Sequence record: MZ501109
Length of the DNA stretch: 64,000 nucleotides
Reading direction: 5' to 3' (one strand)
From: Escherichia phage TrudiRoth
The notes under the pieces are model-generated. The model worked only from the letters and a program-made list of their open reading frames with translations. It was not told where the DNA came from and ran no database searches. The position numbers were made by a program, and so were the translations under genes. This document shows positions 1-64,000 of the stretch, piece by piece. How positions within the stretch are numbered: position 1 is the stretch's first letter; each line of letters starts with the position of its first letter.

Positions 1-1058
1 GCAAGTACACAAGGTCCGCCCTCCGCTACATCTTTCTGGATTCTCAATCGATCATCCAAAGGAGTTGCACCTATAATCTCATAGGTTGTAACACCACGTT
101 GTGCGAGAGCTTCTAGTATTGTTTGAATTAGTTCTGTTCTATCACTTACAAAGAGAACCTTATGCCCCATAGACACATATAAATGAGCTAGATTTATAAT
201 AGTCTCTCGATATTCAGGATGGTTATACACATCGTTAGCACGTAATGCCCACGGTACGTTCTGGTTTCCTGATAACTCAACAGGCACGGAGTACCTATGG
301 ATTGTGGGTGGAACAGTGTTATTAACAGGCGGACTAAAGATCTTATATCCAAAGAAATCTTTGAACATAACTTGTAGGCCGTCTTTACGCTTTAACGTAC
401 CTGATAAACCAATCTTGTAGCGAGCACACGAGATCTCTAGAAAATTAGTGAAAGTTGTAGCCACACAGTGGTGAACTTCATCAACTATAACAGTACCGAA
501 CACCTTAGAAAGATTATTCGCATGTTTATTCACGGTTTGTATATTACTGACCACGATTGGTGGATCAATATTATACTTTCCAGAACCTATAATACCAGGC
601 TCGAATCCAAACCATTTACGAACTTCTGCAGCCCACATTTCACGAATGGATGTGTTGGTACAGATTACCAGAGTTTTCTGGCCAAACTTATATGCAAGAG
701 CTAGCGCTAAGATAGTTTTACCAAATCCAGGCTTACCATTAATAATACAAGTATCATCACACTCTTCATATATAGGAAGCTGATCTTCTTCACGTAGCTT
801 GAACTGAGGTTCTGGTATTTCTACTGGAGCTAACGTGCGTTTATCAACTAATTCGTATTTCACTCCCTTAGCATCTAGTAAATCCAGACGCGTAATGGGG
901 ATCCACTTAATCTCTTTAGCCACAACACCACTATTCTTATACATAATAGGGTATTTACTAGTCATTGTCTCAATGTGATAAGTGGTTTGCTTACTACAAT
1001 AATCCCAGAGTTCATCATCGGGCTTGAAATAGGCTTTATTAGATATAACAACCTTCAT
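1..1058 (-). CDS. SF2 (DEAH-box) helicase, partial; C-terminus lies beyond the window start
   Basis: Own translation from ATG at 1058: Walker A NGKPGFGKT and DEVH box VIVDEVHH; start overlaps stop of upstream gene (ATGA). Not in ORF track because truncated. Confidence 0.7.
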   Translation of the reverse strand, partial: MKVVISNKAYFKPDDELWDYCSKQTTYHIETMTSKYPIMYKNSGVVAKEIKWIPITRLDLLDAKGVKYELVDKRTLAPVEIPEPQFKLREEDQLPIYEECDDTCIINGKPGFGKTILALALAYKFGQKTLVICTNTSIREMWAAEVRKWFGFEPGIIGSGKYNIDPPIVVSNIQTVNKHANNLSKVFGTVIVDEVHHCVATTFTNFLEISCARYKIGLSGTLKRKDGLQVMFKDFFGYKIFSPPVNNTVPPTIHRYSVPVELSGNQNVPWALRANDVYNHPEYRETIINLAHLYVSMGHKVLFVSDRTELIQTILEALAQRGVTTYEIIGATPLDDRLRIQKDVAEGGPCVL

Positions 1059-1552
1059 AATTTTATTCTAAGTCTAGGAATTTCAGGCTCCTCTTGATGG
1101 ACTTGATAAATAACAGGGCTATTATTTACCAGAATATAGCTTATATAAGCTGGAACATAGGATAGCACGAATGGATACGGGACTTTAGCCACATAGCATT
1201 GATACTTTCCATTATAAATTCTTGCAGAATGCAGAACTTTAGACGTGATAACATCATAGAACGTAGTTTTCTTCCAGTTAATGAGATTTCCATCAGAATC
1301 TATGAACTGGCTACGCTTTGACCCAACTAATTGGGACAACATTGATATTCTACCACGAATAGGATAGAGCTTATAAGGTAATTCTTTCCGCTTCTCAAAT
1401 AAGGCTAACCTACGTTGAGAGAATGTGCCAGGCAACTCCCTGTTATCCAGCACATATTTATTATATCTTGTTGTAATTACGGAATAATCACCTTCCTGCT
1501 CAATTGATACAAACGCCCGTAAAGCATATACGGGCAATTTGAAATCAAGCAC
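1055..1552 (-). CDS. hypothetical protein (165 aa)
   Basis: ORF track; 8-nt overlap with polymerase gene, operon context. Confidence 0.55.
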   Translation of the reverse strand: MLDFKLPVYALRAFVSIEQEGDYSVITTRYNKYVLDNRELPGTFSQRRLALFEKRKELPYKLYPIRGRISMLSQLVGSKRSQFIDSDGNLINWKKTTFYDVITSKVLHSARIYNGKYQCYVAKVPYPFVLSYVPAYISYILVNNSPVIYQVHQEEPEIPRLRIKL

Positions 1553-4112
1553 CTAAAATCCTTTTCACATTATCCAGATCTTTACATACAGCAATAAACT
1601 TATCATCCTTGTACTTGCTGTGGTCTGGATGCTCTTTATCCATTGCAGCTAACTTCTTATACTCGAAATCTGCATCGAGTAATACACCCTTAACATAACG
1701 AGTATACTCATCATCATCAATACAAGCGATTGATGGGTGCTGTTTCTTCATCTTACCACAAGAGTAGTCACGAGAACCACCTTTCTCGGAATCAGAATCA
1801 ATACCGATTGGGCAGCCAGGGATACTAATACCACGATCCTTCTGGATGCTACGAATCAGAATCTCGTTATACTGATCGATCAGATCTTCACGTACAATGG
1901 CAACCACGGAGTCGTGAACCAACATGACGATCTTCATCTCTTTTCCTAGACCCAGTGACAGGATTTCTTCATCAGCATCAATAGCACCTAACAACAGGCT
2001 ATCAGAAGATGCAGACTGAATGATTGCGTTAAATCCAGAACGGATTTCTTCACCCTGAACACCACGATCTTCGGAATGGATGTTGTGCAGACGACGCTTA
2101 CGACCAAAGTGACTATAGATGAATCCAAAGTTCTTGATCTGATCGTGGCACTTATCAATCCAACGCTTAAGCTGAGGGAACTGACCGAAGTAAGTTTCGA
2201 TATAGTCCTTAGCATCTGCAACGGTACATTCAACAAACGGTTCGCCTGTCTTAGCAGCCTGTTCCAGAAGAGCTTCGTTAACAGAATGAGCTACTTTCGC
2301 TGGGCCAGAACCATACAGAATACCGAAGGTAATTGCCTTAGCAGCTTGACGCAGAGCTGGGAACAATTTCTTAACATCACGCGGTTCACAGGTCAGTTTA
2401 AATACCATGTGTGCGATGTTAGAGTGGAAGTCAGGGTATTTATCCGGCTCATTCTTCATGTTGATAAATACTTGTTGCATGTTTCTGTCACCAGACAGTA
2501 CAGCAGCGTAATAAACTTCCGCAGTTGTTAAGTCCCATGCGATTACACGGTATCCCGGAGGAGCTACTACACAACCCTTGATAATAGATTCATCACGTGG
2601 TAACTGTTGCAGGTTCAGCTTACCAGAAGAACTCAGACGACCAGAAGTAGTCATATGTTCATGGAAACCAGTACGAATGCAACCATCTGCATCGATGCTC
2701 AGAAGAATCTTCTCAACATAAGTAGAGATCAGCTTAGTCAGCTTACGAATCTCTAGCAGAGTTTTCGCAATCGGGTGCTGAGTAGCCAATTCATTCAGAG
2801 CTTCTGCGTTTGTAGAATCTGCACCTGTATCCGTCAATTTACCCGTTGGAGTCAAACCAACATAATCAAACAGAAGAACACGGAGTTGCTTAACAGAGTT
2901 CGGGTTAAACGCTTCGTTCTGATTCTTCTCCAGCTGAACGACTTCTGGATAAGTATACAGCTTCTCACGAGCCATATTTAATCGATGTGTCAACTGATAC
3001 TGAGCTTCTTTCAAGCGATCAACGGAAATCGGTACACCACGATCTTCAACACGTTGCAGGAATACACAACCAGGCATCAGAACTTCGTAGTATAGACTGC
3101 AAAGCTTTTCGTTCTTCTCAATTTTTGGTAAGAAGAAGTTATGCAGACGCAGAGTAGCATCGGTATCTTTTGCAGCATATGGCCACATAATATCAAAAGG
3201 AATCAGATCATAGCTGAAATCCTCTTTTTTGATCTTATGTGCCTTGCAATAATCATCCTTGAACTTATCCAGTTCAAAGTCATAGTCACCCATGTCAGTG
3301 TACTTCATAGCCAGAGATTTCAAGCCGTGAGTACCACGACGTTCATCGAGAACATAGTGTTGTAACATGGTATCGTGAAGTCTACGCTCTTTATGTGCTT
3401 TCTCGAAGGAAAGTCCTAGATGATAGGAGTAAAAGTGCATATCGAACTTCAAGTTATGAAAAACGATCTGATGATTCTTGCTATCCAGAATTTTCTGGAG
3501 ATAATGTACAGCTACTTCGGTGATGCTGTCAGAGTCAATATAGACACCCTGATACTCTTGGTGAGACATAGAAACACCAAGAAGATAACCATCACGAGCA
3601 TACAGAGCTGAGGTTTCGGAGTCGAATGCGATAGGTCCGATAACCATATTATACACCATCTTGATGTATTCTTCAGCTTCATCTGGATCAGTAATAGGAC
3701 GATAATCACCAGCTTTTGCAATCTTCTCACGACCATTAATAATGTCATGAATACTTTCAACAGTAGCATCGAAAACTGGTTTCATTTCAGGTTTAAAGTG
3801 TAGCTGAGCTGGACTAATACTTGCAATCCAGTTGGCATAGCCACCATGCTCTACACGTTTACCAGTATAATCACCTATACCTTTCTTACCTGCGAAATAC
3901 AGGAAAGGTTCAGCACCGACTAGCACAACAAAATCGTAATCGTTCGGATCGAACGGGTTATCTGGAGTTCCGATTGTAATATGCTTTTTCAGCAAACGAC
4001 CAGATAACTTCTCGTTACACATATGGAATACATCAACTTCCTCACCATAAAGCTGGAAGTGTTTATCATAACGAGTGTTATTTAGAGCTTTATCAACTAC
4101 TGCAATTTTCAA
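1545..4112 (-). CDS. DNA polymerase, family A (855 aa), with N-terminal 3'-5' exonuclease region
   Basis: Pol A motif B RQAAKAITFGILYG and motif C MLVHDS; 855 aa matches the size I recall for T5 DNA polymerase. Confidence 0.85.
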   Translation of the reverse strand: MKIAVVDKALNNTRYDKHFQLYGEEVDVFHMCNEKLSGRLLKKHITIGTPDNPFDPNDYDFVVLVGAEPFLYFAGKKGIGDYTGKRVEHGGYANWIASISPAQLHFKPEMKPVFDATVESIHDIINGREKIAKAGDYRPITDPDEAEEYIKMVYNMVIGPIAFDSETSALYARDGYLLGVSMSHQEYQGVYIDSDSITEVAVHYLQKILDSKNHQIVFHNLKFDMHFYSYHLGLSFEKAHKERRLHDTMLQHYVLDERRGTHGLKSLAMKYTDMGDYDFELDKFKDDYCKAHKIKKEDFSYDLIPFDIMWPYAAKDTDATLRLHNFFLPKIEKNEKLCSLYYEVLMPGCVFLQRVEDRGVPISVDRLKEAQYQLTHRLNMAREKLYTYPEVVQLEKNQNEAFNPNSVKQLRVLLFDYVGLTPTGKLTDTGADSTNAEALNELATQHPIAKTLLEIRKLTKLISTYVEKILLSIDADGCIRTGFHEHMTTSGRLSSSGKLNLQQLPRDESIIKGCVVAPPGYRVIAWDLTTAEVYYAAVLSGDRNMQQVFINMKNEPDKYPDFHSNIAHMVFKLTCEPRDVKKLFPALRQAAKAITFGILYGSGPAKVAHSVNEALLEQAAKTGEPFVECTVADAKDYIETYFGQFPQLKRWIDKCHDQIKNFGFIYSHFGRKRRLHNIHSEDRGVQGEEIRSGFNAIIQSASSDSLLLGAIDADEEILSLGLGKEMKIVMLVHDSVVAIVREDLIDQYNEILIRSIQKDRGISIPGCPIGIDSDSEKGGSRDYSCGKMKKQHPSIACIDDDEYTRYVKGVLLDADFEYKKLAAMDKEHPDHSKYKDDKFIAVCKDLDNVKRILGA

Positions 4113-4174
4113 ATTTAGTCTCCTTTTGGTAAGTAAGTATAACTTCAGTGTTTCTTCTCTAACTTACCAATATA

Positions 4175-5065
4175 TTATACCAAATCTTTGAGCGATTCGG
4201 CAACTAAAATTTCAATACGTTGAGCCAACATATCGATCTCTTCTTTATTTAAATCACCTGGGTCTTTACCTTCTGGAAGAAGGAAGTTACCAACTACAGG
4301 TGTTAAACGTGTTTTTGTACGAATTAGCTTCGCTAGTGCTTGAGCAGCTTTATTACCAGAGGCATCATTATCTAGCAAGATAACAACTACTCTTACTCCA
4401 GCAATAATGTAAGGACTGAACTTATCAGCAATGTTATCAGATGTAAACTGATGTGTACCAAAGCAGCAAGAAGCATAATCCACACCGTTGTCTTCTAGAT
4501 TTAACATATCAAAGATACCTTCAACTAGAACAAGAACTGGTGTATTATATCGTACGGGGAAAATCGGTGGTGAAACTTGTTTTGGTTTTACTAAGTATTT
4601 AGGAGGGGCAGAACTGTTTATAGAACGTCCCAGGAATAGGATATTGCGTCCAACAGCATCTGTTATTGGGAATACAATTCTGCCTTCCCAGTCTGCTTGA
4701 TGTTGGAAAGCAAAATATTTCTTCAAGGTCTTAGAACTGATACCTCGGAAATCACCTTCGAAAAGGTAAGCAGATTCAGGAATTGCAAGATTCGTAGATC
4801 CATTCCTAATCTCTGAAATCTTTTTACGTACTTGTGACAATCTTGGTGACTGTCTGTACTGAGTCTCATTAAAATAATGGTAAATGCTCGGTATTCCTCT
4901 ACCGAAGCCACAGCTCAAGCAATGCATAATACCTGATTCAGGATCAATACGCAAGCTTGGGTGTTTATCATCATGATCTGGATTGAGACAACAGATGAGG
5001 ATGTCCCCACCTGTGTCTTTGTATTCAATGCCTTTCAGATCAAGTAGTTCTGTTATTCTACTCAT
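4175..5065 (-). CDS. DNA primase (zinc-finger + TOPRIM type)
   Basis: Zn-binding CLNPDHDDKHPSLRI...CLSCG and acidic TOPRIM-like LVLVEGIFDM / ILLDNDASG. Confidence 0.7.
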   Translation of the reverse strand: MSRITELLDLKGIEYKDTGGDILICCLNPDHDDKHPSLRIDPESGIMHCLSCGFGRGIPSIYHYFNETQYRQSPRLSQVRKKISEIRNGSTNLAIPESAYLFEGDFRGISSKTLKKYFAFQHQADWEGRIVFPITDAVGRNILFLGRSINSSAPPKYLVKPKQVSPPIFPVRYNTPVLVLVEGIFDMLNLEDNGVDYASCCFGTHQFTSDNIADKFSPYIIAGVRVVVILLDNDASGNKAAQALAKLIRTKTRLTPVVGNFLLPEGKDPGDLNKEEIDMLAQRIEILVAESLKDLV

Positions 5066-6585
5066 ATATCACTGGCCTGTTCACCTGTTGAATTTTCAGC
5101 TTTGTCTTTCTTAGCACGTTTAGGTTGAGCTGGTTTATCCTTTTCAATAGGAATAACGAACTCAGCTTCCATTTGCGCAATATCTTCCATTGCTAGGTTG
5201 GTAGTGTTATCCATTCGCAGAGTTTCCCAGTTCATCTTAGGCATAAACTTCACGCTATCAGAGGAACGAGTCTTAACGAAGTCAAACATAATAGCACCTT
5301 GACCATTATCAGCTTTTGCAGCATTAAGGTTGGCAGCCATGTCCGCGGAATCTAGGATACCTTTAGACATACGCGTTCTACCATCTTGGTCAATCTGGTA
5401 AGGAGCAACACCAGCCACGTTATATTTCTGGCAGATAGATTTGAAAGACGAACTAACAACCATCTGTTCCTTCCAGTCATACATATCAATGGTCTTTGAA
5501 TCTGGAAGTCTTGTTTGGTTAATATAGTCTAGAAGGGCTACAGTAACCTTATCACCATACTTAGCAACTAGTTTATTTAATTCTACGTCAACCGTCGTAA
5601 TAGACAGTTCAGGATCGTAAACGATGATCATAGGAGTGTGAAGTTCATAGCTTTCAAGTAGTTTACTTTCCATATCATAGAAGTCACTCATTTTAGCCAT
5701 AGTGTATTGCTTAACGAAGTTATCGAAAAGCTCTTCACCACCATTAAACATCCTAGCCCTAGTTCTGGCTAATCTCAACAGAGCAGCACCTTCAAGAGTG
5801 TTATTACGCATTGCTAATGCAGATACTCCAGCCAACATAGCCAGATTACGTCTAAACACTTCGTGCTCTTTCATCTCAATTGAAAAATATGGAGCAATGT
5901 CTCCATTCAAATATTGCTGAACCTGTATGTTTGAACAGATAATGGATTTACCAGTACCACGCCAACCACCAAGCAGTAACGTTTCTGTGCGAGCTAAACC
6001 AATTTGAGCGTCGAACTCATTACAAATACCAAGAGCGATCAAGTTCAGTTTGGTATCTTCTTCTCTCTGGAAAATACGCATTGTGTCTGCGTTGAATACC
6101 TTTCCAGTATTCGTTACTTTCTCTTCTAATTTTAAGTGAAGGGAGGCAACTCGGTTGAGAATTTCTCCCTGATCCAGCATTGTTAAATCTTGAAGCACGT
6201 CTGTTTCTAGAAGTTTCAGGAATAGATCCTGTGTATATTCGGCTTCTAGGACTTCAAGCGCCTGTTCCATGCTCACTTCTGGAATTTGAGTGTTAGCTAA
6301 GACGATAAGAGCTTGAGAAAGGCGGGCGTTCCTATTGGCCTCAAGCATCAGTGCGTCAATGGACGGCATTGCGTTATATTTCTTATAATAATTCTGGACG
6401 GCTTGGTAAATTGAGGAGAAAGCGTCATTAAAATGATCTTTATGCAGTTTTGAGAATGTTTCCAATGCTATTTGCTTCTGTTCAGAAGCGAGAAGCATCT
6501 TCAACACTACAGCTTGCACGTTAAACAAGGTCATTCTCCTTTGCACGCTTTCGTGCCTTCTAAATGCAAAAAGGGGAAGGAGCAT
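5062..6585 (-). CDS. DnaB-like replicative helicase (507 aa)
   Basis: Walker A LLGGWRGTGKS and Walker B IIVYDPE; position next to primase. Start uncertain: annotated ATG lies inside a terminator-like hairpin, alternative ATG at 6534. Confidence 0.65.
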   Translation of the reverse strand: MLLPLFAFRRHESVQRRMTLFNVQAVVLKMLLASEQKQIALETFSKLHKDHFNDAFSSIYQAVQNYYKKYNAMPSIDALMLEANRNARLSQALIVLANTQIPEVSMEQALEVLEAEYTQDLFLKLLETDVLQDLTMLDQGEILNRVASLHLKLEEKVTNTGKVFNADTMRIFQREEDTKLNLIALGICNEFDAQIGLARTETLLLGGWRGTGKSIICSNIQVQQYLNGDIAPYFSIEMKEHEVFRRNLAMLAGVSALAMRNNTLEGAALLRLARTRARMFNGGEELFDNFVKQYTMAKMSDFYDMESKLLESYELHTPMIIVYDPELSITTVDVELNKLVAKYGDKVTVALLDYINQTRLPDSKTIDMYDWKEQMVVSSSFKSICQKYNVAGVAPYQIDQDGRTRMSKGILDSADMAANLNAAKADNGQGAIMFDFVKTRSSDSVKFMPKMNWETLRMDNTTNLAMEDIAQMEAEFVIPIEKDKPAQPKRAKKDKAENSTGEQASDI

Positions 6586-6600
6586 AGCCCCCTCCCCTTA
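6565..6600 (-). terminator. terminator-like hairpin after the abundant DNA-binding protein gene; overlaps annotated helicase start
   Basis: Minus strand aaggggaggg-ggctatgct-ccttcccctt followed by ttttgc. Confidence 0.45.
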
Positions 6601-6616
6601 GGTTTAATTTACCAGA

Positions 6617-7384
6617 TTATTCAGCAGCCGCAGCTTTTGCATCCAGTTTAGCACGCTTAGCAGCACCATCATAGTCCTTAGCAACCAGACCACGACGAGA
6701 CAGCATAGATTTAACACCGCGCTCAGACTTACCAGTTTTCTCAGCGATCTCAGCAACAGTCATGTTAGCCAGATCCAGACCTTCTAACAGATCTTCACGA
6801 GTCTTAGCACTTGATGTTTCCTGTACCGGCATAGCAGCGATACGACCTTCACGAAGCAGGCTCAGAGCTTTACCACGGATCTGCTTAATATTACGACCGA
6901 AGTGAGCAGCGATAGCTTCAATAGTAGCACCAGCAACAACCTGATTAACGAAATCAGTTTCTTCGTCAGGAGTGAAGGAACGAACAGCAGCAGCTTTTTC
7001 AGTTGGCTTAACAGAAGCAGTCATTTCCAGACTCAGGATCTTACCCTGTACCTGCTTAGCACCGAACTGACCACCAGCTACAGCAGCAGCGATTTCAGCG
7101 TAAGTATACTGACCAGCATGAGCGTTCAGGAAATCAACCAGTTCAGCTTCCTGCTCAGGAGTCCACGGGGATTTCTGTACTTCGTTAGCTTTCTGTACTT
7201 CGAAACCTTCTTTACGCAGCTTAGAGCCAACAGAGCGAGCGGTAACGTCTTTACCAGTCTCGGTAGCCAGTTCAGCAGCGATAGCAGCTACTTGTTCTTG
7301 AGAGATTACAGCAACACCCAGAGCAGTGGCTTTTGCTTTCAGAGACTCGGTTACACCTTCTACGTTCCAGTTCAGTTTAGACAT
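6617..7384 (-). CDS. abundant Ala-rich DNA-binding protein (255 aa), possibly the T5 D5-type DNA-binding protein
   Basis: Strong host-like high-expression codon usage (cgt/ctg/ggt/gct), repeated HTH-like segments, own terminator; size consistent with ~29 kDa. Confidence 0.45.
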   Translation of the reverse strand: MSKLNWNVEGVTESLKAKATALGVAVISQEQVAAIAAELATETGKDVTARSVGSKLRKEGFEVQKANEVQKSPWTPEQEAELVDFLNAHAGQYTYAEIAAAVAGGQFGAKQVQGKILSLEMTASVKPTEKAAAVRSFTPDEETDFVNQVVAGATIEAIAAHFGRNIKQIRGKALSLLREGRIAAMPVQETSSAKTREDLLEGLDLANMTVAEIAEKTGKSERGVKSMLSRRGLVAKDYDGAAKRAKLDAKAAAAE

Positions 7385-8159
7385 TATTATTTTTCTCCAA
7401 TAGTTCTTTAATCGACAGGATTTCTATCCCATTCGTTTCGGCTTTCTTATAAGATGAGGAAGAACGTTTTGATTCATCCTCACAGATTAGGTATTTGACG
7501 TCTTTGGTAACGGACTTCTTAACCGTATATCCTAGACTTTCTAAATAGTTTGTTGCATCCGTTCGATTTGCAAAATCTTGCAAAGATCCGGTAATACAGA
7601 CCGTGATTTCATTTGGTTGGGCAACTAAATCATCTGTAATGATGATATCAGCTTTAGTACCTCGAATACCAGTTGAGAATTTCCACGGTAATTCAATAAC
7701 ATCCTTGCCTTGTGGGGAATTTAGCCAGGTTTTGTAATTTTCTCCAGCCTTGCCGTCAGCCTTCACATCGTAGAAGCTAGTGCAATTTTGGGACAGTTTC
7801 TTTGCTGCAACCTCTCCAATAAGAGGAATTCCTAAAGAACCTAGAACTGAACCAAAGTCAATGTCTCCGCGAACCTTAGTATTTAACTCGCTAATCAACT
7901 TAGTGGCAACCTTGCTACCCACAGCTCCGACCAAATCTTCTTCGGTCAGGTAAAACAGTTCTGAGATCTTAGTCAGTTCCAGCTTCTCAATAGTTTTCGG
8001 GCCAAAGCCCTTTAACTTCATTTTTGTGCAGAAGTTCTCGATTAACTTACTTGATTGCGCTGGACAGTTGGACTTATTCCTACAGAATAATTGCCCGTTG
8101 ACAAGATCTAGCTTAGAACCACAAGAGGGACATTGTGTTGGAATTTCGATTTTCATCAA
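7377..8159 (-). CDS. NAD-dependent DNA ligase, C-terminal portion (Zn finger, HhH, BRCT)
   Basis: Begins with CPSCGSKL...C...C zinc finger, followed by HhH-like and BRCT-like segments. Confidence 0.8.
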   Translation of the reverse strand: MMKIEIPTQCPSCGSKLDLVNGQLFCRNKSNCPAQSSKLIENFCTKMKLKGFGPKTIEKLELTKISELFYLTEEDLVGAVGSKVATKLISELNTKVRGDIDFGSVLGSLGIPLIGEVAAKKLSQNCTSFYDVKADGKAGENYKTWLNSPQGKDVIELPWKFSTGIRGTKADIIITDDLVAQPNEITVCITGSLQDFANRTDATNYLESLGYTVKKSVTKDVKYLICEDESKRSSSSYKKAETNGIEILSIKELLEKNNNV

Positions 8160-8327
8160 ATTTCTTCCTTATCAATTTATATAAATATTATAGCAAGTAT
8201 TTAAGCATTTAGCAACTACAATTTTAACTAACTTTGCTTACCATCGCCATAACTTTCTATCCCTCAACTGAATGATAATAGTATATACCTAAGCGGCGAA
8301 AATGTCAATAGCTACTTTATAATTTTA

Positions 8328-8522
8328 CTATGGAGAACGGGCAAATTTACTATACGCACATTCATATCCTAGGGGTGTTAACATAATGTACACATTTCCT
8401 AGCTGCTTTTCCTTTGCTAGGCCAAGCTCTATAAGAGAAGTATAGTCACCAAGCATATCCCATACTTTAGTGGGACCATTCCAAAATAATTTCTCTAGTG
8501 CCTCGAGCATACTGCTATTCAT
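8328..8522 (-). CDS. hypothetical 64-aa ORF inside the spacer between the two ligase ORFs
   Basis: ORF track only; no recognisable motif. Confidence 0.3.
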   Translation of the reverse strand: MNSSMLEALEKLFWNGPTKVWDMLGDYTSLIELGLAKEKQLGNVYIMLTPLGYECAYSKFARSP

Positions 8523-9486
8523 AAACTCGCTCCACGATACAAGGTATTACACCACCAGCACGAATCACTCGAATCTGGCAACCGATCTCTAAATCGAGAG
8601 CGTTAATATAATCAACGTTATTAAGAGTTGCTTTAACAATTGTGGCATCATCAATAATCACCGGCTCGAAATAACCAACTGGAGTTACTTTACCAGAAGC
8701 CCCTACTTGCCATTCAACTTTAACAAGTGTGGTAATTTCGCCTTCTTCATCCTCTTTAATAGCAAATGCACCACGAGGAAATTTATTAGTCCAACCTTCA
8801 CGGAAGAATTTATTGTTGTCGTTAATGCGAACAACTTTACCATCTGTCGGAATCCATTTAAAGAAGGAACGAACATTAATAACTGTCAAGAAGTTCTCAT
8901 TCTCTAGCCAAAGCATATCTTTTAAATAGGCTTCTGTAATACCGACTGTTTCCGCTGAACACTGGATACCATATGCAACGAAGATTAAACCACCTTCACC
9001 AATACGTTGGATGAAATCATCGCTGTCTTTCAGGTTAATAGCACCTGAAGCGTAGTTACGCTTGTTCTCTACTTCTTTAGTAATGAGAACTTCACCAGTG
9101 ATTTGAGTTGGTACTTTTTGGGAAATAGTTTTGGGGATGTTCAGCATTTTAACATTATGCGTTACATCATTCCCTAGAATACCGTTACCACGAGTTAATG
9201 CTTGAACAAATTCACCATTAATATATAATAGAGAAATCGCACAACCATCTAACTTATCAGTTTCAACCTGACCTAATGGATTGAATGGAGCTTTATCACC
9301 ACGACCGTAATAGACTTTCTGCAAAGAATACATACGATACAAATGAGGAATATCACCTTTCGGTCCGATTTCTTCCTCTAGAGGGAATCTTTTAATCAGA
9401 CGATCATATTCTTCATCGGAAATAAGACTCATTCCCTGGTAGTACGCTTCTTGACAACGTTTGATAAAGTCTTTTACATTATTCAT
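8515..9486 (-). CDS. NAD-dependent DNA ligase, N-terminal portion (adenylation domain + OB fold)
   Basis: Ligase KxDG motif ETDKLDGCAIS; OB-fold end ...VIRAGGVIPCIVERV. Confidence 0.85.
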   Translation of the reverse strand: MNNVKDFIKRCQEAYYQGMSLISDEEYDRLIKRFPLEEEIGPKGDIPHLYRMYSLQKVYYGRGDKAPFNPLGQVETDKLDGCAISLLYINGEFVQALTRGNGILGNDVTHNVKMLNIPKTISQKVPTQITGEVLITKEVENKRNYASGAINLKDSDDFIQRIGEGGLIFVAYGIQCSAETVGITEAYLKDMLWLENENFLTVINVRSFFKWIPTDGKVVRINDNNKFFREGWTNKFPRGAFAIKEDEEGEITTLVKVEWQVGASGKVTPVGYFEPVIIDDATIVKATLNNVDYINALDLEIGCQIRVIRAGGVIPCIVERVYE

Positions 9487-9682
9487 CGTCTGTGATTTCC
9501 ATTTTGAGTTCTTTATTATACTGAGCAGCCATACCAGCCATACCAGCTAAATCAGCAGCTTCTTTCAACCACGCATCTTTGCACGCTTTCTGGTTTGGAA
9601 TGCCGATACTATCCTGATAGTTGATTCTTGCTATGGAGGGCAAATTAAATTTTGCTTGAATCTTTGGAAGTGTTATTGCCAT
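9479..9682 (-). CDS. hypothetical protein (67 aa)
   Basis: ORF track, operon context. Confidence 0.45.
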   Translation of the reverse strand: MAITLPKIQAKFNLPSIARINYQDSIGIPNQKACKDAWLKEAADLAGMAGMAAQYNKELKMEITDDE

Positions 9683-9970
9683 TTACTGTACCTCATATGC
9701 TTTAGGCTGAATAGTATCCCCCTGCCATGTAAAGTTCTTACATAAGCAAAGATAGGTAGTCCTTCCCACTCTTTGAGTTATTGGAGAGTAAATATCAGCA
9801 ACTAATGTGTTTGCTTCGTAAGCGAGAGATATAAGTTTATATCCCTGTCGAACCATACGTACCTTCTCTCCATTGAGCTTTTCTTCCCAGGAAAGAACTA
9901 AAGACTGTCCTATGTACGGTAAAGGTTTGAGTGGACTTATTTTTATCTTTTTCATATTCACCCCTCTCAT
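9683..9970 (-). CDS. hypothetical protein (95 aa)
   Basis: ORF track; canonical minus-strand promoter immediately upstream. Confidence 0.55.
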   Translation of the reverse strand: MRGVNMKKIKISPLKPLPYIGQSLVLSWEEKLNGEKVRMVRQGYKLISLAYEANTLVADIYSPITQRVGRTTYLCLCKNFTWQGDTIQPKAYEVQ

Positions 9971-9984
9971 TAATTTATATAACT

Positions 9985-10013
9985 ATTATATAAGAAAATA
10001 GGGATGAAAGCAA
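9985..10013 (-). promoter_or_regulatory. early-type sigma70 promoter (TTGCTT-17-TATAAT)
   Basis: Reverse complement reads tgtacTTGCTTtcatccctattttcttaTATAATagttatataaattaatgagagggg. Confidence 0.6.
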
Positions 10014-10022
10014 GTACATTTA

Positions 10023-10056
10023 TAAAGAAAAAGCCAAGAACTAGGCATTCTTGGCT
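10023..10056 (-). terminator. Rho-independent terminator
   Basis: 9-bp stem agccaagaa/ttcttggct followed by U-tract on minus strand. Confidence 0.6.
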
Positions 10057-10349
10057 TTGAGTTCTTCAGCTCGTTTCTGTACTTCATGCAAGACCTCTGA
10101 TTCACTGAGGATTTGCGTAAAAGCGTAGAATAGCTGTGATGTAGTTTCTAGGGTATAAGGAAAAGAGAAGCCTGATTTCGTTGGAAACCACTCTCCAGTA
10201 ATATCTTGGAGCCAGTAACGAATTCCCATGTATAGATTCCCACGAAATTCAGATACGGTTAGTCTTACTTGTTCCCCCTCCTTCTCCCAAAGCATGATGG
10301 ACTGGTCGTCAACGTGTCCTTCATAGTTTTGATTTACCTGATCGCTCAT
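10041..10349 (-). CDS. hypothetical protein (102 aa)
   Basis: ORF track. Confidence 0.55.
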   Translation of the reverse strand: MSDQVNQNYEGHVDDQSIMLWEKEGEQVRLTVSEFRGNLYMGIRYWLQDITGEWFPTKSGFSFPYTLETTSQLFYAFTQILSESEVLHEVQKRAEELKAKNA

Positions 10350-10363
10350 TTACATATCCCAAA

Positions 10364-10389
10364 TACACAAAAAGCCCCATATAGGGGCT
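10364..10389 (-). terminator. Rho-independent terminator
   Basis: Hairpin agcccc-atata-ggggct followed by tttttgtgt on minus strand. Confidence 0.6.
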
Positions 10390-10399
10390 AATTGGTTTC

Positions 10400-10696
10400 T
10401 TATCGGCCTACTGGAGAAGCACGATCTAACTCTGACTGGAGGCTCGTCACACGGCGAACTTTCGCAACAGGAATAAAACGGAAGCTATCATTAGTACGAG
10501 AGAAAACGAGGATTTCATCTTCTTTCGGCTTACGGATGCGCTCACGTTTAATACGCTCAGCCAGGTATTTATCCTGAGCTGGATCAAATTCCATCGTACC
10601 CTGAAGGTACGTGGTTCCTTTCTGACGAAGTTTTTCGTAATGAAGATAAAACTCACCAAATTTTTCGCATTGAGCAATAATTTCAGCTTTATTCAT
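10400..10696 (-). CDS. hypothetical protein (98 aa)
   Basis: ORF track; overlapping opposite-strand ORFs judged shadows. Confidence 0.5.
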   Translation of the reverse strand: MNKAEIIAQCEKFGEFYLHYEKLRQKGTTYLQGTMEFDPAQDKYLAERIKRERIRKPKEDEILVFSRTNDSFRFIPVAKVRRVTSLQSELDRASPVGR

Positions 10697-10732
10697 AACT
10701 GTATTCCTTGTGTTGGTGGATTTATCTAAGAA

Positions 10733-11143
10733 TTACTTAGTGATAGCTCGGATAGCTTCCGCCAGATGAGCAGCTGCTTTACCGGTCAGCTTGTCGATGA
10801 TTGCGTCGTCCAGGAAGTCCGGTGCTAAGCCAGCATCAGAGAATGCAGAGCGAAGATCGGAGTGAGCCTGAGCTTTGGAAGTACGAGAACCACCAGAAGC
10901 TTTTTCTCCAGTAGATGCGTTTGATTTAGAAGTAGAGCCAGCAGCTTTCTTGATATACAGACCTGCTTTGGTCAGCTTCATACGGAAACCGTTCGGAGTT
11001 ACACCATTTTCCTGAGCAATTTCGCTAACAATTTCCATGCTAACGCCCGGACGCTCATCTTCTGGGAATTGCTCCATACGAGCAACGTAGTCGGAAGACA
11101 TTTTTTCGAACAGTTCATCAGTCCACTGAGTTGGAGTAGTCAT
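10733..11143 (-). CDS. hypothetical, apparently highly expressed protein (136 aa)
   Basis: Host-like high-expression codon bias; canonical promoter directly upstream. Confidence 0.6.
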   Translation of the reverse strand: MTTPTQWTDELFEKMSSDYVARMEQFPEDERPGVSMEIVSEIAQENGVTPNGFRMKLTKAGLYIKKAAGSTSKSNASTGEKASGGSRTSKAQAHSDLRSAFSDAGLAPDFLDDAIIDKLTGKAAAHLAEAIRAITK

Positions 11144-11201
11144 ATTTTTCGATTTCCTTAATTAAGAATTAAACAGAATAGTTCTTTCAAACTATGAGAA
11201 T

Positions 11202-11230
11202 ATTATATCAAGAATTACAGGATTAAGCAA
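11202..11230 (-). promoter_or_regulatory. early-type sigma70 promoter (TTGCTT-17-TATAAT)
   Basis: Reverse complement reads cagTTGCTTaatcctgtaattcttgaTATAATattctc. Confidence 0.6.
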
Positions 11231-11250
11231 CTGAAATTTTTCAGTAACTG

Positions 11251-11514
11251 CTACACATCTAGTTCAACGATCTCCCAATCGTCGGCCAGAGCTTCGTCTA
11301 GGGTTAGGGAGGTGGTTTTCCATGTTGCGTCTTTTATATCGAACTTGGTATACCCATCTACATCAGGCCACCAAGTAAATTCGATAATATCATTATTATC
11401 AACATCTACCTTTATAATGGTAGAGTAGCAGCTACGAACATCCCAGTTAACCCAACTATCTCGCTGGAGATATTTTACGTCTCCAGCTTTTAACAGATCA
11501 GTTAGTTTACTCAC
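11251..11514 (-). CDS. hypothetical protein (87 aa)
   Basis: ORF track. Confidence 0.5.
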   Translation of the reverse strand: MSKLTDLLKAGDVKYLQRDSWVNWDVRSCYSTIIKVDVDNNDIIEFTWWPDVDGYTKFDIKDATWKTTSLTLDEALADDWEIVELDV

Positions 11515-12211
11515 GGCGTTTTCCTTTCTCTTTATCGAGTTTCAAGGCAGCTTTAACAGCTTCATTAACCAACGTGATAACTTCTTCACGACTCCACTTA
11601 AATCCTAGAGCTTTAACATCAACTCCCAGCTTTTCCAGATGTTTAACAGAAGCTAATTCGTAGTGCATATAGTGAACGTTCTGTTGTTTACCTTCTGATA
11701 ACAACCAAACACGGTAGCAGCCAACTGGGTTAGTCATTGCTTTCTTGATTTCACCAATACACTGATAGCCAGGAACCCAAACAAGTTCACCAACTTCAAA
11801 TTCTTCTGCCATTGCATCATCAGGAATCAGCGGTGGATTCAATGGATCAACAATATCGTTTAAACGAAGCAAAGCACCATAACGTTCCAGAACAGATTTA
11901 ATCATCGCTACAGAACGATAATTACGATCTGCGATTTCTTCAAAAGAATCACCAGAAAGATACTGTTCAATTACGTTTGCAAGCTCAACACCCTCAATCA
12001 GTGTTCCGCGCTTCTTCTTTTTCATTTCCGCAACTTGAACCTGACGATCTCTCCATTCTTCGATCATTCGTTCCATAGTTGGGTTAGAAGAAACACCGAG
12101 CATTTCACATGCTGCTTTCTTAGTACCACCATTCTCCAGATGTTCAATAACCTTTTTAAAGGTTTCATCAGGGATTTCATGGATAAGTTTCTTTCTACGA
12201 GAACCAGCCAT
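11507..12211 (-). CDS. putative HTH DNA-binding protein (234 aa)
   Basis: HTH-like segment TKKAACEMLGVSSNPTMERMIEEW; canonical promoter upstream. Confidence 0.5.
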   Translation of the reverse strand: MAGSRRKKLIHEIPDETFKKVIEHLENGGTKKAACEMLGVSSNPTMERMIEEWRDRQVQVAEMKKKKRGTLIEGVELANVIEQYLSGDSFEEIADRNYRSVAMIKSVLERYGALLRLNDIVDPLNPPLIPDDAMAEEFEVGELVWVPGYQCIGEIKKAMTNPVGCYRVWLLSEGKQQNVHYMHYELASVKHLEKLGVDVKALGFKWSREEVITLVNEAVKAALKLDKEKGKRRE

Positions 12212-12242
12212 ATTTAAACTCCTCTCTCAAATTTATGAATCT

Positions 12243-12271
12243 ATTATACAGAAAAATTTTCCTAAAAGCAA
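12243..12271 (-). promoter_or_regulatory. early-type sigma70 promoter (TTGCTT-17-TATAAT)
   Basis: Reverse complement reads ttatTTGCTTttaggaaaatttttctgTATAATagattcataaatttgagagagga. Confidence 0.6.
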
Positions 12272-12280
12272 ATAAATTTT

Positions 12281-12514
12281 TTATGATTCTTTGAGCAAAG
12301 AAGCAAGTTCAGCATAGACTTTATCTAACTCAAAGCCAATGCGAAGAGACACACGAGTCTTCCGTTGTTTAAGTAACCACTCGGATATGTTAGGGATGCC
12401 AGCTAATCTATGCGGTACCACCCTACATAGCTTTTCCGCAGTATCGTAAACAGAAGTTTTACGTTCTTTTACTGGGAACTTCCTTGTTTCCCACTTTTTA
12501 TTCTTCGCTGTCAT
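12281..12514 (-). CDS. hypothetical protein (about 77 aa; start adjusted to internal ATG)
   Basis: Track ORF 12281..12565 overlaps upstream gene by 68 nt; internal Met with G-rich RBS preferred. Confidence 0.4.
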   Translation of the reverse strand: MTAKNKKWETRKFPVKERKTSVYDTAEKLCRVVPHRLAGIPNISEWLLKQRKTRVSLRIGFELDKVYAELASLLKES

Positions 12515-15410
12515 TTCTAGCCCCCAATTCAGCAAGAGCTTCCTCATGCATCTGACGTTCTTCATCTGTCATAAACTTAACTGGAATCGGCATACATTCG
12601 ATCTTACAGTAAGTTCTGTACCAGTCCACAATCTTTTCCGTATCCAGATCTTTACCGATACCCATCATGCCAAGATACATACGAGCATATTTTGGGTTAG
12701 CGCTCTGACCTGTCTTAAGGAAGAAATCCTTCTTCTTATTCTTAAGAGCTTCGATAAACGGTTTGATTGTTACGTTTGAACACTTTTTAATATCTTCCCA
12801 GAACATGTCGTGCATCTTATGGAAGAATGCAGCTCTATCGTTTGGTTTATCCTTAATATACTGTTCAACGTGTTCCACTATTACATCTTTAATAGAATCC
12901 AGATGATAATAGCGAACCAGAAGTAACTTGGCTTCATAGGCATCTGCATGACGTGGTGCGCAATATTCAGGAGTTGAGTGCAAAATAGCTTTGATTCGCT
13001 CTTCTATATACTCGTTGCCTGCACCTTCGATAGTTCCCCAGCTTTCGCTGAAAATATCGATAGTTGCACCCTGATCAAGCAGATAATAACGCAAAGTACT
13101 AGTATAGTTTCTAGATTCCAGCTCACGACGACGTGCGTACAGTTGTTGGGCTAACTCAATCCAACCTTCGTCAATATTATATTGCTCGGAACCCGCAGAA
13201 AATCCACTCGTAGATTTATCAATAAAATAATAAATGTTCTGAGCACCACGGTCGCGCCTGATTGCTTGGAAACGCATGTTTGGCGCTTGGTTTGAGGTTC
13301 TAGTGATTACGAATACGTTATCAAAATAGTTAAAGTCAACACCACTCGTTACAGATGGACTACATAATAAACAATCAATCTGTTGATCAATTAGCTCATT
13401 AGTTGTATAATCCAGAATACGTCGGATATCTACATCAGACGTAGAGTTTGAGTGAATTTCTTTAACTAACGCACCAGTATTACGACGTAATGCCATTCCC
13501 TTCTCATTCAGTTCATCAGGGCCACAATCAGATACTAGGATTGATTTCTCCCCCATCTCTAAAGATGTTTGAAGTGCAACCCAAATACTGGATTCATCAG
13601 GGAATTCATAAGCATGAGCTTTTGCCAGCATTTTACGGTGATGATTATAGAACGCAACCGGTTTATCAAAATCAATCAAAGAACCATAGGCTTCAATCGT
13701 TTCTGCACTGATATCCCCATCAGATAAGATCACCGTTTTTGCAGTAATAAGAATATCACGAAGAACCTGAATACATTCACGACGGTTTTTAACAACCGGA
13801 GCGAATAACAGATCATTCATTACTGCGTCACATTCATCAATAAAGATCGTATCAATCTGACCCACAAAGCTCTTGAACTTATGTATAGAGTGAATAGTTG
13901 AAGACATACGATCAATAGCACCACGTTTGAAGTTCAGCATATCAACTGACTTATCATACTGGCCAGCACCGAATTTCTTCGCGTTAGAAGATACAAGTGC
14001 CCTAGTATTTGTGATTGCAATAAAGTTTCCTGGAAGAACACCTGCATCTAGCCACTTAGTTACTGCGGTAGTTTTACCCGTACCAAGACTTGCCTTAACA
14101 AATGTTAAATGTCCTTTTGGTGGTACAATATTAATTTTCAGGTATGGAACTTCTGGTGGAGAATCTGTGTCTAGACGTTTTAATGGTACACCTTTTAAGT
14201 TTGGTGGAATCTCACGTTTGGAGTTATTTACAAAGGCTTTGAGAGCCTGCTTACGACCGTTATTAAAGTAATCTTGAATATTACGACTATTATCCTTAGT
14301 TGCAATATATTCAGATAAGGCTGGTTTAATCTCACGTTCCAACCACGTAAAATCAACACCATCTTCTAACGCTCTGTGATAAAGTTTTGGGATAATACGC
14401 AGGTACACTCCATCCTCAGCTTCTTCTAGTTCGCTGATGGTTTCTTCCACTTTATCAGATGCAGCCTTCTTACCTTTAATTTGGTCAAGTAAGGAGTAGA
14501 ATTCTTCTTTGAACTCGCCTCTAGTTGTCTCAAAGTCAACTAGGTTATTAGGTAGATTCACCTTCGAACCCTTAACGTACACAAGACGTGGTTTATTCTC
14601 CGCTTTAAACGGATCGACTATACCATCATCAAATAAGGGATCTGCGAAATAGTGAAGCTGAACAGAAGAATAATAAGCTAAGTCAGCAATATCAAAGCCA
14701 TACTTTTGCTTACTACTGTCATTGATAGATGTAAATAAGAACTTTAACTGTCCCTGCGTTACCTTGACATTAGATTCTAGCATTAAGTGCATTCGGATAC
14801 CTAGTTTTAGGCCAGCCGAAGACGATGCATGAGCAATAAACCCTGCATCAAGAGGGAACATATCCTCACTAATACTATTCAACATCTTAATAATATGACG
14901 TGCCATGCCAACAAGATTAAACTTGTCATAGCCACCAGTATCTACAATACCATCCACGTCCATAGCAATAATATGACTAGGATTGGATACGTTAAAGTTT
15001 CCTCTGGTACGACGCACATTATCTTTTGGAGCTAGACATTTACCACGAATAGCTACAATATGCGGGTCTTTGGTAAGACGACGCATGATAGGTAACATTT
15101 CAGCAAGGTTTTGCGGGTCAAGTTCTTCAAGTACGTCAAATTTGAAGGGCATGGAAGCTGGTTTACCTTCTGGATGCTCTTTAGAGAATCGCTTTGCAAA
15201 GGTGTAATCTTCCACTTTGATCTCTTTCCAGATGCCAGTGGCTTTATCTCTGGAAAATCCTGCGTGACCTTGTAGGATTGAGAACACAACAATACTCCTA
15301 TGTTGGTTATTCGAATATCTTTCTTTAGGACTATTCAAAAGAATAGAACAACTATTACTACCATTTACACAAACATTAATCATCATCAAGCAGTATGAAT
15401 AAGTTATCAT
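12498..15410 (-). CDS. large SF2 helicase-domain protein (970 aa), putative replication initiation / origin-binding helicase
   Basis: Walker A KASLGTGKTT and DExD-like IFIDECD in central region. Confidence 0.65.
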   Translation of the reverse strand: MITYSYCLMMINVCVNGSNSCSILLNSPKERYSNNQHRSIVVFSILQGHAGFSRDKATGIWKEIKVEDYTFAKRFSKEHPEGKPASMPFKFDVLEELDPQNLAEMLPIMRRLTKDPHIVAIRGKCLAPKDNVRRTRGNFNVSNPSHIIAMDVDGIVDTGGYDKFNLVGMARHIIKMLNSISEDMFPLDAGFIAHASSSAGLKLGIRMHLMLESNVKVTQGQLKFLFTSINDSSKQKYGFDIADLAYYSSVQLHYFADPLFDDGIVDPFKAENKPRLVYVKGSKVNLPNNLVDFETTRGEFKEEFYSLLDQIKGKKAASDKVEETISELEEAEDGVYLRIIPKLYHRALEDGVDFTWLEREIKPALSEYIATKDNSRNIQDYFNNGRKQALKAFVNNSKREIPPNLKGVPLKRLDTDSPPEVPYLKINIVPPKGHLTFVKASLGTGKTTAVTKWLDAGVLPGNFIAITNTRALVSSNAKKFGAGQYDKSVDMLNFKRGAIDRMSSTIHSIHKFKSFVGQIDTIFIDECDAVMNDLLFAPVVKNRRECIQVLRDILITAKTVILSDGDISAETIEAYGSLIDFDKPVAFYNHHRKMLAKAHAYEFPDESSIWVALQTSLEMGEKSILVSDCGPDELNEKGMALRRNTGALVKEIHSNSTSDVDIRRILDYTTNELIDQQIDCLLCSPSVTSGVDFNYFDNVFVITRTSNQAPNMRFQAIRRDRGAQNIYYFIDKSTSGFSAGSEQYNIDEGWIELAQQLYARRRELESRNYTSTLRYYLLDQGATIDIFSESWGTIEGAGNEYIEERIKAILHSTPEYCAPRHADAYEAKLLLVRYYHLDSIKDVIVEHVEQYIKDKPNDRAAFFHKMHDMFWEDIKKCSNVTIKPFIEALKNKKKDFFLKTGQSANPKYARMYLGMMGIGKDLDTEKIVDWYRTYCKIECMPIPVKFMTDEERQMHEEALAELGARNDSEE

Positions 15411-15783
15411 ACCTCAGTGCTGCGCTCTCTTAACTCTTATCCAGATCAGAACCTAGGTCATTGGCCGCTAAGCCGATTCTGATTGCCCTCACTATCCTAT
15501 TGGTAGGTGGCTACTGGACGTGTCACCATTCGCTGCTCTTTTCGTTCGCACCCCCATATAAAGCTCTGCCTATATAACGAGCTAAATATGCACGGTTTGG
15601 ATTTACCTTTCCGAATTCAGGGTACGCAGATCACTTAATTGATAATTAACTAATGCAGTATAAACACTAGTAATAGTTAAAACAACCCTTAATGGGGCAG
15701 CCTAACTGTTCCGTATTGCGGATTGTAAACAAGAAAAATTAGCAAAATCAATTTTTACTAATGTCTCTCAATTCAATATAAAT

Positions 15784-15812
15784 ATTATATCAAGATTTTG
15801 AGCATCCTGCAA
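15784..15812 (-). promoter_or_regulatory. sigma70 promoter (TTGCAG-17-TATAAT) for the 970-aa gene, leaving a ~350-nt leader
   Basis: Reverse complement reads ttacTTGCAGgatgctcaaaatcttgaTATAATatttat. Confidence 0.5.
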
Positions 15813-15850
15813 GTAAAATTTTTCCGAAGGTGCTATCAGTGTCCTTGAGC

Positions 15851-15880
15851 ACAGAGAAAACCGAGTCATTTTGACTCGGT
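15851..15880 (-). terminator. Rho-independent terminator
   Basis: Perfect 9-bp stem accgagtca/tgactcggt, 3-nt loop, then tttctctg on minus strand. Confidence 0.65.
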
Positions 15881-15903
15881 AATCAGGATTGAGCTAATGA
15901 AAA

Positions 15904-16299
15904 TCAATCATCATTTAGGCCTGGGACATAGATTCCAATGCGATTTAATTGACCTTTAGCTTCTTCGAGAATATCTTCGGTGTACTCCCAAATATCATCT
16001 TCTACTTGCAAAAGATAAGGGGATTCACCAGTTTCGGGGTCACGTGTAATGGCTAAGCCACGTGGATGGAATATAGAGAAGTTGAGGGCAACAATCAAGC
16101 CCATACTGGACAATTCATTCCAGTCAGCTTCCCAACCATCATCTTCATCTTCGTCCACAAAGACACCTACACTAGGGTCTGTTACAGAAGTAAACGGAAA
16201 TGTTACACTAACCTTGTCAACCCCCAACCAACGTGCAAGGAGCCCTTCAGCACGCTCTACCAAACTAGGATCTATCTGACGCCAAAATACTTGTTCCAT
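15904..16299 (-). CDS. hypothetical protein (131 aa), paralog of the adjacent gene
   Basis: Shared segment W.ELS.MGL..ALN...F.P........TGE.P...V.....W.Y. Confidence 0.6.
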   Translation of the reverse strand: MEQVFWRQIDPSLVERAEGLLARWLGVDKVSVTFPFTSVTDPSVGVFVDEDEDDGWEADWNELSSMGLIVALNFSIFHPRGLAITRDPETGESPYLLQVEDDIWEYTEDILEEAKGQLNRIGIYVPGLNDD

Positions 16300-16308
16300 T
16301 CTGCCTCC

Positions 16309-16737
16309 TTAAGCAGTTAAACCTGGGATCATATACCCGAAACGACGAAGTTTCTGAATCCCCTCATTTACTTCCTCGGGCGAATATGACCAGCCCTCAC
16401 TTTCATTTACCTGGAAAGCAGGAGCTTCACCAGTGCGATAATTTACAATAAGACGGTGATTTGCAGGCATAAACAGCTTATGGTTCAAGGCAAAAACCAG
16501 ACCCATTTCATCGAGTTCTTTCCAGTCTACAATCTCTTCTACTCCCTCCCCTAAATCCACGCTAACTCCAATACACGGAGCTTCCTCTAGTGGGCCTTTA
16601 AAAGACAGGAAGATATCGTTATTCTCACACCAAATCTTAAGCAGATTGATGGTTTCATTGTACATACCATTAGGGAGAGAACGCCAGAAGTTGAGGAGCA
16701 TAGGATTTACCTCTTTCATGAAAATATTATTGAACAT
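16309..16737 (-). CDS. hypothetical protein (142 aa), paralog of the adjacent gene
   Basis: Alignable by eye over ~70 residues with the 131-aa neighbour. Confidence 0.6.
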   Translation of the reverse strand: MFNNIFMKEVNPMLLNFWRSLPNGMYNETINLLKIWCENNDIFLSFKGPLEEAPCIGVSVDLGEGVEEIVDWKELDEMGLVFALNHKLFMPANHRLIVNYRTGEAPAFQVNESEGWSYSPEEVNEGIQKLRRFGYMIPGLTA

Positions 16738-16739
16738 GC

Positions 16740-17255
16740 TTATACCTTAAGTTTCTGAAGAGCCTTACACATTTCAAGATCTGGACTAAATTCCAGCATA
16801 TAGCTTATAGCATTTAAATCTTGAAGGTTTATTCCAGTCCTGCCATTTACAATAACAGTAGGAAATTGGTACATCATAGCACCAGCATCATCTAGGACGC
16901 ACCAATGCTTGAGCTTATGTTTTTCTACGAAACGTAAGACAGAATTACCTCGAGATAAACCACCTCCAGTAAAATCTGTTGTACCAAGAAAACGATCGAT
17001 CAAACCGAGTCCGGTCATAATCTGAACGTTCTCCATTTCATTTCGTACAGAAAACCATGAAGAGACCCCAACAATCATTATTGGGGAGGGTTTAAGAAAG
17101 TTCTGAAAAGCCTGGAGTAATGGCTTATAAACCCAATCACTGCCAAAGAACAGCTTTTCACTGTCTGGAGCATAATGGTGAGAGATGCTCGAATTGAGCA
17201 CCCCATCAATATCCAGGAAAATCACAGGAGTATTACTTATTTCCACCAGTAGCAT
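16740..17255 (-). CDS. HAD-superfamily phosphatase (nucleotidase-like)
   Basis: HAD motif I FLDIDGVLN near N-terminus and motif IV VLDDAG; start probably the internal Met (MLLVEI). Confidence 0.6.
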   Translation of the reverse strand: MLLVEISNTPVIFLDIDGVLNSSISHHYAPDSEKLFFGSDWVYKPLLQAFQNFLKPSPIMIVGVSSWFSVRNEMENVQIMTGLGLIDRFLGTTDFTGGGLSRGNSVLRFVEKHKLKHWCVLDDAGAMMYQFPTVIVNGRTGINLQDLNAISYMLEFSPDLEMCKALQKLKV

Positions 17256-17418
17256 CCCACGTCCAGACTTTAACTTCATCAGTAAAAGGAACTGGAACCT
17301 TCAATTCACCTTTACCCCACATAACAGATAGGAACAGAGAATAAATGGTAATCATACCGATTAGGTTGACAAACCATACTAGACCTTTCCAGATACCCTT
17401 AAAAATCTTCTTCACCAT
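17233..17418 (-). CDS. small membrane protein (about 61 aa)
   Basis: Hydrophobic helix WFVNLIGMITIYSLFLSVMW; strong RBS aaggaggg before internal Met. Confidence 0.4.
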   Translation of the reverse strand: MVKKIFKGIWKGLVWFVNLIGMITIYSLFLSVMWGKGELKVPVPFTDEVKVWTWDATGGNK

Positions 17419-17581
17419 ATTCTCCCTCCTTAATAAGGAACTCTTTCCATTCTGCTGTATCCTCATAGATAACGCAGAAATCATCACTCTTCCATGAGAA
17501 GTCATCGGTAGCAAATTCGAAACGGTAGCACCAACTACCGTCCGGCCATACTAAAAGATCACACATGCTCTTGCGGTGCAT
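17399..17581 (-). CDS. hypothetical protein (60 aa)
   Basis: ORF track; RBS ggaagg upstream. Confidence 0.4.
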   Translation of the reverse strand: MHRKSMCDLLVWPDGSWCYRFEFATDDFSWKSDDFCVIYEDTAEWKEFLIKEGEYGEEDF

Positions 17582-18410
17582 AAATAGTTCCTTCCATAAA
17601 GGCTTCTACTTGACCAATGAAATGCTTGTTACCAAAAACTTCGGCAGCTCCAGCCCGCCATACAGTAACACCACGTTTCTCATACTCAAGCTGTTCATCA
17701 TAACGAACTTGAGGGTTAACAACCATCATCTTAGTTCCACGACATACAGCAGGAAATAGCTCCCAGTTGAAGTCGATTACTTGGTTGCTACAACCTACTA
17801 CAATAACCATATCATTGCTAGTAAGTGTATCAAACAGGTTAATCTGACCCATATACCACGGAGCCGTCTCACCAAAGAATGTTACGTTTGGTTTTACCCA
17901 TTCGTAATCCTCAGGGGCAATCGCAGTATACCCAACATCTTCGATGATTTGGTTGCGACCCTGACGATAGATCACCTCTTTCAAGTACCCGTGAGCGTGA
18001 ATGATTTCATCACGAGGGATACCAGCACGTTCCAGAAGGTCATCAACGTTAGTAGTGAAGTTCTTCACGCTATCCGCACCATAACGCTGGAACCATTCTG
18101 CAATTCGCAGATGGGCAATGTTAGGCTCAACAGTCTGTAATTCCTGACGACGCATGTTGTAGAACTCATGAGTCTTGAGATACAGATCGTTACCATCTTT
18201 ATCAATGCCAGGGAAACGAGCACTGAAGTAGTTAGGATCATCTTCACCACAGAAGCGACGGAAGCCAGCTTCAAAGTTAGGCAAGCTACATACTTCCTCT
18301 AGATCGTACTCATCCCACAAGGATTTCCCACTAGCAGTATCAGTACGGAAAGCACGAACACCACTATCTACACTCAAACCTGCACCACTAACAACGATTA
18401 GTCTACGCAT
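17559..18410 (-). CDS. Sir2-family (sirtuin-like) NAD-binding protein lacking a Zn-ribbon
   Basis: Sirtuin motifs GAGLSVDSG...FR, TTNVDDLLERAG...HAHG, VTFFGE, VVGCS; no CxxC pairs. Confidence 0.65.
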   Translation of the reverse strand: MRRLIVVSGAGLSVDSGVRAFRTDTASGKSLWDEYDLEEVCSLPNFEAGFRRFCGEDDPNYFSARFPGIDKDGNDLYLKTHEFYNMRRQELQTVEPNIAHLRIAEWFQRYGADSVKNFTTNVDDLLERAGIPRDEIIHAHGYLKEVIYRQGRNQIIEDVGYTAIAPEDYEWVKPNVTFFGETAPWYMGQINLFDTLTSNDMVIVVGCSNQVIDFNWELFPAVCRGTKMMVVNPQVRYDEQLEYEKRGVTVWRAGAAEVFGNKHFIGQVEAFMEGTIYAPQEHV

Positions 18411-18604
18411 TATACGATTCCTTGCTTGAATCCTTCGATGATATTTTGGAGCAGAATTGCTTCTTCTGGGCGAACCTTCTCTTGCTTAATAAGCATATCC
18501 AAACCAGCAATACAGGTAGCTACTCCAGCATTATACCCAGCATTCCACTGCTCCATGAGCATATTTTCTAAATTACTTTTTAGATTCTGATTCAAGAAGT
18601 CCAT
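18410..18604 (-). CDS. hypothetical protein (about 64 aa; start adjusted)
   Basis: Track ORF 18410..18688; internal Met preceded by ggagg RBS. Confidence 0.4.
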   Translation of the reverse strand: MDFLNQNLKSNLENMLMEQWNAGYNAGVATCIAGLDMLIKQEKVRPEEAILLQNIIEGFKQGIV

Positions 18605-18776
18605 AAAGTTTTTCCTCCAATTCCATAATACGATTTTCGTAAGAAGCACGCAGCTTCTCGATGGACAAAGCACGAACTGTAACTTCATCTGAATTGATCG
18701 CTAGCTGAGCTAGATCTTCTGTTTCCATACGTCCGTTGTAAATTAAGCGATATTTAAGATGTTTTACGTTTTTCAT
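18573..18776 (-). CDS. hypothetical protein (67 aa)
   Basis: ORF track. Confidence 0.4.
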   Translation of the reverse strand: MKNVKHLKYRLIYNGRMETEDLAQLAINSDEVTVRALSIEKLRASYENRIMELEEKLYGLLESESKK

Positions 18777-18785
18777 TCTTGTTCC

Positions 18786-19067
18786 TTAGTTCTGTACTGT
18801 AAATTCATTCTTATCACAGTGAGCATAATAATACCCATACATACGATAAATTTTCACAGCCTTAGTAGACCCCTTCGATTCTTCATAATCAATCCAGAGC
18901 CACTTGTCTTTACCTACATAATGTACCCGAAACTTCTTAACTTTCTTATCATTCCATGTTGCAACAACACGACGATAATCAAATCCGCCCAACCAATCTA
19001 GAGCCTTACGTTCTTCACTAGGCTCTCCAAGATGGGAAACATCTACTTTTGGAAGCAATTCGCTCAT
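18786..19067 (-). CDS. hypothetical protein (93 aa)
   Basis: ORF track; canonical promoter upstream. Confidence 0.5.
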   Translation of the reverse strand: MSELLPKVDVSHLGEPSEERKALDWLGGFDYRRVVATWNDKKVKKFRVHYVGKDKWLWIDYEESKGSTKAVKIYRMYGYYYAHCDKNEFTVQN

Positions 19068-19095
19068 AGCTTTCTCCTCTCAAATTTATAAATCA

Positions 19096-19124
19096 ATTAT
19101 ACATAAGTTTTAGTTCGAAAGCAA
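19096..19124 (-). promoter_or_regulatory. early-type sigma70 promoter (TTGCTT-17-TATAAT)
   Basis: Reverse complement reads ttatTTGCTTtcgaactaaaacttatgTATAATtgatttataaatttgagaggag. Confidence 0.6.
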
Positions 19125-19125
19125 A

Positions 19126-19159
19126 TAAAATAAAAGCCAGGTCGACTAGCAACCTGGCT
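19126..19159 (-). terminator. Rho-independent terminator downstream of nrdD
   Basis: 7-bp stem agccagg/cctggct, then U-tract on minus strand. Confidence 0.6.
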
Positions 19160-19165
19160 GATTCA

Positions 19166-21040
19166 TTATTTAGCGCGAATGTCTTGATGTTTCACTCGAC
19201 CCATAACCTCATGTTGTTTACCTGGGTTAAACGGACGAGCACCTGGATTTCCAAGATATCCACAAACTCGACGAGTTACCTCAAGAGTCTCAGGATCATG
19301 GTTGCCACAAATAGGGCATTTGAAACCATCCTCAGAAGCTATAGTTTCACCCAAGAACCCACATTCCCCACAAGAGTCTACTGGAGTATTAATACCGAAG
19401 TAATGAACTTTACTTGCAGCATAGTTAATAACCCATTCCAGTGCATCAGGGAATCGTTTCATATCCGGTAATTCCACATAGGAAATGCACCCACCAGAAG
19501 CAATAGGAGTAAAGTTAGACTCATAATCAAACTTCACATTTGGAGCAACCTTACGTTCTACATCAAGGTGATGGGAATTAGTGTAATATCCTTTAGCCAG
19601 AATATCTTCATGCTCTGGGAAATACTCACGGTCTAGGCGACAGAAGCGATCACATAGAGATTCAGATGGTGTAGCATACAGACTATACCCTAATTGAGTC
19701 TCTTCCTTCTTCTGATCAGCACGATCACGCATGTATTGTAGCACACGTTGAACGAACTTGATACAAGACTCAGACATTGTATCTACATCTTTACCAAACA
19801 TGAGTTGCAACATTTCGTGGCAGCCAATATATCCTAGGGATACAGAAGCACGCTTGTAGAAATGATCAAACACATATTCATCTGGCCCCAGACGTAATCC
19901 AAAGGCTCCTGACGTATAGAGGATGGGCGCAGCTTTAGCTTGAATGTATTTTAAGCGATCAACCCTCCACTCCAATGCTTTTAACGCGGTATCCACACGC
20001 AGCTCAAGCAGATCGAAGAATAGATCAATATTTCCTTCCGCTTCGATAGCGATTCGAGGAAGGTTTACGGAAACAACGCCTAAGTTGTTACGACCAGAAG
20101 TTTCACCATCTTCCGCAGCAGCCAGGAATGAACGACAGCCCATAGAGACTTTGTAGTCCCCCGTAACTTCTACAACCTTATCATAACTGATGTAGTCAGG
20201 ATACATACGTTCAGCAGTACATTTCATAGCTAACTTCTTGATATCATAGTTAACATCACCAGGTTTCATGTTTACGCCCTCACGCAAAACAAATACCAGT
20301 TTAGGGAAGATAGCTGTACGTTTATTGATACCCAAACCATCCATACGTACTTCTAGTATTGCTTTCTGTACAAGACGTGCTTCCCAAGAAGTTCCTAGAC
20401 CAAAACCAAAGGTAATAAACGGACTTTGACCATTAGAGTTGAACATCGTATTGATTTCATACTCCAGGCCCTGACAGGCATCGTAAACTTCTTTCTCAGT
20501 CATTTCCGTAGCCATTACAGATGCTTTAGCTTCATCCTTAGTCCAACGCTTTGCAAACGCATGATTCTTATCATAAGACTTACGAACATAAGGAGCCAAT
20601 ACTTCATCTAATCGGTCTACAGAAGTACCCCCATATTGATGTGAACTAACCTGAGTGATAATCTGAGCTGTGATAGCAGCCGCAGTAGTAATAGAGTTTG
20701 GTGTACTGATTTCAGCATTACCAACCTTCATACCATTCTTCAACATATCTTCCAAAGCAACCAGGCAACAGTTAGTCATACCTAACGCAGCGTAATCAGC
20801 ATCATGGAAGTGAATATCACCAATCATGTGAGCATTTCGAATCTGGATTGGCATTTCTTCCAGAATCAGATATTTACTCAATTCCCCTGCAAGCATATCC
20901 CTTTGTGTAGGGAAACGTTCTGAGGGCTTATTGGCATTATTAAACAGCAGCTCTTCATCTGCTGAACCTTCGATAATTTCTTTGCAGTTTCGAATCAAGG
21001 ACTGCATTCCTTTATACTTTAGTTCTTCATTGCGATTCAT
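19166..21040 (-). CDS. nrdD: anaerobic ribonucleoside-triphosphate reductase (class III RNR)
   Basis: C-terminal glycyl-radical motif TRRVCGYLGNP and upstream Cys-rich CGECGF...CPICG; 624 aa. Confidence 0.9.
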   Translation of the reverse strand: MNRNEELKYKGMQSLIRNCKEIIEGSADEELLFNNANKPSERFPTQRDMLAGELSKYLILEEMPIQIRNAHMIGDIHFHDADYAALGMTNCCLVALEDMLKNGMKVGNAEISTPNSITTAAAITAQIITQVSSHQYGGTSVDRLDEVLAPYVRKSYDKNHAFAKRWTKDEAKASVMATEMTEKEVYDACQGLEYEINTMFNSNGQSPFITFGFGLGTSWEARLVQKAILEVRMDGLGINKRTAIFPKLVFVLREGVNMKPGDVNYDIKKLAMKCTAERMYPDYISYDKVVEVTGDYKVSMGCRSFLAAAEDGETSGRNNLGVVSVNLPRIAIEAEGNIDLFFDLLELRVDTALKALEWRVDRLKYIQAKAAPILYTSGAFGLRLGPDEYVFDHFYKRASVSLGYIGCHEMLQLMFGKDVDTMSESCIKFVQRVLQYMRDRADQKKEETQLGYSLYATPSESLCDRFCRLDREYFPEHEDILAKGYYTNSHHLDVERKVAPNVKFDYESNFTPIASGGCISYVELPDMKRFPDALEWVINYAASKVHYFGINTPVDSCGECGFLGETIASEDGFKCPICGNHDPETLEVTRRVCGYLGNPGARPFNPGKQHEVMGRVKHQDIRAK

Positions 21041-21149
21041 TATACCCTCCTTCTCTAACTAAGACTACTATTATAACTCATTCGAAGGCGGATGTCAACA
21101 ATATTTTACTATAAAGTTCTGTAACATGATCTGAGTCAAAAAATTTTAT

Positions 21150-21178
21150 TTGCCAACCTCTACTAAAAATAGTATAAT
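21150..21178 (+). promoter_or_regulatory. sigma70 promoter (TTGCCA-17-TATAAT)
   Basis: ttatTTGCCAacctctactaaaaatagTATAATcacgc. Confidence 0.5.
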
Positions 21179-21290
21179 CACGCATCCGTGTACGCGATAT
21201 AAAATGATTATCTAGTACCATACATCTCCCAATAAAAGCAAGCAAATTTTTTATTTAAATGCAATATCATAGGCTTATTTAAAATTGTAG

Positions 21291-21319
21291 TTGCTTTCTC
21301 CCGTATATATTGGTATAAT
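21291..21319 (+). promoter_or_regulatory. early-type sigma70 promoter (TTGCTT-17-TATAAT)
   Basis: tagTTGCTTtctcccgtatatattggTATAATatatttgtaag. Confidence 0.6.
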
Positions 21320-21392
21320 ATATTTGTAAGTTGATAAACAAGATCTTTTTGTTGATCCTCTGTTAGCGAAGTACACTATAGGAGTGTTATTT

Positions 21393-22145
21393 ATGGGAAA
21401 AGCACGTCAAAAAAGAGAGAACCGCAATGGTTCAAGAAAGCGTGGCAACAAGTATGAGAGTAACGTAATTCAAGCAGATTTCTCTGGTGATTACGCCAAT
21501 CCAGTTGCTAAATCCCTAGTTGGTAAAAACCGTGAGCAAAAATCATATATCAATATGATCAAGAACAACACAGTGACTGTGGGTATTGGTGAACCAGGTA
21601 CTGGTAAAACCTTTATTCCGTCCGTTCTTGCAGCTCAGGAACTCGTAGACATTCACTCAGATATTGAGCAAGTGATCCTCGTGCGTCCGAACGAACCTCT
21701 AGGTAAATCTCTTGGTATGCTCCCAGGTGATCTGGCAGAAAAGCTAGAGCCTTGGTTGGAACCAATAACCGATGGTATGAAATGGGCAATCGGTGATCAC
21801 GCCTACAAAGGATATGTCGAACGTCAGAAAATTAAATTCCTGGCTATCGAACATGCCCGTGGCCGAACTTTCAACAACTCCTATGTAATTGTCGATGAAG
21901 CTCAGAATATCTCCGTTGAAGCAATGATCTGTCTCCTGACTCGTGTAGGACAAGATTGTCGTTTAATTATCTGTGGGGATATAGCTCAGAAAGACATCAA
22001 GGGTGATTCAGGTCTAGCACTTCTTATGGAAGTCTATGAGAAGTACGAAAACTCTCCTTTCTCTATGATCGAACTGATCGACAACGTTCGCTCACCAGAG
22101 TCTAAAGCATTCTACGATATCTTTAAGGATATGGGGAAGGTGTAA
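21393..22145 (+). CDS. phoH: PhoH-like ATPase
   Basis: Walker A GEPGTGKTF and Walker B-like VIVDEAQN; start moved from GTG 21384 to ATG 21393 with RBS taggag. Confidence 0.8.
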   Translation: MGKARQKRENRNGSRKRGNKYESNVIQADFSGDYANPVAKSLVGKNREQKSYINMIKNNTVTVGIGEPGTGKTFIPSVLAAQELVDIHSDIEQVILVRPNEPLGKSLGMLPGDLAEKLEPWLEPITDGMKWAIGDHAYKGYVERQKIKFLAIEHARGRTFNNSYVIVDEAQNISVEAMICLLTRVGQDCRLIICGDIAQKDIKGDSGLALLMEVYEKYENSPFSMIELIDNVRSPESKAFYDIFKDMGKV

Positions 22146-22146
22146 T

Positions 22147-22389
22147 ATGGGAAACGTCGTACATCTGCACCGCAAAACTAAGATCCACCGTACTTCACTG
22201 AGCGCTGCTAATATGATTACACGTAAGGAAGGGGAAGAAAGTCCTAAGACTACCCTAGCGTGGAAAATTGTAGCCTCTAATCCAAATCGGCCTTTCAACT
22301 ATAATGAACTGAGTACTTCTATAGACATTCTTATGGCTAAGGAAATACAACAGAAACTAACTGATATGACCGATAAACTTAAATGGTAA
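22147..22389 (+). CDS. hypothetical protein (80 aa)
   Basis: ORF track; terminator follows. Confidence 0.5.
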   Translation: MGNVVHLHRKTKIHRTSLSAANMITRKEGEESPKTTLAWKIVASNPNRPFNYNELSTSIDILMAKEIQQKLTDMTDKLKW

Positions 22390-22396
22390 GACAGAC

Positions 22397-22429
22397 GAGC
22401 CTGGGTATGAAAATATCCGGGCTCTTTTT
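22397..22429 (+). terminator. Rho-independent terminator
   Basis: 8-bp stem gagcctgg/ccgggctc followed by ttttta. Confidence 0.55.
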
Positions 22430-22445
22430 ATCTGTAAAATTGTAC

Positions 22446-22474
22446 TTGCAAAATGACCCAAAACAAAGTAGAAT
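22446..22474 (+). promoter_or_regulatory. sigma70 promoter (TTGCAA-17-TAGAAT) for nrdA
   Basis: tacTTGCAAaatgacccaaaacaaagTAGAATatttcc. Confidence 0.5.
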
Positions 22475-22512
22475 ATTTCCTAAATCCTGATAACTACAAA
22501 AAGGAAAGCCAA

Positions 22513-24846
22513 ATGAGCCATCGTATCGAAAAAGTAATTAAACGTGACGGTACTGTTCAGGACTTTGCTCCTGAAAAACTCAATGATTGGGCTGCATGGG
22601 CATGTAAAGATACTGACGTAAGTTGGTCTGCCGTAGTTATGGCTGCCCTGAAAAATCTACCCAAAGGTGTTGTAGACTCCGATACACTCCAAGATGTGTT
22701 AATTAAAGCCGCTGAAGGTCTTATCAAAGACAACCCAGCATATGATACTGTAGCAAAGGAATTACGTCTTGCGCAGATGCGTAAACGCCTATATGATTCT
22801 TTTGAACCTCCTTCTCTGCGTTTCTTCCACGATCATATGGTTCGTGTCGGCGCTTGGGAAGACATGAGTGCATGGATTAGCGATGATCAGTTTGAAGCTC
22901 TGAACCAAGTTATTGATCATGATCGTGATCGTTTATTCACCAGTGGTGGACTGAAACAGTTCTTCGACAAGTATTCCCGTCGTAATATTGCAACTGGTGA
23001 AATTTATGAAACCCCGCAGTTTGCCTACATGGGTATGGCAATGGCGATGTTATCTCAACCTAACTGGACAATTCTCGATGCAATCGACCTCTACAACGCA
23101 ATGTCACTCCATAAAATCAACGTGCCGACTCCACCTCTCGTGGGTCTTAGGAGCAGCGACCGCGGTTTTGCTTCTTGTTGTCTTGTTGATAGTACTGATA
23201 CCCTCGATTCAATCGACACAGCCGAGCACATCGTCTTCAAAATGGTCGCAGCCAGAGCGGGAATCGGGTATCATCTTGAAAGCCGATCAATTGCTGATCC
23301 GGTGCGAAATGGGGCATTCCCGCATTCCGGAAAACTGCCATATTATCGACACATTGACCGATCAGTAAAAGCTAACACTCAGCAAACCCGTGGTGGTTCT
23401 GCTACTGTGTCTTACCCATACTTCGATCCTGAAATCATTCAGTTGATGCAGGTTAAGCAGCAACGTGCTACAGACGAGAATAAAATCGATAAGATGGATT
23501 ACTCTCTGAGCTTTAACAACCTTCTGTTAAAACGTTACCTGAAAAATGAAGATATTACGCTAATGTCCTACTTCTACGCACCAGAAGTTCATGAAGCGTT
23601 TTATGGCGAAGATGAGGCTAAGTTTGAAGAAATCTACGTGGCAGCGGAGAAACGTGTGGCATCTCTTACAAAGATCGACCACGAAGGAAAAACAATTCCA
23701 GCAGCTCCTAGAATCTCTGCAAAAGAAATCCTAGATACTTGGTTACGTATCCGTATGGAAACAGGGCGTATGTATGCTCATCACATTGGTGAATCTAACC
23801 GTCATGGTAACTTCCTTGACCCGATTCGTATGACCAACCTTTGTGTTGAAATTACTCAGCCAACCCGTCCATTCCATCACATTACGGAGCTGTATAAGAC
23901 CCAAGATCAGTTAGACGATATGCGTCCAGAGGACATTGGTGAAGTATCTCTGTGTAACTTAGGTGGTGTTGTACTAGGTCGCATGGAATCTCTGGCTGAA
24001 TGGGAGAAAACTTGCTACATCCTTCTGAAATTCGTTGATACAATCATCGAGATTCAGGATTATCCATTCCCAACCATGGAATACACGGCTAAGAAACGTC
24101 GTAACGTTGGTATTGGTCTGATGAACGCAGCAGGTGCAATGGCAGCAGAAGGTTTGGCTTACGAAGGTGTTGAAGCACGTAACTGGATTCACCGTGAAGC
24201 TGAAAAGCTGTCCTACTTCCTGCACAAAGCCTCTGTACGTCTGGCCAAAGAACAGGGTGCATGTGACTGGTTTAATCGTACTAAGCCTTCACAAGGAACT
24301 CTGGTAATCGACACGTATAAGAAAACTGTTGATGAACTGGTAACTGTAGGTCTAGAAATGGATTGGGAATCTCTACGTGCAGATATCCTGAAATATGGTA
24401 TGCGTAACTCCGTTCTGACTGCTCAGATGCCGGGTGAAAGTTCCTCTGTACTGCTAGGTGTTACTAACTCTATTGAACCGCCTCGTAAGATTGTATCTAT
24501 CAAGGGTAGTGCAGTGAATAAAGTAATTGCAATTGCTCCAGGTGCAACTGATTGGGATACATTAATGAGCTATAAACTGGCTTATGATGTAGATCGTATC
24601 GAGTGGATCAAATGGGTAGCAACCATGCAGAAATTCTTCAGTCAGTCTATAAGTACGAATATGTACTATGACTACACCAAGTTTGAGAATGAAATTATTC
24701 CTGGCCCAGTAGTAGTTCGTGACTTCATGACTGCTGTTAAGTACGGTTGGAAAACTTTCTACTATGCAAACTTTAACACCGAGAATGGTGGTGGTGCAGG
24801 GGAAGAAACTGCTGCTGGATGCGCATCAGGTGGTTGTAACCTGTAA
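22513..24846 (+). CDS. nrdA: ribonucleoside-diphosphate reductase large subunit (class Ia)
   Basis: ATP-cone start MSHRIEKVIKRDGTVQDF; catalytic-region motifs NLCVEI and QMPGESSS; start placed at ATG 22513 after RBS aaaaaggaaag. Confidence 0.85.
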   Translation: MSHRIEKVIKRDGTVQDFAPEKLNDWAAWACKDTDVSWSAVVMAALKNLPKGVVDSDTLQDVLIKAAEGLIKDNPAYDTVAKELRLAQMRKRLYDSFEPPSLRFFHDHMVRVGAWEDMSAWISDDQFEALNQVIDHDRDRLFTSGGLKQFFDKYSRRNIATGEIYETPQFAYMGMAMAMLSQPNWTILDAIDLYNAMSLHKINVPTPPLVGLRSSDRGFASCCLVDSTDTLDSIDTAEHIVFKMVAARAGIGYHLESRSIADPVRNGAFPHSGKLPYYRHIDRSVKANTQQTRGGSATVSYPYFDPEIIQLMQVKQQRATDENKIDKMDYSLSFNNLLLKRYLKNEDITLMSYFYAPEVHEAFYGEDEAKFEEIYVAAEKRVASLTKIDHEGKTIPAAPRISAKEILDTWLRIRMETGRMYAHHIGESNRHGNFLDPIRMTNLCVEITQPTRPFHHITELYKTQDQLDDMRPEDIGEVSLCNLGGVVLGRMESLAEWEKTCYILLKFVDTIIEIQDYPFPTMEYTAKKRRNVGIGLMNAAGAMAAEGLAYEGVEARNWIHREAEKLSYFLHKASVRLAKEQGACDWFNRTKPSQGTLVIDTYKKTVDELVTVGLEMDWESLRADILKYGMRNSVLTAQMPGESSSVLLGVTNSIEPPRKIVSIKGSAVNKVIAIAPGATDWDTLMSYKLAYDVDRIEWIKWVATMQKFFSQSISTNMYYDYTKFENEIIPGPVVVRDFMTAVKYGWKTFYYANFNTENGGGAGEETAAGCASGGCNL

Positions 24847-24855
24847 TAAAAACAA

Positions 24856-24881
24856 GGAGATCTTCGGGTCTCCTTTTTCTT
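24856..24881 (+). terminator. Rho-independent terminator after nrdA
   Basis: Stem ggagatc/ggtctcc with ttcg loop, then tttttcttt. Confidence 0.6.
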
Positions 24882-24892
24882 TGAAATTTTAC

Positions 24893-24921
24893 TTGCTAAT
24901 CGCTACCAGATTTGCTATAAT
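24893..24921 (+). promoter_or_regulatory. early-type sigma70 promoter (TTGCTA-17-TATAAT)
   Basis: tttacTTGCTAatcgctaccagatttgcTATAATatctcc. Confidence 0.6.
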
Positions 24922-24947
24922 ATCTCCATTAGTTAAGGAGATTAGTT

Positions 24948-25463
24948 TTGATAACACAAGATGAATTAAAAAGGATTCTGGAGTATAATCCAGATGAAGG
25001 AACATTTACTTGGTTAAATAACCAAGAAGTACACAATAAAGTAAGAGGACTACCTGCTGGTTGTTTAAAACCCCACTCAGTAGATCCTAACCGAAAAGAC
25101 TTAGTAATACAAATCAATGGTAAGAAATATCCTGCACAAAATATTGCTTTCCTGTACATGACAGGAAACTTACCTAAAGTTATGGTTGATCATATAGATG
25201 GAGATTCACTAAACTATAAGTGGACTAATCTAAGAGAAGCAGACTGGCAGTTAAATAGTCAAAATAGAAAAACCAGTAAAAACAATATATTGGGTACTAA
25301 GAATATTCGGAAGAAAGGGTCTGGATTTCAAGTTAGAAAATCCATTAACGGAAAAGAATACGTGAAAACTCTTCCAACTCTCGAAGAGGCGATAGAGTAT
25401 CGAGATTCTTTAATCCTCTCTATAACCAAAGACCCAACACTACTTAGAAACACAGATAAATAG
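24948..25463 (+). CDS. HNH homing endonuclease with AP2-type DNA-binding domain (TTG start), inserted between nrdA and nrdB
   Basis: HNH segment HNKVRGL...VDHIDGDSLNYKWTNLR; AP2-like GTKNIRKKGSGFQVRKSINGKEY; three paralogs elsewhere in window. Confidence 0.7.
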   Translation: MITQDELKRILEYNPDEGTFTWLNNQEVHNKVRGLPAGCLKPHSVDPNRKDLVIQINGKKYPAQNIAFLYMTGNLPKVMVDHIDGDSLNYKWTNLREADWQLNSQNRKTSKNNILGTKNIRKKGSGFQVRKSINGKEYVKTLPTLEEAIEYRDSLILSITKDPTLLRNTDK

Positions 25464-25471
25464 GAGAACTA

Positions 25472-26617
25472 ATGACAACTTTACTTAACTTAAACTGGGA
25501 TCATACCAATAAAGATCTATTTCTCGGTGATTCTCTTGGTATTGCAGATTATGTACGAGTAGCTCATCCAGAGCTAGAAAGGCTGGCGTTATTAGCTCGC
25601 TCTCAATTCTGGACTGAAACTGAAATCAGTCTGGAAGCTGATAAGAAACAATGGCCAAACCTTCCGCGTGATATTCAGGAAATTACTCTCCTGAACTTAG
25701 CATGGCAGACCCAAACAGATTCTTTCATTAGCCGTGCTCCTGAAGCAGCTATTATGCCGCTTGTAAGCCGTCCTGAATTGGAGGGTATGCTCAAGCAGTG
25801 GAGCTACTTCGAAGATCTGCATAGCCGTGCATATAGTAACATTATTCGTAACGTTCTGACTGATCCAGCAGAATTTATTGATTCTGTAACTAAAAACCAA
25901 GAAGCATTTGCACGTATCGCAGATTCTGTTGAACTGTTTGATGAATTGTATCTGTTAGGTCAGTATTTCCTTGCAGTACGTGATCATCGTGGTGATAATA
26001 CTTATCCAGAAACTGAGTTCCCTGAAGTTAAACGTGAAACTCAGGCTAAGCTGTTAGATGCTTACTTTGCAATCTACGGTCTGGAAGCAATGCAGTTCTA
26101 CGCATCCTTTGCATGTACCTTTGCTCTAGCAGAGAACGATATTCTGCAAGGTATTGCCAAGAACCTGCAACTAATCGCTAAAGATGAAGCTCTACATACT
26201 CAAATGTCTAAAGCTATCATCCAGATTATGTTCCAGCAGTTTGATAAAGATCTGGTAGACGAAGCATTAGCTAAAGCACCAGCACAACTCCTAAAAACTC
26301 TGAAAACTGAGATTGAATGGGGCCACTTTATCTTTAAAGGCCGCAGTCTGATTGGTTTGAACGCAGAATTGCTTGAAGAATACCTTTACTTTGTAGGACG
26401 TAACGCATTTATGCACATTGGTGTAGAATGGCCAAGCCACTTACCTGTAATTACTAAGAACCCTATTCCGTGGATTATGAACTGGCTGGATACTACTTCC
26501 TTACAGCCTGCCCCACAAGAAATCCAGATTGGTGCAGCATATCGTGTGGGTCAGGTAACTGAAACTTCTGCTGATACCCTGAAAGATCTGGGTAACGAAT
26601 TTGAGGGCATGTTCTAA
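25472..26617 (+). CDS. nrdB: ribonucleoside-diphosphate reductase small subunit
   Basis: 381 aa immediately downstream of nrdA; acidic/His residues spaced as in di-iron R2 proteins. Confidence 0.8.
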   Translation: MTTLLNLNWDHTNKDLFLGDSLGIADYVRVAHPELERLALLARSQFWTETEISLEADKKQWPNLPRDIQEITLLNLAWQTQTDSFISRAPEAAIMPLVSRPELEGMLKQWSYFEDLHSRAYSNIIRNVLTDPAEFIDSVTKNQEAFARIADSVELFDELYLLGQYFLAVRDHRGDNTYPETEFPEVKRETQAKLLDAYFAIYGLEAMQFYASFACTFALAENDILQGIAKNLQLIAKDEALHTQMSKAIIQIMFQQFDKDLVDEALAKAPAQLLKTLKTEIEWGHFIFKGRSLIGLNAELLEEYLYFVGRNAFMHIGVEWPSHLPVITKNPIPWIMNWLDTTSLQPAPQEIQIGAAYRVGQVTETSADTLKDLGNEFEGMF

Positions 26618-27147
26618 TGATAGCAGCAATCTATGCAACTGGGCCGAATGGGGAGTTCGGCCTCAATGGTAAGCTCCCCTGGGGTTCTTTCAAAGAAGAA
26701 CTAGATATCTTCTATACTACTTTGGATTCTCTAGCACCTGATAATATTATTGTAGGTGCAGGAACTTGGTTAGCCTTCCCTGAGACTCTGCAAAAAAGAA
26801 TACTAGGAGATTCTGACCTATTTATTTATGCAAATAGATCACTACCTAACTCTGTAGGATCAGCTACACGCATAAGCAACATTGGATACCGTCTGCCTGA
26901 TTTTCTCAAGGAAGAGGTAACTGTAGTATTAGGGGGAGCAACTCTGCTTCTTGAAATGTATGTCAAAAATCATCTAGATATGGCGTATATCTCTACTATT
27001 ACTTCAGCCACACCATTATCTGCTGATGTACATCTGCATCATCATATTACTTTAACTAATTCAATGGCAACTAGAATGGACTATGTGGCAGGACAGAATG
27101 CAGATAAAACGCTTTCATTCTTACAAGAATTGGTGATATTTAAATGA
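26617..27147 (+). CDS. frd: dihydrofolate reductase
   Basis: N-terminal [21 protein letters not shown] and VVLGGATLL resemble DHFR; position between nrdB and thymidylate synthase. Confidence 0.65.
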
Positions 27148-27998
27148 AGCAATATATTGAAACTGGAAAACGTATTCTTGAAGAGGGTGTATGGGTAACG
27201 AATCCTAGAACAGGGGTTCGTTGCCTAACCATTATTGATGCAGACTTTACCTTTAACGTAGGAGCAGGAGAACTGCCGCTAGTAACTACTCGTAAAGCAT
27301 TTGCTAAACAAGCAATAATGGAAATGATCGGATATCTCCGTGGGTACGACTCAGCAGCACAATTCCGCGCTATTGGTGTTAATACATGGAATGCTAATGC
27401 AAATGAAAATATTGCCTGGCTAGGTAATCCATTCCGTAAAGGCGAGGATGATATGGGACGAGTCTATGGTGTTCAAGGACGTCATTGGACTAATTCTGAT
27501 GGTATGGTATTTGATCAGTTAGCCAAAGTCTATCATAATTTGAAAAGAGGGATTGACGATCGTGGAGAAATTTTAACTTTTTGGAACCCTGGGGAATTTC
27601 GTAAAGGATGCCTACGTCCGTGTATGCATACCCATCAATTCTCTATTTTAGGTGATACACTATACCTAAACTCTTTCCAGAGGTCTAATGATTTCTTGCT
27701 GGGCCAAGTATTTAATATGGTGCAATGCTATGCACTTCTAGCTATTATGGCACAGATTACAGGTCTTAAGCCAGGTATTGCTCGTCAAAAGATTATTAAT
27801 CTTCATATCTATGAAGATCAGTATAATGTTCTGATGGAGCACAAGCAATTCGATCGTGAACCTTTTGCACCTCCTACTTTAGAAATCAATCCAAATATTA
27901 GAACTTTGGATGATGTATTAACGTGGGTAAGTAAGGATGATTTTACTGTTCGTGGCTATGAACACCATCCTGCTATTGCATATCCATTTACGGTGTAA
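27144..27998 (+). CDS. thyA: thymidylate synthase
   Basis: Catalytic-cysteine region [12 protein letters not shown] and LGQVFNMVQ. Confidence 0.8.
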
Positions 27999-28046
27999 CA
28001 TATATTAATTATACTATTATTTGTCATATTCTTTCTAAAACATTTT

Positions 28047-28355
28047 ATGGCCGATTATCCACTCCAAACACCATATATGCTAAAAAAGACGCATAAAATA
28101 GGGTGGAAACTTCCATTATTAACCCATTCGCTAGTACATGCTGGATTAACATTTGCAATTCTAATCCTATTCACATCACCAGGAATGTCTATAGCTTTAG
28201 CTATTATGGAATTAATTCTACACTTTATTATAGATTATTGGAAAGCACAACGCTGTAAATACGCTATAAGCGATGCTAAGTTTTGGATAGCTTTAGGATT
28301 TGATCAGTTACTGCATTATCTGACATACGCCCTAATAATCTTGATTATAATCTAA
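28047..28355 (+). CDS. small membrane protein (102 aa)
   Basis: Three hydrophobic segments. Confidence 0.5.
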   Translation: MADYPLQTPYMLKKTHKIGWKLPLLTHSLVHAGLTFAILILFTSPGMSIALAIMELILHFIIDYWKAQRCKYAISDAKFWIALGFDQLLHYLTYALIILIII

Positions 28356-28360
28356 TTCAA

Positions 28361-28384
28361 ATAGCCCTTCGGGGCTATTATATT
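28361..28384 (+). terminator. Rho-independent terminator
   Basis: 7-bp stem atagccc/gggctat with ttcg loop, then T-rich run. Confidence 0.6.
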
Positions 28385-28394
28385 TAAATTTCAT

Positions 28395-28423
28395 TTGCTT
28401 ACTGAGTGAAATTCAAATATAAT
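28395..28423 (+). promoter_or_regulatory. early-type sigma70 promoter (TTGCTT-17-TATAAT)
   Basis: tcatTTGCTTactgagtgaaattcaaaTATAATatac. Confidence 0.55.
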
Positions 28424-28453
28424 ATACTTCTAATTTGACAGAAGGATTTAATA

Positions 28454-29032
28454 ATGACAGCCATAGTAGCATTTAAATATAAAGATAAAGTATACTTAGC
28501 CGGTGATCGTATGGGTTCTAATGGCTATACGAAACTGCTGGTTAAAAATCCGAAAGTATTCAAAATCTCTGATGATTTGTGCTTCGGATACACTAGTTCC
28601 TTCTACATGGGACAATTACTAGAGCATAGCTTTACTGTACCACCACGTTTAGCAGATATTTCTGATGATAAATATTTATATACGGAAATAGTACCTAAAT
28701 TACGTGATATGTTTAACCAGAAAGATTTTGGCGAAAAGAAAAATGAAAAATATGCTGAACCTAATCTGGGACAATTTATTATGCTCTACAAAGGAAGAAT
28801 CTTTATTTTCCAATCTAATGCTTCTATTCTAGAAGTTGAATATGCCGGTGTAGGCTGTGGAGGAGAAGATGTACTTTCCAGTATTCGTACAGGTTTAGCT
28901 ATTGCGGATTGTCGAGCCACAGATTTAGATGTAGATGATATATTTGAAATCATTGATCTGGCTTTTACGCATTGTGCAGATTATATGTGTGGTGTATCTT
29001 CTCAACATGATATTTTAGTAATTGGAGAATAA
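28454..29032 (+). CDS. putative Ntn-hydrolase / HslV-like peptidase fold protein (192 aa)
   Basis: N-terminus MTAIVAFKYKDKVYLAGD resembles HslV TTIVSVRR...VIAGD with Thr at position 2; GVGCGG near C-terminus; inference only. Confidence 0.4.
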   Translation: MTAIVAFKYKDKVYLAGDRMGSNGYTKLLVKNPKVFKISDDLCFGYTSSFYMGQLLEHSFTVPPRLADISDDKYLYTEIVPKLRDMFNQKDFGEKKNEKYAEPNLGQFIMLYKGRIFIFQSNASILEVEYAGVGCGGEDVLSSIRTGLAIADCRATDLDVDDIFEIIDLAFTHCADYMCGVSSQHDILVIGE

Positions 29033-29034
29033 AT

Positions 29035-29304
29035 ATGTCTATTCTTTTATCTGCTTTAGAAGCAAAACAAAATACTATTGCTAGCATTAAAAAGGAAGTA
29101 ATTGACCTAGAATCACTTATTGCCGTAGAGATTGACAAAGCTATTAAAGATAAAGAATTTAATTGTCACATCCAGGGATTAACTGAATACTCAGAAAACG
29201 CTAGAAATAGCGTCATGCAAAAACTTAGCAAACTAGGTTATGTTGTAGAAGCTAAGTATGAACAGCGTGAAGGTTTTTGGCTTGAAATTGATTGGAGCAA
29301 ATAA
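29035..29304 (+). CDS. hypothetical protein (89 aa)
   Basis: ORF track. Confidence 0.5.
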   Translation: MSILLSALEAKQNTIASIKKEVIDLESLIAVEIDKAIKDKEFNCHIQGLTEYSENARNSVMQKLSKLGYVVEAKYEQREGFWLEIDWSK

Positions 29305-29780
29305 TGTCGGTTTTCCACATATATACAGATGGTGCATGTAAAGGCAATCCTGGTTTAGGTGCGTGGGGATTCGTTGTCTATAATGATAATGATGATCGTA
29401 TTGGCTCTAAATCTGGCTTCAGCCCTAAAACTACTAATAACGAAATGGAACTTACTGCAATTGTAGAAGTTCTTCGTTGGTCTACTAAGAAAGATAATCG
29501 TCCAGTAATTATCTACACTGATTCTGCTTACTGCAAAAATGGTATGGAAAGCTGGATGTGGTCTTGGCAGAAGAAAGGCTGGAAGAAGGGAGATGGTGAA
29601 ACCCCTCTTAATCTAGAACTCTGGCAAGAAGCATTTAAACTAACCCAACAGTACATTAACTTCCATGATACCAATCCAACCTTTGTTAAGGTTAAAGGTC
29701 ACTCAGGTATTCGTGGTAATGAAGAAGTTGATGCTCTATGCAATACTGTAATTACTGAGCAAGAACTTGCTGAGATGTAA
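29304..29780 (+). CDS. rnhA: ribonuclease H
   Basis: MSVFHIYTDGACKGNPGLGAWG and TDSAY, VKGHSG...NEEVD; start may instead be 29292. Confidence 0.85.
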   Translation: MSVFHIYTDGACKGNPGLGAWGFVVYNDNDDRIGSKSGFSPKTTNNEMELTAIVEVLRWSTKKDNRPVIIYTDSAYCKNGMESWMWSWQKKGWKKGDGETPLNLELWQEAFKLTQQYINFHDTNPTFVKVKGHSGIRGNEEVDALCNTVITEQELAEM

Positions 29781-29800
29781 TAAATAAATTAAAAATTCAC

Positions 29801-29829
29801 TTGCTTAAAGCCCTCGAATTTAGTATAAT
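29801..29829 (+). promoter_or_regulatory. early-type sigma70 promoter (TTGCTT-17-TATAAT)
   Basis: attcacTTGCTTaaagccctcgaatttagTATAATattcg. Confidence 0.6.
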
Positions 29830-29856
29830 ATTCGTATTGAAAGTGAGGAGGGCTTT

Positions 29857-30135
29857 ATGCGAATTTACAACTCAAATTCATTAGGATTTAAACCTTTGAG
29901 AAAACGCGCACAATCTCCGCGTCAGATCAGAAAGGCAAATATTGGTGAGCCAGAAACTAGGCTTCCACCACCTCCGGAGCAACGTCTAGTTTACCTAGAT
30001 GAAGAGTTAGCCGAAAGGGAACGCAAAGCTCAAGAAGAAATTGAGCGTAAGAAACTGTGTACTGCTCCTGCGTATAACAAGGGTGGTTATCAATACGTTT
30101 CCAGTGAGGAACAAGCTAAGATGATCGGCAGATAA
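29857..30135 (+). CDS. hypothetical protein (92 aa)
   Basis: ORF track, promoter and RBS gaggaggg. Confidence 0.55.
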   Translation: MRIYNSNSLGFKPLRKRAQSPRQIRKANIGEPETRLPPPPEQRLVYLDEELAERERKAQEEIERKKLCTAPAYNKGGYQYVSSEEQAKMIGR

Positions 30136-30151
30136 TTTTTAAAAAATTCAT

Positions 30152-30180
30152 TTGCTAAACGCTTCAAAATTTAGTATAAT
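30152..30180 (+). promoter_or_regulatory. early-type sigma70 promoter (TTGCTA-17-TATAAT)
   Basis: attcatTTGCTAaacgcttcaaaatttagTATAAT. Confidence 0.6.
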
Positions 30181-30218
30181 ATATCTCATAAATTGATCAA
30201 CAAAAAGGAAAACAAATA

Positions 30219-30734
30219 ATGGCTAAGCAGAAAAACGCAAAAACTCAGGCAGCTCCGGCAGTTAAAACTTTCGCTCAGACCGAAGCCAATCGTAAGGCTC
30301 GTCTGGAACGTCATCTGCGTAAGCATCCTAGCGATGCTCAGGCTCAGACTGCTCTGAAGTCTCCGGTTCCGATTCGTCAGAAGCCGAAGGCTAAGAACTC
30401 CACTCGCGCAACTGCTAAGCAGGTTGTGTTCATCAAGGGTGAAGGTCATAAGTCTGTACCGGTAACTCTGAGCTTTAACGGAGGTGCTGAGATGTTCGCC
30501 CGCAACGGTATGGCTCTGAAAGATTACGAAAAAGCAGTCAATCAGAAGCGTAAGCCAATGGCTGACGTAATGCGTGAATCCCGTGGACAGTTTGGCTCCG
30601 TTAAACCGAATATCTTCGGGGTAGAGTATAGCCGTGACAACGTTCGCGCTCTGTGCTATGGTATCGGTATTAAGTTTACTGGTGCTTCTGATCGTAAATC
30701 CACTAAACCTGCTCGTAAGCGTAAAGCGAAGTAA
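30219..30734 (+). CDS. basic, apparently highly expressed protein (171 aa)
   Basis: Host-like high-expression codon bias, promoter, RBS; preferred over the overlapping minus-strand ORF. Confidence 0.6.
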   Translation: MAKQKNAKTQAAPAVKTFAQTEANRKARLERHLRKHPSDAQAQTALKSPVPIRQKPKAKNSTRATAKQVVFIKGEGHKSVPVTLSFNGGAEMFARNGMALKDYEKAVNQKRKPMADVMRESRGQFGSVKPNIFGVEYSRDNVRALCYGIGIKFTGASDRKSTKPARKRKAK

Positions 30735-30795
30735 TGATTGATGGGGCGAAAGCCCCATATACTAACTCTTTCTCTGACTAATTAAGGATATTTTT

Positions 30796-31011
30796 ATGTT
30801 CTCTAAGAAACCACGTTCCGTTACTGAAATCGTTGCTTCCTTTACCACTATTACTGATGAACTTCAAGCTCGTATTGAAGCTGACCAGAAAACTGCTGCT
30901 GATATTCAGAAACAGCAGGAAGAACTCGCTCTGAAACTGGCTGAAACCAATAAGAGTGAAAAATCTGCTCAAACTATTAAGGAAAATATCCTTAAACTGC
31001 TGGGCAAGTAA
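30796..31011 (+). CDS. hypothetical protein (71 aa)
   Basis: ORF track. Confidence 0.5.
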   Translation: MFSKKPRSVTEIVASFTTITDELQARIEADQKTAADIQKQQEELALKLAETNKSEKSAQTIKENILKLLGK

Positions 31012-31020
31012 TTTAAATCA

Positions 31021-31043
31021 GGGGGCGAAAGCCCCTCTTATTT
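31021..31043 (+). terminator. terminator-like GNRA hairpin
   Basis: gggggc-gaaa-gcccct followed by cttattt. Confidence 0.5.
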
Positions 31044-31052
31044 GGAGAAACT

Positions 31053-31265
31053 ATGCGTAACTTCGTTGCAAAGAATGATTTTAACCGTGCTAGCACTCAC
31101 AAGTCTGCTAGAGACTACACTCGTCTTTCTAAACATGAGCTTCTAGAAGAAATCATGGAAGAAAACTGGGATGTTAGTGAAAATGGAACAGACCTGTTTG
31201 AAGAAGGGGAACTTCCTCTGAAAGACCCCAAACAGTGGGAGTCTATTAAAGAGACAGCTCTTTAA
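31053..31265 (+). CDS. hypothetical protein (70 aa)
   Basis: ORF track. Confidence 0.5.
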   Translation: MRNFVAKNDFNRASTHKSARDYTRLSKHELLEEIMEENWDVSENGTDLFEEGELPLKDPKQWESIKETAL

Positions 31266-31295
31266 TAGTTTTCTACAACAATAAAGGACATAATT

Positions 31296-31997
31296 ATGAA
31301 ATTCAAGCCCTTTGGTATGCTGGACATTGAATCTCTAGGTACTCCAGGAAATTGCGGTACTACTCATATTGCAATGCCTTCTTTCGCTTTTGTAGCGATG
31401 CACGGAATTGATAAAGATCCTGATCTGGTATTCGTTACTCTAGACGTTCAAGATCAGCTTAATGCGGGTGCTAAGGTAACTGCCTCTACTATTGCATTCT
31501 GGATGGATCAAGCTAAAAACAGTCCATCTGCGCTCCATATTATGGAGGCTCTAAATGGTCGTAATCCTAAACTGATTGCCTTCCGTGATGGTAAGCATCA
31601 CTGCACTAATGACGTAGGCTCTAATTATGCTGCCTTCTCTATGGCTCAGAACATTATGGAATTGTCTCTAGGAGATAATGCTCTGTATTACGGCAATGGC
31701 CCAGAGTTTGATATGACTATCTACTCTGCAAATACGTTCCATGCCGGAACCCATGAAGAAGTAGTTCCGTGGAAATTCTGGAACTTAGGTAATGTTCGAT
31801 CTTTCCGTAATCAATGGATGCAAGCTGGTTATAGTTATAAAGATCTAGAAGCCGAAGGTGCTAGCTGGGCAAAAGCTAAAATGGAAAAGATGGATACCAT
31901 TCGTTATGGAATCTATCCAGTTAAACATGATCCAGCATTCGATGCTTTAGTTGAAAGTTATTGTGTAGCCATCATGATCGAAAAAATCAAAATTTGA
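31296..31997 (+). CDS. putative DEDDh-type 3'-5' exonuclease-like protein (233 aa)
   Basis: Candidate Exo I MLDIESLG, Exo II-like GNGPEFDM, Exo III-like KHDPAFDAL; inference. Confidence 0.45.
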   Translation: MKFKPFGMLDIESLGTPGNCGTTHIAMPSFAFVAMHGIDKDPDLVFVTLDVQDQLNAGAKVTASTIAFWMDQAKNSPSALHIMEALNGRNPKLIAFRDGKHHCTNDVGSNYAAFSMAQNIMELSLGDNALYYGNGPEFDMTIYSANTFHAGTHEEVVPWKFWNLGNVRSFRNQWMQAGYSYKDLEAEGASWAKAKMEKMDTIRYGIYPVKHDPAFDALVESYCVAIMIEKIKI

Positions 31998-31998
31998 T

Positions 31999-32027
31999 TT
32001 GCTTTCAGCTCCAAAATTCTGTATAAT
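31999..32027 (+). promoter_or_regulatory. early-type sigma70 promoter (TTGCTT-17-TATAAT)
   Basis: gatTTGCTTtcagctccaaaattctgTATAATatattcataaatttgagaga. Confidence 0.6.
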
Positions 32028-32067
32028 ATATTCATAAATTTGAGAGAACAACAAAAGGAAAATAATT

Positions 32068-32250
32068 ATGCCAGTATCTAAAAACGTCCGTAAAAATGGT
32101 AAAGTAGCAAAACGTAACCTGGGTCTGCGTCGTATGGCTGAGCGTCAGTCCGGCATCCAGAAAATCTTTAATGTACTGAATCGCACCAACCCGAATATTG
32201 ATAACAGTTCTGATACTGTTCTGCGCACTCTGCTCGCAATCGGTCTGTAA
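32068..32250 (+). CDS. small basic protein (60 aa)
   Basis: ORF track, promoter. Confidence 0.5.
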   Translation: MPVSKNVRKNGKVAKRNLGLRRMAERQSGIQKIFNVLNRTNPNIDNSSDTVLRTLLAIGL

Positions 32251-32304
32251 TAGACCGTTTTTAAAACAAGTTCAAATCTCAAACTTCATATAAGGAAGCA
32301 AATA

Positions 32305-32943
32305 ATGACTACTCGTATCTCTAAAACTCGTGCTCTGGCAACTATCAAGTCTCTGGAAGCTAAAATCCGTAAAGCTACTGAACAACAGCTTTTGATTGCT
32401 GTTGGTGAAGGTAAAGACAAGAATCAAGTTGTCGTTGGTGCTGCAATCGAAGTAGATGCTCTGTCTACTCGTATTAAAACTGATTTCCAGTCTCTGCTGG
32501 ATATGATGACCCAGCGTGATCATCTGAAAGCAGCGCTGATCAAGAGCAATGCTGAAACTGTTGTAGAGATCGGTTCCCGCTCTATGACTGTTGCGGAAGC
32601 AATCGAAGCTAAGCGTTCTATGGAACTCAAAGCTCAGTTGCTGGCTAACATGCGTAAGCAGTTCCATGCTGCTACTGTTAAGTTTAACACTCAAAAGGCT
32701 CAGTTTGATGCCAAGTATGAGCGTTTGCAGGATACCATGGCTACCCGTGACAAGAAGACTTCCGAGGATGAAGTTAAGATGCAGCTTAACCTGCTGGAAC
32801 TCAAGAACACTCCGTTCCTGATCGATCCGCTGGAGCTGGAAAAGCTGATCAAGCAACACGACGAAGAGTACCAGGACTTTGCAACCAACGTTGACTTTGT
32901 TCTGTCTGAGTCCAACGCCTCTACTTTTATCGAAGTAGAGTAA
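32305..32943 (+). CDS. hypothetical, apparently highly expressed coiled-coil protein (212 aa)
   Basis: Host-like codon bias; overlapping antisense ORFs judged shadows. Confidence 0.6.
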   Translation: MTTRISKTRALATIKSLEAKIRKATEQQLLIAVGEGKDKNQVVVGAAIEVDALSTRIKTDFQSLLDMMTQRDHLKAALIKSNAETVVEIGSRSMTVAEAIEAKRSMELKAQLLANMRKQFHAATVKFNTQKAQFDAKYERLQDTMATRDKKTSEDEVKMQLNLLELKNTPFLIDPLELEKLIKQHDEEYQDFATNVDFVLSESNASTFIEVE

Positions 32944-33327
32944 TAATTTAAAAGACTAGTAAATCGGTAGACGAAAGCCCAAGCATCTTACCTCGCAGCA
33001 GCGGTTGAAATACGAGGTTAAATAAGACCGCTGACCATACTATAAAGTATAATCTATTGGAGATTATGTTTATTACATCAGACATTTAATCTGACACGTA
33101 AAAACAAAAGGTCGTTGGTAGTACCAACACAACTTCAAAGATCAACGCTCAAGTATGAAAGCTGAAAAGTTAAAAGCACTCAAACTTCTAACCTTCTAAA
33201 GCTAAAAGATGCAAAGTATTCGTTGATGATTCAAACCCTAGATCAAAGGTACATGGCTCATAAGATATGGCCTGTGGCGCCTCTAGGCTGTTTATCGGTT
33301 TACTAGTCTCTCAATTTAAAAATGTAT

Positions 33328-33356
33328 TTGCTAATTAGTTTAGTTTTCTATATAAT
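33328..33356 (+). promoter_or_regulatory. early-type sigma70 promoter (TTGCTA-17-TATAAT)
   Basis: gtaTTTGCTAattagtttagttttctaTATAATatatttttaaattgatgagacgagg. Confidence 0.6.
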
Positions 33357-33386
33357 ATATTTTTAAATTGATGAGACGAGGCTATT

Positions 33387-33704
33387 ATGATTTTTCATAT
33401 TCTGATTGATGATGTGCGTAACCTTCATGGAATGGACATTATCATTCGAACCCCCGAAGCCGCTGTTGAGTTTCTGAATAAAACCGATACCACAGGTCAT
33501 TTCGTTTATATGGATAACGATCTGGCTGTAGATGGTATGGAAGGTTATCAAATTCTTCGTTTACTCCTAGAATTTGGTCAGAGACCCAAGAAAGTGGTAC
33601 TAGTAACCTCGAACCCAGTAGCTAAAGAGACCATGCGTAATGATCTCTTAGACGAAGGGTATCAAGAAAGCCCTAATCGTATTGAGTACGATTGGCCGGA
33701 GTAA
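33387..33704 (+). CDS. hypothetical protein (105 aa)
   Basis: ORF track. Confidence 0.5.
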   Translation: MIFHILIDDVRNLHGMDIIIRTPEAAVEFLNKTDTTGHFVYMDNDLAVDGMEGYQILRLLLEFGQRPKKVVLVTSNPVAKETMRNDLLDEGYQESPNRIEYDWPE

Positions 33705-33709
33705 ATAAA

Positions 33710-34159
33710 ATGAAGGCAGCTTTGCTTTTAATAGCTGCCCTAACCTATAGCTTCAATAGTCATGCGACCTACGACTCAAAGCAGATTGATTGCATTGCAA
33801 AAAATATCTACTTCGAAGCACGAGGTGAGGGCACTAAAGGAATGATCGCAGTTGCACAGGTTACTAAAAACCGTGTTAACTCTGGTACTTTTCCTAATTC
33901 TTACTGTAAAGTAGTATATCAGTCTAACCAGTTCTCTTGGGTGGCCAAGAGACCAAAAGTTGATAAAACCGATGAGGCTTGGCAAGTTGCTAAGAATTTA
34001 GCTAGAGTGATATACTACGTTGATTTACCACAAGATCCAACACATGGAGCGTTATACTTCCATAGTGGTAAAGATAAACCGTACTGGACAAAGAAGTTTA
34101 AGAAAACAACGAAGATTCAAGGCCATACGTTCTACAAGCCTGTGGTTAAGAAAACTTAA
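33710..34159 (+). CDS. secreted cell-wall hydrolase, SleB-like
   Basis: Signal peptide MKAALLLIAALTYSFNSHA; motif NIYFEARGEGTKGMIAVAQVTKNRV...FP.SYCKVVYQSNQFSW. Confidence 0.6.
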   Translation: MKAALLLIAALTYSFNSHATYDSKQIDCIAKNIYFEARGEGTKGMIAVAQVTKNRVNSGTFPNSYCKVVYQSNQFSWVAKRPKVDKTDEAWQVAKNLARVIYYVDLPQDPTHGALYFHSGKDKPYWTKKFKKTTKIQGHTFYKPVVKKT

Positions 34160-34167
34160 AAATTCGA

Positions 34168-34196
34168 TTGCTTAAAGCCTTAAATTTCTGTATAAT
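34168..34196 (+). promoter_or_regulatory. early-type sigma70 promoter (TTGCTT-17-TATAAT)
   Basis: ttcgaTTGCTTaaagccttaaatttctgTATAATactttcataaattaatgagagg. Confidence 0.6.
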
Positions 34197-34227
34197 ACTT
34201 TCATAAATTAATGAGAGGAAGCGAAAT

Positions 34228-34398
34228 ATGAAATCAGTTGTAATTATTGGTGTTAATACTCGTGGTATCCGTACTACGAAAACAGTTAAAACTACTAACG
34301 TTGCTGAAATTACTACAAACCCTAAGAAGTTTGATTTCGCTAAAGTCTCGGCAGTTATGACAGAACAATCTTTTAACCAAGCACTGGGAATTAAATAA
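34228..34398 (+). CDS. small ORF (56 aa), below ORF-track threshold
   Basis: Own translation MKSVVIIGVNTRGIRTTKTVK...; preceded by canonical promoter and RBS gagaggaag. Confidence 0.4.
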   Translation: MKSVVIIGVNTRGIRTTKTVKTTNVAEITTNPKKFDFAKVSAVMTEQSFNQALGIK

Positions 34399-34841
34399 TG
34401 GAAGAGAATATTCTAGATGTTTTGCGTAGGGCTTTGCAGGAATCTAAGGTTGATGGTTCTGATAAAGAAGTAGCTAAAAGCTACCAGACCATAATCGGAG
34501 ATCTTCAGCGTGTTGATAAAGACTTCATTACTTCTGAACAGTTTGTATCTTATATAAAAGCTCAACTGAAAAGCATTAATCAGACGAAAGCTAAACTTCA
34601 CGGTCAAGACCTTGATAATTATAGCTTGCAGTCTGCTCAGTATGAGTATATACTGAACAAATGGCTACAACAGTATCTGCCGCCTCAGTTATCTGATTCT
34701 GAGATTCGCAAATACTTTGCAGAATTAGTTAAGTTGAACCCTGGGATTACAAAAGGTATGCTGATGAAAGCGATTAAGGAAGAGTTTCCTGGTCGTTACG
34801 ACGGTGGCATTGCTGCTCAGGTTGCTGGCGAATTTAATTAA
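34398..34841 (+). CDS. hypothetical protein (147 aa)
   Basis: ORF track. Confidence 0.55.
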   Translation: MEENILDVLRRALQESKVDGSDKEVAKSYQTIIGDLQRVDKDFITSEQFVSYIKAQLKSINQTKAKLHGQDLDNYSLQSAQYEYILNKWLQQYLPPQLSDSEIRKYFAELVKLNPGITKGMLMKAIKEEFPGRYDGGIAAQVAGEFN

Positions 34842-34849
34842 AAATTGAT

Positions 34850-34878
34850 TTGCTAAACGCCTCAAAATTCTGTATAAT
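34850..34878 (+). promoter_or_regulatory. early-type sigma70 promoter (TTGCTA-17-TATAAT) firing into an ORF-free region
   Basis: aattgaTTTGCTAaacgcctcaaaattctgTATAATagattcataaattagagaac; no RBS/ATG follows. Confidence 0.6.
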
Positions 34879-34884
34879 AGATTC

Positions 34885-35764
34885 ATAAATTAGAGAACAG
34901 CGAGCCGATTACGCTGAGTGAGTTTAGTGATTCCTACTAGGATAGCTATTCCACTGAATAGAGTCGGTGAGTTTAGAATGATCACCTGTTAGAGTTCCGA
35001 GTCCAGTCCGGTATATCCGGCCAAGTGACTAGAGTAACGAATATAGGTTCGAGACTTCTTGTAAAACTCGGGAGCTGTCCCGAAATCTCGTAAACTCTTC
35101 TCTAGTTTATGTTAGTGGGGTGTCGAACTGACTTATGTGATAACACTGCCGTCCTAGTATAAACGGTAATATCAAACCGTAACTGGTGGAAGATGCAGGT
35201 TCGAATCCTGCGGTCGGAAAGAATCAGATAACTCGGGCTTATACCGGATAAGCATTCGCTGCTGGAGTACATACTATGACGGTTCAGGAGGTACGCCACC
35301 TGATCAGTATTAGGTTAGAATCGAAACAGCTAAACCACGAGGAAACCTGACGGCCTCAACCAAACTCGGAACTCGGGATCACTGCCTAGTGTGTGCCCCG
35401 TTTAACCTGAGACTAGGCATCCAGCTTCGCATCGAAAATCGGAGGTGCGATTCTAACAGACCGCGTGAATATGAGAGTGGGAAACGCTGACATGAGAGAT
35501 GTCACTAATGGTGCCCAATAGTACAGGTAATTCGCGATAATTCCTGTTGAGCGGCAGCAGTAGGCTGGGAGTCATGACCTAAGCCTAACCGAGTTCTTCA
35601 CATACGGAGAACATAACCACAAAGTCACCCTGACTTAAACTGGAAGATATTGTCTGACGGAAGGGCTGCAGAGCTTAATCTGAGGGGGCTGACCCTACCT
35701 ACCATCGGGTATCTTTAAGAGCTTTTTCGAGAGTTCTTAAAAATACCTAACAAAAGGAATCAAT
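34885..35764 (+). ncRNA. candidate large structured non-coding RNA or array of degenerate tRNA-like elements (~0.88 kb)
   Basis: No plus-strand ORF of 60 aa or more; appears GC-richer than flanks by eye; T-arm-like gcaggTTCGAATcctgc near 35194-35210 without pairing acceptor; recurring ACTCGG(G)/CCGAGT words. Confidence 0.4.
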
Positions 35765-36274
35765 ATGAATCTAGGAACAACTTGTATCTTTGATCATCAA
35801 GAAATGTGTTGCCCTCGTATTCTGCATATAGCACATTTCTCTGAACGATTGACACTTGATCAAGCTCGCGAGAAAATGAGTGAGATTACAGGATATAATT
35901 TTCGAGAAGGTGAATACTTTAGCGTAGCTTTGGATTACATCGACAATACTCGTCTTTATCACCTAGTTCAGCTTGGTGAAGAAACTGATGAAGTAAAAAT
36001 GGCGAAAGATACATTACGTCGTTATCGCCCGCAGATTCTAGAGAGTACACTTCGCGGAGAGCCTAGTGATTACTTCTATATGCGCTGTTATGACGCAGAT
36101 GCACAAGAATACATGGCACATCAACGTTTCTACCACGATATTAAAGAGTTCGTTAATATCAAGTATGACAAGCTATTGATTGACTCTAAAGCACAACGTG
36201 CAGCTAAAAATGCTGAGAAATCTGCTAAAGAAGCTGTTGAAAGTCAAACTAAATTGAATAAAGTCATTAAATGA
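35765..36274 (+). CDS. hypothetical protein (169 aa)
   Basis: ORF track; RBS aaaagga. Confidence 0.55.
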   Translation: MNLGTTCIFDHQEMCCPRILHIAHFSERLTLDQAREKMSEITGYNFREGEYFSVALDYIDNTRLYHLVQLGEETDEVKMAKDTLRRYRPQILESTLRGEPSDYFYMRCYDADAQEYMAHQRFYHDIKEFVNIKYDKLLIDSKAQRAAKNAEKSAKEAVESQTKLNKVIK

Positions 36275-36282
36275 TTAACTTT

Positions 36283-36357
36283 CGGGGTGTAGTCTAAGGG
36301 ATAGGCAGGAGTCTTCTAAATTCCTTTATGCAGGTTCGAATCCTGTCACCTCGGCCA
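36283..36357 (+). tRNA. tRNA-Arg (anticodon UCU)
   Basis: Hand-folded cloverleaf: acceptor cggggtg/cacctcg, anticodon loop cuUCUaa, T-arm gcaggTTCGAATcctgt, encoded CCA. Confidence 0.7.
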
Positions 36358-36383
36358 ATTTTATTAACTGCTAGGAAAATAAA

Positions 36384-36584
36384 GTGAAAACACGATATAT
36401 AGTAAAAGTAGTAGGTGAACATTCACAAGTAAATACCACCGATGTTACAGCGCTAGCATTTGAAGTAGTCTCCGGTATAGTCATATTTCATAACGGAGAT
36501 ATCAAAGCTCCTGAATTTGCTGTGGATGCTAGCCTGTTTATTTCTGCAACTAAAGTAACTGTAGTAGCTAACTCTTCTAAATAA
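36384..36584 (+). CDS. hypothetical protein (66 aa, GTG start)
   Basis: ORF track. Confidence 0.4.
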   Translation: MKTRYIVKVVGEHSQVNTTDVTALAFEVVSGIVIFHNGDIKAPEFAVDASLFISATKVTVVANSSK

Positions 36585-36595
36585 TAAGGAAATAT

Positions 36596-37540
36596 ATGTT
36601 TACTAAAAACACTAAAGAACTGACTTCCGATCAAAAAGTAATTCGTACTATTAAACGTTGGGGCGTTGGTGCTGTAGTTGGTCTTGGCGCTCTTATTCTG
36701 GCTCTCAATTCCTATACAGTTGTTCAGGACGGTACGGTTAAAACTCAGACTTTCCTGGGTAAAGTTAGTCCTAATCCTGTATTGCCGGGGTTCCATATTG
36801 TCAACCCATTCGCCTCTTTTGATACTTTTAGTACGAAAGATATTTCTATGAAACTGGATAAACTTCAGGTTCCTAGCCAGGATAAGTTTAAGTCCACTGT
36901 TGACATTACCGTTATGTTGCAGTTTGATGGTGCTAAAGCTCCTATGAACCGTGTTAACGCAGGTACTCAGGATCAAGCTCTGAACAAGTACGTTGAAGAG
37001 AAGATGCTATCTACGATTCGTGAGTTTGGTAAGTCTGTACCAAAAGCACAAGATCTGTTCGACGCTAAGATTCAGGCTCAACTGCAAACTGCTATTCAGC
37101 AAGAAGTAGAAGAGTACGCGCGTCCTTATGGTTACACGGTTAAGCAAGTATTCCTTCAGGATATTACTCTGCCACCTGTAATCATGGAACAGGTACAAAA
37201 CACAAAAGTTCGTGAAGAACAAGTTAACGCCGCTAAAGCTGAATTGGCTCGTGTTGAACAAGAAGCACAGCAGAAAGTTAAGCAAGCTGAAGCTGATCGT
37301 TCTGCTCGTGAAAACATGGCAGTAGCTAACGAACGTGACGCAGATGCTAAACTGTACGCAGCTAAGAAAGAAGCTGAAGCTAACGCCGCGCTGCAACGTA
37401 CCATTACTCCTGAAATGATTCGTTGGAAGCAGCTGGAAGTTGAAATGCTTCGTGCTGAAAAATACCAAGGTGGTGTACCGCAGACTGTTGTTGGTACTGG
37501 CTACGATGGTCAAATGATCATGGATATGCGTAACAAGTAA
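36596..37540 (+). CDS. SPFH/band-7 (prohibitin/HflC-like) membrane protein
   Basis: N-terminal TM helix, SPFH-like core, long C-terminal coiled coil. Confidence 0.65.
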   Translation: MFTKNTKELTSDQKVIRTIKRWGVGAVVGLGALILALNSYTVVQDGTVKTQTFLGKVSPNPVLPGFHIVNPFASFDTFSTKDISMKLDKLQVPSQDKFKSTVDITVMLQFDGAKAPMNRVNAGTQDQALNKYVEEKMLSTIREFGKSVPKAQDLFDAKIQAQLQTAIQQEVEEYARPYGYTVKQVFLQDITLPPVIMEQVQNTKVREEQVNAAKAELARVEQEAQQKVKQAEADRSARENMAVANERDADAKLYAAKKEAEANAALQRTITPEMIRWKQLEVEMLRAEKYQGGVPQTVVGTGYDGQMIMDMRNK

Positions 37541-37563
37541 TAGTTACACGTAATCTTCGAACC

Positions 37564-37596
37564 AAGCCCGCGTTTCCTCTGAGAGCGCGGGCTTTT
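37564..37596 (+). terminator. Rho-independent terminator
   Basis: 8-bp stem agcccgcg/cgcgggct, then tttctg. Confidence 0.6.
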
Positions 37597-37743
37597 CTGT
37601 ATTTAAGGCAAAAGAAAAGCCCATAAGTTATTCAACTAAGGTCTTTAGTATTTAATTCTTTAGAATCATATACTATTATTTCAGCAACAACGTGCTGCCC
37701 TTAAGTGCCCTGCGATTTTCCTCTAAAAAGTTAAAAAATTCGA

Positions 37744-37772
37744 TTGCTTGAATGCTAAATTCTCTGTATAAT
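37744..37772 (+). promoter_or_regulatory. early-type sigma70 promoter (TTGCTT-17-TATAAT)
   Basis: attcgaTTGCTTgaatgctaaattctctgTATAATatatttataaatttgagagagg. Confidence 0.6.
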
Positions 37773-37802
37773 ATATTTATAAATTTGAGAGAGGAATCAA
37801 AT

Positions 37803-38858
37803 ATGATTAAGACTGGTCTAGTAATTGGTAAGTTCGCACCATTAACACGTGGTCATATTAACCTAATAAACACAGCAGCAACTATGTGTGAACGAGTTAT
37901 AGTTGTAGTTAGTCATGATAATCGCTGGCTGGATAAACAAAACACACGTGATCAGGAAGTCTTACAGTTAAAGAACCGACTTCGTTGGTTAGAACAAACT
38001 TACGCGGATATTGAGCACATTTCGGTAGAGTACATTATTGAAGATGATATTCCTGAATATCCGAATGGTTGGCCGGAATATGCTAGAATACTTAATGAAA
38101 ATTATGGACATTTGCCTGAGATCACCATTTTCTCTAGCGAACTAGACTATGATGCAGAATATAAGAAATATCTGCCGAAGTTTGGTCATTATATTGTAGA
38201 TTCTGATCGGACTCGTGTTCCAATCTCAGCTACAATGATTCGTAATGATCTTATGAAGTATTGGGAGTTTCTTCCTAGCGTAGTTCGTAAAGATTACGTG
38301 CGTAAGGTTGTAATCATTGGGACTGAAAGCTCGGGAAAGACTACTTTAACAAAATACCTTGCGAAGCTATACAACACTTCGTGGGTAGAAGAATATGGTC
38401 GAACGTATTGTGAAGTTGATCTAGTTGGTAACGAAAATCTGCTTACCAGCGAAGATTATAGTAAAATTGCGTTCAGACACAAAGAGCTAGAGTTTGAAGC
38501 AGAACGTACTGCAAATAAGATCATGTTTGTGGATACAAATGCTTTTATTACTGAGTTCTACCACAGACTTTATGAACATAGTAAGAATCCTGTGGTTACA
38601 GCAATTGCAAAAGAAGAACATTATGATTTAGTAATTGTTCTAGCGCCTACTGTCAAGTGGGTAGATGATGGTTTACGTATTAACTCCGATCGTTCAATTA
38701 CTTCTGAACTGTTCGAGCAGATGAAGAAAGAATTTCCAAATCAGTTCCCTGAAGGGCGTACTGTTTACATCGACTCTCCGGACTACAAAGTTCGTATGGA
38801 CGAAGCAGTAAACGCAGTAGACTGGCTGATTCATCACTTTAACGTTGGAGAGTTTTAA
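37803..38858 (+). CDS. NadR-like bifunctional NMN adenylyltransferase / ribosylnicotinamide kinase
   Basis: Nucleotidyltransferase motif GKFAPLTRGH at N-terminus; P-loop kinase IIGTESSGKTT in C-terminal half; start moved to ATG 37803. Confidence 0.7.
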   Translation: MIKTGLVIGKFAPLTRGHINLINTAATMCERVIVVVSHDNRWLDKQNTRDQEVLQLKNRLRWLEQTYADIEHISVEYIIEDDIPEYPNGWPEYARILNENYGHLPEITIFSSELDYDAEYKKYLPKFGHYIVDSDRTRVPISATMIRNDLMKYWEFLPSVVRKDYVRKVVIIGTESSGKTTLTKYLAKLYNTSWVEEYGRTYCEVDLVGNENLLTSEDYSKIAFRHKELEFEAERTANKIMFVDTNAFITEFYHRLYEHSKNPVVTAIAKEEHYDLVIVLAPTVKWVDDGLRINSDRSITSELFEQMKKEFPNQFPEGRTVYIDSPDYKVRMDEAVNAVDWLIHHFNVGEF

Positions 38859-38859
38859 T

Positions 38860-39537
38860 ATGACTAACTATCTCGTAAATGACTTTAAAAACTGGAAACC
38901 TCTGGAATATCTGTGGCTGTTCATAGCGGTTGTCTTCATTAGTTTAGCAAACTATAATGGTACAGCTCTAGATTGGGCTACTGCAATAACCAATGTGGTT
39001 TGTGTTATTCTGGTTGCAAAAGGACGTGTTTCCAACTATATTTGGGGCTTAGTGGGTGTTCTTACATATGGTATTACAGCTTTAAACGCAGATCTTTATG
39101 GTAACGCTGCACTAAACCTGCTATACTACGTTCCTATGCAGTTTTATGGAATGTACTTATGGCATAAAAATAAGCCAAGTAATCTGCCGGATGTTCCAAC
39201 TAAGGTTCTGACTAAAGCCCAAGCTCTGCTGACTCTAGGGATTCTAGCAGTAGCCACGTTAGGGTATGGTAGTTTCTTAGCTACTACGGCTGATCCATTT
39301 CCAATGTTGGATGCATTTACTGCGGTAGGTAGTGTGATCGCTATGTGGCTTATGGTTAAGCAGTATGCCGAGCAGTGGCTGATCTGGATTGCTATTAACA
39401 TTGGTACTGTGTACATTTGGCTTGTAACTGCTCAATCTACAGGTGCATCTTATGCAATCCTAGCAATGTGGCTAGTATTCTTAGGTAACTCTATTATGGG
39501 AGCCTATAAAGGATACTTTGTACGCGTTAACAAATAA
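38860..39537 (+). CDS. PnuC-like nicotinamide riboside/NMN transporter
   Basis: Polytopic membrane protein immediately downstream of the NadR-like gene; multiple Trp/Asn-rich TM helices. Confidence 0.55.
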   Translation: MTNYLVNDFKNWKPLEYLWLFIAVVFISLANYNGTALDWATAITNVVCVILVAKGRVSNYIWGLVGVLTYGITALNADLYGNAALNLLYYVPMQFYGMYLWHKNKPSNLPDVPTKVLTKAQALLTLGILAVATLGYGSFLATTADPFPMLDAFTAVGSVIAMWLMVKQYAEQWLIWIAINIGTVYIWLVTAQSTGASYAILAMWLVFLGNSIMGAYKGYFVRVNK

Positions 39538-39544
39538 AGTAGTT

Positions 39545-39572
39545 ATAGCCCTCGCTTAGAGGGCTATTATAC
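39545..39572 (+). terminator. Rho-independent terminator
   Basis: 9-bp stem atagccctc/gagggctat, loop gctta. Confidence 0.55.
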
Positions 39573-39584
39573 AGAAATTTTCAC

Positions 39585-39613
39585 TTGCTTAATATAGAAA
39601 ATTTCTGTATAAT
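39585..39613 (+). promoter_or_regulatory. early-type sigma70 promoter (TTGCTT-17-TATAAT)
   Basis: ttcacTTGCTTaatatagaaaatttctgTATAATatatttataaatttgagagagg. Confidence 0.6.
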
Positions 39614-39643
39614 ATATTTATAAATTTGAGAGAGGAATCAAAT

Positions 39644-39940
39644 ATGAAACGCATTGTACTTGCATTGACTCTAGTATCTACTTCTGTATTTGCTGCTCCA
39701 CAACAGGAACTTTGTCAAGTTCAAGTTTGTAATAAGCTAGAACGATTTACTCTAGACATTTGGTCACATATTAAAGATAATATGGGTGAACAGTGTTTTG
39801 ATATTGTTCTGCCAAAAGAACAAGCTGTTCCTGGTGCTGTTCTCAGTTCAGAATCACGTTGGTGGCAGGGTTCTTCTATCAATCCAACTAAGAAGTCAGT
39901 GACACGTATCAAACAAGTATATCAGTGCAATGTTCAGTAA
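39644..39940 (+). CDS. secreted small protein (98 aa)
   Basis: Signal peptide MKRIVLALTLVSTSVFA; start placed after RBS. Confidence 0.55.
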   Translation: MKRIVLALTLVSTSVFAAPQQELCQVQVCNKLERFTLDIWSHIKDNMGEQCFDIVLPKEQAVPGAVLSSESRWWQGSSINPTKKSVTRIKQVYQCNVQ

Positions 39941-39948
39941 AATTTCAC

Positions 39949-39977
39949 TTGCTTAATGCCGAAATTTTCTGTATAAT
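39949..39977 (+). promoter_or_regulatory. early-type sigma70 promoter driving a tRNA operon
   Basis: ttcacTTGCTTaatgccgaaattttctgTATAATatattcataatttcggaag; tRNA starts ~15 nt after -10. Confidence 0.6.
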
Positions 39978-39991
39978 ATATTCATAATTTC

Positions 39992-40085
39992 GGAAGATTA
40001 ACCCTAAAGGTAAGGGAGCTGTTTGCTAAACAGCTAGTAGCTGTGGAAACACGGTGTGCCAGTTCGAGTCTGGCATCTTCCTCCA
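39992..40085 (+). tRNA. tRNA-Ser (anticodon GCU), long variable arm
   Basis: Acceptor ggaagat/atcttcc, anticodon loop uuGCUaa, variable-arm hairpin with GAAA loop, T-arm gccagTTCGAGTctggc, CCA. Confidence 0.7.
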
Positions 40086-40090
40086 AATTT

Positions 40091-40168
40091 GGTTCTCAAG
40101 CTCATTTGGTATGAGCCGTCGCCTCATAAGCGAAAGGTAGGTAGGTTCGAATCCTCCGGGAGCCACCA
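40091..40168 (+). tRNA. tRNA with CAU anticodon (Met, fMet or Ile2)
   Basis: Acceptor ggttctc/gggagcc, D-arm gctc-atttggtat-gagc, anticodon loop cuCAUaa, CCA. Confidence 0.65.
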
Positions 40169-40185
40169 ATTAACTAGGAGACGAT

Positions 40186-40371
40186 ATGTCTAAGTTTCAG
40201 GAATTGAAGCAGGAACTAGAAGAGTGTGCCTGCCCAAAATGCTTCGGAGCAGGTGAATGGAACGATGCTGAACCTGGTGATACATGGTATAATACATACG
40301 TTTGTACACATTGTAATGGTTCTGGTATTAATCCTGAATGCGGTATTTCTCTAGGTATTGAGCGAGGCTAA
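40186..40371 (+). CDS. small Cys-rich zinc-ribbon-like protein (61 aa)
   Basis: CACPKCFG ... CTHCNGSG. Confidence 0.5.
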   Translation: MSKFQELKQELEECACPKCFGAGEWNDAEPGDTWYNTYVCTHCNGSGINPECGISLGIERG

Positions 40372-40372
40372 G

Positions 40373-40705
40373 ATGGATATTTACACTACACCAGCAGTAA
40401 ACCTGATTGGCTCTTGCCTTGTGCATTTCCGCTTCTTCCAAACGGATGATAGCAAAGAGGAGTATACCTATCCTCTGATGGATTTTCAGATTGAGGACTT
40501 CTTCCGTGAAGTGCGTAATATCTCTGAGAACTTCTATTATGGCATGGATAAGGAAGACTTTGACATTGAGTTCCCTATAATCTCTCGTTATTTCCTAGAG
40601 CAGTCCGACGCTCGGTTTGAGAAGATTGAACACATGGAAGTAGCCTGGGCTATCCAGTTCGAAATTACTGGCTTTGCTCGATACATTCAAGGTTACGAAC
40701 TATGA
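40373..40705 (+). CDS. hypothetical protein (about 110 aa)
   Basis: Track ORF 40358..40705; start moved to ATG after RBS gagcgagg. Confidence 0.5.
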   Translation: MDIYTTPAVNLIGSCLVHFRFFQTDDSKEEYTYPLMDFQIEDFFREVRNISENFYYGMDKEDFDIEFPIISRYFLEQSDARFEKIEHMEVAWAIQFEITGFARYIQGYEL

Positions 40706-40797
40706 AATTAAAAGATTATTATATTGGTTGGTTTGTAGGACTAATAGTAGGATTTTCACTGGGCTACAACTTGTATCAACTGATAAACTGATTACAT

Positions 40798-40874
40798 GGG
40801 GGTGTAATCGAATTGGCATAGGTACTGGACTTAAAATTCAGGTTTTGTGGGTTCGAATCCCACCACCCCTACCA
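40798..40874 (+). tRNA. tRNA with UAA anticodon (Leu-type) but short variable arm; D-stem poorly defined
   Basis: Acceptor gggggtg/cacccct, anticodon arm ctgga-cuUAAaa-ttcag, T-arm gtgggTTCGAATcccac, A73, CCA. Confidence 0.45.
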
Positions 40875-41025
40875 AATTAAGGAAATAAAATGAAAGCTAT
40901 TAAGAAAGCACTGCGTAAATTTATGTATTGTCGTTTTCATAGCATCAAGGCTTCAACTAATGGTACTACTTACGATCGCTATGATCCTAAGTTTGGCTTA
41001 CATTCTAAATAACTGGAGAAAACAA

Positions 41026-41232
41026 ATGGCTAATCCTGAAATTACGGCACAACGCTTTATGCTGAAAGGAATTATTGCTGAAGCAGGCATGACAGAAGAA
41101 GTTGCAGATTTTCAAAAGCAATTCCTCAATATTCTCACTCAAGCCAAAGAGCTAGGAGAGAAAGAACATGGCGCGGCTATTATGGCAATCACATTGGTTG
41201 GGCTTGATCTGGCTGAAGAATCAGGAGTTTAA
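41026..41232 (+). CDS. hypothetical protein (about 68 aa)
   Basis: Track ORF 40960..41232; start moved to ATG after RBS ctggag. Confidence 0.4.
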   Translation: MANPEITAQRFMLKGIIAEAGMTEEVADFQKQFLNILTQAKELGEKEHGAAIMAITLVGLDLAEESGV

Positions 41233-41262
41233 CTCCTCCAAGCAGAAATTTTAAAAATGTAC

Positions 41263-41292
41263 TTGCTTTTTACTTAAGATTTCTGCTATAAT
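41263..41292 (+). promoter_or_regulatory. early-type sigma70 promoter (TTGCTT-18-TATAAT)
   Basis: gtacTTGCTTtttacttaagatttctgcTATAATagttatataagttgatgagagg. Confidence 0.55.
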
Positions 41293-41321
41293 AGTTATAT
41301 AAGTTGATGAGAGGAATCAGA

Positions 41322-41588
41322 ATGTTAAAACGTTTTGCAGCAACTGGTATTGAAAGCTCAGTATGTAAATCCTGGGGTGGTTGGGAAGGTGAGATCGAGT
41401 GGCTTTATTTCTACAATGTAGAACTTCTTCCAGAGATCAAAGCTCAATGTATTGAGGCTGGTATGGCTCCTGATGCTACGGCTGATGTTGAAATCAGCAT
41501 GAATAAGCTAGAGGGTCGAGTAGTCACTGTTACTGATGAAGGTGAAGAGGTATTCGAACTTCCATTCACTTTGAAAGTCACTCCTTAA
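41322..41588 (+). CDS. hypothetical protein (88 aa)
   Basis: ORF track, start after RBS. Confidence 0.5.
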   Translation: MLKRFAATGIESSVCKSWGGWEGEIEWLYFYNVELLPEIKAQCIEAGMAPDATADVEISMNKLEGRVVTVTDEGEEVFELPFTLKVTP

Positions 41589-41633
41589 TTTGATTAACTG
41601 ATACAGCACTGAGCAAGTTCTTTAAAATTTGAC

Positions 41634-41662
41634 TTGCTCAGTCCTTCAAAACTTGATATAAT
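41634..41662 (+). promoter_or_regulatory. sigma70 promoter (TTGCTC-17-TATAAT) driving a tRNA operon
   Basis: tttgacTTGCTCagtccttcaaaacttgaTATAATagttatc. Confidence 0.55.
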
Positions 41663-41726
41663 AGTTATCTAATTTGGAAAACATATTTAAAAGTGTTTAA
41701 ACTAGTATTTGAATATTTCTAAATAT

Positions 41727-41817
41727 GTTGGATTAGTATCGTAGAGGTAGCGAAGCAGACTGTAAATCTGCCGACTCGGAAGGGTCTCGGGTGGTTCGAC
41801 TCCATCATCCAACACCA
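41727..41817 (+). tRNA. tRNA-Tyr (anticodon GUA), long variable arm
   Basis: Perfect acceptor gttggat/atccaac, anticodon arm gcaga-cuGUAaa-tctgc, CCA. Confidence 0.7.
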
Positions 41818-41824
41818 AATTTAA

Positions 41825-41901
41825 GTCCTGTTAGACAAACTGGTAAAGTCACTACCCTTTCAAGGTAGGATTTGCGGGTTCGATCCCCGCACAGGACGCC
41901 A
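41825..41901 (+). tRNA. tRNA-Glu (anticodon UUC)
   Basis: Acceptor gtcctgt/acaggac, anticodon arm ctacc-cuUUCaa-ggtag, T-arm gcgggTTCGATCcccgc, CCA. Confidence 0.75.
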
Positions 41902-41904
41902 ATT

Positions 41905-41986
41905 TCTGCATTCCTAGAGTGTTACTGGACAGCATGTCGGTCTCCAAAACCGTACGGTCTAGGTTCGAGTCCTAGTAGGTTTGCCA
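41905..41986 (+). other. tRNA-like element lacking a pairing 5' acceptor strand (possible degenerate tRNA)
   Basis: Anticodon-like loop cuCCAaa, T-arm ctaggTTCGAGTcctag, 3' ...taggtttgCCA; no complementary 5' 7-mer found upstream. Confidence 0.3.
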
Positions 41987-41992
41987 ATATTT

Positions 41993-42067
41993 GCACCTTT
42001 AGCTGAGATGGATTAGCGCTTGCCTGAAGAGCTTGAGAGGTTCGTTCGATACGAACAGGGTGCACCA
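41993..42067 (+). tRNA. tRNA-Phe (anticodon GAA), weak anticodon stem
   Basis: Acceptor gcacctt/agggtgc, D-stem gctg/tagc, anticodon loop cuGAAga with two U-U mismatches in stem, T-arm gttcgTTCGATAcgaac, CCA. Confidence 0.55.
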
Positions 42068-42084
42068 ATTTGAAGGAGATGCTG

Positions 42085-42357
42085 ATGCATCCTGAAAACT
42101 TCTTTATTTACTGTGCGGATAAGTCACTGAAACGCAGAATTAACAAAGTCTATCATTATCGTGCTAGTCAACAGCCTTATGTTTATGCTTTTGATGGAGA
42201 TTACATCCCACTAGAACAGTTGGCCTGTGATTACATGGTTTTGAAGAACTTTGACGAGACAAAGATCTCAAGCGTTCATAATCGACAGAACCCGTTAACG
42301 TGGAAATATAAGAAGAAAAAGAAAGGCATCAAATTCTTAAAAAATGTAGTTGCTTAA
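42085..42357 (+). CDS. hypothetical protein (about 90 aa)
   Basis: Track ORF 42070..42357; start moved to ATG after RBS aaggag. Confidence 0.5.
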   Translation: MHPENFFIYCADKSLKRRINKVYHYRASQQPYVYAFDGDYIPLEQLACDYMVLKNFDETKISSVHNRQNPLTWKYKKKKKGIKFLKNVVA

Positions 42358-42378
42358 CCGCTTAAAGTTCTGTATAAT
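42350..42378 (+). promoter_or_regulatory. early-type sigma70 promoter (TTGCTT-17-TATAAT)
   Basis: tgtagTTGCTTaaccgcttaaagttctgTATAATtattacataaattgaactggag. Confidence 0.6.
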
Positions 42379-42407
42379 TATTACATAAATTGAACTGGAG
42401 AAGCAAC

Positions 42408-42632
42408 ATGACAGAACAAGAATTGAAAGAACGTAAGCTGGTAATGCTTCGCTTACTAAACATTTTCTCTGGTATGGATGGTGGTATTGACTTCATTCAA
42501 CTACGCACTTTTGTAGAAGAAGCAGAAGGCGAGGCTATCACTAGGATTCTTAAACATATGGGTTTGTTACTAGATGCTGCTAATGTGGCTACTCAATATA
42601 AACTCGAAGATTTACCGGAGCGTGTTAAATGA
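42408..42632 (+). CDS. hypothetical protein (74 aa)
   Basis: ORF track, start after RBS. Confidence 0.5.
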   Translation: MTEQELKERKLVMLRLLNIFSGMDGGIDFIQLRTFVEEAEGEAITRILKHMGLLLDAANVATQYKLEDLPERVK

Positions 42633-42820
42633 AAATGTTAGTTAAATTTAAGTGTTGTGGTTCTGAACATATTTTCACTCGTTATAGAGAGTTTAAGATG
42701 TGTGAGTGCGGTAAATCAGGCTACGATGCTGGAGATGGCTATTATGCTAGATCTATAGGACATTCTAAAGATCTAGAGTTTACTAATCTCGAAAAGCAAG
42801 ATAAATCGACCGTTGGCTGA
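42629..42820 (+). CDS. small Cys-containing protein (63 aa); 3' end overlaps a tRNA gene
   Basis: ORF track. Confidence 0.45.
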   Translation: MKMLVKFKCCGSEHIFTRYREFKMCECGKSGYDAGDGYYARSIGHSKDLEFTNLEKQDKSTVG

Positions 42821-42882
42821 ATGGCTTAGGCGGAGGCCTGCAAAACCTCCTTATGTGAGTTCGAATCTCATGCGGTCGTCCA
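42807..42882 (+). tRNA. tRNA-Cys (anticodon GCA)
   Basis: Acceptor cgaccgt/gcggtcg, anticodon arm gaggc-cuGCAaa-acctc (one C-A mismatch), T-arm gtgagTTCGAATctcat, CCA. Confidence 0.6.
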
Positions 42883-42889
42883 AATTTTA

Positions 42890-42972
42890 GGGTCGTTAGC
42901 CAAGCGGTTTGGCGGTGGACTGTTAATCCATGTCGAAAGACAACGTAGGTTCGAATCCTACACGGCCCGCCA
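42890..42972 (+). tRNA. tRNA with GUU anticodon (Asn-type) carrying an atypical 13-nt variable arm
   Basis: Acceptor gggtcgt/acggccc, anticodon arm gtgga-cuGUUaa-tccat, variable gtc-GAAA-gac mini-hairpin, T-arm gtaggTTCGAATcctac, CCA. Confidence 0.5.
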
Positions 42973-43075
42973 TATTCTGTGTAGAGTTAAGTAAACCGGT
43001 AGCCAACCAGCTATCATTGCTGATATCGAATTCAGTCACAGATACCATTTTTCATTAACAACTGAGGAAATAGAT

Positions 43076-43261
43076 ATGACAACTCGTGCAATTGCTCGAC
43101 TAGAAGCTGATCGTGATAATCTGATTAATAATATTAAGGTTCGTGGTAATATTATTAAGGCTCTGAAAGCTGAACTTCTTGAAGAACTTCAAGGTCAAGT
43201 AGAGCGTCGTGAAGCTCTAAAAGAGGTTGAGGAAGCTATCGAAAAACTCAAAACTGAGTAA
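43076..43261 (+). CDS. small coiled-coil protein (61 aa)
   Basis: ORF track. Confidence 0.45.
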   Translation: MTTRAIARLEADRDNLINNIKVRGNIIKALKAELLEELQGQVERREALKEVEEAIEKLKTE

Positions 43262-43264
43262 ATT

Positions 43265-43846
43265 ATGCACGGAATATCCTTACCCATTCCAGGGTTTGAG
43301 GAGTACTTAGTAAGTTTGGATGGGTTAGTATTTAGTATCAAATCAAACAAAATACTAACCCAAATAACCAGTAATTACGGATACTTATCTATACGTCTCC
43401 ATAAAAATGGTCAACAGAGAAATACCGGTGTACATAGGATTTTAGCATGTGCATTTAAGAAATTACCAAGTCTAGACTCTGAACTAGAAGTTGACCATAT
43501 TAACACAGACATTACTTATTGGGGTCTTAATAACTTACAAGTGCTCACAAAAGAGCAGCATCTAGAAAAGACTTTAAAAGATAAAGGATTTAGTAAACTA
43601 AACCATGATAATTGTTGTAAGGATTGTGGTAAAGCTATTTCTTTAAAAGCTGAAAAATGTCAGGAGTGCTCTTCACATAAACCAAAAGATATCTCTATAA
43701 CTAAAGAAATAATCGAGGTTACAGTAAGAGAGCTAGGCTGGTCAGGTGCAGGGAGAAAGTTAAGTTATTCAGATAATGGGTTGCGTAAAAGATACACTTC
43801 TTTAGGAGGCAATCCTAAAGAACTTAAAAAGTTAAAGGTACTATAG
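43265..43846 (+). CDS. HNH homing endonuclease (HNH_3-like); 3' end overlaps tRNA-Asp
   Basis: HRILACAF...EVDHINTDITYWGLNNLQVLTKEQH; Cys-rich CKDCGKAIS...CQEC. Confidence 0.7.
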   Translation: MHGISLPIPGFEEYLVSLDGLVFSIKSNKILTQITSNYGYLSIRLHKNGQQRNTGVHRILACAFKKLPSLDSELEVDHINTDITYWGLNNLQVLTKEQHLEKTLKDKGFSKLNHDNCCKDCGKAISLKAEKCQECSSHKPKDISITKEIIEVTVRELGWSGAGRKLSYSDNGLRKRYTSLGGNPKELKKLKVL

Positions 43847-43911
43847 TCTAACGGTTAGGATACTCCCCTGTCACGGGAGAGGTAGGGTTTCGATTACCCT
43901 TAGTACCGCCA
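43837..43911 (+). tRNA. tRNA-Asp (anticodon GUC)
   Basis: Perfect acceptor ggtacta/tagtacc, anticodon arm ctccc-cuGUCac-gggag, T-arm agggtTTCGATTaccct, CCA. Confidence 0.75.
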
Positions 43912-43917
43912 AATTAT

Positions 43918-43994
43918 ACATCCATAGCTCAATTGGTTAGAGCTACCGCCTCTTAAGCGGTAGGTTCTAGGTTCAAGTCCTAGTGGGTGTACCA
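43918..43994 (+). tRNA. tRNA-Lys (anticodon CUU)
   Basis: Acceptor acatcca/tgggtgt, D-arm gctc-aattggtta-gagc, anticodon arm accgc-cuCUUaa-gcggt, T-arm ctaggTTCAAGTcctag, CCA. Confidence 0.65.
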
Positions 43995-44207
43995 AACATC
44001 AGAGCAGCGTGATGTACTGCAAAGACCCAAAGTCCGGGGTGGACTTCTTGATTCAAAGGAGCAGGCACTAATTATCATTCTAGCGTGGTGGAGAGGGGAC
44101 ACCAGCTTGCCGAGGGTAGAAGCTCGTTCGATTCGAGTGAAAGAATGGTTCTCGTAAATCCGCACAAGTGATAGCAGGTTCAAGTCCTGCCTAGATTGAC
44201 TTATTAT

Positions 44208-44281
44208 GCGTTCGTAGTTAAAAGGTATAATTTTTGGTTGCCAACCAGAAGTTGAGGGTTCGATTCCCTCCGACCGCACCA
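44208..44281 (+). tRNA. tRNA-Gly (anticodon GCC)
   Basis: Acceptor gcgttcg/cgaccgc (one mismatch), anticodon arm tttgg-uuGCCaa-ccaga, T-arm gagggTTCGATTccctc, CCA. Confidence 0.6.
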
Positions 44282-44590
44282 AATCTATCAAACCAAGCCT
44301 GCGCATTCGTGTAACAACTTGTGCGTCTGTAAGGTGATAGTAAACAAGCCACGGAGTTCCGGCCGTTCAACGTGGTAAAATCTTCTGAATAACAGGTCGT
44401 GGATACCTCTTTGGAGGCTCAACGGAAACGCAGGAGTGTAAGTAAACGAAAGTTTACTTATTATGTAGGTTCCGATAGATCGGCGGGTCTATTCTGGCAT
44501 TTAAGAGAAGTCTCGCAAACTTCTTTGTCAGCCGTGGGGTTGGTAGCCTCCAGGTGGCCTACACAATAAGTAAATTTATTAAAAATTAAT

Positions 44591-44619
44591 TTGCTATTCT
44601 GCTTAATTATCTGTATAAT
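44591..44619 (+). promoter_or_regulatory. early-type sigma70 promoter (TTGCTA-17-TATAAT)
   Basis: ttaatTTGCTAttctgcttaattatctgTATAATatattttataaagtgaataga. Confidence 0.6.
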
Positions 44620-44653
44620 ATATTTTATAAAGTGAATAGAAGGAAGTTAACAA

Positions 44654-44893
44654 ATGAAAAAATATTCAGAAGAATTTCTAGAAGATATGGATTTACATTA
44701 CCTGTTAACTTTGGTTTTAGAAGAAAAAATCTATGACCAATTTGATCTAGAAGGTCTTACAAAAGTAGATTGTATTCGTGCCCTTCTCACTGTTGAAACT
44801 CGCTATTTCGAATGTCAACAGTGTGGTGAAGTTAATGAGTGCTCTTGGGAATGTCCAGAGTGTGGATATGACGATCTGCTTGAAACAGAATAA
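44654..44893 (+). CDS. small zinc-ribbon protein (79 aa)
   Basis: CQQCGEVNECSWECPECG. Confidence 0.5.
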   Translation: MKKYSEEFLEDMDLHYLLTLVLEEKIYDQFDLEGLTKVDCIRALLTVETRYFECQQCGEVNECSWECPECGYDDLLETE

Positions 44894-44896
44894 TAT

Positions 44897-44973
44897 CTCC
44901 GATTAGCTCAATTGGTTAGAGCTACCGCCTCTTAAGCGGTAGGTTCTAGGTTCAAGTCCTTCATTGGAGACCA
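44897..44973 (+). tRNA. second tRNA-Lys(CUU)-like gene with weakened T-stem (possibly degenerate)
   Basis: D-arm, anticodon arm and T-loop identical to the 43918 copy; acceptor ctccgat/attggag; T-stem only 3 bp. Confidence 0.45.
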
Positions 44974-44979
44974 AACAAT

Positions 44980-45057
44980 TGCGGGTTAGATCTTTGGTAG
45001 AGATCGCTAGTCTCATAAGCTAGAAAGAGGTAGGTTCGATTCCTGCACCCGCTTCCA
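44980..45057 (+). tRNA. tRNA with CAU anticodon (Met/fMet/Ile2), U1-U72 mismatch
   Basis: Acceptor tgcgggt/acccgct with mismatched first pair, anticodon arm ctagt-cuCAUaa-gctag, T-arm gtaggTTCGATTcctgc, CCA. Confidence 0.55.
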
Positions 45058-45078
45058 ATTTAATAGAAGGATTTCGAA

Positions 45079-45243
45079 ATGAAATTATTTCGTTTAAAAG
45101 TAAGTGATTTACGTTCTAGCAAAGATCGTAAGAAGTATCCACTAGCCCATTACGGTAAAGATGAAAACGAAGTGATGGCGGAATTTGGTATTAATCACCC
45201 TTACTTAAAAGTTTATTCTATTAAGGAAGTCTATGCTAATTAA
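45079..45243 (+). CDS. small ORF (54 aa), below ORF-track threshold
   Basis: Own translation MKLFRLKVSDLRSSKDRKKYPLAHYGKDENEV... Confidence 0.35.
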   Translation: MKLFRLKVSDLRSSKDRKKYPLAHYGKDENEVMAEFGINHPYLKVYSIKEVYAN

Positions 45244-45706
45244 TAAAGTTTTAGCTGCCTTAAACCTTCCTGATAACTTCATTATAGATGATAAGCTCAT
45301 AAGAGCTTATATGAGCAAATATAACGAAATTTCAGGTAAAGAAGGTAAGTTAAAAACTTCAGAGTTTAGATTCTGTTATCGAATGGCAGCCTTAAATCTC
45401 TTAAAATATAAAAGGGAGCATAAAATACCTATAACGGAAGGTTTTGTATATGTAATTGGTAATCCAGCATGGCCAGGCATGTATAAAATAGGTATGACTA
45501 TAGATGTGAATGAGAGGTTAACAAGTTATCAAACTTATTCACCTAATAGAGACTACAAGCTATACCATTTCAGATTTTCGTCGGATAAAAGACGTACAGA
45601 GAAAGAATTACATAATCTTCTTAAAGATTATAGAGTATCTGGAGAATGGTTTGAAGTACCTGTACTAGATGCTTTTAAATTATTAGTAGAAAAATTGGAT
45701 TGCTAG
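45233..45706 (+). CDS. T5orf172-like (GIY-YIG-related) putative homing endonuclease; 3' end overlaps a tRNA
   Basis: GFVYVIGNPAWPGMYKIGMT... and YRVSGEWFEV; recalled from the T5orf172 domain, not searched. Confidence 0.5.
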   Translation: MLINKVLAALNLPDNFIIDDKLIRAYMSKYNEISGKEGKLKTSEFRFCYRMAALNLLKYKREHKIPITEGFVYVIGNPAWPGMYKIGMTIDVNERLTSYQTYSPNRDYKLYHFRFSSDKRRTEKELHNLLKDYRVSGEWFEVPVLDAFKLLVEKLDC

Positions 45707-45774
45707 CTCAACTGGATAAGAGTAGCGGACCTTTAATCCGTCAGTTCTGGGTTCGAATCCCAGGCAATCCACCA
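45697..45774 (+). tRNA. tRNA-Lys (anticodon UUU) with C at position 33
   Basis: Perfect acceptor ggattgc/gcaatcc, D-stem gctc/gagt, anticodon arm gcgga-ccUUUaa-tccgt, T-arm ctgggTTCGAATcccag, CCA. Confidence 0.6.
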
Positions 45775-45778
45775 AATT

Positions 45779-45852
45779 GCTCGGTTAGTTTAATGGGAGA
45801 ACCCCGTCTTTACACGGCGGTTGCGATAGTTCGATTCTATCACCGAGTACCA
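45779..45852 (+). tRNA. tRNA-Val (anticodon UAC)
   Basis: Acceptor gctcggt/accgagt, D-stem gttt/gaac, anticodon arm ccgtc-uuUACac-gacgg, T-arm gatagTTCGATTctatc, CCA. Confidence 0.7.
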
Positions 45853-45870
45853 CTCAACTAAAATAAGGAA

Positions 45871-46113
45871 TTGCAAATGCAATTATCATCTAAAGTTCAA
45901 GGTTTCTTCGCACATGCAACAGCAGAATTTGCTATTAGCAAGGGTTGGGATTTTGAGCAAGAACTTTCTGAGTTCTATAAAGATATAGATATGAATACGC
46001 CATACATGGGACTCTCCACTGGTCAAGAGATCACAGAAGGCGATGTGTTCAAGGCAAGTCAAGGTGAGGTAACACCTAGTTTTGCCGCTTTTTTGGAGTG
46101 GCTTCACAATTAA
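45871..46113 (+). CDS. hypothetical protein (80 aa)
   Basis: ORF track. Confidence 0.5.
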   Translation: MQMQLSSKVQGFFAHATAEFAISKGWDFEQELSEFYKDIDMNTPYMGLSTGQEITEGDVFKASQGEVTPSFAAFLEWLHN

Positions 46114-46222
46114 AGAAGAAGCTCCAGATGATGATGTATTTATGCAAAGCATGCACTCTGGGAGTTCTGATATGTTATTTGTTAAAGATGTACGACATAT
46201 CCAAGAAGTGGTAAAAACGCAG

Positions 46223-46251
46223 TTGCTTAATGCTTAATTTCTTGTTATAAT
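46223..46251 (+). promoter_or_regulatory. early-type sigma70 promoter followed by ~330 nt with no ORF, then tRNAs
   Basis: cagTTGCTTaatgcttaatttcttgtTATAATatttatataaattgatgcg. Confidence 0.6.
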
Positions 46252-46585
46252 ATTTATATAAATTGATGCGAAAATAGCTGCCTAGATACCAGGTGTATGA
46301 CGTCTACACTAGCAGAGCTACCGAAAAAGAGATCCTCAGGATAAACGTCGTAGCAAAATTAGTCTGGTATCCATTAATTTAGTTCACTAAGGTATTAGCT
46401 CGACCTAGGACTGGCTGCCAAAAAGCACGATCCCTACGATTTGGGAGAAGTTCTAGATTAGTCCACTAGATTCAGCGGCAACTGAATAGTGTATCGGGTT
46501 TGTGAAGAGCAGCTATTCTCTACTGGCTAATGTCTGAGGTTAGTACGCACACCGAGCTAATAGCCTTAGTAAACTTAAAGAATTT

Positions 46586-46661
46586 GGGCGAATAGTGTCA
46601 GCGGGAGCACACCAGACTTGCAAGTCTGGTAGGGAGGGTTCGAGTCTCTCTTTGTCCACCA
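46586..46661 (+). tRNA. non-canonical tRNA (GCA-containing anticodon arm; loop of 8 or 6 nt)
   Basis: Acceptor gggcgaa/tttgtcc, D-arm gtgt-cagcggga-gcac, anticodon arm is a perfect 18-nt palindrome ccagacttgcaagtctgg, T-arm gagggTTCGAGTctctc, CCA. Confidence 0.45.
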
Positions 46662-46676
46662 AATTAAAAAGAATGC

Positions 46677-46753
46677 GCGCGATTGACGGAATAGGTATAC
46701 GTGTCAGCCTTAGAAGTTGAATTTTGAGGGTTCGAATCCCTTGTCGCGCACCA
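46677..46753 (+). tRNA. tRNA with UAG anticodon (Leu-type) but short variable arm
   Basis: Perfect acceptor gcgcgat/gtcgcgc, anticodon arm tcagc-cuUAGaa-gttga, T-arm gagggTTCGAATccctt, A73, CCA. Confidence 0.5.
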
Positions 46754-46878
46754 AATTTGATGGTCAGAGTAAATTAAACCTACTATCTCGGTTGAGCTGT
46801 TTTAATGGATTCGAATCCCAGCGAGGCGTAACTGCCTGGCGTGATAGAGGCATCATTCCACTAACATTGGAAAAACTA

Positions 46879-47109
46879 ATGAAACGAAAATTAAAAAAGT
46901 CTTATATAATTAAGATAAATAAGCTACGAAGTAGGGCAAAAGGATGGCCACTTCGAATATTAATTGCGGATAACCATATTAGATACCATGCGGAACAACA
47001 TCATTACAAACAGTGGGAGTCATACTGTCGCTCAAAAGCAGGTCGTTTAGATGGATCTTATGAGCTTCTATTTGGTAAGAAGCCTACTAGATTAGCTTTA
47101 GGTAAGTAA
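46879..47109 (+). CDS. small basic protein (about 76 aa)
   Basis: Track ORF 46717..47109 truncated to internal ATG because its 5' part overlaps tRNA/tRNA-like sequence. Confidence 0.4.
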   Translation: MKRKLKKSYIIKINKLRSRAKGWPLRILIADNHIRYHAEQHHYKQWESYCRSKAGRLDGSYELLFGKKPTRLALGK

Positions 47110-47114
47110 TACTT

Positions 47115-47208
47115 GGAAAAGCAAATAGACTGGCGACTAAACCCGATTGGAAATCGGTTGAGTAATAGCAATATTGCCTTATGGGTTCAACTCCCATCTT
47201 TTCCGCCA
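47115..47208 (+). tRNA. tRNA-Ser (anticodon GGA), long variable arm
   Basis: Perfect acceptor ggaaaag/cttttcc, anticodon arm ccga-uuGGAaa-tcgg, T-arm atgggTTCAACTcccat, CCA. Confidence 0.7.
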
Positions 47209-47223
47209 AATATTGGAGTATAG

Positions 47224-47739
47224 ATGCTAACACAACAAGAATTAAAATCCGTGTTGTTATATAAACCAGATACTGGAGAGTTTTTCTGGAAATATAGATC
47301 TGATTTAGATAGTCAATGGAATAGTAAATATGCTGGAACTAGGGCAGGATTTATTAATGAACTAGGCTATTGGAAGATAACTCTAGGAAATACTAGCTGG
47401 TTAGCACATCGTCTAGCATTCTTATACATGACTGGGGAAATACCAGATCTAATTGACCACAAGGATCAAGATAAGTCCAATACTAAATGGGATAACTTAC
47501 GAATAGCCACTGTATCACAGAATCAGGCTAATGCTAAATTAAGGGTAGATAATACCTCTGGGTACAAAAATGTAACTTGGCATAAGCAAAGAAATAAGTG
47601 GAAAGTAGAAGTACGTAAAGATGGCAAACTCCATTATGGTGGACTTTTTACAGAACTAGATAAAGCTGTAAATAAAGCTAATAATCTTAGACGTGAGTTA
47701 TTCGGGGAATTTGCAGTATATGAAGAGTTTATGGGGTAG
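47224..47739 (+). CDS. HNH-AP2 homing endonuclease (paralog); 3' end overlaps tRNA-Ser
   Basis: HRLAFLYMTGEIPDLIDHKDQDKSNTKWDNLRIATVSQNQAN and AP2-like SGYKNVTWHKQRNKWKVEVRKDGK. Confidence 0.75.
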   Translation: MLTQQELKSVLLYKPDTGEFFWKYRSDLDSQWNSKYAGTRAGFINELGYWKITLGNTSWLAHRLAFLYMTGEIPDLIDHKDQDKSNTKWDNLRIATVSQNQANAKLRVDNTSGYKNVTWHKQRNKWKVEVRKDGKLHYGGLFTELDKAVNKANNLRRELFGEFAVYEEFMG

Positions 47740-47829
47740 GTCAATCCAACGGCTGGCGCTGGACTCCGACTTGAAATCGGTTGATCGTAGTGATACGGTG
47801 TAAGGGTTCGATCCCCTTACCTACCTCCA
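47735..47829 (+). tRNA. tRNA-Ser (anticodon UGA), long variable arm
   Basis: Perfect acceptor ggtaggt/acctacc, D-stem tcca/tgga, anticodon arm ccga-cuUGAaa-tcgg, T-arm aagggTTCGATCccctt, CCA. Confidence 0.7.
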
Positions 47830-47849
47830 ATTAACTATAAGGAATCCTT

Positions 47850-48023
47850 ATGAGCAAAACAGCTACTGTAACAATGAAGGATGGTACAAAATTTAAAGCA
47901 TGTCTTCATGAAACAGATAATGGATGGAAGGCTTATTTGCCACACCTAGATTCCACTGGGTATGGAATGACCCAACGTGAAGCTATTGTTGATGCTTTAA
48001 ATGAGGCTTCCGCTGGTTTATAA
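47850..48023 (+). CDS. small ORF (57 aa), below ORF-track threshold
   Basis: Own translation MSKTATVTMKDGTKFKACLHETDNGWKAY...; RBS taaggaatcc. Confidence 0.35.
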   Translation: MSKTATVTMKDGTKFKACLHETDNGWKAYLPHLDSTGYGMTQREAIVDALNEASAGL

Positions 48024-48029
48024 AAATTC

Positions 48030-48160
48030 TTGGAATATGCCGGAATTGGTAGACGGGACTGCCGAATAGGTTTACTAGGAACATCCACTCCTAGAAATAT
48101 ACCTTAAAAGCGGTTGAGTTAAATGGTATAACTCATGAAGGTTCAAGTCCTTCTATTCCT
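48030..48160 (+). tRNA. tRNA-Leu(UAA)-like gene (type II) with ~40-nt insertion in the anticodon arm; 131 nt, no encoded CCA
   Basis: Acceptor tggaata/tattcct (6 of 7 bp), UG at 8-9, Leu-type D-arm ccg-GAATTGGTAGA-cgg, stem actgc(48057-61)/gcggt(48109-13) separated by 47 nt ending in cuUAAaa, 6-bp variable hairpin, T-arm gaaggTTCAAGTccttc. Confidence 0.4.
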
Positions 48161-48282
48161 TGATACATCAATGGCTCAAAGTGTAACGGTGCTATTTGAT
48201 GCTCTTGGCAAGACTTCCCCGACATGCGTTCGGGAGTAAGCTGCTAAGACTAGAGTAGAAGAGTTTCAACAAGACAACGATA

Positions 48283-48357
48283 GCTCTTAAAGCATTGCTG
48301 GCGATGCAGTTGCCTTGTAAGCATCTGAACCGGGTTCGATTCCTAGTGGGAGCACCA
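48283..48357 (+). tRNA. tRNA-Thr (anticodon UGU)
   Basis: Acceptor gctctta/tgggagc, D-stem gcat/atgc, anticodon arm gttgc-cuUGUaa-gcatc, T-arm ccgggTTCGATTcctag, CCA. Confidence 0.6.
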
Positions 48358-48373
48358 AAATTAAAAAATTCAT

Positions 48374-48402
48374 TTGCCTTCTCTCTTATTTCTTGTTATT
48401 AT
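48374..48402 (+). promoter_or_regulatory. sigma70 promoter (TTGCCT-17-TATTAT)
   Basis: ttcatTTGCCTtctctcttatttcttgtTATTATatttatataaattaatgagaggg. Confidence 0.55.
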
Positions 48403-48432
48403 ATTTATATAAATTAATGAGAGGGAAACCAA

Positions 48433-48726
48433 ATGAAACGTTATCTTTCTGTTATGTTCCAAACTGGTGGTCAACGCTATACTTATGAATTTCCATCTTC
48501 TTGGAAGATCAAAGAAGGTGATCAAGTAGTAGTGTTAACACCGCGTGATGGTTTCAAGGTAGTAACGGTTAAGCAAGTATTTCCAAAAGATCACGAACCA
48601 TCTAAGGCTATTCAGTACAAGATGATTCATGGTCTGGTACGAAAAGTACCTAGAACAGAAGTCGAAGTAGATAAAACTGGGGAAGCTAAATACCAGTATA
48701 CCTCTTACTTAGACGAGTTGTTATAA
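48433..48726 (+). CDS. hypothetical protein (97 aa)
   Basis: ORF track, promoter and RBS. Confidence 0.55.
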   Translation: MKRYLSVMFQTGGQRYTYEFPSSWKIKEGDQVVVLTPRDGFKVVTVKQVFPKDHEPSKAIQYKMIHGLVRKVPRTEVEVDKTGEAKYQYTSYLDELL

Positions 48727-48932
48727 TGGGAATTACTTTCACAGAAAAGATTATGGGCAATGGTGTTATGATCATTACCGCATGGGATGGTAATCAGTGG
48801 TGTAGTGTTTCAGGTATTAAGCCTGAAGAACAAACACTAGAAAATATCTCAAAGATTAAGCGAAGAATGGCAGAACGTGCACGACTTCCAGGTGCGCCTA
48901 GAAATGGTAAACGTTCTGCAATTAAATGTTAA
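48726..48932 (+). CDS. hypothetical protein (68 aa)
   Basis: ORF track. Confidence 0.5.
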   Translation: MGITFTEKIMGNGVMIITAWDGNQWCSVSGIKPEEQTLENISKIKRRMAERARLPGAPRNGKRSAIKC

Positions 48933-48934
48933 TG

Positions 48935-49011
48935 CTTCGGTAGCTTAGCGATCTAAAGCACTCGGCTGATAACCGAGAGATCGGGGGTTTAAATCCCTCC
49001 CGGAGTACCAA
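48935..49011 (+). tRNA. tRNA-Ile (anticodon GAU)
   Basis: Acceptor gcttcgg/ccggagt, D-stem gctt/aagc, anticodon arm ctcgg-cuGAUaa-ccgag, T-arm gggggTTTAAATccctc, CCA. Confidence 0.7.
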
Positions 49012-49104
49012 ATTTAGGAAGTAAGACTATGCGTCCAGGAAAGTTTAAAAAAAAAAAAAAGCTAATTGGTCTAAAGAGTATAAAGAATATTTACTTAGTC
49101 TAGT

Positions 49105-49180
49105 AAAACATAATAGTTAGTTGGCAGAGTGGTTATGCACCTCCTTCATACGGAGCGACTACAGTGGTTCAAATCCACTA
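49105..49180 (+). tRNA. tRNA with CAU anticodon (Met/fMet/Ile2)
   Basis: Perfect acceptor agttagt/actaact, anticodon arm ctcc-uuCAUac-ggag, T-arm agtggTTCAAATccact, CCA. Confidence 0.6.
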
Positions 49181-49228
49181 CTAACTACCATAAAAAAGAG
49201 CTAGAGATAGCTAAATATAGGAGCAAGT

Positions 49229-49423
49229 GTGTTAACTGTTAAAATAATGTCTGCAAATGGTGGTGAAGAAATTCATGATGGTAATAGCGTAGGATTTAAT
49301 CCTAAAAATAAGAGTATTCATGTCTCGGGATTAGATCAAGCCATATTCCTAAAAGAGGATGAAGTCGCCTACGTTATGAATCAGAACGGTAAAACAGTTT
49401 CTGTTTACTACGGTAAGCTGTAA
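49229..49423 (+). CDS. hypothetical protein (64 aa)
   Basis: ORF track. Confidence 0.5.
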   Translation: MLTVKIMSANGGEEIHDGNSVGFNPKNKSIHVSGLDQAIFLKEDEVAYVMNQNGKTVSVYYGKL

Positions 49424-49521
49424 AGAACAGAGGATCAGGTCATTGTACCAGATCCTGCTGAGAAGAGAGTCCACATTCTATAAATGGCCGGGCGTGACAG
49501 CAGGAAGTAGACTGCAACTCC

Positions 49522-49752
49522 ATGCTATCCAGGAGTATAAATGTAGAAGCTAAGACTTTAGATAGCCATTGTCTTAGCGTGAGCAATCACGTAGTTGCAA
49601 CAGACCTGGAAGATCGCAACGTTAAAATCAAAGCTCCTGTGCTTATTAAACTGAATGGGACTATCAATCCACAAGCCGGACTACGAGCGATTATCGGGTA
49701 TTCACTTAATAAGCAAGCCTGCCTTCCAGTTTTTATCTTGCTTCTGGGTTAA
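49522..49752 (+). CDS. hypothetical protein (76 aa), weak
   Basis: ORF track only. Confidence 0.3.
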   Translation: MLSRSINVEAKTLDSHCLSVSNHVVATDLEDRNVKIKAPVLIKLNGTINPQAGLRAIIGYSLNKQACLPVFILLLG

Positions 49753-49790
49753 CAAAAAGCTGAGCCAAATTCTAACATCAGGGAGATCTA

Positions 49791-50159
49791 ATGAAAGCAT
49801 ATCAAAGTCTTAAGTCTGGCGTAATTAACATTGTTCATAACAATCAGATCATTCAACTATATTCTAAAGATGGTGAACTTAAACAGAAAGTTCTAGTCGA
49901 AGATCTAGAAGGTATCACACCTCACTTTGACCCTGAGGCCTTTCGCATTGTAGATGTGGAAGTGGTTCCTCAAGTCGAGGGTGGTCAGCACCTAAATGTC
50001 AATGTGTTAAGCCGTGATCAGCTTTTGGATGCACAGAAACATCCTGAAAAATATCCTCAGTTGACCATCCGTGTCTCTGGCTATGCTGTTCGATTTAACG
50101 CATTGACGCGTGAACAACAGAACGACGTTATTAGTCGTACATTTACTCAGGCGATATAA
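49791..50159 (+). CDS. grcA: autonomous glycyl-radical cofactor (GrcA/YfiD-like)
   Basis: [11 protein letters not shown]...[36 protein letters not shown] closely matches E. coli GrcA as I recall it, including glycyl-radical motif RVSGYAV. Confidence 0.85.
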
Positions 50160-50240
50160 TGGGGTTTGGATACGATTTCTCCCAGCTACGCAAGGTAGTC
50201 GAGCAAACTCCATTTATCTCCCAAGTTTTAGGAGAAATGT

Positions 50241-50540
50241 GTGGATCGAGCATTAAGACGCCATCACCGGCAACGTGTGAAAAACAATCGCAAAAAGTAT
50301 TGGACAGTCTTCCCACATGAAGAAAGTCCTAAGCGGTTAGGCATTATCACTACCACTCCTTGCATCTGTTCTTGTTGGATGTGTGGGAATCCTCGCAAAT
50401 ACTATAAGAATAGTAAAGCAGGCATGAAAATCTCGGAGATTAAAAAGATGGATGCAATGATTATGGGCATCACCTTTACAGGTGGTATCTCTGATGAATT
50501 CGACGGTTTTGTAACTCAGGATATTGTCGAAATTATCTAA
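50241..50540 (+). CDS. hypothetical Cys-rich protein (99 aa)
   Basis: ORF track. Confidence 0.45.
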   Translation: MDRALRRHHRQRVKNNRKKYWTVFPHEESPKRLGIITTTPCICSCWMCGNPRKYYKNSKAGMKISEIKKMDAMIMGITFTGGISDEFDGFVTQDIVEII

Positions 50541-50550
50541 TTAATAATAA

Positions 50551-50587
50551 ACCCCAGCTATTGAATAGGTAGTCTGGGGTTTTCTTG
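50551..50587 (+). terminator. Rho-independent terminator
   Basis: 7-bp stem accccag/ctggggt, then tttcttg. Confidence 0.55.
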
Positions 50588-50604
50588 TATGTAGGATTTT
50601 CGAA

Positions 50605-50790
50605 ATGAAAATTTTTAAAGTGAACTATAGCGGCCTGTGGTTAGGTGGTACAGCTATTGTCGTTGCAGAAACTGCAGAAGAAGCAATCGAACTGACTAGA
50701 AACCATAGAAGTTCTATAGAATTCGAGGATGTGACAGTAGAAGAACTCCCGAGCAGTGGGGTAGTATACAACAACAACGGAGATTACTGA
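50605..50790 (+). CDS. hypothetical protein (61 aa)
   Basis: ORF track. Confidence 0.45.
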   Translation: MKIFKVNYSGLWLGGTAIVVAETAEEAIELTRNHRSSIEFEDVTVEELPSSGVVYNNNGDY

Positions 50791-50848
50791 TGTTATATTT
50801 TGAAGTTCGCCCACATTAAGTTAATTTAAAAGACTTAATGGAGGTAAT

Positions 50849-51244
50849 ATGAGCCGTACATATCGTAAACAATCTGGTGATCGTCACTGGCGTGATGCAC
50901 ATCGTTCTACTTATAATTTTCATAGCACTAATATCCGTATTCCGTATACCTACACGGATAGGGATGGTAAGCAGTGGAAGTATTATCAAGTTCGATCCAA
51001 TGAAGCATGGGCTAAAACTTGGGATGAAATTGAGAAGGAGATTCAGGAAAATATCATCCGTAACGAGAAGAAAGATGGGCACTGGTGGGATTCTGTTAGT
51101 AGGAATGTTAAGTGGCATTCTAACAAAATGGTTCGTCAGGGAAACCGTCGCGAACTTCATCGTGTGATGAAAGATCCAGAAAATTACGACTATAATCGCG
51201 ATCATGATCTGCGTAAGCGTGGGTTATGGTGGTGCTACGACTAA
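50849..51244 (+). CDS. hypothetical basic protein (131 aa)
   Basis: ORF track; RBS ggaggt. Confidence 0.5.
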   Translation: MSRTYRKQSGDRHWRDAHRSTYNFHSTNIRIPYTYTDRDGKQWKYYQVRSNEAWAKTWDEIEKEIQENIIRNEKKDGHWWDSVSRNVKWHSNKMVRQGNRRELHRVMKDPENYDYNRDHDLRKRGLWWCYD

Positions 51245-51261
51245 TTTCGTAAATAATTCAT

Positions 51262-51290
51262 TTGCTAAAACCCTCTCCTTTTGATATAAT
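51262..51290 (+). promoter_or_regulatory. early-type sigma70 promoter (TTGCTA-17-TATAAT)
   Basis: ttcatTTGCTAaaaccctctccttttgaTATAATatttatataaattgatgagaggg. Confidence 0.6.
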
Positions 51291-51320
51291 ATTTATATAA
51301 ATTGATGAGAGGGCTTTGAA

Positions 51321-51593
51321 ATGAAAGAAGCAGAAATTAATGAAATGGCTAGAATATTCATCGTTTCCTATATGCAAGGCAGTTGCAATAGTTTATTCGA
51401 GTCTGCTATAGTATTTCAGGAAATGTTAGCCGAGAAAGGCGTACATATGGAAGATACTGAAATTGAAGATCTTCTAATGGAAACTTGTAGTAGTGCTGAA
51501 GTCTTCCAGTGTGGTAACTGTAATTGGTGGTGTCCAGAGCATGATCGTTCTGAAGAAGGTTCCTACTGTTCCGATTGTGAAGGAGAAGAATAA
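51321..51593 (+). CDS. hypothetical Cys-rich protein (90 aa)
   Basis: ORF track. Confidence 0.5.
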   Translation: MKEAEINEMARIFIVSYMQGSCNSLFESAIVFQEMLAEKGVHMEDTEIEDLLMETCSSAEVFQCGNCNWWCPEHDRSEEGSYCSDCEGEE

Positions 51594-51892
51594 TGAATAA
51601 GTTTATTATTGCTCTAGTAATTTCAGCAGTTAGTTTCGGTTCTCTGGCATCTACCAAAGTTTCTATGAAAAATGGTAATGTTAAAGTTCAGCAGAATGGC
51701 ATTACCACCGAATATGGTAAAGTACGTGATGTAAAAGAACGTAATGGCAAAGTAGAAATATATACTAATAAAAACTTCTCTACTCCGGCTGTTACTGTTA
51801 GTAAACGTGGTGAAATCACTACTCAACGTACTAATAGTTCTGATTCTTTTACTTGCCGTTATGACTGCGGCTTTGAAGGTGAAGATGAGTAA
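51593..51892 (+). CDS. secreted small protein (99 aa)
   Basis: N-terminal signal-like MNKFIIALVISAVSFGSLAS. Confidence 0.5.
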   Translation: MNKFIIALVISAVSFGSLASTKVSMKNGNVKVQQNGITTEYGKVRDVKERNGKVEIYTNKNFSTPAVTVSKRGEITTQRTNSSDSFTCRYDCGFEGEDE

Positions 51893-52304
51893 TTTAGACC
51901 CTAGAATTAAACATGCAGTCGAAGAAATCCAAGATCAGATAGATGAGGACTTCACTGTTTGGTCAAGATTTGGCAATGGTGAAGGCTGTCAGCTTTATAG
52001 CATGAAAATGGGCATCTCGATTGAACTTAGTATCAATCCAGAGGGCAACGTAGAAGCCCAACCCATGTTCAGTGTTCCAGGCTTCTCTGGATTTGTTATG
52101 GGCATGAAACTATGTCTACCAAATAAACATCTTTACCGTGTTATCTGTCAGCTAGAAACAATTAAACATTTCTTGCCAGAAGATAACATTAATGACTACT
52201 ATCATGAAGTTGTAGCAGCTTACATGATGAAAGAACGCAAACGTCGGAGAGAAGAACGTGAAAGAGCTAAATCTCAACAGTCTAGTACAGATTCCAGCAA
52301 CTGA
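51885..52304 (+). CDS. hypothetical protein (about 139 aa)
   Basis: Track ORF 51807..52304; start moved to ATG 51885 to avoid long overlap. Confidence 0.5.
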   Translation: MSNLDPRIKHAVEEIQDQIDEDFTVWSRFGNGEGCQLYSMKMGISIELSINPEGNVEAQPMFSVPGFSGFVMGMKLCLPNKHLYRVICQLETIKHFLPEDNINDYYHEVVAAYMMKERKRRREERERAKSQQSSTDSSN

Positions 52305-52551
52305 TGCTGTACTAGAATATCTTAGAAAGGATCATGTTAAATTCTGGACTGATTATAGCTACGAGCATAACTCAGATTTAGCTACTGATTTTGCAAATAA
52401 ACGAATAGCTGAGTATACAGATCCTAGAGTTAAGAATGGTGTGATTACTTTACCACTTTGGGATGTGATGGAAAAGTTTGGTAAAGATTTGTGCCCAGGT
52501 TGTGTACCATTGTTTGTTACTATTCTAATTGATGAAAAGGATCTTAAATGA
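52258..52551 (+). CDS. hypothetical protein (97 aa, GTG start)
   Basis: ORF track. Confidence 0.4.
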   Translation: MKELNLNSLVQIPATDAVLEYLRKDHVKFWTDYSYEHNSDLATDFANKRIAEYTDPRVKNGVITLPLWDVMEKFGKDLCPGCVPLFVTILIDEKDLK

Positions 52552-52832
52552 TTATCTCTCCATTTGCTTTGTGGTTTGTTATTGGTGCAGTTGTCGCGAT
52601 TTACAGCCTGATTGATGATCTGTATATCTCTAAAAATAAAGATGTTATTCTTTATGTTATAAACAAATATCGTCCACCAGAATTAGCAGAATTTGACAAT
52701 GAAAAGATGTTCAAATTCATTATGTCAGGTATGCTTATCATGGACACCTTGTTCGGGCCAGTAGCTACTTACTTCTTCTTCCGTAAAACTCGTAAGATGA
52801 AAAAGTTTCGCGCTGAAATGCAGAGCAAGTAA
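52548..52832 (+). CDS. small membrane protein (94 aa)
   Basis: Two hydrophobic helices. Confidence 0.5.
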   Translation: MIISPFALWFVIGAVVAIYSLIDDLYISKNKDVILYVINKYRPPELAEFDNEKMFKFIMSGMLIMDTLFGPVATYFFFRKTRKMKKFRAEMQSK

Positions 52833-52907
52833 AGAACTCGCGTAGGACCGAGTTGCGTCACCTGCAACTGTTACGGATAAGGGAGTCGTGCCCCTTTAGT
52901 GCGGTAA

Positions 52908-53297
52908 GTGGTGAGTTGGTCGCTGACCTCAACTTTAACTGGAGATATCATGAGCTTTATTTTATTCAGTGTAGCAGCATGGTTTATTATTGGTTTAGGC
53001 TATGCTATTGCAGTTATTCGTCATCTGGATGAATATTCTGCTGAATGGTTTATTAAGTACCTACGTTTAGACGATCGAGAACACGAGTTCGACAGTGCTG
53101 AGGAAAGACAGGCTGTCCAGTCAATGACTCCCAAAGAATGCTTGCTTTACATGCGTGTAATTGGTTTCTTTGGACTGTTGGTAGTGGGGCCGCTAGGTCT
53201 TACTATTGCTCCCTACAAAGAAGTTGTTGACGACATTAAACTATGGAGAACCGCTGGATCGCTACGTCGTGCTAGAGAATTAAGTAAACAAGAGTGA
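52908..53297 (+). CDS. membrane protein (129 aa)
   Basis: Hydrophobic helices. Confidence 0.5.
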   Translation: MVSWSLTSTLTGDIMSFILFSVAAWFIIGLGYAIAVIRHLDEYSAEWFIKYLRLDDREHEFDSAEERQAVQSMTPKECLLYMRVIGFFGLLVVGPLGLTIAPYKEVVDDIKLWRTAGSLRRARELSKQE

Positions 53298-53382
53298 TGA
53301 TAATCACCTCCTAGCAAGAATAATAATGACAAAGCCCAGCCTGCAATTTTGCGACTGGGCTATTTTTGTAATAAAATTTCAG

Positions 53383-53411
53383 TTGCTCAGATGCCACAAG
53401 TATTGTATAAT
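53383..53411 (+). promoter_or_regulatory. sigma70 promoter (TTGCTC-17-TATAAT)
   Basis: tcagTTGCTCagatgccacaagtattgTATAATatgtttatagattgaggc. Confidence 0.55.
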
Positions 53412-53442
53412 ATGTTTATAGATTGAGGCAAAAGGATAATTT

Positions 53443-54141
53443 ATGAGAATCATTTCAAAGTTCAATGATGTATACGATTTGCAGAATAGTTTATTTGATC
53501 CAGATCGTGTCTGGGAGCGTAAAACTGAAGAGCTGCGAGTAAAAGTAACTGACGATGTAGAAAAGAATATCGTTCATAATCGTCAGGTGTTTCGTGAGGG
53601 TTCCTTATCCTTCCGTGGTGACTTCGAATACTCAGTAAATCCACTGTTTATTGCAGGCGAAGTTTACTGGTTACATGAACTGTCCTGCTGGCATCCAGCA
53701 TTCAGTTTCAAAACGTTCAACATCGATGCTGTGTTCGATAAAATGGAAGAAATGGGATTACATGCCCGTTCTTACTTACTAGATAAGAATCGTGGTGATG
53801 TTCGTGAAACCATGCGAGATATGTTGGTTGAAGCAAAACCTAAAGCAGAACGTATCTTATCTGAACTGCGCGTACCAATTGCATATGTGAAAGGTATTAA
53901 GAAGAACGATAACGATGATGTTCGTAACTTCGTAATTCAGACAAACATTCGTTTCCATCAGTCAGGTATTCCGTGGCAGGAAATTGAAAGTAACTTATAC
54001 CGTTTACACCAAGTTCTCGAACAGTATATCTTCGGTGTACTAGGAACTGGTGAGCCTGATATGATTACCGTATCAGATAAAGACAGGTTAGCAGCACATG
54101 GATTTGATACAAAAACTTCTTTCAGGAATATGGCAAGGTAA
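53443..54141 (+). CDS. hypothetical protein (232 aa)
   Basis: ORF track with promoter. Confidence 0.55.
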   Translation: MRIISKFNDVYDLQNSLFDPDRVWERKTEELRVKVTDDVEKNIVHNRQVFREGSLSFRGDFEYSVNPLFIAGEVYWLHELSCWHPAFSFKTFNIDAVFDKMEEMGLHARSYLLDKNRGDVRETMRDMLVEAKPKAERILSELRVPIAYVKGIKKNDNDDVRNFVIQTNIRFHQSGIPWQEIESNLYRLHQVLEQYIFGVLGTGEPDMITVSDKDRLAAHGFDTKTSFRNMAR

Positions 54142-54547
54142 GTGGTATATCCTGGGAGCTGGTCTTGCGATAGGTATCGGATTCGGTGCTTATCACTTAG
54201 TTAATAAGGTTGAGACTCTAGCAGGTGATCTTGCAGTTGCGACTAAAAAGATCTCCACTCTAGAGACTTCTCTTAATAAAGTGAAAACTGAGAGTGAACT
54301 TCGTGAGACTCGAATGAACCAGTATTTCACAATGAATAATATTTCGCAAGCAGATCTAGACAAAAAGATTAAGCAGTTAGATAAAGCTCTTAGTCGTCAA
54401 GATGTTATCGCTGCAAAGCCTGGATTGGTAACATTAATTGCTAAAAAGCAGAATAAAGAGTTCGAGGAAAGATTAGCGTGTTTAACTGGAAACTTGGAGT
54501 ACTGCTCGCAGCCGCAATCACAATCACAGGCTGTGCAGAAGAAATAA
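54098..54547 (+). CDS. i-spanin-like protein (N-terminal TM helix + coiled coil)
   Basis: TM WYILGAGLAIGIGFGAYHLV then coiled coil; 3' end overlapped by a lipoprotein gene. Confidence 0.4.
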   Translation: MDLIQKLLSGIWQGKWYILGAGLAIGIGFGAYHLVNKVETLAGDLAVATKKISTLETSLNKVKTESELRETRMNQYFTMNNISQADLDKKIKQLDKALSRQDVIAAKPGLVTLIAKKQNKEFEERLACLTGNLEYCSQPQSQSQAVQKK

Positions 54548-54831
54548 AACCGGAGCCATCCCATGAGTTAAAGCAAGCTCATATAGATTGGCCTAAAGGA
54601 CTTCAGCCGTGTAGCTTTGATTTCAAATTCGAAAAGAAATTAGCTACAAATGGTGAAGATGGCGTAGTAGTTGTTGTACCTTACAAAGATTGGAATGCAA
54701 AAGCAAAATGCGAGGAAGCAGTTTACTCTTACATTTCACGACTGACCGGTATGGTTTGCTTCTATCGTCAAGATTTACAAGAAAAACGTTGCTTAGTTTA
54801 TTATCCACCCATTACAAATAGGAAAGATTAA
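54478..54831 (+). CDS. outer-membrane lipoprotein, o-spanin-like (GTG start)
   Basis: Signal peptide with lipobox LAAAITITGC. Confidence 0.45.
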   Translation: MFNWKLGVLLAAAITITGCAEEIKPEPSHELKQAHIDWPKGLQPCSFDFKFEKKLATNGEDGVVVVVPYKDWNAKAKCEEAVYSYISRLTGMVCFYRQDLQEKRCLVYYPPITNRKD

Positions 54832-55583
54832 TGTCAGTATTAGTCGGTTTACACGGTGAGGCTGGTGCGGGAAAAGATACCGTTGCAGAATTAATGATTG
54901 ACTGGTGTAATGACACGTTCCCAACGTGTTTATCCCGTCGTTACAGTTTTGCTAAACCCGTTTACGAACTTGCATCCGTAATCCTCGGGGTAACTCCAGA
55001 GTTTCTGGGAGAGCGCAGGGGGAAAGAGATTGACCAATGGTTTACAGTCACACAATCTCAATTGGAGCGAGCTAGAGACATATGGTTTAAGTATGGTATC
55101 GATAAGTTTGAGGACTTCTCGTACGTTTGGCCTATTTTTGAAGGAAAATACCTTGATCCTCAGCAGTTAATTGGGCAAGCTGATGATGCGCTGTATAGCG
55201 TGTTTATCTCCCCAAGAAAAATGCTACAGCTTGTAGGTACTGAGTTAGGAAGGCAGCTGGTGCATGAACGCATTTGGCTCATAATTCTGGAGCAATCCAT
55301 CGATAAAGACGACCCAGACGTCGCAATCGTTACCGATGTGCGTTTTCCCAATGAGGGAGAGCTAATCATGGAAACCAATACTCTAGATATGGATTCCATA
55401 CTTATTAAGGTTGAATCTGGTATTACTAATAAGTATCGCATCGAGACAGATCATCCGTCTGAAAGCGGTATTCCTGAAAAATACATTTCTCATAAATTTG
55501 AGAATACCTTCAACGGACTTGATGCACTTCGTACCGATGTGTACCACTTCTGTGACTTAGAGCTAGAACCACTAGTTGGATAA
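54831..55583 (+). CDS. dnk: deoxynucleoside monophosphate kinase
   Basis: P-loop GLHGEAGAGKDT resembles T4 gp1 dNMP kinase SGVKRSGKDT; IVTDVRFPNE region. Confidence 0.65.
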   Translation: MSVLVGLHGEAGAGKDTVAELMIDWCNDTFPTCLSRRYSFAKPVYELASVILGVTPEFLGERRGKEIDQWFTVTQSQLERARDIWFKYGIDKFEDFSYVWPIFEGKYLDPQQLIGQADDALYSVFISPRKMLQLVGTELGRQLVHERIWLIILEQSIDKDDPDVAIVTDVRFPNEGELIMETNTLDMDSILIKVESGITNKYRIETDHPSESGIPEKYISHKFENTFNGLDALRTDVYHFCDLELEPLVG

Positions 55584-55595
55584 TTAAGGATCACT

Positions 55596-56195
55596 ATGAC
55601 TAACAAGAAAGAAGAAAAGACTAACCTGTTTCACACTGTTCGCCAATCTAATGAGTATACCTTTTTCTTTGACGAAGAGTTAGGCTCACCGGATGAGTAT
55701 CGTGATCTATCAATGATACTGATGCAGGCTGGTGAAGATGATGAAATTAATCTGATGATTAATGGGCCTGGTGGTTACGTTGATACTGCTGCACAGCTAT
55801 CTAACCTAATAGCTAACTGTCGTGGAACGGTTATTGGGCACCTGCTCGGTCCTAGTGCTTCTGCTTACTGCACAATCTTCCTATCTTGCCACGGTTGGGT
55901 TGTACATCCACATGCTACGCTTATGGGACATACGTTCTCTGGCGGATTCTGCGAGAAAGGTCAAGAAATCAAGAAAGCCTATGAATCCTACAACCAGTTT
56001 GTAGAAGATATGATGCTAGATATTTACTTTCCGTTCTTCTCTGTCGACGAAATCGAGGACATGGTAAAAGAGAATAAGAATATCTATCTCAACAGCAAAG
56101 AAATCAATAAGCGTATTGAAATTTTGGCGAATTATCGTAAAGAGCAGTGTAGTAAAGCTCAAGCCCCACATCCAGAAGAACATGGAGAAGTGTAA
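55596..56195 (+). CDS. ClpP-like serine peptidase-fold protein
   Basis: LMINGPGGYVDTAAQLSNLI...LGPSASAYCTIF resembles ClpP INSPGG...G.AaS. Confidence 0.55.
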   Translation: MTNKKEEKTNLFHTVRQSNEYTFFFDEELGSPDEYRDLSMILMQAGEDDEINLMINGPGGYVDTAAQLSNLIANCRGTVIGHLLGPSASAYCTIFLSCHGWVVHPHATLMGHTFSGGFCEKGQEIKKAYESYNQFVEDMMLDIYFPFFSVDEIEDMVKENKNIYLNSKEINKRIEILANYRKEQCSKAQAPHPEEHGEV

Positions 56196-56204
56196 GTAGT
56201 TTTA

Positions 56205-56237
56205 AGCCAGAGTTTAACGACTCTGGCTTTTCTTTTG
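56205..56237 (+). terminator. Rho-independent terminator
   Basis: 8-bp stem agccagag/ctctggct, then tttcttttg. Confidence 0.65.
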
Positions 56238-56298
56238 CCTAAAATTCTTCTTGACAACGACAAAAAATTGTGCTCCAGAAGTGATCTTAAAAAACACA

Positions 56299-56328
56299 TT
56301 GTAATTTTACTCTAGAATTAGTATAATG
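56299..56328 (+). promoter_or_regulatory. sigma70 promoter (TTGTAA-18-TATAAT) for lysis genes
   Basis: caTTGTAAttttactctagaattagTATAATggtagtg; perfect TTGACA lies ~45 bp upstream. Confidence 0.45.
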
Positions 56329-56351
56329 GTAGTGGTTAGAGGAGGTTACAA

Positions 56352-57008
56352 GTGGAAAAGTTTATACAACTATTAACGATACTGCTACAAGAAGCGAAAG
56401 ATCCAGCTTCACTACTAAAACGTCTGCTAACTATCTTAGTTGCTGTCATTATTTTCTTGTTTGTAAGTAACACTAGCGAGGTGATGTCATTTTTAAAGAC
56501 TTTCTCCACGTCTTCGGTTTTACAGGATGTTCAAACCCAAAGGATAGATAACTTTCCTAATGTAGCACGAGAAAAGAGTATGGTTCTTTTCTCCCAGACT
56601 GGTGCGGATGCCGTTTTTGTAGTAAAGTATAAACCAGATGCTATAAATGATTATTCAAACATTATTGCATGGGAAAGCAATGCGCAATTGGATAGGGCTG
56701 ACTTGGCCGATAAAGCAGTAAATAAGACGTCTGAACTTTATAGACGTCACCTGGAAGGCTTTAACTACGCTGCGGATTTAAGTGTAAAAGTAAATAAATA
56801 TACGGGGTCAAATATACCAGCGTTTAAGAACATTACTTTTAATTACGTCTACACTTGTCCATATTTCAACCTAAATAATATCTATGCTGGATACATAGGT
56901 ATTGCATGGAAGGATAAACCCGTAGATACAGCTGATTCGGAACAATTTAATGAGTACTTAGCAAAGCTCTGTTCCCCACAACGGAGATCATTAGGTAGAT
57001 CTATATGA
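56352..57008 (+). CDS. putative holin (218 aa, one N-terminal TM, GTG start)
   Basis: TM LTILVAVIIFLFV; sits directly upstream of and overlaps the endolysin gene. Confidence 0.5.
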   Translation: MEKFIQLLTILLQEAKDPASLLKRLLTILVAVIIFLFVSNTSEVMSFLKTFSTSSVLQDVQTQRIDNFPNVAREKSMVLFSQTGADAVFVVKYKPDAINDYSNIIAWESNAQLDRADLADKAVNKTSELYRRHLEGFNYAADLSVKVNKYTGSNIPAFKNITFNYVYTCPYFNLNNIYAGYIGIAWKDKPVDTADSEQFNEYLAKLCSPQRRSLGRSI

Positions 57009-57418
57009 GTTTTAAATTTGGTAAAAATAGCGAAAAACAATTAGCAACTGTTAAGCCCGAGCTACAGAAGGTAGCTCGTAGGGCTTTAGAATTATCTCCA
57101 TATGATTTCATAATCGTACAGGGTATTCGTACAGTAGCACAAAGTGCCCAAAACATTGCTAATGGTACTTCATTTTTGAAAGACCCTAGCAAGAGTAAGC
57201 ATGTAACTGGAGACGCTATCGATTTTGCACCATATATTAATGGAAAGATTGATTGGAAAGATCTGGAAGCATTTTGGGCTGTTAAGAAGGCTTTTGAACA
57301 AGCCGGTAAGGAACTTGGTGTCAAACTTCGTTTTGGTGCCGACTGGAATAGTTCTGGTGATTATCATGATGAGATCGATCGTGGTACTTACGACGGTGGT
57401 CACGTAGAATTAGTCTGA
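57005..57418 (+). CDS. endolysin, LAS-type Zn peptidase (L-alanyl-D-glutamate peptidase-like)
   Basis: SKHVTGDAIDF and GADW...DEIDRGTYDGGHVE; 137 aa. Confidence 0.75.
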   Translation: MSFKFGKNSEKQLATVKPELQKVARRALELSPYDFIIVQGIRTVAQSAQNIANGTSFLKDPSKSKHVTGDAIDFAPYINGKIDWKDLEAFWAVKKAFEQAGKELGVKLRFGADWNSSGDYHDEIDRGTYDGGHVELV

Positions 57419-57428
57419 TAATAAATCA

Positions 57429-57452
57429 AGGCGGGGTAATTCCCGCCTTTTA
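57429..57452 (+). terminator. Rho-independent terminator
   Basis: ggcggg-gtaatt-cccgcc then tttta. Confidence 0.65.
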
Positions 57453-57493
57453 AAGCAAAGGGGGCTTTAAAAACTTAATGATAGGAGAAAGCC

Positions 57494-57910
57494 ATGTTTG
57501 CAGAACTATTCACCATGATATTACTAGGAATATGGAAAATAAGCCTAGTAATTTTCATCTTAATGATAATTCTCACTGTTGTCGCACTAGTTACCCAAAA
57601 TGATACATTAAAGAAAGTCGTTCATGGGCTAGAGTATATAATTATGGGCACATTCGGCGTTTGCAAATGCAACTGTCAGAGGAATACGAAATATTGTTGG
57701 CTTTGGATGGAGTTAGAGAACTGCATCACAGTAGCCCTGGCTGTCTCATTCGGTATGATTCTTATGGCCCTAACTCTAGCATTGATACCACTAATGTTAG
57801 CTGGGGGAGTCACGGCTTATTTCACCCTTTTCTCCCCTATACTTATGTATTCAATATATCCAATAACTATGTACTTAGTTAGGAAGAGATTCCCACATCA
57901 AGCACACTAA
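57494..57910 (+). CDS. polytopic membrane protein (138 aa)
   Basis: Four hydrophobic helices. Confidence 0.5.
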   Translation: MFAELFTMILLGIWKISLVIFILMIILTVVALVTQNDTLKKVVHGLEYIIMGTFGVCKCNCQRNTKYCWLWMELENCITVALAVSFGMILMALTLALIPLMLAGGVTAYFTLFSPILMYSIYPITMYLVRKRFPHQAH

Positions 57911-57923
57911 TATAAAAAAGTAG

Positions 57924-57952
57924 TTGACTTTCCGCTGAAATTTTTATATAAT
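57924..57952 (+). promoter_or_regulatory. sigma70 promoter (TTGACT-17-TATAAT)
   Basis: tagTTGACTttccgctgaaatttttaTATAATatttgtataaattgaatcagagg. Confidence 0.6.
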
Positions 57953-57985
57953 ATTTGTATAAATTGAATCAGAGGAGTTTCACAA

Positions 57986-58393
57986 ATGTCAGATCGTTAC
58001 TATACTCAGATGGCTAACCATTACAATATGGCTCCGTATGAATTGAACATCGCATTACGTGACCTCGATTCACCAGAGCGTGCAAAACTTGAGAAAAAGG
58101 CGGGAATTCGTATGTCTAGCAAGGGCAAGAAACTTACTCGTATTGACTTAAATACCATGTTAATGGAAGAGCTTGGCGTGAATATTGAAGGTCAGAAGTT
58201 GCCTCTCAATGTTCTTGAAACGATGCTGGATAAAGTCAAAAAGAAAACCTATAAGAAAGTACAAGTACCGGAAGGCAGGCTAAAAGCCCCTTATCAGGCT
58301 GCTGTATCTGAGTGCTTAGGTGCTACCTTAGATCTTAGCACTGCAACTGTTAAAGTGATGCGTGCGTTTTTAGAGGCAGTTAATAAATTGTGA
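57986..58393 (+). CDS. hypothetical protein (135 aa)
   Basis: ORF track. Confidence 0.5.
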   Translation: MSDRYYTQMANHYNMAPYELNIALRDLDSPERAKLEKKAGIRMSSKGKKLTRIDLNTMLMEELGVNIEGQKLPLNVLETMLDKVKKKTYKKVQVPEGRLKAPYQAAVSECLGATLDLSTATVKVMRAFLEAVNKL

Positions 58394-58917
58394 TTACCCA
58401 AGAAAGATTGAAGGAGCTTCTAGAGTACAATCCAGATACAGGGATATTTATATGGAAGAGCCGAAAGATAGATAGAAGTGGTTTTAACAAGCAATTCGCA
58501 GGAAAAGTTGCTGGCAATCCTCAAAATAACGGTTATATCAATATTACTGTTGATTCCGAAGTTCATGGGGCACATAGATTAGCTTTTCTTTACATGGAAG
58601 GCTATATGCCTGCAAGGGTAGACCACGAAAACATGGTTAGGTCTGATAACAAATGGCTTAACCTACGAGAAGCTACAGTCTCTCAAAATGGTGCTAATGC
58701 GTTAAAGTATTCTAACAATAGTTCTGGATATAAGAACGTATACTGGACAAAGAAAACGTGTAAATGGCAAGTACAGGTTATGAAAGATGGTAAATCCTAC
58801 TCGGGAGGATACTTCACAAACCTCAAAGATGCTGTAGAAACTGCCAATGAGTTAAGATTTGAATTATTTGGGGAATTTGCCCTATATGAACCATTTAAAG
58901 GAGATAAACATGAGTAA
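58390..58917 (+). CDS. HNH-AP2 homing endonuclease (paralog, GTG start)
   Basis: HRLAFLYMEGYMPARVDHENMVRSDNKWLNLREATVSQN and AP2-like SGYKNVYWTKKTCKWQVQVMKDGK. Confidence 0.75.
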   Translation: MITQERLKELLEYNPDTGIFIWKSRKIDRSGFNKQFAGKVAGNPQNNGYINITVDSEVHGAHRLAFLYMEGYMPARVDHENMVRSDNKWLNLREATVSQNGANALKYSNNSSGYKNVYWTKKTCKWQVQVMKDGKSYSGGYFTNLKDAVETANELRFELFGEFALYEPFKGDKHE

Positions 58918-59200
58918 ATTAGTATATCTATTAAAGGGATCTACCTGCAATCCGTGCAAAATGTTCGAGCCTGTATTCGATAAAGTAGTACAGGACTACA
59001 GTCTAGAAGTTCATAAAGAGACTGATAACACAGAACTTATGCAGAAATTTGGCGTTCGTCAGGTTCCTGTAGTAGTTCTAGCAGATCGTCTCCCTAATGG
59101 TCGTGTGGAAGCCAACCACATTCTGATTGGTCGTCAGCTTCGTAAAGAAACTATGCACGATGCAATCAAAAACTTCCTGGAAGATAATCCAGAAGATTAA
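58877..59200 (+). CDS. thioredoxin/glutaredoxin-like protein (CxxC)
   Basis: MSKLVYLLKGSTCNPCKMFEPVF; start moved to ATG 58877. Confidence 0.55.
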   Translation: MPYMNHLKEINMSKLVYLLKGSTCNPCKMFEPVFDKVVQDYSLEVHKETDNTELMQKFGVRQVPVVVLADRLPNGRVEANHILIGRQLRKETMHDAIKNFLEDNPED

Positions 59201-59209
59201 TAAATCCAA

Positions 59210-59238
59210 CCCAGATCTTAGCTGATCTGGGTTTTTTA
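59210..59238 (+). terminator. Rho-independent terminator
   Basis: 8-bp stem cccagatc/gatctggg, then ttttttatt. Confidence 0.65.
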
Positions 59239-59242
59239 TTAC

Positions 59243-59271
59243 TTGCTTTCTGCTAAAAATTTTGATATAAT
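59243..59271 (+). promoter_or_regulatory. early-type sigma70 promoter (TTGCTT-17-TATAAT)
   Basis: ttacTTGCTTtctgctaaaaattttgaTATAATatatttataaattgatgagagg. Confidence 0.6.
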
Positions 59272-59302
59272 ATATTTATAAATTGATGAGAGGAGTATCA
59301 CA

Positions 59303-59683
59303 TTGAATTACGCATATCTTATAATACATAACAACGTGGTCTGTGGTACTCGTGCTGTAGAAATGGGAATCACAGAAGAAAAATATAAGTCACTACCTGA
59401 AAAAGAGCAAGAATATTACGTTGAGCAAGCTGCTTGGGAATATGCTGAAGTTTATCCCGAAGAACGTGAAGGTCGTGTTACTATTGTTGTTGCTCTGGGG
59501 CTGGTGGGCTGTGATACCGAAGTTGATACAGATCTAGAAACACTTGAAGAATGGGAAGAGCTGGATATTGCAGAGCAAAATGCTATTATCCGTGAATCTT
59601 TCTGGGAAGCAGTAGACTGTCACGTTGTCTTTGAGCCAAACGATACAGAAGCTGAAAAACATACTAATTGGATGACTCGATAA
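59303..59683 (+). CDS. hypothetical acidic protein (126 aa, TTG start)
   Basis: ORF track; RBS gagaggag 8 nt upstream. Confidence 0.5.
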   Translation: MNYAYLIIHNNVVCGTRAVEMGITEEKYKSLPEKEQEYYVEQAAWEYAEVYPEEREGRVTIVVALGLVGCDTEVDTDLETLEEWEELDIAEQNAIIRESFWEAVDCHVVFEPNDTEAEKHTNWMTR

Positions 59684-60546
59684 TGAAAAAAGAATTTAAC
59701 CTGCATGAAATGTTAGTAGTACCAGACGATGTTAACCTGTTCTTCGTAGGAGATATTCACGGCTGTAATGATATGCTGGAAGATGCTCTTAAACTAGCAG
59801 GATATAAAGAAAAGCGTGACTATGTTGTCTGTGTTGGCGACTTAATTGACCGTGGCCCGCAGAACTTACAGGTTCTAGCCAAATTCTTATATAACCCACG
59901 TTTCCGTAGCGTTCGTGGCAACCATGATCAGTTTATGATTGCCGGGGATTATGCCAACTGGATGTATAATGGTGGAATGTGGGCAATGAATGATCTGGAT
60001 ACCGATACAATTAAAGGTATCGCAGAAGATATGGCAGTTAAAATGCCAGTATTCATGACTGTACTCCATCGTGGCAAGAAATACGGTATTGTTCATGGTG
60101 GAATACCATTCCAGTATAAAGATGCGGGATTCGATGTACATACACCTAATTGGGACGATATTATTGATCATATCGCTGCAAGTGAAAATGATCCTAATGA
60201 TCATCCTAGTTATTACATTGAGCCATATCTATGGGATCGTGATGTAATTCAGGAAATTGGGTTCATCCTAGCACGTGGAGGAGCTACTCATGAGTACTTC
60301 AATCGTTATGCTAGCTTTAAGAATCAGTTAGTAGTTGAAGTACCTCCAGTTAAAGGTGTGGACTATGTATTCCATGGGCACACAGGTGTACCATACCCAA
60401 TCCTGTACCAGAACCGCGTATACCTAGATACTGGCGGTGTGTTCAACGGGAAGTTGACGGTTGCGCAAGTTAATGATGAAGCCGGTAAGATTATGACATT
60501 TACCACAGATAAAAATGATAGCTGTGGTGTACAGAGGATTCTGTAA
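59683..60546 (+). CDS. Ser/Thr protein phosphatase (calcineurin-like)
   Basis: GDIHGCNDML, GDLIDRGPQN, GNHD, and a His-rich C-terminal region; start could be 59668. Confidence 0.8.
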   Translation: MKKEFNLHEMLVVPDDVNLFFVGDIHGCNDMLEDALKLAGYKEKRDYVVCVGDLIDRGPQNLQVLAKFLYNPRFRSVRGNHDQFMIAGDYANWMYNGGMWAMNDLDTDTIKGIAEDMAVKMPVFMTVLHRGKKYGIVHGGIPFQYKDAGFDVHTPNWDDIIDHIAASENDPNDHPSYYIEPYLWDRDVIQEIGFILARGGATHEYFNRYASFKNQLVVEVPPVKGVDYVFHGHTGVPYPILYQNRVYLDTGGVFNGKLTVAQVNDEAGKIMTFTTDKNDSCGVQRIL

Positions 60547-61058
60547 TGGCCGGTATTTCTCAGGAATACCTGAAGAGTAGACTAACCTATAATCCTGAAA
60601 CATGGGAGTTTCGGTGGAAGCCTAACCCAAATGCTAGTAAAACATGGAATACTAGGTTTGCTGGTAAAGAAGCAGGTACTCTAAATAAAACTACCGGATA
60701 TATCAATTTAACAATTGATGGGGTTAAGCATGGTGCACATAGAATGGCTTTCTTATACATGGAGGGCTATTTACCTACTAAAGTGGATCACAAAGATACA
60801 ATAAGAACAAATAATGCTTGGAGTAACCTTAGGGCTGCTGATAATGCTCAGAATACTTGGAATGCTGGTATGAAAAGCTCCAATACTTCAGGATTTAAAG
60901 GTGTTTACTTAGATAAGCGTATAAATAAATATGTAGGTAGAGTTCGCTTTAGAGACAAAAGGTTCTCTACTAAATATTATGAAAATGCTGAGGATGCAGC
61001 TAAAGAGTTGGAAATCCTTAGAGAACAGTTACATAAAGAATTTGCGAGGAATGAATAA
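60546..61058 (+). CDS. HNH-AP2 homing endonuclease (paralog)
   Basis: HRMAFLYMEGYLPTKVDHKDTIRTNNAWSNLRAADNAQN and AP2-like SGFKGVYLDKRINKYVGRVRF. Confidence 0.75.
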   Translation: MAGISQEYLKSRLTYNPETWEFRWKPNPNASKTWNTRFAGKEAGTLNKTTGYINLTIDGVKHGAHRMAFLYMEGYLPTKVDHKDTIRTNNAWSNLRAADNAQNTWNAGMKSSNTSGFKGVYLDKRINKYVGRVRFRDKRFSTKYYENAEDAAKELEILREQLHKEFARNE

Positions 61059-61656
61059 TGCGTGTTAAATTCTGGTCGGATTTGCACTTAGACCACCCTG
61101 GAACTCTTCGCTTCCGTCCGTGGTTTAAGAATATGAAAGAACATGATGAATATATCCTAGATACTTTGTCCAAGCACATTGGCAAGCGTACTAAGCTCGT
61201 CTTGCTAGGGGATATTGCCGTGGGGCGTGAAGGGTTGGCTAAATTAAAGTCGGTTATCCACAATGTGCCTAACCAGTTAATCATGGGCAACCACGATGCT
61301 GAACGTCAGGGTCTGCATATTAAAGATCTTGTAGACGTTTATGATGATATTCAGGCTCTAGGTAAGCAAACAGGTGGTGGCAAGAAGTTTTGGCTGTCAC
61401 ACTGTCACACTGTCCATTGCACGAAGCAGAACTTCGTGGTAAGCTAAACATTCACGGACATGTGCACACCAATTCTGTGCGCGACCCACGTTATATCAAC
61501 ATCTCTTTTGAGATGAGTAAGACTCCTATTCCTCTAGAAGATATTGTATCTGGCAAGTTCACAAGCTATGATAGAGTAGTTAACTGCACTACTGGTGAAG
61601 TACTCCAAATCGATGAAGATGTGGCAGCAGTATTGAGGGGAGATATCAATGTTTGA
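61058..61656 (+). pseudogene. metallophosphoesterase gene split into two ORFs by a -1 frameshift at an 8-bp tandem duplication
   Basis: ORF1 has DLHLD and GDIAVG, GNHD; ORF2 (TTG-initiated in track) has HGHVH; tandem ctgtcaca-ctgtcaca at 61394-61409; removing one unit gives continuous ...FWLSHCPLHEAELRGKLNIHGHVH... Confidence 0.55.
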
Positions 61657-61758
61657 TTTTGATGGTATGGCTCGTGAGATATTTATAGCAATAGGGGTAG
61701 TAGTTCTTATCTCTTTCTTTACGGGCCTAGGCTTAGGCCTTTTATTTTAAAACTTCAT

Positions 61759-61787
61759 TTGCTAAAATGCTTAGTTTTCTGTATAAT
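61759..61787 (+). promoter_or_regulatory. early-type sigma70 promoter (TTGCTA-17-TATAAT)
   Basis: ttcatTTGCTAaaatgcttagttttctgTATAATtactttataaattgatgagaagg. Confidence 0.6.
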
Positions 61788-61817
61788 TACTTTATAAATT
61801 GATGAGAAGGAATCAAA

Positions 61818-62249
61818 ATGCAAAAGATTGATAAAGCACTTTTAATCGCAACAGCAGATAAGTTTGAGCAAGTTAAAGCTACTTTTAAGGCAGTCTTTCA
61901 GTCCTATGTTCAAGACAAATCGAACCCGATTTCTGAGCGTTTGATGATGTGGGAATGTTTTGCTTGCAATGCTCTGCTAATTTCCGATTATAAGGGAGAA
62001 GTATCTGAGGAATTGCATGAGATCTTTATTAATGAGGATACTCCACGCTATCAGTTAGTGAACTTCCAAGATCTAGCTGAGCAAGTTATTCCTGATGATC
62101 TTTGGGACAAGTATTACGGTGATCCTGAAGAAGATGGTATGGAACCTGAGAAGTGCATTGAACTGATCTGTAAAGATCATCCTGAAATTGCTGAGAAATT
62201 TGAGTTGGTATTTGCTTCGGAGTTCTCAGGTTTCGTTAACGATTGGTAA
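61818..62249 (+). CDS. hypothetical acidic protein (143 aa)
   Basis: ORF track. Confidence 0.5.
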   Translation: MQKIDKALLIATADKFEQVKATFKAVFQSYVQDKSNPISERLMMWECFACNALLISDYKGEVSEELHEIFINEDTPRYQLVNFQDLAEQVIPDDLWDKYYGDPEEDGMEPEKCIELICKDHPEIAEKFELVFASEFSGFVNDW

Positions 62250-62262
62250 ATAAATAATTTAC

Positions 62263-62291
62263 TTGCTAAATGTCCAGAAATCTTATATAAT
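62263..62291 (+). promoter_or_regulatory. early-type sigma70 promoter (TTGCTA-17-TATAAT)
   Basis: ttacTTGCTAaatgtccagaaatcttaTATAATatatttataaattaatgagagagg. Confidence 0.6.
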
Positions 62292-62323
62292 ATATTTATA
62301 AATTAATGAGAGAGGAAGTTCAA

Positions 62324-62575
62324 ATGGAAAACATGACTAAAACTGAAATGGCAAACGTATTGGCTATCCTGCTGGACATGCAAGGGTTTGAAGGTCAGCT
62401 CATGAAGATGTCTATTCCGGCAATGAAAAAGATGTACGATTCTCTGAACAAGAATGCTATGGCATTCAACCTCGCAAAACAGGAAGCACGTTTTGCGAAA
62501 GAGCATCAAGCAACTGCCGAACGTCGTGCAGCATCTTTTGAGCGTGAAGTTAAGCAACTAAAAGGTAAGAAATAA
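62324..62575 (+). CDS. hypothetical protein (about 83 aa)
   Basis: Track ORF 62306..62575; start moved past the RBS. Confidence 0.5.
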   Translation: MENMTKTEMANVLAILLDMQGFEGQLMKMSIPAMKKMYDSLNKNAMAFNLAKQEARFAKEHQATAERRAASFEREVKQLKGKK

Positions 62576-62949
62576 TGACTAACGGAAAATTCTTACTTGT
62601 ACTAGGGCTGAATGCCCTAGTTTCCCTGGCTATCACGCTTGGTGTTACCGATTTCACGCTCAACCAGCGTGAGAAGATGGAGGACTTACCTTTATCCTTC
62701 TCAGCGGTTGAATATACTAACCAAGAAGCAGATGTTATACGTTACCAAGCTAACCTAGACGAGGGTCTTTCGAAGTATTCTGGTGTGGAAGTTTTTGATG
62801 CGTATAAACTGAATGATATCGCTGAAGCTAAGCTTCAGATTGAAGAAGGTAAACTCTTCTGTAAAGCAAGTAACTCATCCCTAGTAAAAATTAAGTTTTA
62901 TGAAACTATAAGCCCCTACATTAAATGTAGTAATGGAGTAACGGATTAA
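62575..62949 (+). CDS. hypothetical protein with N-terminal hydrophobic segment (124 aa)
   Basis: ORF track. Confidence 0.5.
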   Translation: MTNGKFLLVLGLNALVSLAITLGVTDFTLNQREKMEDLPLSFSAVEYTNQEADVIRYQANLDEGLSKYSGVEVFDAYKLNDIAEAKLQIEEGKLFCKASNSSLVKIKFYETISPYIKCSNGVTD

Positions 62950-63230
62950 TGATTACAGAAATTTTAATTGGATTGCTGGTTCTCACGACTTTAGCAGCAA
63001 TTGGCGGAATCATTGGCATTATTAATGCTAATAAAAATATGGATAGGATGCGCCTCACTAATGATGGGCTAGTTAAACGTCTCGTTGAACAGGAAGAAGA
63101 TATCGAATTAGCACAAAGACGCTCAGATCTTCTTAAAGAAAAGCTAACGAATATTGAAACTCTTGTTGGTAACACTAAACTTCCTATTAAAGTCCTGCGC
63201 GCTCAGGTAATCACGGAGATTAAGAAATGA
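62949..63230 (+). CDS. small membrane protein with coiled coil (93 aa)
   Basis: N-terminal TM helix. Confidence 0.5.
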   Translation: MITEILIGLLVLTTLAAIGGIIGIINANKNMDRMRLTNDGLVKRLVEQEEDIELAQRRSDLLKEKLTNIETLVGNTKLPIKVLRAQVITEIKK

Positions 63231-63472
63231 TGTTAATTATCTTAGCTTTTTATCTGGTTATTGTTGGTGTTCTGGTTACTAAGTATCATACCTGGATCCC
63301 GAAGAACGTTGCTAAAGTAGCACTGTTTGTTCTGCCAGTTCCTATCATCATCGTTGCAATGCTGTTCACGATGTTGGCTGGTAAAGTGACAAAAACCGAC
63401 GTTAAACGCATTGTAGATGAACTACAGCAATCTTCTGACCTGATCGAGGATATTCTGAAAGATGAAGCTTAA
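63227..63472 (+). CDS. small membrane protein (81 aa)
   Basis: Two hydrophobic helices. Confidence 0.5.
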   Translation: MMLIILAFYLVIVGVLVTKYHTWIPKNVAKVALFVLPVPIIIVAMLFTMLAGKVTKTDVKRIVDELQQSSDLIEDILKDEA

Positions 63473-63794
63473 TTTTAGTGAATTAACCCTGCTGGACGAG
63501 TTTCTAGGTTTTGTTACTGAACGTGGGTTTATTAATGTAGATCCTCAGACACTAGAAGTTCTGCAATCTATCCAGAATAAAACTAGAACAGATCTAGAAG
63601 ACTTATGGCGACCGCTTTCTGAGCTAACTCCTCTTAACATGAAAGTGATTGTTAAAAATATTGAAACTGGTGAAGAACGCGAAATGGTTCGTAAAGAACT
63701 GGCTAATAGTTATTCTCCAGAGTCCTTAGTAATGCATCATGACGATGAACCAGAAACACTTTGGACAGCCCATTACGTTTGGCGTCTGCCTTGA
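63462..63794 (+). CDS. hypothetical protein (110 aa)
   Basis: ORF track. Confidence 0.5.
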   Translation: MKLNFSELTLLDEFLGFVTERGFINVDPQTLEVLQSIQNKTRTDLEDLWRPLSELTPLNMKVIVKNIETGEEREMVRKELANSYSPESLVMHHDDEPETLWTAHYVWRLP

Positions 63795-63895
63795 TTGATT
63801 TAACAACTGTTACGGCAATCCTAGTCTTCGGTTTAGTGGTTGCCGTTTTCATAATAGTTGAGCAGGCCAAAGTAATACGGAGACTTAAAAATAGA

Positions 63896-64000
63896 TGATT
63901 AATTTTTATAACCCTAAATTGCAGAAAGCAACGTGGGATTACTTTATAATTCTACCAGCTTTTATGTTAAGTTGTGCAATCATTAACATTATGTATCAAG
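63896..64000 (+). CDS. membrane protein, partial (continues beyond window end)
   Basis: Own translation MINFYNPKLQKATWDYFIILPAFMLSCAIINIMYQ... Confidence 0.3.

Follow-up and report, generated by a model that had tools for sequence, protein, structure and literature searches.

The window analysed here, a stretch of 64,000 nucleotides from Escherichia phage TrudiRoth (MZ501109), carries at positions 49791..50159 (+ strand) a gene for a GrcA-type autonomous glycyl-radical cofactor, the homologue of T5.056 and of T4 vs.6/Y06I. The ORF begins with ATG, ends with a stop codon and encodes a standalone protein of 122 aa without a catalytic barrel, within the ~115-130 aa usual for GrcA/YfiD-type cofactors; a Shine-Dalgarno sequence, GGGAG, can be read from the sequence at 49781..49785 (+), 5 nt 5' of the ATG. 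The protein consists of two halves. The N-terminal half (aa 1-61; 49791..49973, +) is probably a divergent version of the GrcA N-terminal part and is predicted to form a beta-sheet, and the C-terminal half (aa 62-122; 49974..50156, +) is a glycyl-radical domain that corresponds to residues ~698-758 of PflB and 61-127 of YfiD. Within this domain the glycyl-radical motif RVSGYAV (50070..50090, +) was read from the sequence and falls in invariant columns of a 92-sequence family alignment; the GGC codon at 50079..50081 (+) specifies Gly97, which is equivalent to Gly734 of PflB and Gly102 of GrcA. The observation that this ORF is real and GrcA-like was thus confirmed.

The window belongs to a T5-like phage (Demerecviridae, Epseptimavirus). 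Its closest record is E. coli phage Shin27 (LC788709.1); the two share 99.7% identity over 25 kb, and most of the window is collinear with Shin27. A DNA polymerase, a helicase, nrdA (22453..24846), nrdB (25472..26617), nrdD, a cluster of 22 tRNA genes and many small ORFs are encoded. HNH homing-endonuclease ORFs that match T5 heg genes are found between nrdA and nrdB (24948..25463, +) and inside the tRNA cluster (47224..47739, +). Over the tRNA region (~44.3-49.4 kb) identity to Shin27 falls to 85-92% or breaks off, and ARAGORN reports there a tRNA with a four-base anticodon (tgca) at 46586..46661 (+); Shin27 has tRNA-Ala genes in the matching region. A phage NAD+ salvage module is located at 37752..39537 (+), where a gene for a NadR-like nicotinamide-nucleotide adenylyltransferase/ribosylnicotinamide kinase (AAA_28 + CTP_transf_like) is followed by one for a PnuC-type transporter, the latter named after the Shin27 annotation.

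The GrcA-like gene sits at the end of the tRNA cluster. Upstream of it are the last two tRNA genes of the cluster, tRNA-Ile(GAT) at 48934..49010 (+) and tRNA-Met(CAT) at 49115..49190 (+), both detected by ARAGORN and arranged in the same order in T5, T5_ev219, Spc35 and SHSML-45. The position of the gene, after tRNA-Ile/tRNA-Met and before a Cys-rich small ORF, is kept in Tequintavirus and Epseptimavirus. A generic promoter and terminator scan of 48700..51400 gave counts at the level of shuffled sequence, and transcription signals were called by homology to annotated T5 signals. A sequence at 48364..48428 (+) resembles the annotated T5 promoter P11 (92% identity over 65 nt to T5 28597..28671) and, judging from the T5 annotation, is likely to be the start of the GrcA-like transcription unit. 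A rho-independent terminator (CCCCAG...CTGGGG followed by a U-run, -19.1 kcal/mol) lies at 50552..50583 (+); it is 97% identical to T5 27219..27251, which is the terminator annotated after T5.055. The likely order of the unit is therefore promoter, two small ORFs, tRNA-Ile, tRNA-Met, one or more small ORFs, the GrcA-like gene, the Cys-rich ORF and terminator. By the same analogy to T5, the GrcA-like gene is probably transcribed together with the last tRNA genes from the P11-type promoter, and it would be expressed early.

The Cys-rich ORF (50241..50540, +), which appears to share a transcript with the GrcA-like gene, is the T5.055 homologue and matches phrog_4499 (2.7e-39, 88-aa profile). It encodes a conserved basic protein of 99 aa, CICSCWMCGNPRK, which contains CICSCWMC and is zinc-knuckle-like in look. 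Relatives are found in Erwinia jumbo phages and in phages of Rhizobium, Psychrobacter and Acinetobacter.

The first-pass annotation had proposed, from the letters alone, that the 122-aa protein closely matches E. coli GrcA and shares its RVSGYAV motif. Profile and pairwise searches bear this out. Pfam Gly_radical (PF01228) matches the protein with E=4e-18, and with phmmer it matches E. coli YfiD/GrcA (PDB 6OWR) with E=2e-29 and PflB (1H16) with E=1.6e-26. When E. coli GrcA from the MG1655 record was used as a tblastn query against the window, 74% identity over 74 aa was obtained (E=2e-31), so the alignment to GrcA is not a poor one. Over the C-terminal 60 aa, identity is 80% with E. coli GrcA and 78% with the PflB C-terminus; the core of 19 residues around the radical glycine (PflB Gly734) is invariant and identical in the phage protein, GrcA and PflB, and all 31 of the 31 invariant columns of the 92-sequence family alignment are kept in the phage protein. 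At the sequence level, the similarity to glycyl-radical domains is far above chance. At 59057..59173 tblastn gave another GrcA-like fragment (E=0.04), which was rejected as a chance match because it lies within a thioredoxin-domain gene (phrog_22). This gene (58859..59200, +) corresponds to T5.037, a 'putative thioredoxin' in the T5 annotation, and its product may serve the phage ribonucleotide reductases as a reductant.

Over its full length the protein matches phrog_1209 of the PHROGs collection (residues 1-122 against positions 1-121 of the 121-position profile, E=7e-47) and is 52% identical to T4 vs.6/Y06I, represented by the RB68 vs.6 copy (E=1e-39). Against the NCBIfam GrcA equivalog TIGR04365, it scored 118.3 bits versus a cutoff of 170 bits, and only aa 54-121 were aligned. 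The score stays under the cutoff because the N-terminal half diverges, sharing 21% of its residues with E. coli GrcA and 31% with T4 vs.6, and the protein is therefore placed in a GrcA-like phage subfamily rather than among strict bacterial GrcA equivalogs. It should be noted that the N-terminal half does not appear to be foreign, as judged by its sequence: it carries a pattern common across a 122-sequence alignment, consisting of M-K-A/G-Y-Q, G-x-I, a hydrophobic strand with SK at its end, an acidic stretch and R-x-V. The alignment of aa 25-50 with PflB 676-697 had raised the possibility that the T5-type protein was derived straight from pflB; this was rejected, the family alignment showing the common GrcA N-terminal pattern.

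A model of the phage protein was built by AlphaFold2 (AF2) with the family alignment (mean pLDDT 77.5). For the C-terminal domain the best PDB match found by Foldseek was YfiD 6OWR (TM 0.74, target-normalised; 80% identity), and the next matches were C-termini of other glycyl-radical enzymes. Residues 62-72, the strand expected to insert in the PFL barrel, are of low confidence in the isolated model. The N-terminal half was modelled as a beta-sheet with pLDDT 84-90, and a bacterial GrcA control (P0098) gave the same topology. By NMR, residues 1-60 of YfiD are disordered (PMC8683613), and it was considered whether the phage N-terminus is ordered or foreign, unlike that of YfiD. This idea was dropped, because the bacterial control yields the same ordered sheet in AF2 and the predicted sheet does not discriminate between the phage and the bacterial N-terminus. 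The prediction shows only that the two N-termini are equivalent in predicted topology, and no difference between them.

To assess selection, the gene was compared by the Nei-Gojobori method with the copies of T5_ev219 (90% identity to the phage protein), Spc35 and SHSML-45. Overall dN/dS was 0.07-0.18, with dS up to 0.6. By half, it was 0.09-0.20 for the N-terminal and 0-0.11 for the C-terminal part; these low values indicate that purifying selection acts on both. Homologues were detected by tblastn in 1,584 phage records. Among the matches listed, those of T5-like phages share at least 90% identity and those of T4-like phages ~50%, and jumbo, Klebsiella and Aeromonas phages align over the C-terminal part. 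In a database of 5.8 billion proteins, the T5-type copies cluster closely together (at least 86% identity, 226-259 bits), all others scoring at most 135 bits; the longer contigs with T5-type copies are ~105-120 kb. Most of the records with a homologue are of phages that infect Escherichia, Salmonella, Klebsiella, Shigella, Enterobacter, Aeromonas and Yersinia, which are facultatively anaerobic hosts that have PFL.

That T5-like phages have a GrcA-type gene is already known. In the reference T5 annotation the gene is T5.056 and bears a note on its glycyl-radical domain, recognised via InterPro IPR001150 (the locus matches E. coli GrcA with E=4e-33), and hundreds of T5-like records name it. Many records call it 'autonomous glycyl radical cofactor', 'glycyl radical cofactor' or, in a looser sense, 'pyruvate formate-lyase'. 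As names in GenBank, 'pyruvate formate-lyase', 'ribonucleotide reductase subunit' and also 'acetyltransferase-related protein' are misnomers, because the protein lacks the catalytic barrel of ~700 residues with Cys418/Cys419; 'GrcA-like glycyl-radical cofactor' would be preferable. Our literature search found no work on the T5-type GrcA protein, nor on T5 nrdD without nrdG.

A second glycyl-radical protein is encoded by nrdD (19166..21040, -), the class III anaerobic ribonucleotide reductase (Pfam NRDD 1.3e-172; 54% identity to E. coli NrdD), whose radical motif RRVCGYLG lies in the Zn-ribbon C-terminus. The first-pass annotation had described the GrcA-like gene as encoded alongside nrdD. The two are indeed present in the same genome, but nrdD lies ~29 kb away on the opposite strand in a separate transcription unit, and the T5 annotation gives nrdD a promoter and a terminator of its own. 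The alignment of phage NrdD (624 aa) with that of E. coli begins only at residue 113, and phage NrdD, unlike phage NrdA, has no ATP-cone Pfam hit; the N-terminal allosteric ATP-cone is therefore missing. Farther downstream of nrdD, 15904..18410 (-) encodes a Sir2-family protein (17559..18410), a HAD_SAK_2 phosphatase-like protein (16740..17279) and tandem DUF7415 paralogues (16309..16737 and 15904..16299).

Both proteins require an activase that installs the radical, and the first-pass annotation had described the window as having no nrdG activase, with no radical-SAM activase gene seen near nrdD. E. coli NrdG, E. coli PflA and T4 NrdG, taken from annotated records, were used as queries with tblastn, phmmer and a small HMM. 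The searches covered the window as well as the whole genomes of Shin27 and T5, and the positive controls, GrcA and NrdD, came up with E from 1e-31 to 0. In the window, no NrdG or PflA activase was detected by any of the three methods, all matches having E>=0.04 and the best of them (0.04-0.5) being spurious. A six-frame scan of the window found CxxxCxxC only in ORFs of at most 102 aa from stop to stop, and in no protein of ~150 aa or more. This part of the first-pass annotation therefore stands. It had also left room for an activase just outside the window or elsewhere in the genome. No NrdG or PflA was found by tblastn, phmmer or HMM in the complete genome of Shin27, which is ~99% identical to the window, nor in that of T5, and for these two genomes the absence of nrdG extends beyond the window. 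In both, CxxxCxxC also occurs in stop-to-stop segments of 148-174 aa, and these have no activase homology. In other phages, NrdG homologues were found in 2,273 records.

Two small ORFs of the window were considered as activase candidates and rejected. One of them, of 93 aa (18786..19067, -), lies directly downstream of nrdD and was the top match of the activase HMM (E=0.04) and of tblastn (E=0.54). Its GGFD-(25 aa)-GKDKWLWIDY is in register with GGDP-(25 aa)-GKDIWVWTGY of NrdG, which would fit a relic of nrdG. However, these NrdG-like motifs are not kept in divergent members of its own family, hhalign gave a probability of 0.5% (E=0.12), NCBIfam and Pfam gave no match, and T5 has an unrelated gene at that position. 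The family of this ORF, without a known domain, comprises 10 clusters, all from T5-like phages. The other candidate is the Cys-rich ORF at 50241..50540, whose CICSCWMC contains CxxxCxxC as a mini-activase might. With its 99 aa it has no Pfam hit and matches T4 NrdG with E=2.4 only; it belongs to phrog_4499, whose relatives in Rhizobium, Psychrobacter and Acinetobacter phages include phages of aerobes.

With no phage activase found, the plain reading is that both phage glycyl-radical proteins use host ones; E. coli K-12 encodes NrdG, PflA and PflB. A hint in the same direction, though a weak one, comes from the sequence around the NrdD radical glycine: 24 of 30 residues match E. coli NrdD, compared with 18 of 30 for T4 NrdD, which may reflect compatibility with, or dependence on, host NrdG. 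GrcA-type proteins are described as obtaining their radical from the PFL-activating enzyme PflA, not from NrdG (PMC8683613, PMC13450708). The absence of nrdG is thus irrelevant to the GrcA-like protein, and the link between the two that the first-pass annotation had implied does not hold; BLASTP detected no similarity between the GrcA-like protein and phage NrdD (E=16).

What could the phage gain from such a protein? We consider it probable, by analogy with its relatives, that the gene repairs oxygen-damaged PFL of the host. During anaerobic or microaerobic infection of E. coli or Salmonella, host PflA would abstract a hydrogen and install the radical at Gly97. Next, the C-terminal domain (aa 62-122) would substitute for the damaged or oxygen-cleaved glycyl-radical domain of host PflB, possibly also of TdcE, and pass the radical to Cys419. 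In this way the conversion of pyruvate into acetyl-CoA plus formate would be restored, and the supply of energy and acetyl-CoA maintained to the benefit of the phage. The N-terminal half may help to recognise cleaved PFL, as in YfiD. T4 Y06I reconstitutes oxygen-cleaved PFL (Wagner et al. 2001, BBRC 285:456, cited in PMC8683613), and PMC8683613 names YfiD and T4 Y06I as the only two experimentally validated PFL spare parts. Rescue of damaged host PFL, as for the T4 homologue, had been suggested by the first-pass annotation, and homology points the same way (78-80% identity over the domain, 52% to Y06I). It should be mentioned that the N-terminal half, only 21% identical to that of E. coli GrcA, is the one implicated in the binding of cleaved PFL (PMC8683613), and that the phage protein fits host PFL is therefore an assumption.

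The same domain could also be supplied to full-length PflB that is radical-less or inactive, in which case the protein would boost PFL rather than repair it and more fermentative flux would result regardless of oxygen damage. This is a variant of the repair mechanism, and the sequence does not separate the two; activation of YfiD appears to be disfavoured with undamaged PFL in the account of PMC8683613, which counts against boosting, and we regard it as unlikely. Still less credit is given to a decoy role, in which the protein would titrate host PflA or block cleaved PFL and thereby shut host fermentation down. An abundant early protein with the PflA recognition loop could compete with PflB, and the phage supplies no activase of its own. 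However, the whole glycyl-radical domain is kept with an invariant radical glycine, including the strand and helix that pack in the PFL barrel and not just the loop recognised by PflA, and the T4 homologue is reported to restore activity and not to inhibit it (Wagner 2001, via PMC8683613).

Another possibility, that the gene is a remnant of a captured host pflB or grcA that has lost its function and is decaying, would agree with its shortness, its place in a mosaic tRNA region and its score under the NCBIfam GrcA cutoff. The selection test refutes this (dN/dS 0.07-0.18 at dS up to 0.6, with both halves constrained), and the frame is intact and its position kept across two genera and hundreds of genomes, which makes decay highly improbable. 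The presence of two glycyl-radical proteins in one genome might also suggest that the GrcA-like protein serves phage NrdD as a replacement radical domain. We give this next to no weight: similarity between the two is not detectable by BLASTP (E=16), the phage protein is of the PFL type throughout as against RRVCGYLG of NrdD, 29 kb lie between the genes, which belong to different units, and spare parts are known only for formate-lyases as presented in PMC13450708.

If the gene indeed repairs host PFL, large virulent enterobacterial phages would possess, in NrdD and a PFL spare part, a small toolkit for anaerobic or microaerobic conditions that suits infection in the gut. Counting against the repair reading, T5 has classically been studied under aerobic conditions. 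Unlike T4, T5-like phages would leave both radical-installing steps to the host, and it is therefore predicted that anaerobic infection depends on host nrdG and pflA; if host activases serve both proteins, these two genes would be conditional host factors for anaerobic infection of the T5 type. A broader proposal, that T5-like phages run NrdD and the GrcA-like protein entirely on host NrdG and PflA and that the constrained, divergent N-terminal half tunes the spare part, is put forward as a speculation whose two parts are rather doubtful when taken together. If true, tuning might mean, for example, binding of undamaged PFL or TdcE, and not only of oxygen-cleaved PflB.

Among the known systems, T4 Y06I (vs.6) is like the phage protein in size (120 versus 122 aa), in its MKAYQ start, in architecture and in its membership of phrog_1209. 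Y06I has been tested biochemically; for the T5-type protein the function is predicted by homology. T4 and T5-like phages are alike in encoding a GrcA-type protein and no PflA. In contrast, T4 has its own nrdG in the nrdD cluster, separated from nrdD only by mobC, and T5-like phages are without nrdG. The two also differ in the glycyl-radical domain: over 60 aa, that of T4 vs.6 (RB68) shares 100% of its residues with E. coli GrcA and that of the T5 type 80%, and the T5-type domain has phage-type signatures common to jumbo-phage copies, from which T4 vs.6 differs. The N-terminal half of the T4-type vs.6 (RB68) is 27% identical to E. coli GrcA despite this 100% identity in the C-terminal domain. 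The vs.6 pattern suggests that in the T4 lineage the gene recently underwent exchange or gene conversion with that of the host; the copy of the T5 type does not have this pattern. With the C-terminal domain of PflB (1H16) the phage protein shares 78% identity over 60 aa and an identical 19-residue core, and it differs from PflB in being without the catalytic barrel of ~700 residues. E. coli GrcA/YfiD is, like the phage protein, a standalone protein of ~14 kDa with its glycine in RVSGYAV and with the same AF2-predicted topology in both halves. Compared with it, the phage protein has an N-terminal half of only 21% identity and a small insertion, DGELKQ, and the phage gene is placed under a phage promoter, whereas E. 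coli grcA has the host's regulated promoter.

What the first reader, a model, noticed from the sequence alone, without database searches (positions are those of the whole stretch)
54098..54831. Overlapping spanin-like gene pair 1.5 kb upstream of the holin-endolysin cassette
A protein with one N-terminal TM helix and a coiled-coil body (54098-54547) is overlapped at its 3' end by a GTG-initiated lipoprotein gene (lipobox ITGC, 54478-54831). This is the classic i-spanin/o-spanin layout, but it is separated from the lysis genes (56352-57418) by dNMP kinase and a ClpP-like gene.
Basis: inference. Interest (0 to 1): 0.4.

Follow-up and report, generated by a model that had tools for sequence, protein, structure and literature searches.

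The report
Known T5-family overlapped spanin gene pair

Summary
Both ORFs exist exactly as described: 54098-54547 (149 aa, ATG) and 54478-54831 (117 aa, GTG), sharing 70 nt. The window is a T5-like Salmonella phage (Epseptimavirus, 99.1% identical to phages Seafire and faergetype). The Seafire GenBank record annotates these same coordinates as i-spanin and o-spanin.

- **Family hits:** both proteins hit the PHROG spanin families (phrog_739 at 3e-38, phrog_812 at 7e-30). [quoted passage not shown]
- **T5 orthologues:** T5.045 and T5.044 are named "Rz-like spanin" in RefSeq. Kongari et al. 2018 define a "T5 family" of overlapped spanins with a 70-bp overlap.
- **Defining sequence features, all present:** one N-terminal TM helix, a significant heptad repeat, a lipobox (ITGC, Cys19), Ala rather than Asp at +2, and periplasmic cysteines.
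- **Selection:** codon-position variation across 11 relatives shows purifying selection in each frame. Diversity is three times lower in the overlap.
- **Gene order:** spanins, dNMP kinase, ClpP-like, T-holin, endolysin is conserved across four Demerecviridae lineages. The 1.5-kb separation from the lysis genes is therefore normal for this family.

No experiment on a T5-family spanin was found; function is inferred from homology to T4 PseT.3/PseT.2. Verdict: observation confirmed, interpretation supported, already known, low interest.

The parts
54098..54547 (+). i-spanin gene (149 aa): short cytoplasmic N-terminus, one TM helix, helical or coiled-coil periplasmic domain, C-terminal CX7C, 13-aa low-complexity tail
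   Evidence: ORF. phrog_739 'Rz-like spanin' at 3e-38. Same coordinates annotated i-spanin in Seafire. Orthologue T5.045. BLASTP to T4-like PseT.3 at 7e-8. Third-codon-position diversity 0.27 against 0.028 at position 2.
54146..54202 (+). TM helix of the i-spanin (residues 17-35)
   Evidence: Kyte-Doolittle 19-residue maximum 1.55 starting at residue 17. A hydrophobic N-terminal segment is present at the same place in all five Demerecviridae homologues and in T4-like PseT.3. No lipobox in this protein.
54209..54292 (+). Best heptad (coiled-coil-like) segment of the i-spanin, residues 38-65
   Evidence: The a/d positions are V38, L41, L45, A48, I52, L55, L59, V62. Score 0.92 against a shuffle mean of 0.705 (sd 0.055), with 0 of 1000 shuffles reaching it. 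A single-sequence AlphaFold model is helical over residues 2-79, 84-99 and 109-129, but confidence is low (pLDDT 62.7).
54464..54468 (+). Shine-Dalgarno-like GAGGA, 9 nt upstream of the o-spanin start
   Evidence: Read from the sequence. Conserved in all 11 relatives compared. Seafire annotates an RBS here.
54478..54831 (+). o-spanin gene (117 aa precursor, 99-aa mature lipoprotein with four further periplasmic Cys at 45, 78, 94 and 105)
   Evidence: ORF. phrog_812 'Rz-like spanin' at 7.4e-30. Annotated o-spanin in Seafire. Orthologue T5.044. BLASTP to T4-like PseT.2 at 3e-11, with the C-terminal Cys pair aligned. Third-position diversity 0.239 against 0.048-0.059 at the other positions. The GTG start is ATG in most relatives, and the A/G difference is silent in the i-spanin frame.
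54523..54534 (+). Lipobox I-T-G-C; Cys19 (54532-54534) is the predicted lipidated first residue of the mature protein; +2 residue is Ala
   Evidence: Lipobox rule match LLAAAITITGC. Cys at position 19 in all five Demerecviridae homologues. The +2 residue is A or T, never D.
54478..54547 (+). 70-nt doubly coding overlap. It encodes the i-spanin C-terminus (C128...C136 plus the tail SQPQSQSQAVQKK) and, two bases out of frame, the o-spanin signal peptide.
   Evidence: Diversity pi is 0.04 here against 0.126 and 0.115 in the singly coding parts, with 8 variable columns of 70. The overlap length varies among genera (70, 88, 34, 34 nt), and the genes are separated in T4-like phages.
53443..54141 (+). 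Upstream gene of unknown function (232 aa), probably the first gene of the same transcription unit; overlaps the i-spanin start by 44 nt
   Evidence: phrog_4243, function unknown. Homologues sit in the same position in Sugarland and T5 (T5.047, with an annotated promoter upstream). A promoter-like site lies at 53349-53377.
54831..56195 (+). dNMP kinase (54831-55583) and ClpP-like protease (55596-56195) lying between the spanins and the holin
   Evidence: phrog_139 and PF21448; phrog_1827 and PF00574. Same order in T5, Sugarland, DU_PP_V and a Proteus phage.
56204..56327 (+). Terminator-like hairpin (56204-56229) and promoter-like site (56299-56327) that separate the spanin-containing unit from holin and endolysin
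   Evidence: Consensus scan: 11-bp stem followed by a T run, and TTGTAA-17-TATAAT at 10 of 12. T5 and Sugarland records annotate a terminator at the same position. The consensus matches themselves are not proof.
56352..57418 (+). T-type holin (56352-57008) and M15 L-alanyl-D-glutamate peptidase endolysin (57005-57418), the partners of the spanin in lysis
   Evidence: PF11031 at 8.3e-111 and phrog_860; phrog_465 and PF13539.

Best explanation
This is the two-component spanin of a T5-like (Epseptimavirus) phage, in the 'overlapped' gene architecture. It is orthologous to T5.045/T5.044 and remotely homologous to T4 PseT.3/PseT.2.

Proposed mechanism (inferred from the lambda and T4 systems, not shown here):
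1. The 149-aa protein inserts in the inner membrane with one N-terminal TM helix. Its helical, partly coiled-coil domain extends into the periplasm.
2. The 117-aa precursor is exported, lipidated on Cys19 and cleaved by signal peptidase II. Because residue +2 is Ala rather than Asp, the Lol pathway sends it to the inner leaflet of the outer membrane.
3. The C-terminal parts of the two proteins bind. The complexes span the periplasm, threaded through the peptidoglycan mesh, and are stabilised by disulfide bonds (2 Cys in the i-spanin, 4 periplasmic Cys in the o-spanin).
4. The T-type holin releases the M15 endolysin and the wall is destroyed. The spanin complexes are then free to collapse and fuse or disrupt the inner and outer membranes, which completes lysis.

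The pair is probably transcribed with the upstream 232-aa gene, dNMP kinase and the ClpP-like gene, as a unit separate from holin and endolysin.
For: - **ORFs and overlap:**
- **Annotation:** identical coordinates are annotated i-spanin/o-spanin in Seafire, which is 99.1% identical.
- **Family:** phrog_739 at 3e-38 and phrog_812 at 7.4e-30. [quoted passage not shown] Direct BLASTP to them gives 7e-8 and 3e-11.
- **Orthologues:** T5.045/T5.044 are 'Rz-like spanin', and the record notes state similarity to T4 PseT.2 and related proteins. The T5 spanin family with a 70-bp overlap is described in PMC6139136, which also reports that T4 pseT.3/pseT.2 complement a lambda Rz/Rz1 defect.
- **Conserved features across four Demerecviridae lineages:** the TM helix, Cys19 in a lipobox, a non-Asp +2 residue, four periplasmic Cys in the o-spanin (the last two aligned with the Cys pair of T4-like PseT.2, the family in which PMC6139136 found both PseT.2 cysteines essential in T4), and CX7C in the i-spanin.
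- **Coiled coil:** heptad repeat with 0 of 1000 shuffles reaching the observed score.
- **Selection:** purifying selection in each frame and three-fold lower diversity in the overlap.
- **Synteny:** conserved gene order with T-holin and endolysin.
Against: - No experiment on any T5-family spanin was found in the searched library. Function rests on homology and sequence features.
- Pfam and NCBIfam have no model that matches either protein, and there is no solved structure of a relative.
- The genes are not in the same predicted transcription unit as holin and endolysin.
- Lipidation, outer-membrane sorting, complex formation and membrane fusion cannot be tested with these tools.
- The AlphaFold model of the i-spanin is low-confidence (pLDDT 62.7).
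Confidence: 0.92

Rival explanations
1. The lipoprotein is a superinfection-exclusion or receptor-blocking lipoprotein (like T5 Llp or the Cor proteins). The overlapping TM protein would be an unrelated membrane protein, and the pair would have nothing to do with lysis.
For: T5-like phages are known (from my own background knowledge) to encode a small receptor-blocking lipoprotein, Llp. The pair lies in a transcription unit of early-type genes (dNMP kinase, ClpP-like) rather than with holin and endolysin.
Against: The protein's only PHROG match is the spanin family phrog_812, shared with T4-like PseT.2. It aligns with PseT.2 through the C-terminal Cys pair. It is always paired and overlapped with a PseT.3-like TM and coiled-coil protein across four Demerecviridae lineages. 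T4 PseT.3/PseT.2 complement a lambda spanin defect (PMC6139136).
Confidence: 0.03
2. The pair is a genuine PseT.3/PseT.2 homologue, but in T5-like phages it has a different or additional envelope role, for example bridging the two membranes earlier in infection. Outer-membrane disruption at lysis would not depend on it.
For: It is predicted to be co-transcribed with nucleotide-metabolism genes, apart from holin and endolysin. No functional test of a T5-family spanin was found. Its cysteine content (2 + 4) differs from T4, which has 0 + 2.
Against: No other spanin-like gene was noticed in the lysis region, and this is the only ORF in the window with a convincing lipoprotein signal. In T4 the homologous genes are likewise not located near t and e, yet they act as spanins. 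The tools give no positive evidence for an early role.
Confidence: 0.04
3. The GTG-initiated second ORF is a chance alternative-frame ORF and is not expressed; only the 149-aa protein is real.
For: It has a GTG start, many GenBank records of close relatives leave it unannotated, and it has no Pfam family.
Against: Downstream of the overlap, variation among 11 relatives is concentrated at the third codon position of this frame (54 of 81 variable sites, pi 0.239 against 0.048-0.059). The start is ATG in most relatives, with a conserved GAGGA 9 nt upstream. The ORF, the lipobox Cys19 and four other Cys are conserved down to 26-46% identity in other genera.
Confidence: 0.01

Closest known systems
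T5 spanin family (T5.045 i-spanin / T5.044 o-spanin; members T5, EPS7, Stitch, SPC35, AKFV33, FFH1, DT57C, My1; Kongari et al. 2018)
   Same: Orthologous: about 88% nucleotide identity to T5 and the same 70-nt overlap. The o-spanin signal peptide and lipobox (ITGC) differ from T5's by one residue. The cysteines are the same, as are the neighbours dnk, ClpP-like, T-holin and endolysin.
   Different: Only minor allelic differences. The start is GTG instead of ATG (shared with Seafire and ECOP18). The first ~15 cytoplasmic residues of the i-spanin differ from T5, where an HNH homing endonuclease gene (hegF) sits immediately upstream.
T4 PseT.3 / PseT.2 two-component spanin
   Same: Both subunits belong to the same PHROG families (phrog_739, phrog_812). 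Shared motifs are AAKPGL/AKKPQL in the i-spanin and C-[FY]-Y-R-x-D-L-x-E-x-[KR]-C at the o-spanin C-terminus. In both, the spanin genes are not adjacent to the holin and endolysin genes, and in both the holin is T-type.
   Different: The T4-type genes are separated rather than overlapped. PseT.3 has no periplasmic Cys and PseT.2 has two; here the i-spanin has CX7C and the o-spanin has four. The proteins here are longer (149 and 117 aa, against 117 and 83 aa as reported). Identity is only about 27-32%.
Lambda Rz / Rz1
   Same: Same functional class and topology: a type II inner-membrane protein with a coiled-coil periplasmic domain, plus an outer-membrane lipoprotein encoded in another frame of shared DNA.
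   Different: No detectable sequence homology; no Pfam Rz or Rz1 model matched. Rz1 is fully embedded in Rz, small, proline-rich and unstructured. The o-spanin here extends beyond the i-spanin gene, has a 99-aa mature form, only 7% Pro and four Cys. Lambda's spanin genes are the last genes of the lysis cassette.
P2 LysB / LysC
   Same: Same 'overlapped' gene architecture: the o-spanin starts inside the 3' end of the i-spanin gene and runs past it (architecture classes described in PMC6139136).
   Different: A different sequence family in the Kongari classification. P2's genes lie in the lysis cassette.

Membership tests
Two-component spanin (functional class) | i-spanin: one N-terminal TM helix with the bulk of the protein periplasmic (type II topology) | tested here: met
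   A single hydrophobic segment at residues 17-35 (KD 1.55), with no second one, conserved in all homologues aligned. The topology itself is inferred.
Two-component spanin (functional class) | i-spanin periplasmic domain is alpha-helical with coiled-coil propensity | tested here: met
   Heptad repeat at residues 38-65 with 8 of 8 a/d positions hydrophobic; 0 of 1000 shuffles reach the score. A low-confidence AlphaFold model is helical over 2-79, 84-99 and 109-129.
Two-component spanin (functional class) | o-spanin: signal peptidase II signal with a lipobox Cys, and no inner-membrane retention residue (Asp) at +2 | tested here: met
   MFNWK-LGVLLAAAIT-ITG-C19, with +2 = Ala. Cys19 and a non-Asp +2 residue are found in five Demerecviridae homologues. 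Actual lipidation and sorting cannot be tested here.
Two-component spanin (functional class) | The two genes are adjacent in an embedded, overlapped or separated arrangement, i-spanin first | tested here: met
   70-nt overlap with the o-spanin starting two bases out of frame. Both frames are under purifying selection.
Two-component spanin (functional class) | Periplasmic cysteines available for intermolecular disulfide bonds | tested here: met
   i-spanin C128 and C136; o-spanin C45, C78, C94 and C105 besides the lipidated C19. All are conserved across Demerecviridae. The bonds themselves were not tested.
Two-component spanin (functional class) | Required for outer-membrane disruption (spherical-cell phenotype of mutants; complements lambda Rz/Rz1 null) | not testable with these tools
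   No experiment on T5-family spanins was found. The remote homologues T4 PseT.3/PseT.2 complement lambda (PMC6139136).
T5 spanin family (Kongari et al. 2018) | Sequence homology of both subunits to T5.045 and T5.044, with a 70-bp overlap | tested here: met
   blastn to T5 gives 88.1% over 94% of the pair. The protein alignments are nearly identical outside the i-spanin N-terminus. The overlap is 70 nt in both. The family is described.
T4 PseT.3/PseT.2 family (PHROG 739 / 812) | Significant profile match of both subunits to the families that contain PseT.3 and PseT.2 | tested here: met
   Window proteins score 3e-38 and 7.4e-30. PEi26 PseT.3 and PseT.2 score 1.1e-35 and 4.6e-37 against the same PHROGs. 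Pairwise BLASTP gives 7e-8 and 3e-11.
T4 PseT.3/PseT.2 family (PHROG 739 / 812) | C-terminal Cys pair of the o-spanin (both essential in T4 PseT.2) | tested here: met
   C94 and C105 align with the Cys pair of T4-like PseT.2 (CFYRQDLQEKRC against CYYRKDLKEPKC).
Lambda Rz / Rz1 (Pfam Rz and Rz1 families) | Match to the Pfam Rz or Rz1 models | tested here: not met
   Neither protein has a Pfam hit above noise at E <= 0.1. It works like Rz/Rz1 but is not a sequence member of that family.
Receptor-blocking or superinfection-exclusion lipoproteins (Llp/Cor type) | Sequence similarity to such a family | tested here: not met
   The only PHROG match at E <= 0.01 is the spanin family phrog_812. No direct comparison with an Llp sequence was made.

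The most novel reading that the evidence does not exclude
The T5-family spanin might use a disulfide arrangement unlike either studied model. Lambda has homotypic Rz-Rz and Rz1-Rz1 links, and T4 has two PseT.2-PseT.2 links and none in PseT.3. Here a conserved CX7C sits at the i-spanin C-terminus, exactly where it should contact the o-spanin, and the o-spanin has four periplasmic Cys. This could allow heterotypic i-o disulfides, or an intramolecular clasp.

The 13-residue i-spanin tail beyond C136 would then be a functionless by-product of overprinting the o-spanin signal peptide. In favour of that, the tail is absent in two other genera (DU_PP_V and a Proteus phage) and replaced in phages where a homing endonuclease gene splits the pair.
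Probability: 0.25. Interest if true: 0.25.

Novelty: already known. Interest (0 to 1): 0.06.

Why it matters
It matters little beyond correct annotation. The pair completes the lysis gene set of this phage: T-type holin, M15 endolysin, i-spanin and o-spanin.

The o-spanin gene is missing, or the i-spanin is mislabelled (for example as 'putative terminase'), in many public records of close relatives. A clean call is therefore useful for annotation transfer.

The only open biology is that the function of the T5-family spanin, and the role of its unusually many cysteines, have apparently not been tested directly.

Tried and rejected
- **Pfam and NCBIfam** scans of both proteins gave nothing above noise.
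- **PDB sequence search** found no relatives at E < 0.05.
- **Single-sequence AlphaFold** of the i-spanin gave a low-confidence, all-helical model (pLDDT 62.7). I use it only as weak support. I made no fold search with it and did not model the o-spanin, because a model without an alignment would be uninformative.
- **Literature searches** for experiments on T5 spanins ('T5 spanin', 'T5.044', 'T5.045' and similar) returned only the Kongari survey and unrelated papers.
- **Large searches not run:** I did not use the large protein-database searches or metagenome scans. The identity of the pair was settled by the annotated phage collection, PHROGs and the literature.
- **Considered and rejected:** a chance ORF, an Llp/Cor-type exclusion lipoprotein, and the idea that separation from holin and endolysin is anomalous.
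Full report
**1. Observation**

The ORF list contains 54098..54547 (+, 149 aa, ATG) and 54478..54831 (+, 117 aa, GTG). They share 70 nt, and the second ORF starts 380 nt into the first, two bases out of frame. The sequence shows GAGGA at 54464-54468, 9 nt before the GTG. The GTG shares bases with the Ala127 and Cys128 codons of the first gene.

The first protein has a single hydrophobic segment at residues 17-35 (Kyte-Doolittle 1.55). It also has a heptad repeat at residues 38-65 in which all eight a/d positions are hydrophobic. None of 1000 shuffles of the periplasmic part reached that score. A single-sequence AlphaFold model is helical over residues 2-79, 84-99 and 109-129, but its confidence is low (pLDDT 62.7).

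The second protein starts MFNWKLGVLLAAAITITGC. That is a basic residue, a hydrophobic core and the lipobox ITGC with Cys19, followed by Ala at +2. A six-frame scan found no other ORF in the 64-kb window with a convincing lipoprotein signal.

- dNMP kinase, 54831-55583
- ClpP-like protein, 55596-56195
- T-type holin, 56352-57008 (PF11031, 8e-111)
- M15 endolysin, 57005-57418

**2. What the window is**

Megablast of 53400-57500 finds 458 phage records, all T5-like. The best are Salmonella phages faergetype and Seafire at 99.1% identity (genus Epseptimavirus, family Demerecviridae).

The Seafire record was annotated by the Center for Phage Technology (locus tags CPT_Seafire). It annotates CPT_Seafire_053 as i-spanin and CPT_Seafire_052 as o-spanin. 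When mapped onto the window these are exactly 54098-54547 and 54478-54831, each with an RBS.

**3. Homology**

- Both proteins hit PHROG families labelled 'Rz-like spanin': phrog_739 at 3e-38 and phrog_812 at 7.4e-30.
- PseT.3 and PseT.2 of a T4-like phage (Edwardsiella phage PEi26) hit the same two PHROGs at 1.1e-35 and 4.6e-37.
- Direct BLASTP between the window proteins and the PEi26 proteins gives 7e-8 and 3e-11.
- The T5 RefSeq record names the orthologues T5.045 and T5.044 'Rz-like spanin'. Its notes state similarity to T4 PseT.2 and related proteins.
- Pfam, NCBIfam and the PDB sequence set contain nothing related.

**4. Literature**

Kongari et al. 2018 (PMC6139136) list a 'T5 family' among both the i-spanin and o-spanin families. 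Its members are T5, EPS7, Stitch, SPC35, AKFV33, FFH1, DT57C, My1, phiR201 and Shivani.

The paper states that the T5 spanins overlap by 70 bp. It also describes Shivani and phiR201, in which a GIY-YIG homing endonuclease gene separates the pair. The same paper shows that T4 pseT.3/pseT.2 complement a lambda Rz/Rz1 defect, and that both PseT.2 cysteines are essential.

I found no experiment on a T5-family spanin itself.

**5. Comparative anatomy**

Homologous pairs sit in the same place in four lineages: T5 (Tequintavirus), Klebsiella phage Sugarland (Sugarlandvirus), Pectobacterium phage DU_PP_V (Mccorquodalevirinae) and Proteus phage VTCCBPA139 (Novosibvirus). In each, dNMP kinase, the ClpP-like gene, T-holin and an endolysin or peptidoglycan hydrolase follow. 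The 1.5-kb separation from the holin is therefore the family norm.

The alignments show these conserved features:
- the N-terminal hydrophobic helix
- an AAKPGL-type motif, shared with PseT.3
- CX7C at the i-spanin C-terminus, present in all Demerecviridae homologues and absent in the T4-like protein
- the lipobox Cys at position 19, with +2 being A or T
- four further Cys in the o-spanin; the last two lie in a C-[FY]-Y-R-x-D-L-x-E-x-[KR]-C motif shared with PseT.2

The overlap length varies (70, 88, 34, 34 nt). The i-spanins of DU_PP_V and the Proteus phage stop one residue after the second Cys. The 13-residue tail SQPQSQSQAVQKK in the window is therefore probably a by-product of reading through the o-spanin signal-peptide DNA (inference).

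**6. Selection in each frame**

I compared the 734-nt region across 11 Markadamsvirinae phages at 84-99% identity (loci; analysis).

| Region | Variable sites | Sites at third position of the coding frame | pi at third position | pi at other positions |
|---|---|---|---|---|
| i-spanin only | 113 | 76 (i frame) | 0.27 | 0.028 at position 2 |
| o-spanin only | 81 | 54 (o frame) | 0.239 | 0.048-0.059 |
| 70-nt overlap | 8 | n/a | overall pi 0.04 | n/a |

Overall diversity in the two singly coding regions is about 0.12, three times that of the overlap.

The o-spanin start is ATG in most relatives, and GTG in the window, Seafire and ECOP18. The A/G change is silent in the i-spanin frame (GCA/GCG, Ala127). 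The upstream GAGGA is invariant. Both genes are therefore real and constrained.

**7. Transcription context (inferred)**

A terminator-like hairpin lies at 56204-56229, just after the ClpP-like gene. A promoter-like site (TTGTAA-17-TATAAT) lies at 56299-56327, before the holin. T5 and Sugarland records annotate a terminator at the same position, and T5 has a promoter upstream of T5.047, the homologue of the 232-aa ORF at 53443-54141.

The spanins therefore probably belong to a unit of five genes: the 232-aa ORF, i-spanin, o-spanin, dnk and the ClpP-like gene. Holin and endolysin would form a separate unit. The consensus scan found no more sites than shuffled sequence would give, so this inference rests mainly on the concordant annotations.

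**8. Mechanism**

The mechanism is inferred from established work on lambda Rz/Rz1 and T4 PseT.3/PseT.2. The i-spanin is anchored in the inner membrane and the o-spanin, as a lipoprotein, in the outer membrane. Their periplasmic C-terminal regions bind, forming a disulfide-stabilised bridge across the periplasm.

The bridge is held in check by the peptidoglycan mesh. Once the holin releases the endolysin and the wall is degraded, the complexes disrupt the outer membrane by fusing the two membranes.

What is shown here is the sequence features, the homology, the conservation and the selection. Localisation, complex formation, disulfide bonding and the lysis role are inferred.

**9. Rivals**

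- A chance ORF is excluded by the codon-position pattern.
- An Llp/Cor-type exclusion lipoprotein is disfavoured by the PseT.2 homology and by the obligatory pairing with a PseT.3-like partner.
- A non-lysis envelope role cannot be formally excluded without experiments, but nothing supports it.

**10. Verdict**

The pair belongs to the 'overlapped' architecture class and to the known T5 spanin family, which is homologous to the T4 family. It is a functional analogue of lambda Rz/Rz1, not a sequence relative.

It is already known and annotated, so interest is low. The only modest open points are the untested function in T5-like phages and the unusual cysteine complement.

Noticed in passing
window 55010-55019 (inside the dNMP kinase gene): The sequence AGAGCGCAGG matches T5 at the position where T5 records annotate the major single-strand interruption (nick) at 18.5% of the genome, with consensus 5'-N-Pu-pGCGC-N-3'. 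This phage probably carries the same nick site about 180 nt downstream of the o-spanin stop.
   Followed up: partly
window 36283-49190: Cluster of 23 tRNA genes, all on the + strand, as is typical of T5-like phages. One gene (46586-46661) is reported with a four-base anticodon 'tgca' and no amino-acid assignment.
   Followed up: no
window 53443-54141: A 232-aa protein of unknown function (phrog_4243; no Pfam or NCBIfam match) overlaps the i-spanin start by 44 nt. It occupies the same position upstream of the spanins in Sugarland and T5 (T5.047). In T5 and Shigella phage SSP1 an HNH homing endonuclease gene (hegF in T5) lies immediately upstream of the i-spanin, and in T5 the first ~15 residues of the i-spanin differ.
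   Followed up: partly
L016 (Salmonella phage NR01) 582-1280; also Shivani and phiR2-01: A 232-aa endonuclease gene is inserted between the i- and o-spanin genes, turning the overlapped pair into a separated one. It has T5orf172/MUG113 plus CapR and treble-clef zinc-finger domains. The i-spanin keeps both Cys and gains a new tail (RDERKNK). The o-spanin keeps its signal peptide with a new N-terminus (MHKIK...). Kongari et al. 2018 already described this for Shivani and phiR201.
   Followed up: partly
window 52548-52832, 52908-53297 and 57494-57910: Small predicted membrane proteins of unknown function flank the lysis region. They are a 94-aa DUF7176 protein, a 129-aa ORF (Seafire annotates a shorter version as a membrane protein), and a 138-aa protein (phrog_5944) just after the endolysin. 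Whether any of them regulates the T-type holin, in the manner of an antiholin, is unknown.
   Followed up: no
Public records of close relatives: Annotation of this pair is inconsistent. The o-spanin gene is not annotated at all in faergetype, oldekolle and S116. The i-spanin homologue is labelled 'putative terminase' in ECOP18, and the same label appears under the match in SE24, KPP2018 and ZBSTP12. Many records call both genes 'hypothetical protein'.
   Followed up: partly
window 56352-57418: The holin is a T4 T-type holin (PF11031, 8e-111), and both spanin subunits are T4 PseT.3/PseT.2 relatives. The endolysin, however, is an M15 L-alanyl-D-glutamate peptidase rather than a T4 E-type lysozyme. 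The Proteus phage relative carries a differently sized gene annotated only as a putative peptidoglycan hydrolase in the same slot, which may indicate a different enzyme.
   Followed up: no

What the first reader, a model, noticed from the sequence alone, without database searches (positions are those of the whole stretch)
61058..61656. Metallophosphoesterase gene broken by an 8-bp tandem duplication
Two overlapping ORFs carry complementary halves of a calcineurin-like phosphoesterase (DLHLD, GDIAVG, GNHD, then HGHVH). The junction contains ctgtcaca-ctgtcaca-ctgtcca; deleting one 8-bp unit restores one frame (...FWLSHCPLHEAELRGKLNIHGHVH...), and the downstream ORF has no ATG. This looks like a recent slippage pseudogene, a sequencing error, or possibly a phase-variable or recoded gene.
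Basis: seen in the sequence. Interest (0 to 1): 0.55.

Follow-up and report, generated by a model that had tools for sequence, protein, structure and literature searches.

The report
Phage phosphoesterase gene broken by duplication
A conserved phosphoesterase gene of a T5-like phage (apparently the lab phage TrudiRoth/Bas30) is cut in two by an 8-base tandem duplication seen in no relative; this is an ordinary recent frameshift pseudogene, not a recoded or switchable gene.

Summary
CTGTCACA occurs twice in tandem at 61394-61409 and is followed by CTGTCCA. Removing one unit fuses ORFs 61058-61447 and 61390-61656 into a 196-aa calcineurin-like metallophosphoesterase (PHROG 547, E 5e-55).

The extra 8 bases were not found elsewhere. 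Every listed row among 269 phage records is 8 bases shorter at this site. None of 19 relatives read at this site has it. Exact searches of IMG/VR, JGI metagenomes and GTDB genomes found nothing.

Orthologues are intact and under strong purifying selection (median dN/dS 0.03). Of 138 long ORFs in the close relative oselot, this is the only one split into two frames in the window, so the assembly is not generally error-prone.

The exact 129-aa truncated product is GenBank QXV85376.1 of Escherichia phage TrudiRoth (Bas30). That phage was sequenced on Illumina at 50-100x and plaques normally.

The ancestral sequence CTGTC-ACA-CTGTC has the microhomology needed for replication slippage. There is no slippery heptamer, no usable start for the downstream ORF and no conserved split, so recoding and phase variation are unsupported. 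Only reads or resequencing can exclude an assembly artefact. Interest is low.

The parts
61058..61447 (+). 5' fragment of the phosphoesterase gene. It encodes 129 aa: 116 native residues (motifs I-IV: D8/H10, G51-D52, G77-N78-H79-D80, H115) plus 13 out-of-frame residues (HTVHCTKQNFVVS), ending at stop TAA 61445-61447.
   Evidence: The exact product is QXV85376.1 of phage TrudiRoth.
61394..61409 (+). The lesion: two perfect tandem copies of CTGTCACA (61394-61401 and 61402-61409). Relatives have one copy.
61410..61416 (+). CTGTCCA. Its first five bases (CTGTC) are the second arm of the ancestral 5-bp direct repeat CTGTC-ACA-CTGTC that could template slippage.
   Evidence: S126 and vB_EcoS-26175I read GGCTGTCACACTGTCCATTG
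61402..61656 (+). 3' fragment of the gene in the -1 frame. It covers native residues 113-196, including motif V (G131-H132-V133-H134), with stop TGA at 61654-61656. The mechanical ORF begins at TTG 61390 and has no convincing ribosome-binding site.
   Evidence: tblastn 113-196 at 61402-61653, 100%

Best explanation
This is a genuine, recent 8-bp tandem duplication that turned a conserved early gene of an Epseptimavirus (T5-like phage) into a frameshift pseudogene. The ancestral allele read GG-CTGTC-ACA-CTGTC-CA. During replication the nascent strand, having copied the second CTGTC, slipped back onto the first CTGTC and recopied ACACTGTC, adding 8 bases (inferred mechanism). Translation now leaves the native frame after Cys116, reads 13 foreign residues and stops at 61447. 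The 129-aa product lacks the last 80 residues, including the GHVH motif that supplies two of the metal and catalytic histidines of calcineurin-like phosphoesterases. It is therefore expected to be inactive (inferred from family knowledge). The 3' fragment has no usable start and is probably not translated. The phage remains viable, so the gene is dispensable for plaque formation on E. coli K-12.
For: Shown:
- The extra 8 bases sit exactly at the frame break, and removing them restores 196 aa.
- The repaired protein matches PHROG 547 phosphoesterase over residues 1-189 (E 5e-55). It also matches Pfam Metallophos at 22.0 bits against a cut-off of 21.5 and PDB 1xm7, including the LSHxP and IHGHVH segments.
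- S126, 26175I, EH1, SH9 and A148 all have a single unit.
- The best of 269 phage records reaches 92.8% identity, which is the 8-base gap, and every listed row spans 103 rather than 111 bases.
- Exact searches found 0 matches in IMG/VR, JGI metagenomes and GTDB genomes.
- 14 of the 16 T5-like loci fetched by then have an intact ORF of 194-207 aa, with median dN/dS 0.033 and maximum 0.11 over 101 pairs.
- 58 of 60 evenly sampled tblastn hits among 605 records are a single piece.
- Of 138 oselot ORFs of at least 90 aa, only this one is split in the window.
- The record is TrudiRoth/Bas30, sequenced on Illumina NextSeq at 50-100x, and the phage is used in plaque assays.
- The two 8-mers are identical and the repaired frame has no other lesion, which indicates a recent event.
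Against: No reads were available, so an assembly or consensus artefact cannot be excluded. The slippage mechanism is inferred from the microhomology and was not observed. Loss of activity is inferred from motif loss and was not measured. The biochemical function of the intact protein is unknown. Only 64 kb of the roughly 114-kb genome was visible, so a second copy elsewhere in the genome was not excluded; none exists in the window.
Confidence: 0.85

Rival explanations
1. The duplication is a sequencing, assembly or consensus-editing artefact. The real phage has one CTGTCACA unit and an intact gene.
For: The allele is known from a single record and was seen on one contig only. It was not found in any other collection. 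The look-up of encoding contigs found no independent assembly carrying it.
Against: Illumina data at 50-100x with a Geneious assembly rarely create 8-bp tandem insertions. No other ORF of at least 90 aa is split across the region homologous to oselot. Sister BASEL phages from the same pipeline (GreteKellenberger, SuperGirl, TrudiGerster) have intact copies. The flanking microhomology fits a biological slippage event.
Confidence: 0.09
2. The gene is recoded: a programmed -1 (or +2) ribosomal frameshift in the 58-nt overlap produces a full-length enzyme with about 3 extra residues in motif IV.
For: The two ORFs overlap (61390-61447), and the downstream frame is -1 relative to the upstream one.
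Against: There is no X XXY YYZ heptamer in the 0 frame. The only homopolymer is TTTT at 61388-61391, positioned so that it could only favour a +1 slip into the wrong frame. No relative examined shares the arrangement. Any fused product would carry an insertion such as SHC inside a catalytic motif.
Confidence: 0.015
3. The site is a phase-variable contingency locus whose 8-bp repeat number switches the gene on and off.
For: Short tandem duplications can revert by the same slippage that made them.
Against: The window has only two copies, and every relative examined has exactly one. No copy-number polymorphism was seen in any collection. Many relatives read CACATTGTCC here, which shortens the direct repeat from 5 to 4 bases, so the site is not kept as a repeat.
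Confidence: 0.02
4. The two fragments are both made and reassemble as a split enzyme.
For: SH9 is annotated with two 'phosphoesterase' CDSs.
Against: The split points differ: codon 57 in SH9 and EH1 against codon 117 here. The downstream ORF starts at TTG, with only a weak GGTGG about 9 nt upstream, and has no ATG before motif V. The fragment on its own matches no Pfam family.
Confidence: 0.01

Closest known systems
Phosphoesterase of Epseptimavirus phages (PHROG 547), e.g. Salmonella phage S126 orf125 (AXC41443.1) and Escherichia phage vB_EcoS-26175I QDJ99978.1
   Same: It sits in the same genomic position, downstream of the NinI-like Ser/Thr phosphatase. Nucleotide identity over the gene is 97.9% once one 8-mer is removed, and the same five metallophosphoesterase motifs are present.
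   Different: Those genes are single 196-aa ORFs. The window's copy has 8 extra bases and is split into fragments of 129 aa and 88 aa.
Aquifex aeolicus aq_1665 (PDB 1xm7), a small stand-alone calcineurin-like metallophosphoesterase of unknown function
   Same: It is the only solved structure found by sequence (E 0.002). The alignment covers the N-terminal motifs, LSHxP and IHGHVH.
   Different: The relationship is distant, and no fold comparison could be run here. Its substrate is also unknown.
Frameshifted alleles of the same gene in Salmonella phages SH9, EH1 and EH7 (+1 G in a G-run) and in the UNVERIFIED record A148 (+1 T)
   Same: The same gene is broken by a small insertion in otherwise viable or deposited phages.
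   Different: The sites and the type of lesion differ: these are single-base homopolymer changes, which are typical of sequencing error or simple slippage. They are independent of the window's allele.

Membership tests
Calcineurin-like metallophosphoesterase (Pfam PF00149 / PF12850) | Motifs I-III (D-x-H, G-D, G-N-H-[DE]) in one polypeptide | tested here: met
   D8-L-H10, G51-D52 and G77-N78-H79-D80 lie in ORF 61058-61447
Calcineurin-like metallophosphoesterase (Pfam PF00149 / PF12850) | Motif IV His and motif V G-H-x-H in the same polypeptide as motifs I-III | tested here: not met
   H115 is retained, but G131-H132-V133-H134 lies in the other frame, beyond the stop at 61447. The feature is met only after one 8-mer is removed in silico.
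Calcineurin-like metallophosphoesterase (Pfam PF00149 / PF12850) | Score above Pfam's gathering cut-off | tested here: inconclusive
   The repaired protein scores 22.0 bits against a cut-off of 21.5 for PF00149. The 129-aa fragment scores 19.5, below the cut-off, and the 88-aa fragment has no hit. PHROG 547 is matched clearly at E 5e-55.
Frameshift pseudogene made by slippage duplication | Intact orthologues under purifying selection, with the lesion absent from them | tested here: met
   14 of the 16 T5-like loci fetched by then are intact, and median dN/dS is 0.033. The duplication is absent from all 19 relatives read at the site and from all collections searched.
Frameshift pseudogene made by slippage duplication | A perfect tandem copy flanked by pre-existing microhomology, whose removal restores the conserved protein | tested here: met
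   The closest relatives read CTGTC-ACA-CTGTC. The repaired translation matches the orthologues through ...FWLSHCPLHEAELRGKLNIHGHVH....
Frameshift pseudogene made by slippage duplication | The lesion is present in the DNA molecules themselves (reads or resequencing) | not testable with these tools
   No read data were available. The only indirect evidence is the Illumina 50-100x sequencing and the absence of other split ORFs.
Programmed -1 ribosomal frameshift | A slippery heptamer X XXY YYZ in the overlap | tested here: not met
   None was found in 61298-61447
Programmed -1 ribosomal frameshift | A two-frame arrangement conserved among relatives | tested here: not met
   Relatives have a single ORF. 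The few split ones are split elsewhere.
Phase-variable simple-sequence contingency locus | Repeat copy number varies among strains or relatives | tested here: not met
   Every relative examined has one unit and only this window has two. Exact-pattern scans elsewhere found nothing.

The most novel reading that the evidence does not exclude
Loss of this phosphoesterase may be selected rather than neutral. Independent frameshifts at three different sites break a gene that is otherwise under very strong purifying selection: the 8-bp duplication here, +G in SH9/EH1/EH7 and +T in A148. That pattern is what escape from a host defence triggered by the protein would look like, or a cost of the gene during laboratory propagation. 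If so, TrudiRoth/Bas30 would be a ready-made natural knock-out for finding the enzyme's role.
Probability: 0.06. Interest if true: 0.45.

Novelty: new member of a known kind. Interest (0 to 1): 0.15.

Why it matters
The practical value is modest.
- The GenBank protein QXV85376.1, annotated as a 129-aa 'serine/threonine phosphatase', is a truncated product and should be flagged as a pseudogene or disrupted gene.
- TrudiRoth (Bas30), a phage distributed through DSMZ, is a natural knock-out of a phosphoesterase that is conserved across T5-like phages and has no known function. The gene is therefore dispensable for plaque formation on E. coli K-12. Comparing Bas30 with a revertant could reveal what the enzyme does.
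- Nothing here changes how recoding or phase variation is understood.

Tried and rejected
- **Recoding.** I scanned for -1 slippery heptamers and homopolymers in the overlap and found none usable.
- **Independent translation of the 3' ORF.** The candidate starts TTG 61390, TTG 61417, GTG 61462, GTG 61477 and ATG 61513 have no good Shine-Dalgarno sequence, and the later ones lie inside or beyond motif V.
- **Other carriers of the duplication.** I searched INPHARED phages, IMG/VR, JGI metagenomes, GTDB genomes and exact-protein contig look-up, all with no result.
- **Link to the neighbouring homing endonuclease.** Two HNH-bearing phages (AKM_ECS, RN29) have intact phosphoesterase genes. The EH1-like tract ends near 61060, about 330 bp upstream of the duplication. 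No link is supported.
- **Poor assembly quality.** The megablast indel list against oselot was dominated by compensating alignment gaps. The protein-level test was cleaner and showed a single split ORF.
- **Literature.** Searches found no study of this gene's function.

Full report
**Observation.** The window reads ...AAGAAGTTTTGG CTGTCACA CTGTCACA CTGTCCA TTGCACGAAGCA... The two perfect 8-mers lie at 61394-61401 and 61402-61409.
- ORF 61058-61447 (129 aa) carries DLHLDH, GDIAVG, GNHD and LSHC. It then reads 13 unrelated residues and stops.
- ORF 61390-61656 (88 aa, TTG start, -1 frame) carries LSHCPLHE...IHGHVH.
- Deleting one 8-mer gives an open 591-nt frame of 196 aa.
- tblastn of that protein against the window places residues 1-116 at 61058-61405 and residues 113-196 at 61402-61653. 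Both are 100% identical, in two frames, so LSHC is encoded twice.

A perfect 8-bp tandem repeat is not statistically unusual on its own. The window has three, against 0.87 expected in shuffles. The other two show no gap against the relative oselot. The case therefore rests on comparison with relatives.

**What the gene is.** The repaired protein matches PHROG 547 'phosphoesterase' over residues 1-189 (E 5e-55). It also matches:
- Pfam Metallophos, just above its cut-off at 22.0 against 21.5 bits;
- NCBIfam PdeM, only weakly;
- PDB 1xm7, Aquifex aq_1665, a small metallophosphoesterase of unknown function, with the LSHxP and IHGHVH segments aligned.

The five canonical motifs are D8/H10, G51-D52, G77-N78-H79-D80, H115 and G131-H132-V133-H134. 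The break falls just after motif IV, so the 129-aa product lacks motif V and the last 80 residues. From what is known of the calcineurin-like family, whose motif V histidines bind metal and take part in catalysis, it should be inactive. This is inferred, not measured.

**Context.** The window is an Epseptimavirus (a T5-like phage, Demerecviridae). Its last 14 kb are 96-97% identical to Salmonella phages oselot, beppo, SH9 and others. The exact 129-aa product is QXV85376.1 of Escherichia phage TrudiRoth (Bas30), seen on one contig of 114,488 bp. That record appears to be absent from the phage collection searched, since no hit was near-identical. According to PMC8594841, BASEL phages were sequenced on Illumina NextSeq 550 at about 50-100x and assembled in Geneious, with ambiguities resolved by PCR and Sanger sequencing. 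TrudiRoth is used routinely in plaque assays, so the phage is viable with the gene broken.

**Comparison with relatives.**
- Alignment with S126, vB_EcoS-26175I, EH1, SH9 and A148 shows one CTGTCACA unit in each and an 8-column gap against the window.
- In a search with 111 bases around the site, 269 records matched. The best reached 92.8% identity, which is exactly the 8-base gap, and every listed row spanned 103 bases.
- Exact-pattern scans of IMG/VR, JGI metagenomes and GTDB genomes found nothing.
- Of the 16 T5-like loci fetched by then, 14 have an intact ORF of 194-207 aa.
- Protein identity stays near 90% even where synonymous sites are saturated. Median dN/dS is 0.033 and the maximum is 0.11 over 101 pairs.
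- In an even sample of 60 out of 605 tblastn-positive records, 58 are a single piece.

The gene is therefore functional and constrained in the family, and the window's allele is a singleton.

**Artefact or real.**
- I translated all 138 stop-to-stop ORFs of at least 90 aa from the homologous roughly 70 kb of oselot and searched them against the window. Only the phosphoesterase is split between frames.
- Sister BASEL phages from the same pipeline carry intact copies.
- An 8-bp tandem insertion is not a characteristic Illumina error.
- The closest alleles (S126, 26175I) read CTGTC-ACA-CTGTC. This 5-bp direct repeat at 8-bp spacing is the substrate for slipped-strand duplication.
- The two copies are identical and the repaired frame has no other lesion, so the event is recent.

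I put a real mutation at about 0.85 and an artefact at about 0.09. Only reads or resequencing can settle it.

**Rivals.**
- *Programmed -1 frameshifting.* This needs a slippery site in 61390-61447, and there is none. The only homopolymer, TTTT at 61388-61391, is phased for a +1 slip into the wrong frame. Any fusion product would add about 3 residues inside motif IV.
- *Phase variation.* This needs copy-number polymorphism, and every relative examined has one unit.
- *A split enzyme.* The downstream ORF has no credible start, and the few other split alleles are broken elsewhere.
- *A link to the adjacent HNH homing endonuclease.* I found no support for it. HNH-bearing AKM_ECS and RN29 have intact genes. 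The EH1-like mosaic tract ends about 330 bp upstream of the duplication.

**Other broken alleles.** SH9, EH1 and EH7 carry +1 G in a G-run at codon 57. The UNVERIFIED record A148 carries +1 T three bases after the window's site. These are single-base homopolymer changes that may be errors, and they are independent of the window's lesion. They leave open a small chance that loss of this gene is sometimes favoured.

**Verdict.** This is an ordinary, recent frameshift pseudogene, made by an 8-bp slippage duplication in a conserved but dispensable phage phosphoesterase. It is a new instance of a well-known kind of lesion. Its practical value is limited to correcting the annotation and to its use as a natural knock-out.

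Noticed in passing
window 60546-61058 (+), with flanks 59600-61070: An HNH_3 + AP2-domain homing endonuclease gene sits here (Pfam; PHROG 99). It occurs in only 6 of 50,697 phage records and is 99.8% identical to the copies in EH1 and EH7. The window is at least 99% identical to EH1 across most of ~59600 to ~61050 (one 100-nt bin at 93%) and then switches to an S126-like sequence. Relatives without the endonuclease drop to 71-81% identity at 60200-60400, the 3' end of the Ser/Thr phosphatase gene. This looks like a recent homing event with a co-conversion tract.
   Followed up: partly
L003 about 3218-3230 (EH1); L015 and L022 (SH9): The same phosphoesterase gene is frameshifted by +1 G in a G-run (GTGGGGCG becomes GTGGGGGCG), which truncates it at 71 aa. 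SH9 is annotated with two 'phosphoesterase' CDSs. SH9 differs from an intact LVR16A-like allele by almost nothing else. A +1 slip on GGGGG would restore the frame. Whether this is an error, a mutation or slippage was not resolved.
   Followed up: partly
L021 (MG065642.1, 'Campylobacter phage A148', UNVERIFIED): This is an Epseptimavirus genome labelled as a Campylobacter phage. It has +1 T (CCATTG becomes CCATTTG) immediately after the SHCP codons, giving a 125-aa truncated product. It is probably a low-quality record.
   Followed up: partly
window 61649-61750 (+): A 33-aa hydrophobic ORF (PHROG 18933, E 7e-24) that RefSeq calls 'Rz-like spanin' in relatives. It starts 8 nt before the phosphoesterase stop codon. 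The premature stop at 61447 would abolish any translational coupling, although the ORF has its own GAGGGGAG upstream.
   Followed up: no
window 9526-9543; also 37651 and 15735: Other tandem-repeat copy-number differences exist relative to oselot. The window has a 9-bp in-frame duplication, CAGCCATAC x2. It has one unit fewer of the 8-bp TTTAATTC repeat at 37651 and one 18-bp block (two AAAATTAGC units) fewer at 15735. Slippage polymorphisms are therefore common in this lineage.
   Followed up: no
GenBank QXV85376.1 (window 61058-61447) and ACB97478.1 (phage EPS7): There are annotation issues. The truncated 129-aa product is deposited as 'serine/threonine phosphatase'. The EPS7 orthologue is annotated from an internal Met (171 aa, starting at MKEHDEY) and so lacks motif I. 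The cause in EPS7 was not examined.
   Followed up: no
window 59668-60546 (+): A second, unrelated metallophosphatase lies two genes upstream. It is a NinI/lambda-PP-like Ser/Thr phosphatase (Pfam Metallophos, 65 bits) and is intact. It does not substitute for the broken gene by homology, since there is no tblastn similarity.
   Followed up: partly
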